A stretch of DNA of 64,000 nucleotides from Basidiobolus meristosporus CBS 931.73. Taxonomy: Eukaryota; Fungi; Basidiobolomycota. Shown here one piece after another: positions 1 through 64,000 of this stretch; the stretch's first letter is position 1; each line of letters begins with the position of its first letter. Where the stretch lies: the NCBI GenBank assembly GCA_002104905.1, contig MCFE01000244.1:1-64000 (forward strand), given 5' to 3'. The notes beneath the pieces were generated by a model, which ran no database searches, was not told the origin of the DNA, and saw only the letters and a list, made by a program, of their open reading frames with translations. The translations under genes were made by a program, and so were the position numbers.

Positions 1-1810
1 AAGAAGGAAGAAGAAAATGCTTTAATAAGCAATGATAGCCAATAAAGGAGGTACCCAAGACCCTACAAAGGCAACAGCAACCTATTTTGCAGCCACTGCA
101 AAAGGAAAGGACACACATCAGACCGGTGTCTCAAAAAGAGAGATCATCAGCAAAAGAAGGCTGAATATGAAAATGCTGCAACAACTGAAGATAGACTATT
201 CATATCTGCACTAAATATGACCACAAACAAGGATTCTCAGACGTGCTATATTGACTCTGGGGCTTCTTAACACTTTACACACCAAAAAGAACTTTTAACC
301 CAATATCAAAAAATTCCAATTAAGAAGGTTTTCATGGGTGACAATAGAACACTTGATGCAGTGGGAGAAGGAACTATCGAAGTAAACCTTAGAAGCAGTG
401 AAGGAAGCCATACATTGACCTTTAAAGAAGTACTCTATGTACCAGAAATAGCCAAGAACCTACTCTCTGTAAGTAAGGCCACAGCAAAAGGACTCAGTTT
501 CAGTGTTGACAATTCTGGATGCAGGATCACTGATCAAAATGGTGCCCATATTGCTTTGGGTATCAGAGATCAGAACCTATACAAGTTGACTTATATTCCA
601 TCATATTTGGAAGCCAATATAAGTAACTTAAATGAAGAAACACCAATGCTTTGGCACAGGAGATTTGGGCACATCAATTTTGATTATTTGTGCAAAATGA
701 TCAAAGATCAGCTAATTTCTGGAGTAAAAATTGATCTCCCAGCTAATTTGGAGCACTGTGAAGCCTGCATATAAGGGAAACAAGCCAGACAATTGTTCAA
801 GAGCTCTGAATTAATCAAAACTAAGAAAAAATTAGATCTAATTCACTCAGATCTGTGTGGACCTATGCAAAATTTATCCTTAGGTGGGATGAAGTATTCA
901 ATCACTTTGATTGATGATTATACAAGATACACATGCGTCTACTTCATGGAGAGAAAGGAAGAAGCTCTGTCTAAGTTTAGGGAATTTAAAGCCAAGGTGG
1001 AGAGAGAAACTGGGGAAAAAAGCAAGAAAATACGCTCTGACAATGGTGGAGAACATACCTCAAAACTCTTCATCCACTTCTGCAAAATTCATGGGATAAA
1101 GCAAGAGACTAGTTTACCATACTCTCCACAGCAAAATGGAGTAGCAGAATGTGCTAACAGATCAATAATTGATATGGTAAGATCTATGATCCATGATCAA
1201 AAATTATCCTATGATTTTTGGGCGGAATCAATTGCCACAGCTGTATACCTTAAAAATAGGAGTTGTAACAGAATACTTCATGATTCTACTCCATTTGAAG
1301 CATGGTGTGGATACAGACCAATTGTAGAACATCCAAGAATATTTGGGTGTACAGCATATGCCAAAAAACTGGCCTGAAATCAGTCAAAATATGAGCTAAA
1401 AAGTGTACAATGCATATTTTTGGGCTACTGCAATGAGAGTAAGGCATACAGACTCTACAATACCAAAGCAAAGAAGCTGATCAAGTTCATGGATGTGTTG
1501 TTTGATGAATATTCAAAACTTTCACAAAAAATGACATCACATGATGATGAAAATTTGATCTCAAGTCCACCAATTGTCAGGATTGAATCAGAGCAAAACA
1601 ATGAAAATTTTTTCACTCCAGAGGACTCTACAACTGTGGTTCAGCCAGAATTGGTGCCTAGGAATATCCCAGAAGTGATCACTCTAGTATCAAATGCCCG
1701 GAGATCTAATTGGACAAGAAATAGCGCAAATTACTATATCAATGAGGGTACAAACTTAGCCTATGCCTATTCTGTCCATGTTGATGAGCTCCAGACTGTA
1801 AAAGAGTAAA
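1..1810 (+). mobile_element. Ty1/copia retrotransposon remnant (gag end, protease, GAG-pre-integrase, integrase core), decayed; RT absent
   Basis: Protease-like YIDSGAS*HF at ~248; ORFs 334-774 and 793-1377 carry copia motifs LWHRRFGH, DLIHSDLCGP, IDDYTR, IRSDNGGE, PYSPQQNGVAE; integrase precedes RT (copia order); stops and frameshifts present. Confidence 0.93.
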
Positions 1811-1844
1811 TTATATAATTAAAAGAGTAAAATTATATTATTCT

Positions 1845-3111
1845 GCTCTGATTCAATCCTGACAGTTGGCGGACTTGAGATCAGATTTTTATCATCATCT
1901 AATGTCATTTATTGTGAAAATTTTGAATTTTCATCAAATAGCAAATCCCTAGACTTGATCAGCTTCTTTGCTTTGGTATTTTAGAGTCTGAATGCCTTAC
2001 TCTCATTGCGGTAGCCCAAAAGTTGCATCTTAAACTATTTGGCTCAAATGTAGACTGATATCCAGGCAGTTTCTTGGCATATGCTGTACACCCAAATATT
2101 CTTATATGCTCTGCACTTGGTCTGTACCCATACCATGCTTCAAATGGAGTAGAATCATAAAGTATTCTGTTATAACTCCTACTCTTAAGGTACACAGCAG
2201 TGGTAACTGAATCCACCCAGAAATCATAGGATAATTTTTGATCATGGATCATAGATCTTACCATAACAGTTATTGATCATTTAGCACGTTCTACTACTTC
2301 ATTTTGCTGTTGGGAGTATGGCACAGTAGTCTCTTGCTTTATCCCATGAGTTTTGCAGAAGTGAATGAAGAGTTTTGAGGTATGTTCTCCATCATTGTCA
2401 AAGTGTACTTTCTTGATTTTTTCACCAGTTTCTCTCTCCACCATGGCTTTGAACTCCCTGAACTTAAATAGAGCTTCATCCTTTCCCTCCAGGAAGTAAA
2501 CCCATGTCTATCTTGTATAATCATCAATAAAAGTGATCAAATACTTCATCCCACCTGAGGATAAATCTTGCATAGGTCCACACAGATCTAAGTGAATTAG
2601 ATCTAGTTTTTTCTTAGTTTTGATTAATTCAGAGCTATTGAACGCTTGTCTGGCTTGTTTCCCATATATGCAGGCTTCATAGTGCTCTAAACTTGCTGGG
2701 GGATCAAGTTTTACTCCGGAAATTAGCTGATCTTTGATCATTTTGCACAAATAATCCAAATTGATGTGCCCAAATCTCCTGTGCCAAAGCATTGGTGTTT
2801 CTTCACTTAAGTTACTTATATAGGCTTCCAAATATGATGGAATATAGATCAACTTGTATAAATTTTGATCTCTGATACCCAAAGCAATATGGGCATCATT
2901 TTGATCCGTGATCCTGCATCCAGAATTGGCATCCAGAATTGTCACAGCTGAAGCTGAGTCCTTCTACTGTGGCCTTGCTTACAGATAGTAGTTTCTTGGC
3001 TATTTCTGGTATATAGAGTACTTCTTCAAAGGTTGGTGAATGTCTTCCTTCACTGCTTCTGATGTTTACTTTGATAGTTCCTTCTCCCACTGCATCATGT
3101 GCTCTGTCATC
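1845..3111 (-). mobile_element. Second Ty1/copia remnant of the same family, inverted relative to the first
   Basis: Minus-strand ORFs 2896-3090, 2508-2945 and 1959-2264 repeat the same protease/integrase peptides (MVRSMIHDQKLSYDFW, LWHRRFGHIN). Confidence 0.92.
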
Positions 3112-3460
3112 TGTTGTAACAGTGTTGGAGATATTGGAAGTGACTGAGAGGACAAGTAGATTATGTAGTTTTCACTTGATTATTTATTGAATGTAAAGTT
3201 AGTATTTATACTTTTACATGGTCTTGGCATTGCAAACCTGTAGAATAGGTTAAGGAAGGTCTCAAGCACATGTGTACAAAGTTTGGGGCTGTTTGGACTA
3301 CTTTGAGAGCTTTCATGTTCTAGGTACCAGGTATTTTGGTGAAAATATTCCAAGTAAATCCCAACAAGGAATTAGGTCAGTATTCTCTAGGATTTTAAGG
3401 TAATGATCCAAGTGACTAAGTTAGGTGAATTTTGAAGTGGAATTACAGATTTTCACAACA
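3112..3460. repeat. Solo LTR, family A (349 bp, TGTTGTAA...CACAACA)
   Basis: TG...CA inverted termini; homologous to the reverse complement of 6460-6809 and to 49056-49403; no clear TSD. Confidence 0.7.
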
Positions 3461-3917
3461 CTGTTGTAGCCTACATCTACTTTAGTGGACCCAATCAGCC
3501 ACTATGTCTAATTGAGATATATGGAGTAAAACATGACAGTATTTTGCTGTTCTTGATGCAGACATCAGTTGTTGTCATAACTGCAGTACAGCAGCCAACA
3601 GCTGGTGCTGTATAATGCTACCATACCAGTTTACCAAATAGTATTCCCTTTTGCTACCACCTCTTGTGCCATTCAAACTTTGTATAATAGAATTGCCCCA
3701 GTGTATTTGCTTACCCTCTACTGTTGTGGGTCATCCACATATAGTTCAAATTAAAAAAACTATGGCCCCCTGTTTATTAACCTCTACGTATGTGCACATC
3801 TGCTGTAATTGACACACTTTGATCATCACAACTTTATGGCTTTGCAGTGTGATACTTAAAAAGTGGCCATATACCTTGTACTGCTGGTAACATATACATC
3901 CTAGTAACATAGGCTTG

Positions 3918-6371
3918 CCCTACAAAAAATTATTGTGATGATCCTGTCAAAATACTACCACAAACTCCAAGTCCCATGACTAAGAGGTATTGATCTCATA
4001 AGGACACCATACAAGGACTGTCAAAAAATAATCTCACCCCTGATATCATAAAGAACTTAGTCAAAAATTTTCATCACAACAATACAGAAGTGCCTTTTAA
4101 TAGGTTCACTGCCAATTTTCTCACTTTTTGATTTGGGACACTCTATCACCTCCTACATTTGGGTGCATTGATTGGCTCTTGCCTCTTTTTCACACTCCTT
4201 ATTACCTGACTCACTGTTTCTCTTACTTTTCATGCATACAAATTGATTTATTTGCATTGAAAGTTCAGTTGTACCTCAATTGCCAATTGTGGTAACCAAA
4301 GAAGTCCCTATACCGTACACTAACATTAAGCCTGACCCCACTTTCAGCAAGCAACTCCATTCAAATCCACCACTCAACAAGTAGTTCTGGTAATACACTG
4401 TCTAAAGAAGCTTATGAAGTCTAACAAGTACTGTGAAGCTATAAAGTAGCACACTCAGTATCAATCATGTGCAAACATATCAGATATATTCAATTGCAAA
4501 CATCACAAACAGTTAAGAAGCAAGGGCAGCTTTAAAGGTATGTATGACCATGTCTTTGCCTTGACACTTGATAGATTCTCACTAAACAAGTGCTACACTA
4601 GCAAATCCTACTGGCCACTGATTCTCATCAATCTGAATCTGCCACCCATCTTATAATATCAGAGCAATAATCTGATGGTAGTCTCACTGGTATATGGGCC
4701 TAAATCCCCTCCAACCTGGATAGTTACCTGTATTCATTGCTGGATGAATTTTGTATGCTTTCCAGCTGGAAATCAGTAAATGGCTGTCATGTCATAGCTG
4801 ATATTATTATATACATTGGAGTTACCACAGCCATCAGCAAGAGAGCCAGCTTTTATGGGCACAATGGATGGTATTACAGTCAAATGTGTGAGATCCAGGG
4901 GACTTATCCCATAACTCACACACAATATTATTACCCAAACACCAACACTAAGTACATCATCTTTTTGCCAAGAAAACATACAGAAGTCAGCATGCAATTG
5001 CAGCAAAGTTGGCAAGCTATAAGCCATTAGCTGGAATATGGAATTAACTGCAAACTGGCAATACTTAAGATAGAAGGTATGTGTAGGAGCAAAAGCTTTC
5101 CACTGGGAGCAATGCACTTGCTTTTCAACAGTATCCCTATACTGATGACCAAGTTGTACATGGGGCATCTCAAGCTAAATGAGACCTTTGAGATACCTGA
5201 GAAACTGGAAAGAATTGGCAAGATATTACAGAGTATCTGCAGCCCTAAGTACTTCTCATGGGCCCCTATCAACATTCATATGCATTTAACAATACAAGTG
5301 CAAGAACTGGATGAACTGGATATGTATTTATTCAAGTGGCCTTCTGAAGCCATATCTACCAAGAGTTCATTGGAAGCAATGGGAGTCAAATGCAGACAAT
5401 GTAGGAATAGTTATCCAGAAATGGATCACCAATGCCAGCTTGATGCACCTACACTTAGGTACAACAAGCAACTAATTTTTATTAGGAAAACCCTACTAAG
5501 GTATGCCAGATTTCTCTTGGTCACAAGCCAATATTTACATCATTCAATAAAGAGTTCACAAAAACAAGAGCCAGAGCACACCTAATAGGAGGACTAGAAT
5601 CCATCTAGGAGAGGGAACAGATTGGCTAAATACCCAAAAGTTCCTTACAGATATTCAGTAGGTATTCATGACAGAAGTGGCAGCAACCAAGCATATGTTT
5701 GCAAGATGTAAATCTTGCCAGCAATACAAGGTATAGGGCTGCTTTGCAGGTGTCACACTAAAAAGCTGTAAAGTTGATGTGATAGAAGTATGTTGCTTGT
5801 GGCAGGTGTGCGCATTTGTAGAAGCTAGTAAGCAGGAGGCCATAGTATTTTTTGGTTCAAACTATATGTGGAATACCCAATGTAGTAGGAGGGAAGCAAA
5901 TAAAGTTGAGTAATTCTATAGTGGAATATATGAATTGCACTAGGGGAGGTAGAAAAAGAAAATACCATTTGGTAAATTGGTACAGTAGCATTATATAGAA
6001 CTAGCTGTGGCCTGCCATACTGTTATAATAATGCCATGAGAGGCCTGCAATGAGGTTGACAAAACACCATTGAGTTTTTTGCCATATATGGCAATTGGAT
6101 GTACTGGCTGGTTAGATACACTCAGATAGTTATAGTGTGCACTAAGACTGCAACAATGCCATGCCACCCTTGGAAAAATACTGTACAAACACAAATATGT
6201 TTCTTTAACTTTATTGGGCTGTAAATTCACCAAAAGCCATTGTGATCCCATAATAATATTGTGTAGATAGTCATTAATTCCAAACTGCTGATATTATTGC
6301 GGTCTTGTAATGGGATCTTGACAGCTGATCTGGATGAGATCTACCTGCAGGCCAATCTATTGTTCAAAGGG
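3918..6371 (+). mobile_element. Internally deleted CACTA-related (TRC-type) transposon with both termini; decayed Tnp2/Transposase_21-like transposase core
   Basis: Starts CCCTACAAAAA (end A) and ends TTGTTCAAAGGG (end B). Translation near 4620-5300 gives ILINLNLPP..NLMVVSLVYGP..LDSYL..LLDEF, FYGHNGWYY..CEIQG and LGAMHLLFN, matching CACTA/EnSpm transposase motifs (LNLPP, GHNG..C, DxMH). Confidence 0.8.
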
Positions 6372-6459
6372 CTGGGTAGCCACCATTCTTGCCACAAATA
6401 CCTCTTGAATATCAACTATTTGGAGCTTGGCAAGTATATTCCTTCTGCCTGCTGGATTC

Positions 6460-6809
6460 TGTTGTAAAAGTTTGTTATTCAGCCTAAATATTCTTATAAC
6501 TTTGTCATTTAGATCATTACCTTCAAATCCTAGAGAATATTGACCAAATTCCTTGTCAAGATTTACTAGCAATATTTTCACCAAAATAACAGGTACCCAG
6601 AACATAAAAATTCTCAAAGTTGTCCAAACAGCCCCAAACTTTGCACACATGTTCTTGAGATCTTTCTTAACCTACTCTATGTGTTTTTTATGCCATGATC
6701 ATGTAAAATTATAAATACTACTTTTTCATTCAATAAATTGTTGAGTGAAAGCCACACAATCTACTTGTCCTCCCAAATCACTTCCAATATCTCAAAGACT
6801 CTTACAACA
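6460..6809. repeat. Solo LTR, family A, with perfect 5-bp TSD
   Basis: TGTTGTAA...TTACAACA 8-bp inverted termini; GATTC at both 6455-6459 and 6810-6814. Confidence 0.92.
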
Positions 6810-7123
6810 GATTCTAGTCCCCCATATTGGTATGCTCTGGCTCTTGTTTGTATGTATTCTGTACTCAATGGTGTAGAAATTGGCTTCTCCCTAGGAGAAA
6901 CCTGGCATACTGTGGCAAAGTTGTCCTAATACAAATTAGGAGCTTGTTACATCAAGCTCAACCTTGTATTAATTAACTGATTACCCATGCATTGGGGCTG
7001 TTTAGCTTCTTAATGCCAAAGGCATAGGTGTCTCCATGTCCACATCTGTCCCTAGCATTTTCCAATACTTCCTGGCTATCCTTCATATGTACCTTATTAC
7101 ATCCATGACAGACTTAAGGTAAT

Positions 7124-8612
7124 CCCTATAAGAAATAATTTAGTCTCATAGGTGGATCTGATGAAGATTGTCAATTAGGATTCCGCAATGAGTCCATCAC
7201 AGTATGACAGCTTGGAATTATTGACCCTCCACACAATCTTGTAACAGTTTTGTGATGGTATTTTACTGGTTATACTGCCAAATAAACATATAGCTCAAAT
7301 AAAAAAAACTATGTCCTCCTGCTTACTTACCTCTACATACATGCACACCTGCTACAATTGACACATTTCTATCACCTCAACTTTAGTGCTTTTTAGTGTG
7401 ATACTTGCAAAGTTGCCATATATCTTACATTGCTGGTAACATATTCATCTTTCAGATGTATGCTTGCCCTGTGAAAAGCAATTTAGTCCTGTGGGTGGAT
7501 CCAATTCAGATCAGCTGTCACCATCCTGTTAGGACACTGCTAAAATACCAGCAGCTTGGAATCAATGACCATCTACACAATCTTCTGGTTGGAATACAAT
7601 GGCATTTGGGTAACTTTACAGTCAAACAAATTTAAAAACATAACAGTGCTTGTGTGGTGTTTTGTCAAGGGTGGCATGGCGGTGTTACAGTCTTAGTGTG
7701 CTCTACAGCTATTTGAGTGGATCTAACCAGCCGGTACATCCAATTGCCCTATTTAGCAAAAAACTCAATGGTGTTTTGATGACCTCATAGCAAGCCTCTG
7801 GTGGCATTATCAGGGCAGTATGGCAGCCTACAACTAGTTTGGTACAATGCTACAGTAAATATTTACCAAATGGTAATTCCTTTTGCCATCACCCCTTGTG
7901 CCATTCAAATATTTTATTGTGGAAACACCCCAATATAGTTGCTTACTCACTGCTGCTATGGATATTGCACATATAGCTCAGAACTCACTTAAATATTGCA
8001 AGGACTTATTACAAAGACTGGCAGATGAGGAGCTAGACCCTGCAGTGCCAGCTTAAGACTACGACATATGGGAATCAGTAAATGAACAGTGGCATAAAGC
8101 CATATGGTTCCCACCAAAGTCATGGAAACAGAGCATTACAGTAGAAATGCTTATTGATTGATGGCTTATAATGGAGCTACTTGCTGAGTGTGTGGTTGGG
8201 CTTATTGTTAGTGTAGGGCATTGGGACATATATAGGTCAATTCAATTGTCAATGGAGGTACAACTGAAGTTTCAATGGAAATATGTCAATAGGTATGCAT
8301 GAAAATAAGAGAAACAGTTAAGTTAGGTAGTAAGGAGTGTGAAAAAGAGGCATAACCACTCAATGCACATCAATTTATGAGGTGATAGAATGCCCAGGAT
8401 CAAAAAGTGAGAAAATTGGCTGAGAACCAATCAAAAGCCACTTTTGTGCTGATGTGATGAAAATTTTGACTAAGTTTTTTGTGATATCTGGAATGCTCTT
8501 ATTTTTTAATGGTCTTTGCATGGTGTCCTGATGGAATCAATACCTCTTAATCACAGGATCTAGAATCTGTGATGACCTTTTGATGAGATCATCACAATTT
8601 TTTCTCACAGGG
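7124..8612. mobile_element. Stacked TRC-type fragments: end B at 7124, end B at 7467, end A at 8612
   Basis: CCCTATAAGAAATAATTTAGTC (7124), CCCTGTGAAAAGCAATTTAGTCC (7467) and ...ATTTTTTCTCACAGGG (8612); interiors match other family copies. Confidence 0.75.
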
Positions 8613-9930
8613 ACCATATTCAGCAAGATCAACTTCATGGATACAACCAGATTAGGGTAAAGCCAGAAGATGTCCCCAAGAAAGCATTCAAGACCAGATA
8701 TAGACATTACAAGTACTTAGTCATCAGTTTTGGCCTTACTGATGCCCCTGCAACATTTGTGACTGTGATGTAAAACATCTTCCAGGAGTACCTAGACATG
8801 TTTCTGGTAATCTGCCCAGATGACATATTGATGCACAGCAAGAAAGAAGAGGATTACTTGGTGCACATTGAGAAGGACATGAAGAAACTCAGAGAAAACA
8901 AGCTATGCAGCAGGCCAGCAAAGTGTGAATACTTCAAGGAACACACATATCTAGGACACATGGAGATTGGCACAGGAGTGACCTTGGACCCCAAGAAAGT
9001 GGAAGTAGTTAAGAATTGAAAGCAGCCCGACAGCATTTCAGAGCTCAAATCATTTCTTGGAATGGTTTGCTATTATTGGAGACTTGCCAAGTCCTTGGCA
9101 AGTATTGCAGCCCCTTTGAATGATATCCTCAGGAAATACAACACCTTAAAGTGGGATGTAGCCTGTGAGACTGCATTTTAGACACTCAAGAATAAACCTG
9201 CCAAGCTGCCAAGCTTGAGAATACCCAACCTTGGAGAAGAATTAACTCACTGCACAGACACTTTGGATTATGCAATTAGTGGAGTACTAAGCCAAGCACA
9301 TGAGGGAAAGGAATACTCAGTTGCTTTTAAACTTAAAAAACTAAATTAGTGGAACAATACTATCCAGGGCATGAGAAGGAGATGCATGCCATAATACAAT
9401 GCCTAAAGACATTGAGATGCTATATTGAAAGATTCAAGTGCACTGTAAAGACTGTTTGTGCCTAAACTCAAGTATGTATTTAATGAGAATGTACCAATCA
9501 GAAAAGTGACAAAATGGAGTAAATACATTTGATAACTTGACTTGAAGATTGTCTACAGCCCTGGAATAAGTAACATATTGGCTGACATCTTATCAGGACT
9601 AGAACAAGCTGCACTACTCAGCCTGGTGCATGAGTCAGATTGGCCCAACATATCAACAAAGTACTTGGAGGACCAAGCCATTGCTACTGAGGAGGATGAA
9701 GATATCAAGAAGATTATCCAGGATGAAGCTAGCAAATTTGTAGTATAGGATGAAACACTCTACTGAATTGTCAATGGATGCCCTCATTCCTATTGCCCCT
9801 ATGTCACTTGTCTGGATTTAGTATAGAAGCTACACAATGGATACAGACACCTCTTAATCAAACAAACCTATAGCCTTGAAAATCTTGTGCATGGTGACCC
9901 AGAATGAAACAAGAAATTGAGAAACTAGTG
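8613..9930 (+). mobile_element. Ty3/gypsy family B remnant (RT, RNase H, start of integrase), decayed
   Basis: Degenerate FSKI..GYNQIRVKPEDVPK.AFKTRY..FGLTDAPATF, FLVICPDDIL, KKLRENKL..KCEYF..YLGH; homologous to 19010-21010. Confidence 0.85.
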
Positions 9931-11613
9931 CAGAAGGTCAGCATGCAATTGCCCTGAAGTTGGCAAGCTATAAGCCATTGGCTGGTATATGGAGCTAGTC
10001 TGAAACAGGAGATACTTAAGATAGAGGGTATCTAATGGAGCAAAATCTTGCCACTGCAAGCCATTTATTTGCTTTTCAACAATATCCCTATACCAACAAC
10101 CTAGTTGTACATGGGACATTTCAAGCTAAATAAGCCCTTTAGATATGTGAGAAATCTGAAAGAATTGGCAAGATATTACAGAGTATCTCCTGCCCTAGGT
10201 ACTTCTCATGGGCCTCAATCAACATTCATATGCATATGCAACAATACAAGTGCAAGTACTGGATGAGCTGGATATATATTTATTAAAGTGGCCTAGTGAA
10301 GACATTTCTACCAAGAGAACATTGGAAACATTGGAAACATTGGAAGTCATATGTGGAAAATGTAGGAGTACTTATCCAGTAGCAGATCACAAATGCCAAC
10401 ATGACACATCTACAGCTATTGTGCAAGGTGTTTGTGATGGGATTTGAGTGGCTATACTACAAACATAGAGCTAACCATGTAAATCACTGCCACTACTGTA
10501 TCCATTCTGTACTCCATCTTGCTTTGTGTGCTCAGAATATTGGACCTTGCTTCACCTTTTGGGAGTTTCCTATGGAGCTAATGTGTGGGGAGATAGGAAG
10601 ACAAGTCAATTTACAGGTACTACCATATCCCAATCTCATCAAGAATATTACCTCCAAGTATGTCATGGATGTGATGAGTTGGCACATGGAGGACAGCCAG
10701 GAAGAGTTAGAAAATGCTGAGGACAGATGTGTGCATAGAGACACCTATGCATATTGCATTAAGACGCTAAGCAGCCCCAATGTGTGGGTAATCAGCTAAG
10801 TAGTGCAAAGTTGTGTTTGGTGTAATAAGCAACTGATTTTACAGTCCAACAGAGAGAAGGAATATATTGGCTAAATACCAAAAAGCTCTTTGCAAATATT
10901 CTGCAGGTATTCATAGCAGAGGTGGCAGGAACCAGGCATATGTTTGCAAGATGTATATGTTATAAGCAACAAAAGGTATATGGCAACTTTGCAAGTACAA
11001 CACTAAGAAGTCAGAAAGTTGAGGTGATAGATGTATGTCAGTTGTGGTAGGTGTGTGCATTTGTAGAGGTTGGCAAGCAGAAGGCCATAGTATAATCTGG
11101 TTCAAACTATATATGGAATACCCAAGGAGGTAGTGGGCAAGCAAATAAAGTGGGGTGATTCTACAGAAGAATATATGAATTGTGTAAGGGGAGGTAGAAA
11201 AAGAAAATACCGTTTGGTATATTGGTATGTTAGTATTATATAGAACTAGCTGTAGGCCACCATATTGCTGTGATAATGCCATGAGAGGCTGGCAATGAGG
11301 CTGCCAAAACACCATCAAGTTTCTGGTCATGAAAGGCAATTGGATCTACTGGATGGTTAGATCCACTCAAATGACTGTAAGTTGCACTGAGACTGCAAAA
11401 ATGTCACAGCACCCTTGGCAAAATACCATTCATTCACCATTATATTTTACTTTATCTGGCTGTAAAGTTAGCCAAACACTGTTATAATCCTGTCATAGGA
11501 TTATGTATATAGTCCTTAATTCTAAGCTGCTGCTACTATTGCAGTCTCCTGATGGGACCATGACAGCTGATCCAGATTGGATCCTCCTGTAGGACCAAAT
11601 TATTTACATAAGG
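9930..11613 (+). mobile_element. TRC-type transposase 3' half through end B
   Basis: Homologous to 5000-6371; terminates ...CCAAATTATTTACATAAGG at 11613; start approximate. Confidence 0.75.
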
Positions 11614-11645
11614 TATCCTAGATAACAATGCAATATCTAGGATGC

Positions 11646-12020
11646 TGTTACAAGTCTGATACTAGAATTGCCAAAATATAAGGAGTTTAGCCATTATTGT
11701 ATTCACAAAAACTTGAACTCATCTTTGTTGAGGTTTCAGCTGCTTCTGATATACATTTTGCCAGATCAGGTACTTATTGATTGCATTTCCTAATATATGT
11801 TGTGGCTGGTGACTCACTAATAATTTGATCATCGCCTAATTAGATCTTACCTAATATATCTATATCTGTCTGCTAAGGATCTTCTGATTCATCTGCTGCT
11901 GATACCACTGATGTGATAGATAACACTCATATACTGATAGGCTGAGCATAAAACTAACAGATGTGACTAAAAGTGATCTTACTTAAGCATTTAAGCTGCA
12001 GATCAAAACACTGTAAAGAA
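11646..12020. repeat. LTR-like repeat, family B (copy 1)
   Basis: Begins TGTTACAAGTC and aligns over ~370 bp with 18576-18950; right boundary uncertain. Confidence 0.55.
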
Positions 12021-12049
12021 GGTACTCAAGTAGGTTAATATTAAAGCCC

Positions 12050-12990
12050 ACAATTGAGCTACTCACTAATGTAGCATCAGAGGAACATTGTATGGTCTTT
12101 GAAGTACAATAGGAATGCCTATAGATAGAGTGCACACATAAACCTAGTACAGCATGGGAGGAAGAAACTGTGATCACTATATCCAAGCCTAAAAAGCAAA
12201 AGGCATTCAGACTTGTAAAGCCATTGAGTGCAATGATGATGAATAGGCTAATAGTCAAGAGACTGCTCAAAGTTGAGCATGTTGTCACCTTATGGTTAGC
12301 ATACCATGAGACCTTCAGGAACTCTAGGCCAAGCAAAACAAGTTCGATCTGTTCCATGATTATCCTGGACTCAAGCAACCAAAGTGGTTTGAAAATCAAT
12401 GGGCACCCCAAGAAGTTGCAGTACTGCATCAGGAGCAGTGAGCATCAAAATGCACTCAACTATTGCAAGGACTTATTGCAAAGACTGACAGATGAAATAC
12501 TGACTTTGCAGTGCTAGTGGAAGACCAGGATGTAGGACTAATAGTGAACGTACAGCAGCTTTAAGCTATAGGGTTCCTGCAAAGTCATGCAACAAGGGTG
12601 TTGTAACAGAAATACTTATTGAATTGGGGTTTAATGGAGTTAATTACTGAGTGTTAGGCTAAGCTAAATGTTAGTGCCAGGTGTAGGGACTCTTACATTT
12701 CAACACAACTTGCCAATGCCTTAAACCTGGACTTTTAACAGAAATACATCAGTTTTTATACATGGGTGGTAAGAGGATTAGTTGAGGCAGGAAGTAAGGA
12801 GTATTGAAAAGCAGCAATAGCCTGTTAATGTGCACAAACATAGGTGGTGATTGAGTGCACAGGATCAGAAAGCAAAAGAATTGGCAAAGAATCAATCAAT
12901 AGCCACTTAGGTATTATTCTGGAGAAATTATATGACCAAGTTATATGTAAGATTAGTAGTGCCTTTTTTAACATACTTTGCATATATCTG
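12050..12990 (+). mobile_element. TRC-type accessory-gene fragment plus end-A subterminal sequence, highly decayed
   Basis: Similarity to 41080-41250 and 42200-42780; boundaries approximate. Confidence 0.6.
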
Positions 12991-13099
12991 ACAGAATAAA
13001 GACCTCTTAGTAGCAGGATTCAACCTGTGACAGCTTATTGACAATATTGTTGCAATAACTTTGCATAGTGAAGCTCTCTGTAAGCTCAGGAAGATGAAA

Positions 13100-13996
13100 G
13101 GCAAGGTGGTGAGAGAAACTGTTGCAATATTCACGGAAATTCCCTTTTGCAACGTGGACAATGAACCTAAAAACTCTTCATTCATTTATGCAAAGTTCAT
13201 GGGATTGAGCACAACATTATTGTATCATAATCACCATAGCAAAATGAAGTGCCAGAATGTGTAAGTAGATCAATGTTAGATATTAAAAGATTCATGATCC
13301 ATGATAAAAAGTTGCCTGCAATTTTTGGGCCAAATCAGTTGGCTACTGCAATGAGTGCTAGGCATAAAGACTGCACACTACCAAAGCAAACTTGCTACTC
13401 AAGCTGAGGGATGTGTTTTTGGATGAAACTTGAAATATTTACAAGAATTTTTATCAGTTTATGAAAAGAACTAGATCTCAAGTCCACTGATTTTCAAGAT
13501 TAAATCAGAGCAAGACAACCCAAGTTTTTGCAATCCATAGGACACTAGAACTGTAGTTCAGCATGAATCAGTGCCCAGAAGCCTCTCTAAAGTGCTCTTT
13601 CCAATATCTCAAAGCAGAAGATCCAACTGGATTAGAAATAGTCTAAGTTACTATCCCAATAAGGGTGCAAACTTAGCCTACACCTATTTCATCTATACTG
13701 ATGAGCTCAACAGTGGAAAAGAAGCCCTGGGTAGCCCCCATAAAATGTTTTGGAGACTTGTTATAACCCAGCAATGTTATCCCTGATGGGGGATTAAGCT
13801 TGGTTATTAGTCAAGCTACCAATCAATCAAACTTCAGTGGATGCTGTTAGGTCTTCACAATCAAGTTTAAGTCAGATGGCACAGTTGAAAGATACAAAGT
13901 AAGAATTATGGCTAAAAGAAGCTCTCAAACAAAGGAACTGGACTACATCAAGTCAATTGTGCTAGTAGTCAAGTTTGATTCCTGCAGACTAATACT
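13100..13996 (+). mobile_element. Third Ty1/copia remnant (integrase end to RT start), cut by a PHIS element end
   Basis: Degenerate FLGYCNES.AYRL and K.DGTVERYK.RI.AK..SQTKELDY....VVKFDS.RLIL copia RT N-terminal motifs; homologous to 960-1810. Confidence 0.8.
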
Positions 13997-14955
13997 AGAC
14001 TTGTTCCATTACGCTGTGCCAGGGTGCATGGCGCAATTGGCAGTCTCTAAGAATGATTGAGCGCAATATTATAGCTACCAGTAGGCCGGATTGCTCTTAG
14101 ATAATTTTGCACCATGTGGGACAATTGTGCACATTGTGGCACAATCTAACACTATGAGGTTGGCACAGATAATTGCGCCAAATTACAATGTTTGCATCAC
14201 ATGCGCTATTGGATACCGCTATTATGGTAGGTAAAATTTGGTGTTTGCATATGTTTCTTTAATGTAAATAGAAATAAATCACACTATAAACTACGCTGAT
14301 ACTTATCATTTTGGTCACCATCTCTGCAACTGAATGGTATCTCAGTAGTTAATTGGTCCAAAAGTATCCTGAAGCTGTCAGCCCCAAATTGGCTCTTTGA
14401 CCAGTACACAAGCTACCTGATTTGCCATTAAATATTATATTTTGCCCATTGATCAAGTCATTCCTGACCCTAGTGATTAGACAAGGTGAGATAGCTAGCA
14501 TGTGATCAATCAAATGGGTCCAAAACAGATCTAATGGCTGCACTGGTGTAACAGATGATGTATATATATGCAGGGTGTTTATTTATAAGGGTTCTGTCTC
14601 AAATGTGAGACAACTTTGATATTGCTTATATCAAAAATCTAGTGATCACTGACTTACAATGGCTCAGTTTGGATTGCAAAAAAAATGCATTTTTTAGGTC
14701 ATGACAAATAATAGCAATTCAATGCAATTGCATAATCTTCTCCTAGGTTTTCTTCTCACAGGTATTATTACTGAAGCATTTGATAGTGATTCACTTGGCA
14801 CATCTAAACTACTTTCTTGTTGATTATCTTCTTGGCTACCTGTATATTTGTAGTCAGTATTTTGCCTCCCAGTTGATGAGTGCAATGCTGCAGCTTGGCT
14901 GCACTTAATTGCTCCAAATGATGCTACTGAACTGGTCAGCAGTGCTATGCACTGT
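13997..14955. mobile_element. Older truncated copy of the PHIS (Pangu-type) element: left TIR plus 3' end of the accessory gene
   Basis: AGACTTGTTCCATT at 13997 preceded by ACT; co-linear with 35346-36300 with many substitutions; ORF 14694-14885 matches the accessory C-terminus (IIPVRRKPRRR). Confidence 0.88.
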
Positions 14956-14994
14956 GGTGGTGTATAAGTCTAAGGGAGCAATATATCCGGCATT

Positions 14995-17900
14995 TCAATA
15001 TTAGACCAGAACTTTTCTGCTAATATTTCTGTTGCCCTTGACAATTCTAATATTCTGCACTTGGTTATCACTTAAGTTCAGTTAGCTCATTCAAGAGCTT
15101 TACTAGACTTTTCTCTTGGACAAACATATTTTTTGTTGAATTCCATTACATTCAGCCGTGTTACTATATGTCCTCAGCAGCAAGCAATCCAAATCTTTCC
15201 ATGTTGGAAGAAGCCTGCAGAAGTCAGGAATAACTAACTGAACAGCTTGAGAACATCATGCATGAAAGAAACACTTTGATACTTGAGCACTCAAAGCTTG
15301 CCAAGGCAGGATCTGACAATCATTGTACAGATGAATTTCTTGAAGTCATTTCCAGTTACCAAAATGAAATTGGAATTATCAAAGAAGCCCTGGAGAATGT
15401 TGCCATTGTAAATGACAGCATTGAAAATCCACCAAGCCTTGCTCTGCAGCAGCCACCAAAAAGTCATGCCTTTGGATCCTCCAGATCTACATCTCCCTCT
15501 AGACCTACCTGGTGCTTGTCCCAAGATCCTTACCTTTTTATGACAAAGGAGCCAATGCCACAAAGAATCCTACTGAGTTTCTTTACAAGCTTAGTCATGT
15601 CTTAGCTACACACCAGCTAAACCCTGACACCAATTGGGCTAGACTTTTACCTCTCTGTCTCACCATGTAAGATGCTGACTGTGTTGAGGTGAACATTCCT
15701 TTGAATAGTACATGGAAAGTTGCACAGAACCTCTTTTGTGGCCATTTGAAGATCCCCTTATGAAAGCTTATCTAAACTGCAACTTATGGAAAACTCAAAA
15801 GCAAAAAGGTGAATCTGTGCAACACTTCTGTGATAGAATCCAGAGACAAATGAGTCTATCTGGAGTTAGTGATGACAATCCTTTGCTTACTTCTCATTTT
15901 CTTTCAAACTTTTCACATCAGCTACAGAGCAATATTGCTATTGTCAAAGCATGCAACCCTGCACATACCTATGACAAAATATCAGAGATATGTATACTTG
16001 CAATCACCATGACTGCAGCTGTTAGGTAGGTTTCAGGCAACTCCACTCGACATGCAGCAACAACCGGAAAAGAGAGCAGTCATATGACTAAGAAAAAGTC
16101 AACTACTAGCAAGCATTGTGAGGTTCATGGAAGATGCTATCATTCTACCAGTGAGTGCAAAGGCATTACCAAACAGTCAAACAAGTCCGGAAACACGTCA
16201 GAGAAGCAGCAGAGCACCAAAAGTGATAATCCATATGCTGATGGCAAATGCTCTGAATGTGGAAAGATGGGACATAGATCACCTACCTGTCCTGAGAAGA
16301 ACTCTACACCATTGGCAAAAATTACTCAGACTCAAGATGATCATTCAACCAATGATATGACAGAGTATGAGGAAGCATGTGAAGAACTTACAGTTCAAGA
16401 CTATCATAACCTCTTTGAAATTCTAGCTAAAATTGCAACTATTCAAGAAAACAAGCAACCAAGTGCACAGCTAAAAGCTATAGAGGTGCCACTCAATTGC
16501 AATGGTCAATCATACGTAGCAATACTGGATGCTGGATCATCCAGCTCTATTGTACAACCTAATGTGGTCAAAGAACTTAAATTGGCAATAGAAAAGTAAC
16601 CAGAAAAAATCATACTTGCAGCTAAGGACCTCTCGGCCCCAAGAATTGGTATCACCAACCCAATCAGCATACACTGTGGTTCAATTACTATAATCTATCA
16701 GATGGAAGTTATTGATATTCAGATGGACCTCAGGTGGTCATTGGTCTAGACACCTTCACCATCTGGAAGTAGAGGAGTCAACCCCAACTTTTCAAGCGTA
16801 TTCTCAATCAATCAAATTGGAAATTCAGCCAGCCATACAAAGAAACCAAGCCAATCCCAGGAATTGTTTCTGTGCCATTCCAGAATCCATTGTTACACTA
16901 GAAACCCCACCTGCTGAGTCAACATGGAGGAGGCAATACCAAATTCTGCATTCTTGACAGCACTTGGTTGATGAAATAGTCCAAAAGTGGGCTGACAATG
17001 GGACTATCACTCAAGCCCTTGTCAACACAACATTCAGCAGCCCTATGACACTTGCACCTAAGAAAGATGCTGATGGAAATCTAACTCTGAAGAGACCCTA
17101 TTTGGACCCTAGACCTCTGAACAAGCTTCTCCAAGCATTTGAGTCACTATGCCAGTTGCTCCCACAGGCACCCACCCTTTTCTACCCCGACTGTACTAAG
17201 ACCTTTGTTGTTGCTATGGATGCATCTAATGATGGGTTAGGGGCTGTCCTATAACAGGATGAAGACCAAAATCCACCTCACTGGATCTCTTTTCAAGCAA
17301 GATTGTTACAACCTGCTGATAGTAACAACTCTGCCACCAAGAAGGAGCTACTTGCCATAGTCTTTGCCTTGAAGAAGTTTCATCAGTACTTATGGGGCAA
17401 CTATTTTACTTTGTACACCAACCACCAAGCCCTTGACCATATCCACACTCAACAGACTCTGATTCCAATGTTTACCAACTGGCTTGATACTCTACCTGAT
17501 TATGAATATACAGTTATTCATTGCCCAGGAATCCTCAACATCCTGCCTGACCACCTTTCAAGACTTTTCCCAACTTCACCTTTGGAGGGACATGTGATTG
17601 CTGACATAATCAGTAAGCTCACTACAACTGCCAAAATAATTCCTCAACTGGACTTGGCAACCTGGAAAATCCCACATACCAATGAAAGGAAAACGCTAAT
17701 ACAGAGGAGTCATTTACTTGGACACTTTGGAGCTGACACACTTATGAAGTAGCTACACCCTGATGGATATCACTGGCCAAATATCAAAGCTGACTGACTA
17801 GAATTTGTCAAGTCTTGCAGAGAATGTCAACTCTACAATATCAGCAGTCATGGATTTCACCCCTGGAGTCCCATCCATGCAAGCCATTCTATGGATCATA

Positions 17901-18560
17901 TTGCAATTGATCTAGCTGGACCTTTCACCACTAGTGATGGTAATTACTACCTCATTGTAATTGTGGATGTCTGAGCACGTTTTGTCTTCCTCAAAGCTAC
18001 CCCAGACTAGTATGCTGCTACTATTGCACAAGCACTATTCAAGCTTTTCTGCCTTTTTGGATTCCCTAAGGTCATTCAATTGGATAATATAGCAGAATTT
18101 GTAAATCATGTGATCAAAGCCCTCTGCCAGAATAGGGCCATTGATCACTGTCTGATCACTCCATATCATCCAAAAGCTAATGGACTTGCTGAAAGACATG
18201 TTTGGATCTCAGTGAACATCATCAGGAAATCTATCAAAGGTCTCAAGAAGATTGGGACAAGTACATTCCCACTGTACAGTATGCTATCAACACCAAGATT
18301 GCTGCTTGACATGGATGAACTCCATTTTCTTTGATGTTTGGAAGAAGATACAACCACTTTGGGGACTACCAGAATACAGAGCTAGCAAGTTTGAATACAG
18401 ACAAGCTAAAGAACCGCCTTGAGAACCTTACAAACATTGTCTACCCTACTATCAGTGCCAGAAGTAAGGCACACAATCAGCTGTATTGCTCAGCCAGTAA
18501 GAATGTATATCCATGACTATGAAGAAGACCTGCAGGCCTACACATTTGGACACTGCAAAC
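14995..18560 (+). mobile_element. Ty3/gypsy family A: partial 5' LTR, gag with CCHC knuckle, protease, RT with core deleted, RNase H, integrase; decayed
   Basis: CSECGKMGHRSPTC; AILDAGSS; PKKDADGNL..RPYLDPRPLNKLL; VAMDASNDGLGAVL; HLLGHFG; DHIAIDLAGPF; YHPKANGLAERH; gypsy domain order. Confidence 0.92.
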
Positions 18561-18575
18561 TTGACCTGGTACCTG

Positions 18576-19000
18576 TGTTACAAGTCTTGGTATAAGTATT
18601 GCAGAGGAATAAGGAGTTTAGAAAGTATTGAATTCTCTAAATTTGAACTAATTTCTATTGAGGTTCCAGCAGTTCTTTATATACATTTTGCCTTATCAAT
18701 TGCTGACAAATTGTATTTCCTAATGTAGGTTGTGACTGATGACTCATTGATTGCATCATCATCACCCAATAAGATCCTACTCAATATATCTATTTCTTTC
18801 TGATCAGGATGTGCTGATTTATTTGCTGACTAATGCTACTGATTTGATAGATAACACTGATATATTGATTGGCTAAGATGTAACAAATTGAATTGACTAA
18901 AACCTAATCTAACTTTAACATTCAAGCAGTAGATCACAACACTTGGATAAACATGTATATTTAACAGTTATCCATCAATCAGTTGCAGAACCATTAATGC
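18576..19000. repeat. LTR-like repeat, family B (copy 2)
   Basis: Begins TGTTACAAGTC; homologous to 11646-12020; right boundary uncertain. Confidence 0.55.
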
Positions 19001-19009
19001 ACATCCCCT

Positions 19010-21010
19010 CCAGGAGTACCTAGACAAGTTTCTGGTAATCTCCCCAAAAGACGTATTAATATATTGCAGACAGAGGAGGACTACTTGGTGCACATTGAAA
19101 AGGACCTGAAGAAACTAAGAGAAAAAGAGCTATACAGCAAGCTAGCAAAGTGTGAGTGTGTCAAAGAACATATTGGGTATCTAGGACACATAGTAATTAT
19201 CACAGCAGTAACATTGGACCCCAACAAAGCTGAGTTATCAAGAATTCAAAGCAGCCCCATAGCACTTCAGAGATCAGAAACTGTTTTGAATGGTTTTCCA
19301 TTTCTGGAGATTTGTGACGTTCTTAGCAAGTATTGCAGCCACTGGGACTGAAATCCTCAAGTAAGATAGCACCTTAATGTGGGGTATTGCCTATGAGGCT
19401 GTATTTTAGATACTCAAGAATGAACTTGACAATATGCCAAGCCCAGGAATACCCTACCACAGCAAAAAGCTTGCTCTCTGCACAGACAATTCAGATTATG
19501 CAATTAGCAGAGTACTGAGCAAGGAATGTCAGGGAAAGGAATACCCAATGGCTTTTGAGTCCAAGAAACCAAATCAGTAGAACAAAACTATCTAGTGCAT
19601 GAGAAGGAGATGCACACCATTAATCACTTCCTAAAGGTATAGAGATGCTACATTGAAGTAGCCAGGTGCACTGTAACAACTGATTGTGCCTCACTCAAGT
19701 ACATGGTTGCTCAGAAGGTAGTCTCCAGAAAAATGACAAGATGGAGTGAATACATTCAGCAATGCAACCTGGAGATTGTCTATAGCCCAGCAAAAAATTG
19801 TCACGGTTGTTGATGCCTTATCAAGGCCAGAACAAGTTGAATAACTCAACCTAGTGCATGGTTTAAATTGGCTCAACCTATCATTGGAGTACTTGGAGGA
19901 CCAAGCTATTCCCAATGTGGTGGGTGAGGACATCAAGAATATCAGCTGGGATGAAGCTAGCAAGCTTATAGTACAGAATGATGCACTCTAACAAAACACA
20001 TGTCAGAGCATGGTGGCCCAAATTAAAACAAGTTATTGCACAGGTAGTGAGAACATGCCCAAACTATCAAATCAACCAAGGTCAACCACAGGGTATTGCT
20101 GATCTCTTTCCCTTGCAGCCTGTGACACCTTCTGAGAGATAGAGAACTGACTTAATTGGAGCACTGCCCACTGCTAGAAAATGCAATTGGTGGACTTTAG
20201 TAGCAATTGACCATGTCACCTAATGGCCAGTGGCTAGAGATATACAGGATGCCAGTGAACAAGAAGTTGCAAGCTTCATTTAACAGGAGATCCTGATGAA
20301 GTTTGTGTGCCCTGTGGAAATCTTATCTGACAGAGGAGTAAACTCCATGGCAAAAGCATTGAAAGCTTACCAGAAATGTAGCAGATCAACATCTGATAAC
20401 TTTGTTAAATAACCCTAGAACTAATGGAGTCACAGAGTGGCTCAAAGCATTATTTGGAAAAATGCTAACACATTATACTAATAGAGCTGTATGTAGAAGG
20501 TATGAGTATATAGACCAAAAACTGTTTGCCTGCTGAGTCAGGGTGCTCAACACTACCCAGCATTTGCCATTTTACTTAGTGTATGGATGTGAACCAAGGA
20601 TTCCAAGAGATCTCACACAGCCTAAGCTCACTGACAACTTAGAGAATGTACGCAGTCAGCCTGGTAGACACCAACAATTGGAACAAAAGTGTCAGGAGGC
20701 ATAGGTCAGAGTTTCTAAAAGTGCAGAAAAGTGAAGCAGAGACTTGATAGGACTATATCATCAGAGGCTTTGACAATTGTAAACTGTGTATTGCTACAAA
20801 ACAACACCAGGAAAAAGTTTTAGCAACAATGGATAGGACCATTCAAGATCATCAGAGAAATACCATTTGCAATGTACCAACAAGCAGGCAAACAAGGATA
20901 TATCTGAGAATATCTAGTTCATAGTTATAGACTCATGCTTCCAAGACTTACTGACAATGCTGAAGCATCAAGATACTGACACCACATGGACCACAATGCT
21001 TAGGCAAATG
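19010..21010 (+). mobile_element. Ty3/gypsy family B remnant (RT 3' part, RNase H, integrase), decayed
   Basis: Homologous to 8780-9900 (ccaggagtacctagac...); degenerate integrase motifs EILSDRG and P.TNGVTE.L near 20320-20440. Confidence 0.8.
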
Positions 21011-21029
21011 AGAGTGCAACAAATATAAT

Positions 21030-24000
21030 TACTTTGGTTGTGGAAATGCAAGTGACTGTTATAACAATACCACCACCAGTATTACTAAGCATGTTGTTAG
21101 CTGGTACCAAAGCATATATAAGGCAATTAGGTACATTGGCTGACAGGATGGATGCAGTTACCCTGAGAAATCAGGACATAGTCCAGAGACAGGAGAAGCT
21201 GATAGCTCATGTTGTTTAATAAATATCTCAGGTAGAGAATGCAGTGTTTTTGTTGCAATAAGAGAACTCTAAGTGCCTAGTGCTACAGCTAAGAATTGTG
21301 CCAATTTTCAATGCTGCAGCCAAGAATGGATCCATTTTTCATGTTACAACCAAGAATTGAGTCATTTTCAATGAAACAGCAGAGGAGCACTGTAGTGTCT
21401 TTGAAGCACCACAGCAGTACCCAAGGATAATCCCACAGAAAAGCCCATCACTGCATGATATGTAGTGGCTGTGCTGCTTAAACCAAAGCATAAAAGTCAA
21501 AAGCCATTGAAGATCCGTGAAGCTATTGAGTATAAGGATGAAGAGAGATCTAACATACAAGAGGCTAAACAAAGTCTAGAATGACATCACCATAAGACCA
21601 GTGTACCAAAAGACCATCAGGAACTCAAAGCCTAGCAGAATGAGCCTGATCAGTTTCATGTGCATGATCTTGGATCTCAATGTGCAACTGGATTATGGGT
21701 CAACATTGGTATGCTACAAAAGTATCTGACAAATAGCACAGACTATCAAAGGCAGAAGAGATGGATACCATGGCTAAAAACCAGCAATTTTCTCAACAGC
21801 TGGTAAAAGCAAGGCTGAAAGCCCTAGAAGGCATCTAATAAATATCAGGTGTCTGAAAGACTGCCAATAAGGGACAAGCAGGAGAACACAGATGCACTAG
21901 TACAACATTCATGAAGGAAAAATGTAGCTCCATGCCTGGAGCACTTAGTCATAGTAGCCGTGAAGGACCAGCAGTGATAAATACCAGCAGCTTCCTTAGG
22001 AGCGCACCACAACTATGGTTGACAGCTCAAAATAAGCAGCATAGAATTGTCAGCTTGCCAGAAAATTGCTGGTAAGGAACAAGTAGTCAAAACAGATGTG
22101 CTGATGCAGCATTTATGAAGCTGAAGATGTACTTCAATACAAGAAGCACTCAGACAAAGTAGCCATCAAAGATCTGGTAGTTATAAAGGAAATGGTAGGG
22201 GGGAAAGTCCACCCTAGCCAGAGATAGAGAAGGGTACAAAAAAAGCTGCAGTTTTTGTCAATTAATGCCTGAAGCCAAGAACAGGCTGAACACCAGCTAG
22301 CCAAGAAGAATTACCAACAAGTCAAAAGTTGTTTTGTCAAGAGTTGACAGTATTGCCATTTGAGCAACACTTAGGCAGAGCAGATGTGCTTACAGAGAAA
22401 GGTACTTTTTCTACCACTGCCTCTATGTCCTCCATTGCAGAGTGAGTGGAGATCCTACTGACTGACAAAGGAACAATGTCAAGTAGTTCAAAGACAATTG
22501 CAATGCCTTTAGTGGAGTTTTGGCACATTAGCAGTCACAGTAAAAGGTTGCAACACTTTATCAAAAGCAATGCTTTAGAGAACACACTTGAATCTTGCAA
22601 CAATTTACTGAAAAGACTGGCAGACATGTTTCTAGACCTGGCTATGTATATCAAAGACCAGGATGTAAGGGAGCCAGTTGATGAACAGTGGCATGAAGGC
22701 ATGGGGTTTCTGCCAAGGTCATGGAACAAGGTATTTTGGCAGAAATATTAACCAAATGGTAGAACTTAATAGAGTTACTTGTTGAGTGTGAGGTTGGATC
22801 TATTGTTTCTGTTGGACATAGTAGCTTGTATTGGGCAGTACAGTTAGCAATTGAGTCACAATTGAAGATTGAAAGGAATTAAACCAACATGTATATATGC
22901 AAAGTTTAAGGAATGTGTAAGTCAGGAAGTAAGGAGCATGAAAAGGAGCCAGTAGCCAACTAATGTTTATAAATGTAGGAGCCAACTGAGTGTCCAGGAT
23001 CAGAAGGTGAGAGAGTCAGCAGAGAACTAATCAAAACCACTTAAGTATTGTTGTACTGATCAATTGCGACCAAATTTTTTGTGAAATCTAGGGGCAATTG
23101 CTACTGAATGGGCATTGTACAGTGTTCTGATGCCATCATTACCTCTAAGTCATGGGATTCCCACTTGGTGTTGGACTTTGACAATCTCATCACAATTATG
23201 TTTCATAGCAACTGAGATGCTGAGTGGCCCCAATGCGTGGGTGATAACTCAATTAATGCAATGTTGTGTTGGACAAAACATGCCACTAAAATCTATTATG
23301 ATCACTTTACCAATATATGGAGGGTGTCTCCTGGTTACAAGCCAATTTGAACCCCATCTTATATGGTATTCACTCAAATAAGAGCCAGAGCACACCAATA
23401 AAGGGAACTACAATCCAGCAGAAAGATGAATTTTATTGGGTAGATGCAAAAAAGTCCTTTGTGTGAGTCAATGAGGTATTCAGAGCAAGAGTGGTGGTCA
23501 GCAGGCATATGCTTGCAAGATGTATATATTAGCAGAAATACATTGTAAATGGCAGCGTTGAAAGCATAACACTATAAAGCTGTAAAGCTGAGGTGACAGA
23601 AGTGTGTCAATTTCATTTGGGGTGCATGTATATTTAGATTTATTTGAGCCATATGTGCAATACCCACAGCAGTAGTGGGTAAGCAACAATATTGGGGTGT
23701 TTCCACAATATAATATATATATGGCACAAGGGGAGTTAGCAAAGGAAACACCACCTGGGAAATTGGTACTGTAGCATTGTACAGCGTTAGCTGTAGGCTG
23801 CTATATTCATAATGCTAATAGTGGTCTGCAAAGGGGCAATCTGTATATTGCCATGTTTTTTTGCCATATAGGCTAATTGAACCTATTGGCTAGCTAGATC
23901 TGCTCAAACAAATGTAAGACTGCCTACAATGGATAGAATACCTTGAAGCTGTTGTCAAAAGGCCACACACATACCATCAAGCTAGTTCCTTTTTTGTCAG

Positions 24001-24130
24001 TAAAATCAGCAAAATGCTGTTCTAGTCCTGCTATAAGATTGTGTGGAGGGTCAATAATTCCAAGCTGCTAGCATTATGATGGCTTCATGTGGGATCCTGA
24101 TTGCTAACCTGGAATGGATCTGCCCATTAT
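21030..24130 (+). mobile_element. TRC-type accessory-gene copy with end-A subterminal region (~21030-23210), followed by a transposase 3' fragment (~23230-24130)
   Basis: Homologous to 45800-47870 and 10800-11590 respectively; boundaries approximate. Confidence 0.7.
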
Positions 24131-24139
24131 CATAGTGAA

Positions 24140-27100
24140 TTACTCTGCTCTGACACATCTTTTATGGCCTGCTTGTCCCTTGCTGGCACTTTCATGGCAA
24201 CCTGACGTTTCTTTTCAGCTTGTTTTGAGCTCAGCCATAGTTGTGACAGGCTCCTGAGAAAGTTGCAGGTTCTTATAACTGCCAGGTCCTTCACTGCTAC
24301 TTTGACTGAGTGCTTCTTGAGTGGTACTAAGCTTTTCCCTTAATAAATGTTGTGCTGGTGCATCCATGTCTGCCTGCTTGTCCCTTATAGGCACTCTTTC
24401 AGCTACCTGACATCTCTTTGATGCTTGCTTAGAGCTTTTGGTCCTGCTTGCAATGGGCTCTTGAGAAAGCTGCTGATTTCTGGCCATGGCACCCTTGTTC
24501 TTCTGCCATTGATAGTTTATGCTATTCTTAAGATACTTTTTTACAGACCAATGCTGGCCCAAAATCTGTTTGTCAGTTTGAATCCAGGATAATTCTCATG
24601 CAACAAGTCAAGCACATTCTGCTTGGCATTGAGCTCCTGATGGTCCCATGGTATGCTAGCCTTAAGATGAAGGTGTGGTAGACTGCTAACAACCTCTTGA
24701 ATACTTGCCCACTCTTCATTGTTGCACTCAACAGCTTTACAAATCTTCAATGTCTTTTGATTTTACACCTTGGTGTAAACACCACATTGTCTCCCTCCCA
24801 TGCTGTGATAGCTTTTCCTCAGGGCTTTATTTCTGAGAGCATCTGGAATATTAGCCCACTATTCATTGTTGCACTCAATGGCTTCATGAATCTTAAGTGT
24901 CTTTTGATTTTACACCTTGGTGTAAACACCGCATTGTCTCCCTCCCATGCTGTGATAGCTTTTTCTCAGGGCTTTATTTTAGGGCACTGTTATTGTGCTT
25001 CAAGAACTATACAGTGTTCCTCTGCTGTTACATTGGGAGATAGCTCAATTCTTGGCTGTGAGATTGAGCTACTTGAGCTCCTTCTTTGCAGCAAAGTAAC
25101 TGCTTTCTCTACCTGGGGTATTGATTGTTCTACATGTATTATCCGCTCATTCTACTTCTGGACTATTTCCTGATTTCTCTAGGCCATTGCATCTATCCTA
25201 TCAGCCACTGCACCTAATTGCCATATTAATGCCTTGGTATGAGCTGACAACTTACTAGTTGATATGGGTAATGGTTATGTTATGATTCCCACTTGCTGGT
25301 CTTCAACTGAGGGTACTGTGCTTGCTACATTCTCATCTGTGTGAGAATAACAATCAGCTTGTGGCTCCACAGAGGTTCTCAATTGCGTACTTGACTGAGA
25401 GTCTAAGGAGTCCACATTATCCCCTTCAGTGGGCATGCTGTCAACATGGCTTTTTTGGATGGAGCTTTACTAATTGCACTAAATGTCAAAGCAAGCTGTT
25501 GTCCAACTGTTCCCTACTGCCATCACCAGTGGGGTTTGGTTGGGAACCAGAAAATGTTGCTTTATTTTCTGGCAGCATATATATGGAAATGAATAAAACC
25601 AAAGGAGAAATAGTGTTACTTACACATGTGTATGTGGTGCCAAAACTTTACTTATAATGCTTATTATGATAGGTCATCATTAAATATTACATTCTTGTTG
25701 GTGCTATGCTTCAGATACATGACTGCCTTCTAAATATGGCACACAGAATGATAGCTCTTACAAAGAAGGCTAACTGATGAGTTGTAACAACAGCACTATA
25801 CATGAGCCCAATCAAGTCCCATTATGCAATGTGACAACACCAGCTGAAACAAATGCCAAGGATACTATATAGAGCCAAGTGAGCTCAGTAATCAATCTAC
25901 TGGTGAATGATGTAATGCTGTGGCTAGAGAAATGGCGTGTTTCCACTAATAGCAGTAATGGGGGCTTTGAGGATTTATTACTACTTCTTGCAAAATTCAT
26001 TCCAAGATGCAACTTACCATCTACATTTTACGTGTGGACAGCTGTCATGCAGCTTGCAACATATGATACAGAGACTGTCCTGATTTTAGTGTGTGTAAAC
26101 ACTTGCATGGCATTTACATCCAAAAATGCTACCATTGTAACATGTCCAAATTGTCAGGAATCCTCCATCATTGAGGGAAAACATAGTTCACACTTTGGAT
26201 ATATTCAGGTAAAACCCCATCTAAAGAAGCTCATACAGTCCAACAAGTATTGAATAGCTATAAAGTACCACACTTAGTATCAGTCAAGCACAAACATATC
26301 AGATATAATTCATGGTAAAAATTACAAACCGCTATGAAGCTAGGTCTACTTTAAAGTATATATGACCATGCTTTTGCCTTAGCACCTGATGGATTCTCAT
26401 TAAACAAGTACTCTACCAGCAAATCCTGCTGGCCACTGATTCTCATCAATCTGAATTTGCTGCCTATTTTATGCTATCTGAGCAAAAATCTGATGGTAGT
26501 TTCACTGGTATCCAAGCCTAAATTTCCATCCACCCTGGATAGCTACCTGTATCCATTGCTAGATGATTATTGTAGGCTTTCCAGCAGAAAACAGTGAATG
26601 GCAATCATGGAAAAGTGCATACTAGTATTGGCATTGGGGAGACCTCAGCCATTAGCAAGATAGCTGGCTTTTCTGTGCACAATGGATGGTGCTATGCATT
26701 AACATTCAAAACTAGCCTATTTTACTCTGTTAGAAAATTTAGTAACCTAACTCATTTTCCTAACCCAACCATGACTAATCCCAGTTATAGCTTGTATTAT
26801 TACTTCTCAGAATCTATTTTTAGCTGTCACACCTGATCATTTTTCATGTGGTCATTACATCCTCAACTGATCTGCTAAGCTTCTCAAAGTGATTACTCAA
26901 CTGAGATCTATCCAACCGCTTAGCAGTTGCCAAGACATCAGCCAATCAATGATGCAATTTCTCACTTATCCTATGCAGCTATGAACACCCCAGCTGATTT
27001 CAATTAGTCCAGTCTTTTGGCACTTACTACTTTAACTTGGTCAGAAACATATAAATAGAGATTACTGAACCTTTAGGTTTGTTTTGTGTCTCAACAAAAC

Positions 27101-30100
27101 TAAGATTGTGCCTCAGCAAAGTTAAGAATTTAACAATGCCATTCTAGTTTCCACCCAAGTCTAGCATATCTAGCATTCCCAAGAACACCTAGCCTAGCCT
27201 GCATAGCAAACCAACTTTGTTGCCTTTATAGCCCAGCTCAACTACATACAAAACCAATATTAAACCAGAACTTCCCTACTAATATTTCTGTCACCCTAGA
27301 CAATTCTAAGATTCTGTGCTTAGTTTTCTCTTAGGTTCAGTTAACGCATTCAAGAGTTTATTACACTTTTCTCTTGAATACAACATTTCTTTGTTGAATC
27401 CCATTAGATTCAACTGCTTTACAATATGTCCTTGGCAGTAAGCTATCCAAATCTTTCCATGTTGGAAGAAGCCTGCAGAAATCAGGAAGAGCTTACTGAG
27501 CAGCTTGAAAGCAGCATGTATGAAAGAAACACTTTGATGCTTGATCACTCATAGCTTTCCAAGAAAAGATCTGACAATCATTGTAGAGATGAACTTCTTG
27601 AAGTTGTTTCTGGTTACCAAGATGAAATTGGATTTATCAAAGAAGCTCTGGAGAATGTTGCAATTGTAATTGAGAGCACACACTTATGACAATATCTCAG
27701 AGATATGTACACTTGCAATCACCATGACTGTGGCTGTTAGACAGGCTTCAGGCAACTCCACTCAAGATGCAGCAACAACCGGAAAAGAGAGCAGTCATGT
27801 GACCAAAAAGAAGTCAACTGCTACAAAAATTGTGAGATTAATGGAAGATGCTATCACTCTACTAGTGAATGCAAAGGCATCATTAAGCAGTCAAACAAGT
27901 CAGGAAGCACTTCAGAGAAGCAGCAAAATGCCAAAACTGATAATCCATATGCTGATGACAAATGCTTTAAATGTTGAAAGATGGGACATAGATCACCTGC
28001 CTCTACTGAGAAGAACTCTACACCATTGGCAAAGATACCTCAGATCCTAGATGAGAATTCAGCCAATAAATTGACAGGGTTGGAGGGAGCATATGAAGAA
28101 CCAACAGTTCAAGATTATAACAACCTCTTTGAGATTCCAGCAAAAAACTGTAACTGTTCAAGAAAAGAAGCAACCAATTGCGCAGCCAAAAGCTATAGTG
28201 GTGTCATTCAAACATAATGGTGAATCATATGTAGCACTACTGGATACTGGATCATCTAACTCTGTTGTATCACCTAATGCAGTCAAAGAACTCCAATGGG
28301 AAATAGAAAAGCAACCAGGAAAAGCTAAACTTGCAGCTAAGGACCTCTCAGCCCCAAGAATTGGTATCACCAACCCAATCAGCATACATTGTGTTAAAAT
28401 GACTATAATCCATCAAATGCAAGTTATTAACATTCCAGATGGATCTCAGGTAGTCATTGGTCTAGACACCTTCACCAAAGTTAGCTTTCACATAGGTGAG
28501 CTACCAGTTTTATATCCTGGAATCACTAAGTCTCATCCATTCCTGATGGATCAGATTCCAGAGATTATCTCTCCCTATCTGGAAGCAGAGGAGTCAACCC
28601 CAACTTTCAAGCATATTCTCAATCAGTCAAATTGGAAATTCAACTGGTCAATGAAAGAAACCAAGCTATTCCCAGGAACAGTCTCTGCACTATTCCAGAA
28701 TCCATTGTTATGCTAGAAACCCCACCTGGTGAGTCAACATGGAGGTGGCAATACCCAATTCCACATTCTTGTCAATACTTAGTTGATGAAATTGTCCAAA
28801 AGTGAGCCAACAAGGGAATTATCACTCAAGCCCCTGTCATCACAACATTCAACAGCCCTTTGATGCCTGCACCCAAGAAGGATGCAAATGGAAATCTAAC
28901 TTTGAAGAGACCTTCTTACACCTTAGACCTCTGAGCAATCTTCTCCAAGAAGTTAAATTTCCAACTCCAAGAATCCAGGATATCTTTTTCTCACTATCAA
29001 GCGCAAAAGTATTCTCCAAATTTGACTTGAAGGATGCATATCACCAATTCCAGATCCATCCTGATCATCAGCATAAGACCTAACCCTGGTCTTCTCTCAG
29101 CCTGGAACAAGGCTCATGACCAAGAAGTGATGTTGTGCATCAACATTTAAAACTTAGCCTATTTTACTTGGCTCAATAATCTAGTACTCTAACTGATTTT
29201 CCTAACCCAAACATAACTAATTCCAGTTATGGTTGATTTTATCACTTCTCAGAATCTATTTTTAGCTGTCACACCTGATCATCTTTCATATGGTCATTAC
29301 ATCTTCAACTGATTTGCTAAGCCTCTCAAAGTGATTACTCAACTGAGATCTATCCAACCACTTAGCAGTTGCCAAGACATCAGCAAATTAATGATGCAAT
29401 TTCTCATTTATCTTATGCACCTATGAACACCCCAGCTGATTTCAATTAGTCCAGTCTCTTGGCACTTACTACTTTAACTTGATCAGAGAAATATAAATAG
29501 AGATTACTGAACCTTTTGGTTTAGTGTGTGTCTCAACAAAATTACAATTGTGCCTCAGCAAAATTAAGAACTAAACAATGCCATTCTAGTTTCCACCCAA
29601 GCCTAGCATATCAAGCATTCCCAAGAACACCAAGCCTAGCCTGCATAGCAAACCCACTCTGTTGCATTTATAGCCCAACTCAACTTTATACAAAACCAAT
29701 ATTAGACCAGAACTTCTCTGCTGATATTTCTGTCACCCTAGACAATTCTAAGATTCTGTGCTTAGTTTTCACTTAGGTTCAGTTAACTCATTCAAGAGCT
29801 TATTACACTTTTCTCTAGGATGCAACATATAGTATTGCTGTCAAATGTCTGCAATCCAGGGGATTTACACCATAACTCACACCTATTATTACTACCCAAA
29901 CACCAATACTAAGAACATCATCTTCCCACTGAGAGAATGTATAGAAGTCAGCATGAAATTGAAGCAAAGCTGGCAAGCTATAAGTCATTGGCCAGAATAT
30001 GGAATTAATTGGAAACCATAGATATCTAAGATAGAGGGTATCTGTTAGAGTAAAAGCTTTCCACTGGGAGCAATGCATTTGCTTTTCAACAATATCCCTA

Positions 30101-31729
30101 TGTCAATGACCAAATTGTACATGGGGCATTTCAAGCTAAATGAGCCCTTTAAGATACCAGAAAATTTGTAAGAATTGGCATGATATTACAGAGGATCTGC
30201 TACCCTAAGTACTTCTCACAGGCTCCAATCAATATTCATATGCATTTCAGCACTACAAATGCCAAGACTGGATGAGCTGGATCTGTATTTATTCAAGTAG
30301 CATTCTGAAGCCATTCCTACCAAGAGTACATTGGAAGCATTGGGAGTCATATGTGGACATTGCAGGATTAGTTATCCAGGAGTGGATCACCAATGCCAAC
30401 TTGGCACATCTACAGCTGTTGAGCAAGTAGTTTGTAACACAACTTGAGCAGCTATACTACCTACATGAAGCTGAATGTGTAGATCTCCGCCTCTACAGTA
30501 TCCTTTCTCAACTCCATGTTGCTTGGTGTGTGGAGAATAATGGGCCTTGCTTCACCTTTTGGGAGTTTCCTATGGAGCCAATATGTGGGGAGATAGGAAG
30601 ACAAGTTAAGTTGCAGGTACTACCATATTCTAATCTCATCAGGAATATTACCTTCAAGTCTGTCATGGATGTGAAGGGTTGGCACATGGAGGACAGCCAG
30701 GAAGAGTTGGAAAATACTGAGGACAGATGTGCACATGGAGACACCTATACCTATAGCATTAAGAAGCTAAGCAGCTCCAATGCGTGGGCAATCTGTTAAG
30801 CAATGCAAAGTTGGGTTGGGTGCAACAAGCAGCTAATGTTATTAGGAAAACTCTACCAAGGTATACTGGATTTCTCTTGGTCACAAGCCAACTTCTACAT
30901 CATTCAATACAGAATTTACACAAACAAGAGCCAAAGCACACCTATAAGGAGGACTAGAATCCATCTAGGAGAAGGAATATACACTCTCAATACCAAAAGG
31001 TTCTTTGTGCATATTCAAGATGTATTTATATCAGAAGTGGTGGCAACCAAGCAAATGCTTGCAAGATGTATATGTTACCAGCAGTGCCAGATATACTGCA
31101 ACTTTGCAAGTATCACACTAAGAAGCTGTAAAGATGAGATGACAGAAATATGTCAATTGTGGCAGGTGTGTATGCTTGTAGAGGTTAGTAAGCAGGAGGT
31201 CATAGTTTTTCTTGATTCAAACTATATGTGGAATACTCAAAGTTGTAGTGGGTAAGCAAATAAAAAGGGGTGATTCTACAGTCAGATATATGAATTCCAC
31301 AGGTGGAGGTAGAAAAAGGAAATACCATTTGGTAAATTGGACCAGTAGCATACACAGAACTAGCTATAGGCTGCCATACTGCCATGATAATGCCATTAGA
31401 GATTTGTAATGAAGCTGTCAAAATACTGTCAAGTTTTTTGCCATATAAGGCAAATGGATGTACCAGTCAGTTAGATCCATATCTAATAGCTTAGAGTGCA
31501 TTAAGACCAACAATGCCATGCAATTATTGCTACAGCACCAATCAAACCCTGTCAAGCTTTATAACTTTATCTGGCAGTAAAATTAGCAAAACAACATCAT
31601 GATCCTGTCATAAGATTGTCAAGAGGGTCACTAATTCCAAGCTGCTGGAATTATAACAGTCTCCAAACAAGATCCTGATGGCTGATCCAAATTAAACTTA
31701 CTTGTAGGACCAAATTACTTTTCATAGGG
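24140..31729. mobile_element. Most complete TRC-type copy: accessory gene (minus, ~24140-25600), divergent promoter, transposase (plus, ~25700-31400, split by gypsy 26690-29827), end B at 31729
   Basis: ORF 25879-26253 has the CACTA N-terminal LVCVNTCMAF..VTCPNCQE motif; the GHNGW codons at 26675-26689 continue at 29833 (YCCQ..AIQG); terminus ...TTACTTTTCATAGGG. Confidence 0.82.
26690..29827 (+). mobile_element. Ty3/gypsy family A, internally deleted, with both LTRs (26690-27385 and 29131-29827)
   Basis: Two ~697-bp direct repeats, TG...CAACA; protease ALLDTGSS (28093-28716); RT SKFDLKDAYHQF (28802-29083); flanks GATGG/TATAG sit at 5-bp TSD spacing (3/5 match) in the host transposase. Confidence 0.92.
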
Positions 31730-31739
31730 AATACTTCAA

Positions 31740-32463
31740 ATAAACTCTTGGTAGAAATAGCTTCACAAGGCCACTTGAATAAATAAATATTCAGTTCATC
31801 CAGTCCTTGCACTTATATTATAGCATATGCATATAAATGTTGATTGGAGCCTATTAGAAGTACTTAGGGTGGCAGATATCATGTAGTATCATGTCAATTC
31901 TTTCAAATTTCTTTGGTTTTTCATAGGGCACATATAGCTTGAAATACCTCATATACTACTTGGTCATCAGTAATGGGATATTGCTGAAAAGCATGTGCAT
32001 TGCTCCCAGTTGAAAGCTTTGCTCCAGTAGATACCCTCTATCTTAAGTATCTCTGGTTGCCAATTATTTCCATATTCCAGCCAATGGCTTATGGCTTGCT
32101 AACTTTGCAGCAATTGCATGCTGACTTCTGTAAATTTTCTCTGTGGTAAGGTGATGTTCTTAGTGTTGGTGTATGGGCAATAGCACTATGTGTGAGTTAT
32201 AGGGCAACTCCCCCAGATCTCACACATTCAATAGCAATTTGTCCATTGTGCCCAGAAAGGCTAGCTATCTTGCTCATGGCTGGTGTGTCCTCAATGCAGA
32301 TAATAATCAGCTTTGACATGATGGCCATTTACTGTTATCCAGCTGGAATGCATACAAAATTCATCCTGTAAGGGATACTGAGCTCAGTACTCTATAGCTT
32401 CACAATATATGTAGTACTGCATGAGCTTTTTTATATGGGGTACTACCTGAATATATCAGCAGT
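31740..32463 (-). mobile_element. TRC-type transposase core fragment
   Basis: Reverse complement of 4740-5340. Confidence 0.75.
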
Positions 32464-34200
32464 CCCTATGAAACATAATTCAGTCCTATGAGTGAATCCC
32501 ATCCAGACCAGCAGTCAGGATCCCATTTAGTCACTGTAATAATGCCAGCAGCTTGGAATTAGTGACCTTCTTAACAATCTTATGACAGGATCACAATGGC
32601 ATTTTGCTAATTTTACTACCAAATAAAGTGATAAAACTTGACAAGATTTGATTGGCGCTGTGACAATAATTACATGGCATTGTTGCAGTCTTATTGTGCT
32701 CTGCAACTATTTTGAATGGATCTAACCAGCCAGGACATCCAATTGGCTTATATGGCAAAAAACCTGATGCTATTTTAACAGCCTCATAGCAAGACTCTGA
32801 TGGCATTATATCAGCAGTATGGCAGCCTACAGCTGGTTCTGTATAATGCTTTTGGACATGTTGCAATGGTAGCATTTTTAGATTTGAATGCCATGCAACT
32901 ATTATCACATGCTGGAATCAGGAGAGTCTTTGAGTCATATGTTGCCAGCCACATGATGGTTGTCTACTTGTACCATGTACATGGTAGGTTGCATCCTGGA
33001 ATGACTTTGGCAAGAAGTGGTAATAAATTCTCAAAGCCCCCATTACTGATTTTAGTGAAAACTTACCACTTTGCTAGCCACTATGTTACATCACTCACCA
33101 GTAGATGGATTACTGGGCTCACTTGGCTCTATAAAGCATCCTTGGCATTTGTTTCAATGGGTGTTGTCTCATTGCATATTGGGATTTGACCAAGCTAACA
33201 TGTAGTACTGCTGTTTGGGGAGATAGGCTCACAATCCATCAGTGAACCTTCTATATCAAAGCTATCACTCTGCATGCCATATTCAAAAGGCTGAGGTGAG
33301 TCTAAAGGCATCACAAACTCACCTGACTCAGTTTGTGGAAGGTGACAATGATTGCCAGGTGCCAATATAGAAGTATCAACTGGCCAGCAAGATACTGTTA
33401 ATACAGTAGTGACTGATAAGTGGTCAAATATGACTTGTGTGGCAAAGCACTGGCCAAGATCCTTGTAGTACTTCCTATGCTGTCTGTGTGCTTCATGTCT
33501 GAGAGGCTTGCCACAATAGCCACATGGTCTTTTTTCGCTTCTCTTAGGTCATTGAGTCAAAGTAGTCTTGTCCATGGGGTAAACGGTTTGACCTTCAACA
33601 ACATAATGCTATTATATCACATTTAGGTCAATACCATGCGAACTTAAGACAGTCTTATATTTGAGACATCACATTACATGAATGTAAGATTCAATGATGA
33701 CCTGCTGTGATACATTAAACATACCTCCCGCTAACCCCACTACTGATGGCAACAGAAGAACGGTTGGACAACAGCTTGCTTTCACATTGAGTGCAACAAG
33801 CAGGGCTACATCCAAAAAAAGCCCTGTGGACAGTGTGCCCATTGAAGGTAATAATACAGACTCCTCAGGCTCTCAGTCAAGTAAGCAATTGAGAACCTCT
33901 GTGGAGCCACAAGCTGACCATTATGCTCAGGCAGATGAGAATGTAGCAAACACAGTACCCTCAGTTGAAGATCAGCAAGTGGCCATGATAACATCACCAC
34001 CACCCACATTAGCAAATAGACTTGTTCCATTGGATAGTGCCACATAGTGCCAGCCTGTTTATGGTGCCGGATTGATCTGGCACTCTACGGCACTATCTGG
34101 CACTATAATTTCTACCATGATGCCTGTGGTATGATACAGTTACTGGTAATTTTACTCAATCTTACTTATATTGCTCAGAATAGTGCTTTCCTTGCTTTAT

Positions 34201-35085
34201 TTACTCTTCATAATGCTCCAGACACATTTCCCTCAGTGGATGTCTTCTTGTATGAGCATACTGTGCATTAATAAGTATCTTAACTATTTTACCTATCCTG
34301 CTGTTTTCTCCTATATATGACTTTCCTCTGTATTTACCTGCCAATATGCTGAATCTCTCCAGATATCCAAATGTGTGCTCTACCCTTACTCTGAAATGAT
34401 TAAATATCTCATTGTAGAGCTTCTGCTTCCTGCTAAGTACACCATTTGTTGGCTTCCTATAAGCTGGAATACATCCTAATCTCTGACAATCCTCTCCTAT
34501 ATAAGCTAAGTCTGCCATACATTTCTCCCCTCTACTGAATTCAGGATGATTCTCTACCCAGAGTGCTTTGTCATGCCTACTTCCAGCAAATGGCCCACTA
34601 AACCAGATGATGTTACCCTCAATGTCAGACAGTGCTTGAAACTTCACACAGTGTGCCTTGTACTTGCCAGAATAAAAGTGCCTCTGCCCTCTAGAAGGTC
34701 TGTTAATCCTCACTGGGAAGGTATCCAAAATACTCCTGATATGGAACCTGTTGCTGAACACTCTGGGATATGGAAGTCTATTGGAGCTTCTGAACCTAGT
34801 ATTCCAAGCTTGCTCTAAGTCATTCATACCCTCTGCAAGGTGGTTCTCCATTGCTGTCAGCTGGGAATGAATGCTTCTAGGACTTTTGTTGCCATGGATG
34901 GTGGGATGAAACCTTGTAGGGCAATAGTTCTTGTAATAGCAGAGAAGCTTGACAAGGGATCTCCTTGAGTAGATTGGGGTTGATGGTCCACAGTACTTGG
35001 AATAGATCTCCTCTAGTGTGTCAAAAGGAAATCCAGTGGTAGTGATGGGATTGATGAGAAAAGACCATTCAGATGAGTAAGTCAT
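34201..35085 (-). CDS. PIF/Harbinger-type DDE transposase (DDE_Tnp_4-like), 294 aa, outer copy, open frame
   Basis: ILDTFPV (D1), YSGKYKAHCVKFQ, GPFAGSRHD, MADLAY (D2), RVRVEHTFGYL (E). Confidence 0.92.
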   Translation of the reverse strand: MTYSSEWSFLINPITTTGFPFDTLEEIYSKYCGPSTPIYSRRSLVKLLCYYKNYCPTRFHPTIHGNKSPRSIHSQLTAMENHLAEGMNDLEQAWNTRFRSSNRLPYPRVFSNRFHIRSILDTFPVRINRPSRGQRHFYSGKYKAHCVKFQALSDIEGNIIWFSGPFAGSRHDKALWVENHPEFSRGEKCMADLAYIGEDCQRLGCIPAYRKPTNGVLSRKQKLYNEIFNHFRVRVEHTFGYLERFSILAGKYRGKSYIGENSRIGKIVKILINAQYAHTRRHPLREMCLEHYEE

Positions 35086-36087
35086 ATTAAAATTGGTGGA
35101 TGATTGTATTGAGGCGGTTTGAATTGATTTGGCGCAATCCGCCTTATTTATCTGATTTTTAATACATTATGGTTAAATCTCCATCAATTGCCATGTATCC
35201 CATCATTATGTTGCAAAAATCATCCATAAACAATGCCTTGGTACTTTTATTGATGCTTTTATCATAGGTTTATAATCAAATAGGAAATCAGCAATTGATG
35301 TGATCTGATCCGTGTCAACGCGATCCAAAATGCATCATGCATAATAGACTTGTTCCATTGTACCGTGCCAGGGTGCGCAGCGCGATCTGCGGTTGCAAAG
35401 AACAATCGGGCGCAATATTATAGCTACCAGAAGGCAGGATTGTTCTTGGACGATTTTGCACTATGTGGGACAATCTCGCACACTATGGCACAATCTGACA
35501 CAATGAGGTTGGCGCGGATGATTGCGCCAACTCATAATGCTTGCATCACGTGCGCAATCGGATACCGCTATAATGGCAGGTAAAATCCGGTATTCGGATA
35601 TGTTTCTTTAATGTAAATGGAAATAAATGTGTATCACACTATAAACTATACTGATACTTACCATTTTGGTTACCCTCACTCCAATTGGACGGTATTTCAG
35701 TGGTTAATTGGTCCAAAAGTATCCTGAAGCTGGCAGCCCCCAATTGGCTCATTGACTACTGAAAAAGCTACCTGATTTGCGATCAAATATCCCATTTTGC
35801 CCATTGAGCAAGTAAATCCCTGATCCTAGTGATTGGGCAAGGTGTCATAGCTAGCACGCAAGCAATCGTGTAGGTGCAAAACAGATCCAATAGCTGCACT
35901 GGTATTACAGATGACGTATATATATGCAGGGTGTTTATTTATAGGGGTTCAGTCTCAAATGTGAAACGACCTTGATATTACTTATATCAAAAATTTGATG
36001 ATCACTGATTTGCAATGGCTCGATTTGGATCGCAAAAAAAAGGGTTGTCGGGATCATTACAAATGTGATTGATTCAAAGCGATTGCA

Positions 36088-37335
36088 TCATCTTCTCCTG
36101 GGTTTTTTTCTCACAGGGATTACTACTGAAGCATTTGGTAGTGACTCACTTTGCACACCTATACTACTTCCTGGCTGACTATCATCTTGGCTACTTGTGT
36201 ATTTGTAGTCAGTATTTTGCCTCCTAGTTGATGAGTGCGATGCTACAGCTTGGCCGCGCTGAATTGCTCCAACTGAACCAACTGAACCGGCCTGTAGTGC
36301 CACACGCTGACGTGTTCTTTTACTTGCCAAGGGCTCTGGTGGTTGAGTCACTTCATGTTGGTCATCATCAGTCAGTTCACCAGAAGTAACTTGCTGATGG
36401 TCAGGCAAAACGGCACGCGCAGGCGCGCCTTGACGCGTTCAGATGGCCCTTGGCTGAGTTCAATGTGATGCCGCATGTTGACGCAACTCGGTCCGCTCCA
36501 ATGGACTTGTGTCTAAATGAGCAGTTTGGCAAGTTCTGGTAGTTTTGCTCTGAAGCGTGCGCGTTGACCCGACGCGCGTTGACTTGACGCGGGGCATTCT
36601 GGTAAAGGGTGTTGGCGTGGTCTGGACTGACGTGCGCCGGCGCGCTGTGGTTGCAAGAGATGGTAGGGAATCCAGCAAGGCGTGCTGGCACAATCTGGAT
36701 CATGTTGCTTGCGGTCTGTATTCTTCCTCCTGAAGCTCACCATCTGATTCCTCAAGGTATTCACTTACCCTCTGTCTGATACTTTGGAGCTGTTGCCTGG
36801 ATGAGTCCTGTGTATATTGCTCTTGGAAGCCACTTAGCTCTACTAATATATCACGTAGTACATTAGTCATTTGAGGCAAAAACTCATTCAAAATCTCTTT
36901 GGTTCCCAAAGTTGAGGCACAAACGGATGCGTCCAGCCTGTACTGTGCACATTGCACGCAAAATCGTTCCCGCGCGGCTTCCTCGTCAAATCCCCTCACT
37001 CTCAGCTCATTCTTGATTTCAATACTTGTCTTGTTATATATCTTTTTACATACATTGGCTGGCATCTTGATGTAGAACTCATGCCACAGCTTTCTACTCA
37101 AATTCTTCCATCTTTGTTGGCTCTCTGAGGTATCTAATTCTGCTAGATTAATCAGTAGTGCCCAAATATCTGTATGAAGGCTCATCATAGACACTTGGGC
37201 CATACTAAAATCATTTGGCAAGAACTTGAACGGATCCGACATCGACTTTTCCGGTCCGGACCGCGCTTGTGAGCTGGGGGATGGGTTTTGTCTGGGTTGT
37301 ACTAAAGATGAGTTGAGGCTTGGTATGGGGACCAT
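36088..37335 (-). pseudogene. PHIS accessory gene (putative Myb/SANT/trihelix-like DNA-binding protein), inner copy; one frame of ~415 codons broken by two TGA stops
   Basis: ORFs 36700-37335, 36460-36693 and 36088-36408 are in one frame; stops at 36700-36702 and 36460-36462 are sense codons in the outer copy. Confidence 0.8.
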
Positions 37336-37694
37336 AGCAACGGATTTGGATACTTATACAGCAGTATATTTGCATCAACCTGGTCTTATATGAAATATAT
37401 ATGAAAACTAAAGTGATTGTGGAATTTTCCATATATTATGCATGATGCATCTCAGATTGCGTTGACACGGATCAGATCACATCAATTGCAGATTTCCTTT
37501 TTGATTATAGACCTATGATTAAAGCATCAATAAAAGTACCAAGGCATTGTTTGCGGATGATTTTTGCAACATAATGATGGGATACATGGCAATTGATGGA
37601 GATTTAACCATAATGTGTTAAAAATCAGATAAATAACGCAGATCGCGCCAAATCAATTCAAACCGCCACCATATGATCATCCATCAATTTTTAT
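37336..37694. promoter_or_regulatory. Putative bidirectional promoter between the PHIS accessory gene and transposase
   Basis: 359-bp AT-rich gap between head-to-head start codons; function inferred from position only. Confidence 0.55.
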
Positions 37695-38579
37695 ATGACT
37701 TACTCATCTGAATGGTCTTTTCTCATCAATCCCATCACTACCACTGGATTTCCTTTTGACACACTGGAGGAGATCTATTCCAAGTACTGTGGACCATCAA
37801 CCCCAATCTACTCAAGGAGATCCCTTGTCAAGCTTCTCTGCTATTACAAGAACTATTGCCCTACAAGGTTTCATCCCACCATCCATGGCAACAAAAGTCC
37901 TAGAAGCATTCATTCCCAGCTGACAGCAATGGAGAACCACCTTGCAGAGGGTATGAATGACTTAGAGCAAGCTTGGAATACTAGGTTCAGAAGCTCCAAT
38001 AGACTTCCATATCCCAGAGTGTTCAGCAACAGGTTCCATATCAGGAGTATTTTGGATACCTTCCCAGTGAGGATTAACAGACCTTCTAGAGGGCAGAGGC
38101 ACTTTTATTCTGGCAAGTACAAGGCACACTGTGTGAAGTTTCAAGCACTGTCTGACATTGAGGGTAACATCATCTGGTTTAGTGGGCCATTTGCTGGAAG
38201 TAGGCATGACAAAGCACTCTGGGTAGAGAATCATCCTGAATTCAGTAGAGGGGAGAAATGTATGGCAGACTTGGCCTATATAGGAGAGGATTGTCAGAGA
38301 TTAGGATGTATTACAGCTTATAGGAAGCCAAGGAATGGTGTGCTTAGCAGGAAGCAGAAGCTCTACAATGAGATATTTAATCATTTCAGAGTAAGGGTAG
38401 AGCACACATCTGGATATCTGAAGAGATTCAGCATATTGGCAGGTAAATACAGAGGAAAGTCATATATAGGAGAAAACAGCAGAATAGGTCAAATAGTTAA
38501 GATACTTATTAAGGCACAGTATGTTCATACAAGAAGACATCCACTGAGAGAAATGTGTCTGGAGCATTATGAAGAGTAA
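37695..38579 (+). CDS. PIF/Harbinger-type DDE transposase, 294 aa, inner copy, open frame
   Basis: Same motifs as 34201-35085; 7 amino-acid differences, all after residue ~205. Confidence 0.92.
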   Translation: MTYSSEWSFLINPITTTGFPFDTLEEIYSKYCGPSTPIYSRRSLVKLLCYYKNYCPTRFHPTIHGNKSPRSIHSQLTAMENHLAEGMNDLEQAWNTRFRSSNRLPYPRVFSNRFHIRSILDTFPVRINRPSRGQRHFYSGKYKAHCVKFQALSDIEGNIIWFSGPFAGSRHDKALWVENHPEFSRGEKCMADLAYIGEDCQRLGCITAYRKPRNGVLSRKQKLYNEIFNHFRVRVEHTSGYLKRFSILAGKYRGKSYIGENSRIGQIVKILIKAQYVHTRRHPLREMCLEHYEE

Positions 38580-38865
38580 ATAAAGCAAGGAAAGCACTAT
38601 TCTGAGCAACATAAGTAAGATTGAGTAAAATTACCAGTAACTGATATCATACCACTGGCATCATGGTAGAAATTATAGTGCCAGATAGTGCTGTAGAGTG
38701 CCAGATCAATCCGGCACTATAAACCGGCTGGCACTATGTGGCACTATCCAAAGGAATAAGTCTAATATATGGAAAATTCAACAATCACATTAGTTTTCAT
38801 ATATATTTCATATAAGACCAGGTTGATGCCAATATACTGCTGTATAAGTATCCAAATCCGTTGCT

Positions 38866-40098
38866 ATGGTCCCCATACCAAGCCTCAACTCATCTTTAGT
38901 ACAACCCAGACAAAACCCATCCCCCAGCTCACAAGCGCGGTCCGGACTGGAAAAGTCAATGTTGGATCCGTTTGAGTTCTTGCCAAATGATTTTAGTATG
39001 GCCCAAGTGTCTATGATGAGCCTTCATACAGATATTTGGGCACTACTGATTAATCTAGCAGAACTAGATACCTCAGAGAGCCAACAAAGATGGAAGAATT
39101 TGAGTAGAAAGCTGTGGCATGAGTTCTACATCAAGATGCCAGCCAATGTATGTAAAAAGATATATAACAAGACAAGCATTGAAATCAAGAATGAGCTGAG
39201 AGTGAGGGGATTTGACGAAGAAGCCGCGCGGGAGCAATTTTGCGCGCAATTTGCACAGTACAGGCCGGACGCGTACATTTGTGCCTCAACTTTAGGAACC
39301 AAAGAGATTTTGAATGAGTTTTTGCCTCAAATGACTAATGTACTACGTGATATATTAGTAGAGCTAAGTGGCTTCTGAGAGCAATATACACAGGACTCAT
39401 CCAGGCAACAGCTCCAAAGTATCAGACAGAGGGTAAGTGAATACCTTGAGGAATCAGATGGTGAGCTTCAGGAGGAAGAATACAGACCGCAAGCAACATC
39501 ATCCAGATTGTGCCAGCACGCCTTGCTGGATTCCCTACCATCTCTTGCAACCACAGCACGCCGGCGCACATCAGTCCAGAGTACGCCAACACCCTTTACC
39601 AGAACACCCCACATCAAGTCAATGCGCGCACTTCAGAGCAAAACTACAAGAACTTGCCAAACTGCTCATTTAGACACAAGTCCATTGGAGCAGACCAAGT
39701 TGCGTCAACTTGCAGCATCACATCAAACTCAGCCAAGGGCCATCTCAACGCATCAAGGCGCGCCTGCGCGTGCCGTTTTGCCTGACCATCAGCAAGTTAC
39801 TTCTGGTGAACTGACTGATGATGACCAACATGAAGTGCCTCAACCACCGGAGCCCTTGGCAAGTAAAAAAACACGTCAGCATGTGGCACTACAGGCCGGT
39901 TCAGTTGGTTCAGTTGGAGCAATTCAGCGCGGCCAAGCTGTAGCATCGCACTCATCAACTAGGAGGCAAAATACTGACTACAAATACACAAGTAGCCAAG
40001 ATGATAGTCAGCCAGGAAGTAGTATAGGTGTGCAAAGTGAGTCACTACCAAATGCTTCAGTAGTAATCCCTGTGAGAAAAAAACCCAGGAGAAGATGA
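38866..40098 (+). pseudogene. PHIS accessory gene, outer copy; 410-codon frame with a single internal TGA (39376-39378)
   Basis: ORFs 38866-39378 and 39508-40098 are in frame; W-rich helical N-terminus (RWKNLSRKLWHEF..NVCKKIYNK), S/T/Q/R-rich tail, C-terminal RKKPRRR. Confidence 0.82.
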
Positions 40099-42912
40099 AG
40101 CAATTGCTTTGAATCACTCACATTTGTAATGATCACGACAACCCTTTTTTTTTGCGATCCGAATCGAGCCATTGCAAATCAGTGATCATCAAATTTTTGA
40201 TATAAGTAATATCAAGGTCATCTCACATTTGAGACTGAACCCCTATAAATAAACACCCTGCATATATATACGTCATCTGTGATACCAGTGCAGCTATTGG
40301 ATCTGTTTTGCACCTACACAATTGCTTGCGTGCTGGCTATGACACCTTGTCCAATCACTAGGATCAGGGATTTACTTGCTCAATAAGCAAAATGGGATAT
40401 TTGATGGCAAATCAGGTAGCTTTTTTAGTAGTCAATGAGCCAATTGGGGGCTGCCAGCTTCAGGATACTTTTGGACCAATTAACCACTAAGATACCGTCC
40501 AATTGGAGTGAGGGTAACCAAAATGGTAAGTATTAGTGTAGTTTATAGTGTGATACACATTTATTTCCATTTACATTAAAGAAACATATCCAAATACCAG
40601 ATTTTACCTGCCATAATGGCGGTATCCAATTGCGCACATGGTGTAAACATTACAAGTTGGCGCGATCATCCATTCCAACCTCATTGTGTCAGATTGTGCC
40701 ATAGTGTGCGAGATTGTCCCACATAGTGCAAAATTGTCCAAGAACAATCCTTCCTTCTAGTAGCTGTAATATTGCGCCCAATTGTTCTTTACAACCACGG
40801 ATTGCGCCGCACGCCCTGGCATGGTACAATGGAACAAGTCTAATATGTTGTCAGCTTGTACAAAGGCATTAATGAAGCAATCACATTCAGTGGCTAATAG
40901 GATAGATGCAATGGCCCAGAGAAATCAGGAAATAGTCCAGAAACAGGATGAGAAGACAATATATGTAGATCAATCAATATCCCAGGTAGAGAAAGCAGTA
41001 TCTTTGCTGCAAAGAAGGAACTCAAACAGCTCAATGTCACAGCCAAGAGTTGAGCCATTTCCTGATGTAACATCAGAGGAACACCATACAGTCTTTGAAG
41101 CACAACAACAGTGCCCAAAGATAAAGCCCACAGAGAAATGTATCACAGCATGGGAGGGAGACAATGTGGTGTTTATACCAAAGCCTAACAATCAAAAGAC
41201 ATTGAAAATCTGTGAAGCTGCTGAGTGCAACAATGAAGAGTGGGCTAATATATAAGAGGTCATCCAAAGTCTAGCACACCATCACCTTAAGGCTGGCATA
41301 CCATGGGACCATCAGGAACTCAAGGCCAAGCAGAATACACTTCACTTGTTCCATGAGCATTATTCTGGATTCAAATATGCAAACAGATTTAGATGCAGTA
41401 TTGGTGTTCTAAGAAAGTATCTTAAGAATAACAGAGACTATTAAAGGCAGAAGAATAAGGGTGCCATGGCTAAAAACCAGTGGCTTCCCCAAGAGCCCAT
41501 TACAAGAAGGGCCAAAAGCTCCAGACAAGCATCAAAGAGATGTCAGGTAGCTGGCAGAGTGCCAATTAGGCAGAAGCAGGCAGACACAGATGCACCAGCA
41601 CAACATCTATGAAGGAAAAAGTGTAGTACCACTCAAGAAGCATCCAGTCAAAGTAGCAGTGAAGGACCTAGCAGTGATAAAGACCAGCTGCTTTTACAGG
41701 AGCCCATCACAACTATGGTTGAGAGCTCAAAACAAGCAGAAAAGAAATATCAGGTTGCCAGAAGAGTGCCAGCAAGAAGCAAGCAGGCCAAAACCAATGT
41801 GCCAGAGCAGAATTCATCAAGGAGAAAATGTAGTTCTTTGCAAGAAGCACTCAGACAAAGTAGCAGTGATAGACCTGGCAGGGATAAAGGAAAAGGTAAA
41901 GAGAAAAATGTCTACCCAAGCCTGAGACAATGAGGCAAGCAAAAAAACTGCAGTTCTCACCAATTAATGCCACAAGCCTGGAATAGATAGAATCTCATCA
42001 TACCCAAGAAGAATTACCAACAAGAAAACAGCTGCTTTAACAAGAGTTGGAAGTGCAGCCAGTTGAGCTACACCCCAGCAAGGTAGATGAGTTTACTGAA
42101 AAAGGCAATTTATCTACTACAGCCCCCACATACTCCAATGTTGACAGAGTGGAGATTACACAGACAGACAAGGCTACAACATCAAGAGCTTGAAAAACTA
42201 TCACAGTGCCTTTGGTGGAATTTTGGAGCCCTAATAGGCACACCAAGAGGTTGCAGCACTTCTTCAAGAGCAGTGCTCAAGAAAACACACTTGAATATTG
42301 CAAGGACTTATTGCAAAGACTGGCAGATGAGGTGCTAGACCTTGCAGTGCCAGCTGAAGACCAGGATGTGTGGGAATCAGTGAATGAACAGTGACATAAA
42401 GCCATTGGGTTCCTGACAAAGCTGTGGAATCAAAGTGTCACAGCAGAAATACTTATTGAGTGGTGGAATATAATGGAGTTACTTGTTGAGTGTGGGGTTG
42501 TGCTTGATGTTAGCATAGAGTATAGGGACTTGTATAGGTCAGCACAATTGGCAATTGAGGTACAACTGAAGTTTCAACTAAAATAAATCAATTTGTAGAC
42601 ATGAAAAGTAAGAGAAATGGTTGAGTCAGCAAGGAGTGTGAAAAAGAGGCAATAGCCAATCATGCACCCAAATGTAGGAGGCAATAGTGTGTCTGGGATC
42701 AGAAAGTGAGTAAATTGCCAGGAAGCCAATCAAAAGCCAATTGAACATTGTTGTGATGAAAAATTTTGACTAAGTTTCTTGTGAAATCTGGGGTGCAATT
42801 ATTTTTGAACGGTCTCTGGACAGTGTCCTGACAGGATCAGTACCTCTTAATCACAGGACTTTAACTTTGTGACAGCCTTTTGACAGATTCATCTTGATAA
42901 TTTTGCATAGGG

Positions 42913-44513
42913 CTCCACATCCTCTATTGTTAACAGAGTGGAGATCCTACTGACAGACAAGGCTACAACGTCAAGAGCTTGAAAGACTATCACAATGCCT
43001 TCAGTGGAGTTTTGGAACATTAATAGGCACACCAAGAGGTTGCAGCACTTCTTCAAGAGCAGTGCTCAAGAAAGTACATTTGAATATTGCAAGGATTTAT
43101 TGCAAAGACTGGCATATGAGGAGCTAGACCCTACAGTGCCAGATGAAGACCAGGAAATGTAGGACCCAGTAAATGAGCAATGGCATAAAGCCATAGGGTT
43201 TGCACCAAAGTTGTAGAAACTTAAAGTTACAGCATAAATACTTATTGAGTAGTGGATTTTAATGGAGTTACTTGTTGAGTGTGAAGTTGGCCTTAATGCT
43301 AGTGTAGGGTATAGGGACTTGCATAGGTCAATACAATTGGCAATTGAGGTGCAACTGAAGTTTCAACGGAAGTAAATCAATTTTTATGCATGAAAAGTGA
43401 GAGTAACAGTTGAGTCAGGAAGTAAGGAATGTGAAAAAGAGGCAATAGCCAATCAATGCACACAAACATAGGAGGTGATGGAGTGTCTGGGATCAGAAAG
43501 TGAGCTAATTGGCAGGGAACCAATCAAAAGCCACTTATACATTGTTGTGATGAAAAATTTTGGCAAAGTTTTTTGTGAAATCTGGGGTGCAATTATTTTT
43601 CAACAATATCTGGATTGAGTCCTGATAGGATCAGTACCTCTTAGTTACAGGGCTTTAACTTTGTGACAGCCTTCTGATGGTGTGGTGGTGTAGAGGTACT
43701 CCTGAGAGAAGCTACATGACTCAAGGTGTGTGAGGTGTCTGATGGGTGCAATAACCGCTGGGTCTAAACTGCTAGTGTCTTTGTCAATATGTCACTATGG
43801 TAAAAGCTCCTGCTTGTCTAGCTTCCTAGGTGCTCCAAGTGTCTGCAAAGGACTCTGTGTGTCTTGTGCACTACCCTGAAAAGCTCCTTGATGGCAGGTC
43901 TGATATCTACTGTTGAAGGCAGGTGCAGTGATTAACTGCTAATCAATAAGAGAGAAGTGTTACTGATAGAAGGGCTGATTTATTGATGAGGGATTGCCTT
44001 CCCTTAAGTACTTTTCCTGGTTGCCAAGTGATTACTAATGACAAGGTTCTAGAAGATTCCAGACATCAGTGGATTTTTGATGACATCACTTTGAGCTAAA
44101 AATATGCCAAAAATGTCTTCAAAGGTTCTAAAAGGCACAGCACATCCAACCAACCAAGGATCAGCAGTCAGAAACTTGTGCCACATAGAGATACCATATA
44201 TGGTATTTAAATGGTAGGGATGGTAACACAGACTTAGGTCATGTATCACAGGTACTGATGCAGGTACTTGCCTAATGTAGATACATATATAGATCACAAA
44301 GGTGAATACCATCTGGGATAACTAATGCTAATAAGTAATCAGGGTAAACATCATATGGGGATAATACTAATAATATGGGCAAAAGAAGAATGGGATAATA
44401 CTGATAAGATAAAATATGGATAAGTACATCATAATAGCTAAATGAATTAACTTGTCTGTGGGGAGTATGTTTACCCTACCACAATTGGATCATTACAATA
44501 ATTTTCCATAGAG
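42913..44513 (+). repeat. Tandem second copy of the TRC accessory 3'/end-A segment, interrupted by a solo LTR
   Basis: ~42930-43680 repeats ~42140-42890; the terminus resumes at 44484 and ends ...TTTTCCATAGAG (44513). Confidence 0.7.
43681..44483. repeat. Solo LTR, family C (~800 bp, TGTGGT...ACCACA)
   Basis: 6-bp inverted TG...CA termini; flanks GATGG/ATTGG approximate a 5-bp TSD; the interrupted TRC terminus rejoins across it. Confidence 0.68.
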
Positions 44514-47500
44514 TAGTGTGGACAATGCTTTCCTCCTATAATGGCCAACTCCTGAAAAGTTGGACACCTTGTAATGGTGGTATTTTCTGATGTGAATGCC
44601 ATGCAACTGTTAAAATATGTAGATATTAGGACAGTCTTGTGGTCATTTGCTGCCAGCTGCAAGATGGTTGTCCATTTATACCATCTATATGGTAAATTGC
44701 ATCCTGGGTTAATTTTAGCAAGAAGCAGTAGTAAATCCACAAAGCCCTAATTACTAATATCAATGGAAATGTGCCACTTCTATAGCCTCAACATCACATC
44801 CTTCACTAGTAGATGGATTGCTGTGCTCACTTGGCACTATGAAGTATCCTTAGCATTTTCTTCTATGGGTGTTGTCTCATTACATATTGGGATTTTGCCA
44901 GACTCATGTGGGGTACTGTTGTTTGGGGAGATAGGCCTGCAATTCATCAGTGAGCCTTCTGCTTCAGAGCTATCACTCTGCATGCCATACTCAGAAGGCT
45001 GGGATGAGCCTAAATGTGTCACAAACTCACCTGACTCAGTTTGCGCAAGGTGACAAGTACAACCAAGTGCTGTTGTAGAAGTATCAAGTGGCTAGCAAGA
45101 TACTGTTTGTATAGTAGTGACTGATGAATGGTCAAATATGACTTGTGTAGCAAAGCGTTGGCTGTGATCCTTGTAAAACTTTCTATGCTGTCTGCATGCT
45201 TCATGGCTGAGAGGCTTGCTTCAATAGGCACATGGTCTTTTTTCTCTTCTCTTACAGCATTGAGTCAAAGTAGTCTAGTCCATGGGGCTAACAGTTTGAT
45301 ACTCAGCCCTGCAGTGCTCTTATATCCTTCTTTTGTCAGTATCAATGTGAATTCATGACAGTGTTGTATTTGAGACATCACACCTACATGAATGTAAGAT
45401 TCATTGATGACCTGCCATAGTAAGCACTATAAACAAAGTTGTGGCACTACTTACACATCAATATGTAACACTATTTCCCCTTTGGTTTGACTCACTTCTA
45501 TATATGTGCCGCCAAAAAATAAAGCAAAGTTGTCTGGTCCCCAACCAAACCCCACCACTGACAGCAGCAGAAGAATGGTTGGACAACAGCTTGCTTTGTT
45601 ATTTGGTGCAACAAGCAGGGCTACAACTAAAAAAGGCCCTGTGCACAGTGTGCCCACTGAACAGAATAATGCAGACTCCTCAGGCTCTCAGTCAAGTAGG
45701 CAATTGAGAACCTCTGCAGAGCCTCAAGTGGCCCGTTGTGCTCACACAGATGAGGCAGATGAGAATGAGCAAAAGCAGTACCTTCAGCTGAAGACCAGCA
45801 AGTTGCTGTCATAACACCACCACCACCAGTATTAGCAAGTCTGTTGTCAGCTCATACCAAAGCATTAATGAGATAATTTGGTGCAGTAGCCGATAGGATA
45901 GATGCAATGGCCCAGAGAAATCAGAAAAAAGCTCAGAAGTACAATGTGTGGAAAATATGTGTAGAGCAATCAATATCCCAGGTAGAAAAAGCAGTATCTT
46001 TACTGCATAGAAGGAACTCAAGTAGCTCAATGTCACAGCTAAGAATTGAGCCACTTCCCAATGTAACAGCAGAGGAACAACATAGAGTCTTGAAGCATAA
46101 TAACAGTGCCCAAAGATAAAGACCACAGAAAAACCTTTAACAGCATGGGAGGGAGATAATGTAGTGTTTATACCAAAGCCTAAAAACAAAAGACATTGAA
46201 GATTTGTAAAGCTGTTGAGTGCAACAATGAAGAGTGGGCTAGTATACAAGAGGTTGTTAGCAGTTTAGCACACCAACTCCTTAAGGCTGTTATACCATGG
46301 GACCATCAGGAACTCAAGTCCAAGCAGAATGCGCTTGACTTGCCCCATGAGCATTATTCTGGATTCAAATAAGCAATCAGCTATTAGGCCAGCATTGGTA
46401 TGCTAGTAAGTATCTTAAGAATAGCAGAAACCATCAAAGGCAGAAGGACAAGTGTGCAATGGCTAAAAACCAGCAGCTTCCTCAAGAACCTGCTACAAGC
46501 AGGGCTAAAAGCTCCAAACAAGCATCAATGAGGCATCTGGTAGCTGGAAGAGTGCCAATAAGCCAAAAGCAGGCAGACCAAGATGCACCAGCACAACATT
46601 TACCAAGGAAAAAGTGTGGTTATGCTCAAGAAACACTTGGTCAAAGTATCAGTGAAGTACCTGGCAGTGATAAAACAAGTGGCTTCCTCAGGAGCCCTTT
46701 ACAGCATGGGCTGAGAGCTCAAAACAAGCAGGAATAAAGCATTAGGTTGCCTGCAGAGTGGCAGCTAGCAAGAGCAGGCCAAAACAGATGCATTAGAGCA
46801 GCATTTATAAAGGAGAAAATGTAGTTCAATACCAGAAGCACTCAGACAAAGTAGCAGTGAAAGACATGGCAGTGATAAAGAAAAAGGGAAAAGGGAAAAA
46901 GTCCACCCAAGCCAGAGACAGGAAAGTGTAAGAAAAAAGCTGCAGTTCCTGCCAGTTAACTCTGTAAGCCCAGAACAGACTGAGTCCCAAACCAAGAAGA
47001 ATTACCAACAAGAAAACAACTGTTTTCACAAGAGTGGAAGTGCAGTCAGTTGAGCTACACTCCAGTGAGGTATATGAGTTTACAGAGAAAGGCAATTTGG
47101 CTACCACAGTCTCCACATTCTCCATTGCTGATAGAGTGGAGATCCTGTTGACAGACAAAGTATCAATATCAAGAACTCAAAAGGTCACCACAATGCCTTT
47201 AGTGTATTTTGGAACATTAATAGGCACACCTATAGGTTGCAGCACTTCTTCAAGAGCAGTGCTCAAGAAAGCACACTTGAATATTGCAAGGACTTATTGC
47301 AAAGACTGGCAGATGAGGAGCTAGACCTTGCAGTACTGACTGCAGACCAGGATGTATGGGAACCAGTAAATGAACAATGGCATAAAACGGTAGGGTTCCC
47401 GCCAAAGTTGTGAAAACAGATTGTTACAGCAGAAATACTTATTGAGTGGTGGATTTTAATGGAGTTACTTATTGAGTTTAGGGTCAGACTTAATGTTAGT

Positions 47501-47900
47501 GTAGGGTATAAGGACTTGCTTAGGTCAATACAATTGGCAATTAAGGTACAACTGAAGTTTCAATGGAAATAAATCAATATCATGCATGAAAAATAAGAGA
47601 AACAGTGGAGTCAGGTAGCAAGGAGTGTGAAAAAGAGGCAATAGCCAATCAATGCATACAAACATAGGAGGTGATAGAGTGTCCAGGATCAGAAAGTGAG
47701 AAATTGGCAGAGAACCAATCAAAAGCCACTTTTGTATCACTGTGATGAAAAATTTGATGAACTTTTTTATGATATCTGGGGTGCAATTATTTCCTGATGG
47801 TCTTTGCATGGTGTCCTGATGGAATCAGTACCTCTTAGTCACAGGACTTAGAATCTATGATGGCCTCTTGATGGGATCATTGCAGTAATTTTTCATAGGG
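44514..47900. mobile_element. TRC-type copy: transposase N-terminal part (minus, ~44514-45400), accessory gene (plus, from ATG 45506, MPPKNKAKLSG...), end A at 47900
   Basis: Reverse-complement co-linear with 24140-26200; terminus ...TAATTTTTCATAGGG. Confidence 0.8.
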
Positions 47901-47989
47901 GACAGGATCATTACAATTATTTTTCATTGGGCATACTTTTGATGGAGTTGATCAATAATGATCAAATAGACAGCATTTAAAAGCTAGTT

Positions 47990-49055
47990 TCAACCGTACT
48001 CTGGCTTCAGACTCCAATATATCAGTGCTCTGAGTTGCAGTGCTTGGTGGTGACCTCATCAAATACAATTCTCAAGATCTAATCCAGAAAAATAAATACC
48101 ATCAAATGTGTTCTGCCACTGCAATACATAATTTATATAAAGCAAATATATAGAACTATTCAGTTTTTTGAGTGGCTCATAGTTTTACACTGACCAACTG
48201 TTGCATGATTATATACTCCAATCAGGCTTGCAATCATTTGCTTCACTCATTTTTTGGCTGGCGGGGGAATTTTCTTAGGTTGATTTTGCTAAATTTGTGA
48301 AATACAGCCTCCCACTGGATTGATAAGTAAACAGAGTGATAGCTTATCCAACAGTACCAATTTTAGCCCCCATTACACTGGTGTTAGTATCTGAGAATTT
48401 TATACAACTATAGAATTCTTCCAATGAATCACATAGTACATATCTATACTCTAGTAGAACATATATGTATTAAGTATCATCAGGATCCCTACAATTTGGG
48501 GAGCTTGTTTCTGAGATCTTCTTCCATGAGTAGGTAGTTTAGAATGGCAGTTAACAGCACCAGTACTAGCATTCTCAGGTGTATTTTGAGTAGCTACATA
48601 TTTTAGTATAATCCTCCTCCAGCAATCATTCAATAATGATCTGTATCTTTTTCACAGTTCAGGATAATATCCTATCCAAAAGCTTATCTATTGGTCAGTT
48701 GGGGTCATATGATTACATATAGCAATGCACTTTATTGTGGATCTTTACCCTCAACTGCTGAAATTATGCAATTTACTTCATTAATAATAGAGCACCTACA
48801 TGATATATTTCTTGACATATTTACATGCCAGCTTAATAGACTCATATTGATAGCTACCTGCATAGCTAGTGACAGCTTCTTTAGAAGGCAAGGCCTTCTT
48901 CTCCATAGTAATATCTTCATTTATATAGTCCATTAGTGGCAATAGTCATCTTTAACCTTAGTAGAACAATAGAGTATAAGTCTTTGTCAATGTTAGTGGA
49001 AGAAGATCCAAGGCAAAGTAGACACTGTGAGAGCAGCAGGCTTGGGCTCATAATT
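47990..49055 (-). mobile_element. Highly decayed DNA-transposon-like remnant, possibly hAT
   Basis: CpG-depleted and stop-ridden; minus-strand FALDL...DYINEDITMEKKAL loosely resembles the hAT LxxDxW...HFIDxxW segment; weak. Confidence 0.3.
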
Positions 49056-49403
49056 GGTTGTAATATTCTGAGGAGTATTGGAAGTGATGTTGAGAACTAG
49101 GGCATTTACATGCTATTCACTGGTAGATTGATAGATCAAAAAAATGGTTTTTATACTTCTAATGAAGCAAGACAAACAAATATGTAGAGTTTGTTAAGGA
49201 AGCTCTCAAGAGTATGTGTGCAAAGTTTGGGGTCTTTTGGACCACTCTGAGATAAATCATAATCTGGGTACCTGATAATTTGTTGAAGATATTCTAAGTA
49301 ATTCCTGACAAGAAATTTGATCAGGGCAGAATACTAATTACAGAATAAGATCTATGTGACTAAGTCAGCATGAATATTTAGGTGACAACCTAATATTACA
49401 ACA
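49056..49403. repeat. Solo LTR, family A (copy 3)
   Basis: Homologous to 3112-3460; ends TATTACAACA; no clear TSD. Confidence 0.7.
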
Positions 49404-49720
49404 AATACAATCAAAATCATATATCCAATTTTATAGCTGCAGTTGAGCAGATAATCAGATACTTAAAAGGAACTGCTGATATCTGATTACAGTCCACTTA
49501 TAAGGGCTCAGAGCAGGATCCTTTAGTGCTAGACCTAAGCATATAGATAGTAGTCATCAATTCATCAAAGAAGCCAAAAAAAATAACTTGGTTAATTTGG
49601 TTTACTGTCCTACTCATGAATTGATAGCAGATATATTTGTGAAACCATTAGCCAGAGATAAACTTGAATATCTTAGATCACAATTGGGCCTAGTTATTAT
49701 GAGTATTTAGTTGAGCAGGA
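49404..49720 (+). mobile_element. Ty1/copia RT-end/RNase H fragment with a PPT-like tract
   Basis: QIIRYLKGT.D and LVYCPTHELIADIFVKPLARDKLEYLRSQLGL followed by GAGCAGGAG-TG. Confidence 0.8.
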
Positions 49721-50282
49721 GTGCAATAAGCTTTGTGTTATAGATAGATAACCCACCCTTTTTCCTTCAAACAATTATATACACATATCTAGTAGTACCA
49801 TAAATGACTAGCTCCTTGTTCAAAGCACTGCAGTTTTGAAGATTCCCACATTGTAGGTGATCTAGGAGTTCATACAAGTGGATCGATCTACAACAAGCCA
49901 ATCAGTCACGAGCCCAGAACAATGGGATCAAGTCCAGCCACTTTTCTGAGCAATCCAAGATTAGAAAGAATACCAGTAGACACAACACTGACTACTTGCT
50001 TGAGCAACAACAAATGGTGCGTTCAATTACAAGAATCTCTACAATTTAATCCATTCCCCGGAGCAACTAGTAAAATACAAGAGATGAGACAGCCCATACG
50101 CTGGGGAATTATACAACATGGATGGGTTAGAGTAAATAGGCGAATGCGATTCGGGATAGAGTACATCCAACTACTTGTACAAAAAGGTGCCTGGACACAG
50201 ACCGTTGCACGAAGACAGTTTTACATTTTGGAATTAGGGAGGATTGCGTGGTATGGATGATATCATAGAACGCTACGTTACA

Positions 50283-50894
50283 CTACACTACACTACTAGG
50301 AGTTCGGCTCTCTTTGACACCAAGGATGCTAGGGTATCTCCACCAACTCTTGGGTGCACCGACCTGCTTCCGGACGGACGCTAGCTCCTCGGTAGGTGGC
50401 TCCATCTTGAGCGCGGCCGGACCAGACTTGCTGTAACGCAGGTATTGCTTAGCATAGAGTAGCCATTGGGTGAATTCGATTTCGGAAACAAAGAGATCGA
50501 AGCCAATGGCGAATAGGAAGGATTGTTCGAACGAGGTGAGCTCACTCACGCTGATTCCGGAGATGTGTGACCAACTAGAGTTGGTGTAGGTGTCATCCTC
50601 CAGTACTTTGTGGGCCAAGATGACAGCCACCACGAACAGCTGCCTCTCATATCCGCTGATGCGGATCTGAGGATTCTTGGTGACCCGTTGTATGTATTTC
50701 AATGCTAACAAGAGGACCGATGGGGACACACCGCTCGTGTGAAGGATCCGTTCGATGGAAGCGCGCAGGCGAAAGTCGGGTTGGGAGCAGGCGAAGCTCC
50801 GCTGCCACATATGGGCCACCATATCCATGGCAAAATTGGCGATCTTGGGAACAAAATCACCCTGTGAATTGGAGAACAGCTCTATGGGCGTCAT
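50283..50894 (-). CDS. Pho80/Pcl-family cyclin (Clg1/Pcl5-like), 203 aa, single exon
   Basis: Cyclin box VLLLALKYIQR...LFVVAVILAHKVLEDDTYTNSSWSHISGISVSELTSFEQSFLFAIGFDLFV. Confidence 0.88.
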   Translation of the reverse strand: MTPIELFSNSQGDFVPKIANFAMDMVAHMWQRSFACSQPDFRLRASIERILHTSGVSPSVLLLALKYIQRVTKNPQIRISGYERQLFVVAVILAHKVLEDDTYTNSSWSHISGISVSELTSFEQSFLFAIGFDLFVSEIEFTQWLLYAKQYLRYSKSGPAALKMEPPTEELASVRKQVGAPKSWWRYPSILGVKESRTPSSVV

Positions 50895-52110
50895 GAAGTG
50901 ATGTCGTATGAGGAACCAATAGACAAGCGAGTTCTAGTCAGCACTACTACAGCTGCCGGGCCGGTGCGTGGTGCGAGTATATATAGCTCTCGATAACTCG
51001 ACGGCATTTGGACCCTGTCCTCGACCTCTTCCCATTGGACGGAACCCAAGTCAGTTGAGATGCAACGAATTAAGAACAAACCGGCATTTTCCAAGACCTC
51101 GTAATAAACAAATTAGGGGAAAGGATCAGAAATGACCCACTGATATGCCGGAAACCGGACTGCCACTATGATGTCCCATAGAAAACTCAATCAAGCGTCC
51201 GCAATGATTGGAGCAGCCAGATTATGACAGTTACCGTTGTCTTGCAGTTGAGCTGGACTGCACCCCTCGCTACTGAGCAAGGAAGAAGCTGGTTCAATGG
51301 TGTGGGTGACACCCATGAATCTCATCGTTTACGCTGCAACTGATGGCATCGAGGTGGCGTTGTTGTCCTGCCTCCCATTCTCCACTGCTTGCTCAACCTG
51401 GGCCTAGGATTTGGCTTGTCAAGACTCAGCATGTTGGGGAATTGAGTGAGCCAGGCTGGGACATTTGGTACACATGAAATCAGTGTCTCACCAACCACCA
51501 TGACGCGAGATGGATTATCGGCTTACCTCACGCAAGGATAGGGTTACACCATGATCTCAGCCTCCCGAACACTTTTCCCTACGGACTCCATTGATGCATT
51601 GCATAGGTCAAGCGAAGCTGGGTGAATCTCTTCACATGCGATACAAGTTTGCTCGGGTGGGTACCTTGAGATCATGGCACGAAACAGCTTCTCAACCGAG
51701 GCTCAGCCCCCTACTCATCAACTGGTCTCTCCCGTCTACCAATAGCCATGCATGGATTCTATTGGCTACCTGGCCTTCGCATCGATTAGCTATACTATGT
51801 CAGCGGCCGATCGAAGGAAACTGACACAAGCCACCACTACAAAGTTCATCCTCACACCAACCTCCCACTGCGCCAACGGCTACAGCGGGTGTCATAAAGC
51901 GATACTGCTGCTGCTCCATATCCTCGAATGGGATGGCCTCAGAGAAGATCAAGTGGATGGAATTGTACCGATTAATGCCCGCTGCTGGACACACCAGCCA
52001 GATTAATTTATTTGGAACTCAGATATGTGGGGACTCGTGATGGCCGATACCTCGAGCGCGGTAGGTAAAGCATATGTAAAATATCCAAAATATCTCGAAT
52101 CCTGGGCTGC

Positions 52111-53614
52111 TTAGGCCGGAGCAGCTTCAATGATATTGACGACCCCTCGAAGTTTCCATATCTTGGTCACTTGGAAGTCGGCCTGCTGTAGTATCCTTTC
52201 AAAGTCCTCCTGAACTCTCTCCTGCCCGTTGAAGAGACACCTCATCAGCAGGTTCATCTGCTGCACAAGCCTGTCAACGGGGGGATCCTCGATGATCGTG
52301 TCGGCAATCAGCAGTCTCCCATGCGGAGGGATAGCCTTGCGGATGACCGACAATATCCTATGACACTCCGTGTCGTCCCAATCGTGAAGCACGAATCTCA
52401 TGAAGTAAACTTCGTGGCCGGATGGCACCTCCTTGAAAAAATCCCCACCTAGGAACCTCACCTTGGGCAACAGACTCCGGTGGTCCCGTGACCAAACCTG
52501 GGATTCAATGGAAGGGGTTTAGAAAAGCGCATCAAACGATCGGCACAAGCGCCTTACCCGCTTAGCATCCTTGATCACTTCGGGTCGATCCAGCAAGATA
52601 CCGCGAAGCTTTGGGTATCGTTTGTGAAGCTTGTAACTAAACGCACCTACACCACTGCCCACATCAACTATCGTCTCCCCGCTGTGTCGCCGCCAATCAT
52701 AATCTATATGTTTGTGAGGTCATTGTCAGCATAATAAGGGCACCAACAGTTTTGCACTGACCCTCCAGTAAACCACATGTGACCAAGCAATCCTGGCTCA
52801 CCATGCTCCCCTCAAATATGTGTCGCTTCTCAACGTTTTCCGGATGTTTGAACCAGCTCCACACATCTGTCCCATAGGCTTTCTTGAAGGGAACCTCTGT
52901 ACTACCTTCTTGAGCAAACTCAGGCATATGTTCCATCGAGCGATACCATTCCTCTCCCCTAGTAAATACGTGTTCGTCATTGGATCAGGACGCATATATA
53001 GTGGAATCATCATTGGCACCAACCAGCACAATGCCCTGCACCTGGCTGAATTAGGGTGATCCTTTCGAAGGATGTTGGAGAAGGCATTGTTGGCGAACAC
53101 CTGTGAACCGGGCCCATAGATCTCGGTGAAGTATCCGAGCCCCATAAGTAGCCTCATCAGAGCCGCTGCGCAGCAACCAAATCAGCGTTGATGTTCGGGT
53201 GGGAGCATAACTGTGCATAGAATTTGACGTACCTAATACATCCACTTTGAGCGCAGTCTTGCTGGCTATGGCTTCGATTCCCATGGGCTCGAGATGCAAC
53301 AAATCCGGGATCTCATATCTACATACCATATGTAATGCCTTGGCTTCGATGAACGAGCCGATATGTTGCATTACTCTATGATAAGGGGGAAGCAACAAAG
53401 AGTTCACCTTTTCCAGGCCGTGTGACAACGACTGGTAATCAAAGTATTGCTTGGATGGTCGGAGTTGAGAATAGTCAGCGTCAGGATCGGAATCAGGGAG
53501 CAAGTCGCCCACCTCCTCCGCCAGATCGGTCAGTTTGTCGGCCAAGGTCAAGAGGAGCTGTCGAAGCTCTTCCTTGCGTGACAACGAATTGTTATTGCTA
53601 GCAACGTGGGGCAT
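52111..53614 (-). CDS. SAM-dependent O-methyltransferase (Methyltransf_2 type with dimerisation domain), 5 exons, ~417 aa
   Basis: Exons 53614-53233, 53165-53024, 52958-52762, 52703-52558, 52497-52111 sum to 1254 nt with GT-AG introns of 58-67 nt; motifs IVDVGSGVG, LLDRPEVI, GGDFF, LHDWDD, GQER. Confidence 0.9.
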
Positions 53615-54721
53615 CTTGTGATTAATGGAACCTCGAGAGATCGCCACCATTATATTCTCTTGGGCACCTTGATCGCCCCACACGATTTCCCGACTACATA
53701 CCGTTCTAAAACGTGCGGGTGCATATCGACTACAGCTTAATGCCAAGTCCACCAATCTAGTTGTCTCCGAGGAGATTTTGTCGCGTTACCATCATGATAT
53801 CACACCGTTTCAACAAATAATCCACGATTCAATGTAGAGTGCCACATCGGGGAAGGCCCTATAGTCCGACAACTGCGTTACGAAAGAGTATTGAGTCGAG
53901 CGCAAACATGCCAAACCCGGAGTATATCCGTGGATTCTCTGAAAGATCCGCCGGTATGATGGAGACTGGCGATTTCCGTCCACCTGGCTCACACGCCAAG
54001 ACGTTGGCCTAGCTCTTGGCTAGGGAAGTTGGAATCTGATTGAATGCCTTCGAACACACCATTTAATGTATGCACCCCAGGTTGCGCCCGATCGTTAATG
54101 ACCGACTCTTGGCTGGGATTTGATGGATGGTGTTGGCGCTCAGCAACCATTTTCAATTTAATACATTTTTGGCTAGAAGCAGGATTTACATGAATGGGCG
54201 CCTGGAAGAAGGTTGATCATTTGGAAATTGCCATACATCATGTCCTGGTGAGAAGCTAGATGAGTTGGCCAATGGAGAGGCCACTGGCATTGAGTTGGCT
54301 TGACATGTCTTTGTTCCACCTGCTCCCATTGGTCACCCCACCCACCACAGAGAAACAAGTGATACACCAATTGATTGATAATGAATTCCGCAGAAACGCA
54401 GATAGAAGTTGATAGAGTGGACCTCAACTCTCATCCACCACTTAGATTAGATCAGAACTAATCGAAAGACAAGCGAGCTCAGCTTGCCGTGTTTGGTAAG
54501 GGTCGAGTATATGAAATAATTTGGTTTGTTGAACCGGATGGACCACAGCCCTTATGATTCGCGGAATTCCATGATATGTTCTTCCATAACGGGCAGCCGA
54601 GTGAAAGATCCGCCGATTCGAATCTATGTGTAATCTTCTATGATTCATTGCGACCCTTGGTATATGTTCACCTTGACATTGCTTCGTTGAGCTTGCTTCT
54701 CTAGTTATATACACAGCGCTC

Positions 54722-56068
54722 ATGGTTGTCTCTCTATTTCCTGTCGAATATCGTGTTTTGCTTCTCATAGACTTGGGAATCTGGTGCTGGAGCCTGAACC
54801 TCCAACTCTTAAACAAAGCTGGAATAGATGTTCAGATTCTGTTCGAACTGGAGAAAAACGATCACAAGGCCCACCGCGTGTTCTACAACATCGCCCTTGT
54901 GTTTACCCTGATCACCCAGTTCTTCTTGATGTTCTTTTGGCTTCTTGTGAATTTCAACTACAGTGGAATCGTGGCAACGGCCATGTGCTACTTCGTGTTG
55001 CTGTTCTTGACGATATGCCCGTTTAACATCCTACATAAGAAGACCCGGTTCATTTTCTTGAGGTAGCTACGCAAGCCACATTTCGAACCGAACTTTTCGT
55101 CCTCTGACTCTGCTTCACCAGCTCATTGATTAGGATAGTGTTCTCTCCCCTCCGTTCCGAACCCACCTTTGAAGATGTCATCTTGGCGGATATATTAACA
55201 AGCTTTGCCAAAGTTATTACCGGGCTCCTCTTTGCGTTAGGCATGTTCTTCACCTCTCTCAAACACGAGCCCGCCACTCCTGAAGATATGCACCGTGCTT
55301 TCGAGTTATCCTTCATAGGCCCTATCATCACAAGGTCAGTGAATGCACCCCGTTTTTTAACAGCTTGACTCTGACAACAGTTATCTAAAATCATCGTCTT
55401 GAAGCCTTCCCTTCCTGTTCCGACTTCGCCAATGCGTATCGGAGTATCTGACTACCAAGGGGACAGGGTACAAGCCCTTGGCGAATGCAGTTAAGTACGC
55501 CTCAGCTTTCCCGGTGATATTCCTTTCGGCCGCGATGCACAATCAATCCGAAGCGAACGGCAACTTGTTTATTATATGGTACCTTTCGGAAATTATTTCT
55601 ACCCAACATAGCAAGCGCGCATGCTGATCGAGGTGATTTGACCCTGTTAGGTTGCTCGCGGTGATCTTCAACTCGCTCTACTCCTTTTACTGGGACGTGG
55701 TCATGGACTGGGGGCTTGGTGCTCGCTTTTCGGCTGAGAAAGGCACAAGAATGATGCTGCTTCGACAGATCCTAATCTACCGCAAGCCAGTGTATTATAT
55801 CTCCATCCTTATCGACTTCTTTCTACGCACCACCTGGTCCTTAAAGCTATCGGAGAGCCTGAAGTCGGAGGATCTGCTTGCGGGCGGGTTCATTCTAGAG
55901 GTGGCAGAGATCCTTCGACGCTGGCTTTGGATCTACTTTAGGGTCGAGAAAGAATGGATCAGCACGGAACTCGATCGTACGCGAACCAATTACTCGTTGC
56001 AGTTATTGGATTCGTCGGACTCGGAAGATGAGTTGGAGGAATTAAATCTCATCATGAACGAATTGTAA
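54722..56068 (+). CDS. ERD1: EXS-domain membrane protein, ERD1-like (no SPX domain), 4 exons, ~381 aa
   Basis: Exons 54722-55062, 55122-55334, 55405-55578, 55651-56068 sum to 1146 nt; motifs DVILADILTSFAK, FRLRQC, NAVKYASAFPVI, YSFYWDVVMDWGL, LRRWLWIYFRVEKE; symbol assigned by motif resemblance only. Confidence 0.85.
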
Positions 56069-57341
56069 ACAACCTCCCCGACCTTCCCACTAACCACCAT
56101 TGCGGTGCCGAGCCATAGGGTACCCTTCGAGCAATCTACCAATATCGACGACCACAACAGCAATAGCGACAACGACGAAGCCACTCCGTAGGCATTGCTA
56201 AAGTGAATTGAATGGCCTTCGTTAATGATGTGAATCAAATCGAACTGCTATCTGTTCAGCATAACCAATCGCTCCACCACTTGTGTTGTACATAGGCAAA
56301 TAAACGTTAACTCATACTCGACTTTCAGATGGGCATCGGGGATCTCCGGTCCACATTCGAGCATACCTGTCAAACCCTAGATCGCTTCACTTCTTCCTAT
56401 CTATATAACATTCCCAATCAAAGCAACGCCCATCACTATGTCGCCCACCCACGCCAATTGCCGGGGAACGATTTGTCTTGATGGGCCACTCAGATCTTGG
56501 TCTGTTGCGATTCGTTCCGTTACCTTGACCAGGCTTGGGTGGCCTAGTTGTGGGCAGAGGTTTCAGTCCATGCGGTATTGGGCATAGCGGATCGGGTTAA
56601 GCAAAAATCATTGGAACTAGCAACCGATCCAGGATCAATCCATTCGTTGGTTTCACCACACTCAAGTTTAAGGTTTGTGGCACGCATCTAAGCGATTGGC
56701 AGCCATTCGAAGTTTCCCAGGGAGATGCGAGGCGATACGTCAATCCAGGTGAGCAGTTCCGAGGTTCACGGTATCATGGCACCTGGAGAGTGCTTCTCAA
56801 TGAGATCTTTGGTAAAGACCAGATGCATCTGCCTGTGAAGATTATATCAAAGTTTTGGTATGGGGAGTATCTCTGGGGGGGGGGGTGTTGGAACACGACC
56901 ATCTTTATGGACCCCTTGTTCCAAATCAACAAGCACTTTCCCTCCAGGCAACAATTCCAGAATCGCTCACTAAAAAACTCCCATCAGCACCACTCCCCTC
57001 AGGTGAGGGAGGCGGAAGAAGCGTGTTGATACACAGCACTGCGCAACCAAGCATCACCGCCGTGCAGTGCTCCAACATTATCTGGAGACTTACCCTAGGC
57101 CATTGTTCGCAAATTGAAAGAAGCCTGTCTCCAGAGCGTAAGCGTCCCTCACAATGGATTAAGCGATCTACCAGGAGATTTTCAAATGGGCCCAACGCTC
57201 CACACGGTCATATCATACAGGCTACCGATCGACCTCTCCGGATTTTATTCAATGTACAAGTGAGTCATTCTCGCTCTCGCTCCCGGTCTCTCTCTTTCTC
57301 TCAGTGGATCTAGTTTCAACATATGGATGTGAATGAGGGAG

Positions 57342-58274
57342 TCACACAAAATAGCCTTTGCTTGAATAGTGATCATACTCTTTGGGTAGCATCCCGCCGT
57401 TTAAATAGATGTTCCCCATGGGCTGCGCGGAGCTCGTCGGCAAGGTCGCTGCGCTCGGACCCATGGCAGAGGATTGCGAGTCCTGCGCCATCGGGGTTGG
57501 TGCGAAGTTGGACTGGGATTCGGTAGACGACCAGTCGCGTCCGCTGCTATTCTTGCGCAGTTGGCTCAAGAAATACGGCAGACACACCATGACGAAGTTT
57601 ACGGTTAGGTCGATCATGGAGAGTATGGGTGCGTTGGGGCCGAGCGATGTGGTCAGGCTGATGTTGAAGAAGATATTGAACAGGATGGCCAGCGAGTTCG
57701 TCAGGAAAAGGCTGCAGCTGACGGTGGCGATTTCCCGTAACCTGTCGCCTTCCCGTTTGAAAAGCGGCTTCACGAATGGAAACAAGAAAAGCACCAGCAT
57801 GTAGGCCGAGCCGGCGAAGTTCGTGGAGAGTGGAAGATAGGCGGATATCGTGGGGTGGTTGACATAGCATGCTCCCTCCGGCTCGACCTCCGAGTGGTTG
57901 AGGACAGCAGCAATTGGTATTGAAGAAGCGTAAACCAAGGTGATAAGAGAGGGAATCAGCAACACCCAAACACCATGAAATACTTCCCTGTAACGGAGTA
58001 TGTAGAATACAAGCTGGAGCGTATTGCTTCCGTGGTAAAAGATAATGGACAGATCCTCGGCAAATATGCACTTGTCTCTCACCTGACTATTGAGTTGCAC
58101 CATTTTTACTTGCGCATACACGCAGCTGCTAAGAGCTACAAAATACAGGATCCTATGCGAGGTCATGCCGGGAGCGGCAGTCCAACCGCGAACGACAACG
58201 AGCAGGATTGCCGTCACAAGGATTATGCCGAAACAAATGCCAACAATATACGAAGATACACTTGTGGAGACCAT
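57342..58274 (-). CDS. Orphan seven-transmembrane (GPCR-like) protein, 310 aa, single exon
   Basis: Seven hydrophobic stretches; Cys before TM3 (DKC) and in the putative ECL2 (GACYV); LRY at the end of TM3; Ser-rich cytoplasmic tail. Confidence 0.65.
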   Translation of the reverse strand: MVSTSVSSYIVGICFGIILVTAILLVVVRGWTAAPGMTSHRILYFVALSSCVYAQVKMVQLNSQVRDKCIFAEDLSIIFYHGSNTLQLVFYILRYREVFHGVWVLLIPSLITLVYASSIPIAAVLNHSEVEPEGACYVNHPTISAYLPLSTNFAGSAYMLVLFLFPFVKPLFKREGDRLREIATVSCSLFLTNSLAILFNIFFNISLTTSLGPNAPILSMIDLTVNFVMVCLPYFLSQLRKNSSGRDWSSTESQSNFAPTPMAQDSQSSAMGPSAATLPTSSAQPMGNIYLNGGMLPKEYDHYSSKGYFV

Positions 58275-59832
58275 GCTAGCTTGACGGTGTTCTCAACTGC
58301 TCAGGAAGCTCTACGAAGAAAAAAGGCGCCTGGCCAAAGAAGTATCATCCCGGGTAATAGTTTAGTTGGACAGTAGTGAGACATATACATGGGACGTCAA
58401 ATACAGAGGAAGAGAAGATAGGTCACTTGGTTGTTTCAGATGGTGGAACGTCTATCCATCGAGTTTCGTTTCAGATTTTCCTTGCATTCATCTAATCATC
58501 AAGGCGAGCAAACAACCAACCAAGACCTCGCCAGAAGCAAGATGCCTCAAACAGCTGTGTCATACCGCATATGCCTGGAAGAGCACGCCTAGCAATTCCG
58601 CAGAGGTTATTCAAGCTTTAAACCTTCAATTGATCGAGACTAGCGATCCTCGCTAGAGCGTACAAGACATGCTATCTCTGCCCCAATCTCCGGTCATAAA
58701 AAAGACAGTGTGACGTATTCGGAATCATACTAGGCCTTGGGTGATGGATTTGCTGGGAGAAACCGTATTGAATCATGTAGATTACCATCGGCCGCTGGCA
58801 TGAATAGGTTCTGCTTCCCAGAGTGGGACAATCCGTGGATCGAGACAGGATTTGGGGCAGGGGGACAGGTGTGTTAGCCATCCGGCTCTAATGAGCGTCC
58901 AGCATTTGTGTAGCCATGCACGCCCAACACGATGGTCTTGGGGAGCATCCAGTATCTCCTCTGGGCCCTACTCTCAAGGCGCGCAGATTACCGCTGATAG
59001 GCCATTCTTGAACAAAGTGCACCATCGACGTTGGGAGGGCGGGAAATCAGGGAGGTCTACTAGAACGTAGCCCAGAGCCACCCATTGCATCATATACGGC
59101 CGCGAAGCAAGAGCTTCTTGTTTCATCGCCAGGAGGCCACTCACGGGATAGCCCAGATCTGAAATCCCAAGTCCAAACATGGGTTGTGGTAGCCGCCGAC
59201 TGAGAGCATTGCTGATCTCCAGCCAAGATGCATTCCAAGAATTGTCAATTTAACCACGCCACCTGCAACAGCACACAGAAACCTGGCGGTTGTATTGGCT
59301 GGAGGGGTTTCAACGAAATGGATGTGGAATTCCCGGATATCCGCTGCCCATATTGGTAGCGCAGTTGGATACAACATGTGCCATGACAATAGGTTGTGGT
59401 GCTTATCCCCAAATCTCGAGGCTGATCCCTACCCGATAGCTACATCACTGGCTGGATGCGAGCCTCTGGCTCTTGGTATGTTGGCTCAGGGCCAACCCTC
59501 CACGTTCCTTGCCGGGAACAATGCTCGTTGCACTCCTGGCTGTCCAAGACCGATTGCCGCCGTGCGAGTGGCTAGCACCATGAGCCGTGCTACCGAACCG
59601 TTCGTATGGATATGGACTCGTGGGGGCGGATCATGACGTGTCCAGGATCTGAGTTGAATGGTAAATTGTATGGCTGTGTGGATATGAAAAACCTGGTCTT
59701 CAGATTAAAAATATGATGTAAGTCACGCCTTTCGAAGCGTGAATGGTGATGTGCTAGATGACCCCAGTTCCACCATCGCATCGGCTCGAATCGATTTGAG
59801 CGAAGTCATGGCCATCAATCACCATCTCTAGG

Positions 59833-59862
59833 CACCATCACCATCACCATCACCATCGCCAT
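59833..59862. repeat. (CACCAT)n microsatellite
   Basis: caccatcaccatcaccatcaccatcgccat. Confidence 0.8.
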
Positions 59863-60689
59863 TGTCCAAGCCTCAATAGGCTGCGATCAATCATCGAGGG
59901 CAAACCTGTTTTTTGCTATGCAGATGTGCATGTTGCTGATGCTTAGGTCTAGCGTCGAGTCAGATGATCTCCCCCTTCCTATCCAAGCCAGCCCACGGCA
60001 TCAGCCCAGCTCTGATCACGTTGGCTCTAACCACCGTTGCCATTGCTGTTACCAACCCAAAGCATCCCCAGCCAATACCTGGAGGGGAGCGGGAAACCTG
60101 CACCTTCCCGAGCCAAAAGTCCATAAACTCCGATAGATATGTTTACAGTTTCACTAAATATCATCTGTTTGAATGGAATGCATCATTCTTACAATCAACC
60201 ACCGCAATGCAAAGCACTCCATCGTACCTCTCTTTCCTCACGCACCATACTAATGATCCTGGCATTTATATTACTTTCACACAACCAGGCAGAAACCAGA
60301 TGTTACAGAATGATCAACCGTATCATTGATGGCATCGATGTATATTAGGCTGACATTTATAGAAATCCCGGTTGCATGATTCAATCATCCCAGCCCAGGC
60401 TGGCTGGGAGCAGATATTCCCTGTGAAAACCAAGTCACACCCGACAAAATCCATTAAATAAATTGGGACGCGTTGCGAAGCAAGGGATATTTTGCATCAA
60501 ACATACAGTCATCCTCAGCGATAGTGGACAGCGGGGATCCCAAATAAATTCGACCAATTGCTGCACTAGCTAAAAAGAAGGCGCACGCTTCAAACATTTT
60601 TTCAAATCCCAAACTATCTGATCTCTTGTGTTTTGGCTGTACATCGCGAATATTTCCCTTTGTTATCGCTCGGGAAATCTTCACTTGTC

Positions 60690-60760
60690 GCCTCTCTCCC
60701 TCTCTCTCTCTTTCTCCGTCTCTCTCCCTTCCACCCTCCCTATTCTATTTCTTTCCTCCA
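60690..60760 (+). promoter_or_regulatory. CT-rich pyrimidine tract upstream of the chitin synthase gene
   Basis: ctctccctctctctctctttctccgtctctctcccttcc ~150-220 bp before the ATG; regulatory role inferred. Confidence 0.35.
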
Positions 60761-60907
60761 CCCCAACAACCGATCATTCCACTCTGGAATGAATCTATCG
60801 ATAAACCAGAACTCAGCAAACAATCGCCTATACTTTGACCAACCTAACCTTTTCACTAAAGTTCACTCCGAGGCTCCACATACCCTAGCTTGAGAAAGCC
60901 AGTCCAC

Positions 60908-63900
60908 ATGTCTTCAAGAGACTCCGACTCCAGAAAGGCTCAGCCCAACAGACTTCGCCATGGACCTCGTCAATATCGAGCTAGAGGTGAATCCTCGACG
61001 GATGCCTCTGAGCTACCTCACGACACGGCAGCCCACCAGATTGGCGACATCCTTAGTTATTATCAGGAGCAGGATTCAGGGCAAGTTAAACGTCCTCAGC
61101 CCTCTTCCTACTCGCACCCCGCAGTGGAATTGAACGTAATGAAGGAATCGAATGGATTCGACCCTAGAGTCCTTGAGCAGCAATCATCAGAAGGCTTTCC
61201 TCGTCGACGGAAATCACTGATACGCCCTGAGCGACACCCGGTGGATAGACGATACCCCCGACGCATCAGCGAAGTGGAGGCAAGCGACACCGCCAACCGA
61301 TCGAGAAACTCGAAACACCCCGCATTGGACCGGAACGGGGCCTCTTTTCGATCCCTCAAGGGGGGAAAGCTGAAAGAGACTTCGGTCTTCTACAAAAGAG
61401 GCACCTGCCCTTCGGCATGGCAGATGTTTGCCACATGCGCTACCTTCTATGCGCCGAATCCGGTGCTTTCCTGCTGTGGTAAGGATTTGATTCCTCGTCA
61501 TGTTCATCAGTGGGCTTTGCTAACTTTGTTCCAGGCATGAAAACCAAGGAAATTCGTCAAGCTTGGCGGGAAAAGATGGCGTTGTGCACTGTGATTATTC
61601 TACTGTGTCTGGCGGTGGGATTTTTGACTTTCGGATTCCAGCAGGTCCTGTGCGGGTTCTCCAGTTCTATCAATCGAGTAAAGCATGGCTCTTTACAAGA
61701 AACGGATGCCATCATCAATGGCAAAGCCTTCAGCCTAGCTGATTACACACACCCTCCCGCCAGCAATGTGCCACAAGACGGGAAGCTTGTGCCTATTGCA
61801 GGAGGGCAGGATATCTCCTTTATGTTCCAAAATGTCAATGGTAATTGTAAGGGAGTGCTTAACGTTCAATCAGGGGCGGATGGAAACGGCAACGTGGTCA
61901 ATTATTTCCCTTGTGTCGTCCGTAATTCCACCACTCCGGCCAATCCCTCGGATAACCCTGACCACACCGGTTGTCACAGAAATCCTGCCGCAAGGGCAGC
62001 CGCGCAGAAGCTGAAGTTCGTTGGCGAAATCTATTACGAGTGGCCAGACATTTTGAAGCGAGATAGAAATCTGGTCGTTTACAATGGGCATGTGCTGGAC
62101 TTTGACCTTCTCAAATGGCTGGTCCCGGGAATACAGGCCCCTGCCCTATTCGCCGATTTTCTCGATGCCAAATCCCCCTACCGCGGAACAGACGTCACCT
62201 TCTTCATGGGAAATTACCATCGAGCGGAGGCCAAATGTGCCATGGATATTCTGAGGGTCGGGGCTTTAGACACCACCTCTATGGGGTGTATCATCTCGAA
62301 TGTCGTTCTGTACGTATCACTTATTGTGATCCTTGGTGTTGTCCTGGCCAAATTTTTCCTGGCGGTGTTCTTCGGCTGGGTGATCAGCTGGCGCTTGGGT
62401 ACCTTCCGCGAGGAAACCTACGAAGAGCGTATGCAACGTCTGGAGGCCATCGAGCAGTGGAGTGAAAATCCCAATAGACTGGCCGTGTCTGCAAATATGA
62501 GGGAAAGTAGCAACTTCCTGCCTAACATAAGCCGTTACTCCACGCCACCGCCCGTATACGATGTTAAACGGAGCTACCAGGTCAACTACGGCGCAGCACG
62601 TCTGGCCAACAACTCTAGCAACTCGCTTCTACCACCCAATCCTATGCATGGCCGCCATGTGCTTGGTAGATACAACACTCCTCCGGAATCCCCCGGCCCT
62701 TACTCCAGACGCTCCTCCCGTAGCTCCGCTACTTTCGGATCCAACCTGCACGTCCCGCCTGTCCCCCCTCCACCCACCTTCCAGCCGTTCAATTTCCAGC
62801 TTGCACATACCATTCTGTTGGTCACCTGTTACTCTGAAGGCGAGCAAGGAATGCGTACCACTCTAGACTCGCTTGCCCTGACCGATTATCCCGAGTCACA
62901 TAAGCTAATTTTGGTCATTGCTGACGGGATCATCACAGGCTCCGGAAACGCGCTGTCCACCCCAGATATCTGTCTGTCGATGATGAAAGACTTTGCACTC
63001 CCACCGGAGAATGTTCAGCCCTACTCGTATATCGCTATTGCCGACGGAGTGAAACGCCACAACATGGCCAAGGTGTTCGCTGGGTACTACAAATTCGACA
63101 ACGCCATCGTGCCTGCTGACAAACAGCCTAGGGTTCCTATGATACTGATCGCGAAATCCGGGAACTCCGAAGAGCAAAATCTACCGAAGCCCGGGAATCG
63201 AGGCAAACGTGATAGCCAGATCGTCCTGATGTCGTTCCTTCAGCATGTCATGTTCAACGATAGAATGACCGAGATGGAGTACGAATTGTTCAATGCGATA
63301 TGGAGTGTGACTGGAGTCAGCCCCGACAACTTCGAGATCGTTCTCATGGTGGACGCCGACACCAAGGTCTACCCGGACTCCGTTACGCGAATGGTCTCTT
63401 GTATGGTTCGTGATCCTCAGATCATGGGCCTTTGCGGAGAGACCAAGATTGCCAACAAGCGAGACTCGTGGGTGACCATGATACAGGTGTTTGAGTACTA
63501 CATCTCGCACCATCAAAGCAAGGCATTCGAGTCAATCTTTGGTGGTGTGACTTGCTTACCGGGCTGCTTTTGTATGTATCGCATCAAAGCGCCCAAGGGC
63601 CCTAACGGCTATTGGGTGCCAATCCTGGCAAGTCCCGAGATAGTCGAGCATTACAGCGAGAACGTTGTCGACACCCTGCACAAGAAAAACCTGCTGCTCC
63701 TCGGCGAGGACCGATATCTGACCACCCTCATGCTCCGCACCTTCCCTAAGCGAAAAATGATGTTTGTGCCTCAGGCGGTGTGCAAAACCGTTGTCCCGGA
63801 TACCTTCGGGGTTCTCTTGTCGCAGCGCCGCAGATGGATCAACTCCACGGTGCATAACCTACTCGAATTGGTGTTGATCCGCGACCTTTGCGGCACATTC

Positions 63901-64000
63901 TGTTTCTCCATGCAGTTTGTTGTGTTTATGGAGCTGGTTGGTACGGTCGTTCTACCGGCCGCCATCTCGTTCACCATCTACCTGGTAATCATTTCGTTCT
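60908..64000 (+). CDS. CHS3: Chitin synthase, division 2, class IV (yeast Chs3-like) with a b5-like region; 3' end runs beyond the window
   Basis: Exon 1 60908-61478, intron 61479-61534 (gtaagg...gctaac...ccag), exon 2 open to the end; motifs QAWREK, LVTCYSEG, GNRGKRDSQ, MVDADT, VTCLPGCF, LGEDRYLT, SQRRRWINST; class assigned by motif resemblance, symbol means ortholog class. Confidence 0.95.

Follow-up and report, generated by a model that had tools for sequence, protein, structure and literature searches.

A transposase gene with no CpG in a PIF/Harbinger transposon of Basidiobolus meristosporus, whose repeats lose CpG by mutation

The window analysed was a stretch of 64,000 nucleotides of Basidiobolus meristosporus CBS 931.73 (contig MCFE01000244.1, positions 1 to 64,000). 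It contained two copies, one nested within the other, of a Basidiobolus DNA transposon of the PIF/Harbinger type that had been mobile recently. The inner copy was complete, with a length of 3,418 bp (35346–38763, minus strand), and lay inverted inside the intergenic region of the outer copy, to which it was 94–97% identical. The left arm of the outer copy (34018–35345, minus strand; 96.8% identical to the inner copy) ran from a terminal inverted repeat (TIR) through the transposase gene into the intergenic promoter, half of which it contained; it ended at the AAT where the inner copy was inserted. The right arm (38764–40841, plus strand; 94.8% identical to the inner copy) consisted of the remaining promoter, the partner ORF, a non-coding tail and the right TIR. 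The perfect 15-bp TIR AGACTTGTTCCATTG was present at all four ends of the two copies. The 3-bp target-site duplication AAT was found on both sides of the outer copy (34015–34017 and 40842–40844) and of the inner copy (35343–35345 and 38764–38766), and a repeat map also supported the inner copy. An older fragment of the right end of the element was detected by blastn at 13997–14945 (plus strand), with an identity of 82.6%.

The transposase ORFs of the outer copy (34201–35085, minus strand) and of the inner copy (37695–38579, plus strand) were each 885 bp long and encoded 294 aa. Both products matched DDE_Tnp_4 (PF13359) with E-values of about 1e-22 (4.6e-22 for the outer copy, 1.4e-22 for the inner one) and scores of 79–80 bits against a cut-off of 24.8. 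In an alignment of 20 sequences, the catalytic residues D121, D192 and E236 were invariant, and the window transposase kept all 17 invariant columns, among them the DDE triad and three Arg residues. There was no stop codon in either ORF, and the comparison of the inner with the outer copy gave a pN/pS of 0.26 (p = 0.013). Judged from these sequences, the transposase is intact as a protein and under purifying selection. A word-based protein search with the transposase returned one relative only, and the exact look-up of both window transposases matched no further contig.

In the inner copy, the transposase gene was separated from the partner (accessory) ORF by a divergent intergenic promoter region (37336–37694), which carried the motif GATCGCGCC with CpGs at 37644 and 37646; this motif was conserved in L001, a locus of the sister family described below. 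The partner ORF of the inner copy (36088–37335, minus strand) was a single frame of 415 codons, interrupted in the frame-0 translation by stops at codons 212, 292 and 299. That of the outer copy (38866–40098, plus strand) was in the same frame, with a 15-bp in-frame deletion and one in-frame stop at codon 171 (39376–39378). At this codon the outer copy had TGA and the inner copy CAA, and CGA could give either; two of the four stops in the two copies traced to CGA codons. The search of the partner protein against Pfam with E-values up to 10 gave no match at E < 0.01, the word-based protein search gave no sequence homologue, and neither a protein-atlas lead nor a Foldseek fold match was found with the AlphaFold2 model (pLDDT 59). 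The spacing of its W residues was the sole Myb-like hint.

The computational recount gave 0 CpG in each transposase ORF, while 38.9 (outer) and 39.5 (inner) were expected from base composition; the earlier note, made by reading the letters, had likewise reported no CG dinucleotide and an expectation of several tens. Its statement that all of the approximately 28 Arg codons are AGA or AGG also agreed with the counts, which were 14 AGA and 13 AGG in one ORF and 16 AGA and 12 AGG in the other, with no CGN. TCG, CCG, ACG and GCG codons were each absent. Synonymous codon shuffling within the ORF produced 12.1 ± 2.5 CpGs, with none of 5,000 shuffles CpG-free, and 51 ± 5 CpGs (minimum 32) resulted when the codon usage of neighbouring genes was imposed on the protein. 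The ORF thus avoided CpG far beyond chance under three null models (39, 12 and 51 CpGs expected). The avoidance extended to codon junctions. None of 66 codons ahead of a G-starting codon ended in C, against 28% of the codons ahead of other codons; among two-fold C/T-ending codons, the C:T ratio was 0:14 before G and 38:39 elsewhere (Fisher p = 2.5e-4). The missing C before G-starting codons was replaced by A (0.41) more than by T (0.21), and both CpA (CA observed/expected, o/e, 1.53) and NCA codons were over-represented. Around the inner transposase the CpG-free run spanned 37665–38711 and overshot the ORF by 30 bp on the upstream side and by 132 bp on the downstream side.

The rest of the element was different. 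The CpGs present in either copy (the union count) were used as a proxy of the common ancestor. By this count the two non-coding parts had a CpG o/e near 1 (intergenic promoter 0.98, 3' non-coding tail 1.02), the partner ORF had one of 0.74, and the union of both copies across the transposase ORF was 0 CpG. Outside the transposase, the CpG o/e was 0.55–0.82 in the present-day copies and about 1.0 in the common ancestor, and the boundaries between CpG-free and CpG-normal parts were sharp. Out of the 134 substitutions between the copies, 44 to 60 were CG<->TG/CA changes, depending on the strictness of scoring. The termini, promoter and accessory tail were thus CpG-rich yet decaying, as the earlier note had described them.

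A 245-bp W-rich block of the partner ORF was also free of CpG in the inner copy (36986–37230, minus strand; 8.2 expected) and in the outer copy (38971–39215, plus strand; 8.6 expected). In the inner copy, all four Arg codons of the block were AGR, and 16 of the 32 Arg codons of the tail were CGN. By our own rough estimate, a CpG gap of 245 bp somewhere in the 1.25-kb partner ORF has a p of about 0.01, and in the sister family the first 46 codons of the block still carried 3 CpGs. The depletion of this block is therefore only moderately significant, and the block was probably recoded. The earlier note had called it CpG-free, W-rich and folded; the first two properties held, and no firm support was obtained for the third: helices were predicted with moderate confidence, the model had a pLDDT of 59 and no Foldseek match was returned.

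The proposal of the same note that this genome destroys CpG in its repeats was confirmed. The CpG o/e was 0.04–0.06 in repeats and 0.83 in genes, and the TpG/CpA o/e in repeats was 1.33–1.35. CpG sites in repeats changed about 28–30 times faster than other sites: the outer copy had lost 37% of its CpGs and the inner copy 17%, while other sites had changed by 1.1% per lineage. TCG was the most mutable context, with 71% lost; it accounted for 9% of the CpG still left in old repeats and for 32% of that in genes. A sparing of CCG/CGG was not observed, as 57% of CCG sites were lost. In the older fragment at 13997–14945, which shows the end state of CpG decay, 5 of 37 CpGs were kept. At the CpG sites of the young copies this fragment had CA at 16, TG at 12 and CG at 5, and its divergence at non-CpG sites was 14%. 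C>T/G>A transitions were restricted to repeated DNA, as in strict RIP. In the contig sets of sequencing runs (Logan, DNA), many copies of the family were found, with variants concentrated at CpG sites. These results showed that a CpG mutator acting on the repeats of this genome is real. The CpG decay of single copies was strand-biased (33:11, p = 0.001), which hints at an enzymatic, processive process. The literature search found no report of a Basidiobolus methylome; Basidiobolus was listed among the fungi analysed for methyltransferases.

About 43 kb surrounding the element were nearly CpG-free as well (o/e 0.04–0.06), so that the meaningful contrast lies within the element and not with its neighbourhood. 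This depleted neighbourhood had been overlooked in the first reading of the sequence.

The sister family (family B; loci L001 and L009–L011) was obtained from four other sequencing runs. Family B and the window copies (family A) were 60% identical in amino acids and 65% in nucleotides, with saturated synonymous sites (pS 0.78). The transposase ORF contained 1 CpG in L001 and none in L009, L010 and L011, while the 5' flank had a CpG o/e of 0.96–1.0. Within family B, pS was 0.122 and pN 0.013 (p = 1e-9), and none of 23 synonymous changes created a CpG (4.7 expected); flank CpGs persisted through 13% flank divergence. In both families the CpG-free run passed the stop codon by approximately 105–130 bp, through sequence that was unalignable between them. 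Seven more distant homologue loci from other sources had an ORF CpG o/e of 0.83–1.06 and used CGN for Arg. The earlier note had named three findings that would count against it: CG dinucleotides on a computational recount, loss of CpG after insertion, and equally CpG-free homologues in non-methylating hosts. None of them was found, as the recount and the union of the two window ORFs gave 0 CpG, family B held 0–1, and the seven homologues were CpG-normal. These comparisons indicate that the CpG-free state is inherited, long-lived and specific to this lineage. No report of CpG-free TE ORFs was found in the literature search.

Selection may favour TE variants that shed the target sites of hypermutation (Horns et al. 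2017, PMC5381629). The reading preferred here, to which we give a probability of roughly 0.45, is that the transposase gene was rewritten to zero CpG over long evolutionary time by such shedding under selection. The mutator, which may work through 5mC or a RIP-like enzyme, would strike copies hard, possibly in strand-biased bursts, and lineages with CpG left in constrained codons would lose the enzyme once hit. The alleles that persist would be those with AGR for Arg, NCH for Ser, Pro, Thr and Ala, and no C|G codon junctions. Such a copy could be stripped of between one fifth and one third of its CpGs, and of its partner gene, with the transposase product unchanged. Fully hit copies would be dead ends, which would explain the CpG-normal flanks of the master lineage, and the immunity itself would be the selected trait. 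The evidence supports both the recoding and its protective effect. When a host-coded transposase was put through the same decay in simulation, it suffered 6–14 amino acid changes and had a 23–66% chance of a stop. In the same copies, mutator damage had broken the CpG-rich partner ORF (one stop in the outer copy and three in the inner one) and had left the CpG-free transposase open, in line with the earlier claim that the catalytic gene is spared inactivation by CpG decay.

Other results weigh against shedding under selection. The earlier note had assumed purifying selection under long-term CpG hypermutation; the purifying selection was found, but uniform hypermutation predicts CpG-poor unconstrained flanks, and the flanks had an o/e of about 1.0. 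The active lineage was therefore not uniformly hypermutated, so that an extra ingredient is needed, either burst-like culling or the targeting of conserved segments. With a CpG-normal active lineage, selection for robustness has hardly anything to work with, except where hits come in bursts and copies that are fully hit have no progeny. The transposase acts in trans, so it is not obvious that an immune ORF would benefit its own copy in cis. The same copies die anyway, since a hit deprives them of the partner ORF and of subterminal sites that carry CpG. The extension of the CpG-free run past the stop codon is easier to reconcile with a regional process than with one at the level of codons.

In such a regional process, recognition in otherwise active copies would be limited to the transposase transcription unit and other conserved segments, either through small RNAs made from transcripts or through homology with older sister families, and these segments would then be methylated or deaminated. 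Mutation pressure alone would remove the CpGs, selection would merely filter damaging changes, and immunity would be a by-product; the fast-diverging flanks would escape recognition until the family is multi-copy. This is possible, if on the unlikely side. It agrees with an active lineage that has CpG-normal flanks and an empty ORF, with the overshoot of the stop codon in two families, and with the excess of CpA and NCA codons, which is expected from NCG to NCA decay. Sequence of 80–90% identity in the contigs of a second strain was also deepest over the transposase ORF and the conserved block of the partner. However, the 300-codon tail of the partner gene is transcribed coding sequence too, yet is CpG-rich, with CGN for 50% of its Arg codons; homologous partners exist for the tails as well, such as the 82.6% identical older fragment in the same window; and the preference for A over T before G-starting codons is not a simple C>T footprint.

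Selection for expression, the second claim of the earlier note, in which a CpG-free gene body could not carry CpG methylation and would continue to be transcribed in methylated chromatin, is improbable. The evidence of CpG avoidance from codon shuffles and codon junctions applies to it equally, and that CpG-free transgenes resist silencing is established vector practice in mammals; but the CpG-rich promoter with its conserved CpG motif would be an obvious target of silencing, and the partner gene, which Harbinger transposition requires, is unprotected. A chimeric or foreign origin, by recombination of an old CpG-depleted cassette into CpG-normal ends or by horizontal transfer from a CpG-poor donor, would account for the sharp boundaries and is very unlikely. 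The same mosaic occurs in two families with saturated synonymous sites and holds through 12% synonymous divergence in family B with no synonymous gain of CpG, the 245-bp block lies inside one continuous ORF, and CpG is normal in the nearest homologues from other sources. Hardly credible is an ordinary background effect, by which the ORFs would be CpG-free as part of a decayed 50-kb tract and open because CpG decay seldom makes stops. The surrounding 43 kb are indeed depleted and CGA>TGA is the sole stop-yielding change, so that little can be concluded from an open frame by itself. Against this, the rest of the same young copies is far from CpG-free, the ORF lacks CpG at every site in both copies and nearly so in family B, purifying selection is significant, and the invariant residues, three Arg included, were kept and not turned to C, W, H or Q. 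Whole-tract decay as the mere cause of the CpG-free ORF was ruled out by the contrast within the element, by family B and by the selection tests.

More tentative than shedding in this one gene is the wider proposal that Basidiobolus has a strong CpG-specific repeat mutator, and that autonomous transposons of several classes purged all CpG from their constrained coding sequence but kept promoters and ends with normal CpG. If true, transposons would here be seen for the first time in nature to counter a defence by complete shedding of its target sites, and the defence would have to act by culling copies in bursts or by recognising conserved coding parts. Defences that mutate repeats (RIP, 5mC decay) are regarded as difficult for transposons to evade, and escape by target-site shedding has been proposed (PMC5381629), though not demonstrated in full. 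Here, an intact, selected enzyme gene is without target sites, the mutator is active on the same copies, and the unprotected partner gene serves as an internal control. The arms race thus becomes testable in a culturable early-diverging fungus, as to the target of the defence, its action in bursts and the gain in survival from recoding. For annotation, a low-CpG repeat is not necessarily dead. The ORF also provides a natural template for genes that lack CpG and stay functional in CpG-mutating or CpG-methylating hosts.

PIF/Harbinger elements have a DDE_Tnp_4 transposase, a second ORF that is usually Myb-like, and a 3-bp target duplication that is usually TWA. The window element resembled them in its DDE_Tnp_4 transposase, whose DDE triad was intact, in its short TIRs, in the 3-bp length of its target duplication and in carrying a second, divergently oriented ORF. 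It differed in that its duplication was AAT, no Myb/SANT signature or fold match was detected in its second ORF, and its transposase was wholly CpG-free.

Genomes with 5mC show CpG islands and CpG-depleted bodies (vertebrate genes; the L1 5'UTR versus its ORFs), with deamination of 5mC as the cause, and CpG-suppressed viral genomes also exist. The element shared with them a CpG-normal promoter adjoining a CpG-poor transcribed body. However, its depletion was total (0–1 of about 39 sites, not an o/e of 0.2–0.5) and was confined to constrained coding sequence, with a coding tail in the same element spared.

RIP-like, context-dependent (TpCpG) hypermutation of repeats has been described in Microbotryum and other Pucciniomycotina (Horns et al. 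2012, PMC3318451; 2017, PMC5381629). Basidiobolus shared with it the repeat-restricted C>T/G>A changes at CpG, with TCG the most mutable context and single-copy decay strand-biased here, although every CpG context was hit and the host is a zoopagomycete outside Dikarya. Microbotryum elements retained 35 target sites (PMC5381629), whereas the shedding in Basidiobolus was complete over the whole ORF in two families.

The five inverted-repeat pairs are the product of a single event, the insertion of an inner copy (35346-38763; 3,418 bp), in inverted orientation, between the two genes of a sister copy of the same PIF/Harbinger transposon, which was split in two (34018-35345 and 38764-40841). The terminal inverted repeat AGACTTGTTCCATTG was found at all four element ends, and AAT on both sides of each copy. 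Each copy encoded one 294-aa DDE_Tnp_4 transposase (Pfam E ~1e-22) and, divergent from it across a 359-bp intergenic region, one 415-codon partner ORF followed by a non-coding tail of ~730 bp. An older fragment of the element's right end (82.6% identical) was located at 13997-14945. Word-based protein search, Pfam (E up to 10), the protein atlas, AlphaFold2 and Foldseek gave no identity for the partner protein.

Computational recount confirmed the zero-CpG claim of the earlier note: both 885-bp transposase ORFs (outer copy, 34201-35085, minus strand; inner copy, 37695-38579, plus strand) contained 0 CpG against ~39 expected, and CGN, TCG, CCG, ACG and GCG codons were absent from both. Synonymous shuffles that preserved both the protein and the codon usage of the ORF gave 12.1±2.5 junction CpGs and reached zero in 0/5000, and the codon use of neighbouring genes applied to the transposase protein gave 51±5 expected CpGs. 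C-ending codons never preceded a G-starting codon (0/66, versus 28% elsewhere). Two-fold C/T codons were split 38 C : 39 T in other positions but 0 C : 14 T ahead of G (p=2.5e-4), an avoidance that recurred in the sister family, family B. The CpG absence is far beyond chance.

A CpG mutator acted on both element copies, with CG<->TG/CA changes making up 44 (strict scoring) to 60 of the 134 inter-copy substitutions. The copies differed at 2.2% of non-CpG sites, and ancestral CpG loss was ~37% in the outer and 17% in the inner copy, giving a CpG rate ratio of ~28. This ratio correctly predicted the state of the old fragment, which had 14% non-CpG divergence and 5/37 CpGs left. By context, loss in the young pair was highest at TCG (71%) and lowest at GCG (35%), and CCG was not spared. 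In element orientation, CG>CA exceeded CG>TG (33 vs 11, p=0.001; outer copy 25:7). This bias was seen in both copies, though opposite in genomic orientation, which speaks against replication asymmetry as well as against simple spontaneous decay of symmetric 5mC; it may point to a strand-specific deaminase that acts processively, or to an asymmetry linked to transcription.

Across the repeat tract (1-50000, element excluded), CpG observed/expected (o/e) was 0.00-0.24 per kb, with 0.06 at 1-34016 and 0.04 at 40848-50000; TpG stood at 1.35 and CpA at 1.33. A single CpG-bearing island stood out in the tract (35.1-37.7 kb and 38.7-40.8 kb), and it lay within the element. The CpG-empty tract held LTR-retrotransposon debris with an integrase core (793-1377) and an aspartyl protease (28093-28716); long ORFs no longer existed there. 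Immediately right of the element, a 207-bp unit occurred twice in tandem (41471-41884, 71% identical). The stretch 50001-64000 was genic, with CpG o/e 0.83. At the tract edge (~50000), CpG o/e changed abruptly from ~0.05 to ~0.85 and GC from 40% to 50%, and the first gene beyond it was a cyclin-domain ORF (50283-50894). Among the remaining CpGs, the TCG context accounted for 9% in the repeat tract (1-34016, 40848-50000) versus 32% in the genes (50001-64000).

When a site was scored as ancestrally CpG if present in either copy, CpG o/e was 0 for the transposase ORF and 0.74 for the partner ORF, compared with 0.98 for the intergenic region and 1.02 for the non-coding tail. Judged from this reconstruction, the CpG-free transposase state is not post-insertion decay. 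Family B (P0001/L001 and P0151/L009-L011, four different runs) is tied to the window's element family by common subterminal GTGCC repeats and a common promoter motif. Its transposase shared 60% aa and 65% nt identity with that of the window (pS 0.78, saturated; pN 0.24), and its 294-codon ORFs contained 1, 0, 0 and 0 CpG. The 5' flank of family B had CpG o/e of 1.0 across 187 bp and 0.96 across 667 bp; its two variants differed at 13% of flank sites and had in common 4 of the 5-6 CpGs in the final 187 bp. Seven further homologue loci from other sources (38-45% identical) had ORF CpG o/e of 0.83-1.06 and used CGN codons. None of the three outcomes named beforehand as contrary to the claim (CG on recount, normal CpG in the reconstructed ancestor, equally CpG-free homologues in non-methylating hosts) was obtained. 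The CpG-bearing motif GATCGCGCC, probably a promoter element, preceded the transposase ATG by ~45-55 bp (window 37641-37649; L001 ~139-147) and was conserved with its CpGs in two families whose flanks were otherwise unalignable.

The transposase gene is functional-looking and under purifying selection. In an alignment of 20 sequences it kept 17/17 invariant columns, including D121, D192 and E236 as well as R97, R129 and R232, these arginines all being encoded by AGA/AGG. Seven synonymous and seven non-synonymous substitutions separated the inner and outer genes (pN/pS 0.26, p=0.013). Among family B transposases, pS was 0.122 and pN 0.013 (p=1e-9), and 0/23 synonymous changes made a CpG versus 4.7 expected (P ~0.01). 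No stop was found in the transposase; a simulated host-coded transposase under the same decay had 6-14 amino-acid changes and a 23-66% chance of a stop.

The partner ORF (inner 36088-37335, minus strand; outer 38866-40098, plus strand) was interrupted by in-frame stops, three of them in the inner copy and one in the outer, and its tail used CGN for 16/32 Arg codons. At codons 171 and 292 one copy read TGA where its sister read CAA, both decay products of CGA. Codons 212 and 299 of the inner ORF were TGA versus TCA in the outer, a C<->G difference outside what CpG decay explains. The CpG-free 245-bp block noted earlier in this gene (36986-37230; 38971-39215) was statistically only moderately significant, and it was replicated in part: the family B counterpart had none in its last 100 bp but 3 CpGs in its first 46 codons. 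The start of family B's divergent partner gene lay at L009:3-260 (minus strand), and its first 40 codons were very CpG-dense (8 CpGs in 120 bp). By eye, its W-rich block aligned with that of the window (NDFS.AQVS...DIW.LL.NLAE).

The earlier note had proposed long-term CpG hypermutation with purifying selection. The mutator was borne out, but its uniform action was not: a ~28-fold CpG rate would empty unconstrained sequence by a few percent divergence, and in both families the active-lineage flanks had normal CpG. This lineage was therefore not uniformly hypermutated, and the simple model is incomplete. Two ways of completing it agree with the observations. We tentatively prefer, at a probability of roughly 45%, a mutator that would strike in heavy bursts. 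Fully hit copies would be dead ends, and partial hits would be survived only by copies whose constrained sequence was CpG-free, so that this state would be selected. Passive depletion, in which only conserved or transcribed segments would be recognised in otherwise active copies, is the less probable of the two; the CpG-free run continuing 105-130 bp past the stop codon into unalignable sequence in both families speaks for it, but the partner gene tail is coding yet CpG-rich, and an old homologous fragment of the tail exists within the window.

The literature search found no report of complete target-site shedding or of CpG-free TE ORFs in early-diverging fungi. A known related case is Microbotryum, in which TE fitness is lowered by RIP-like TpCpG mutation and for which it was proposed that target-site-shedding variants could be favoured (Horns et al., 2017; PMC5381629).
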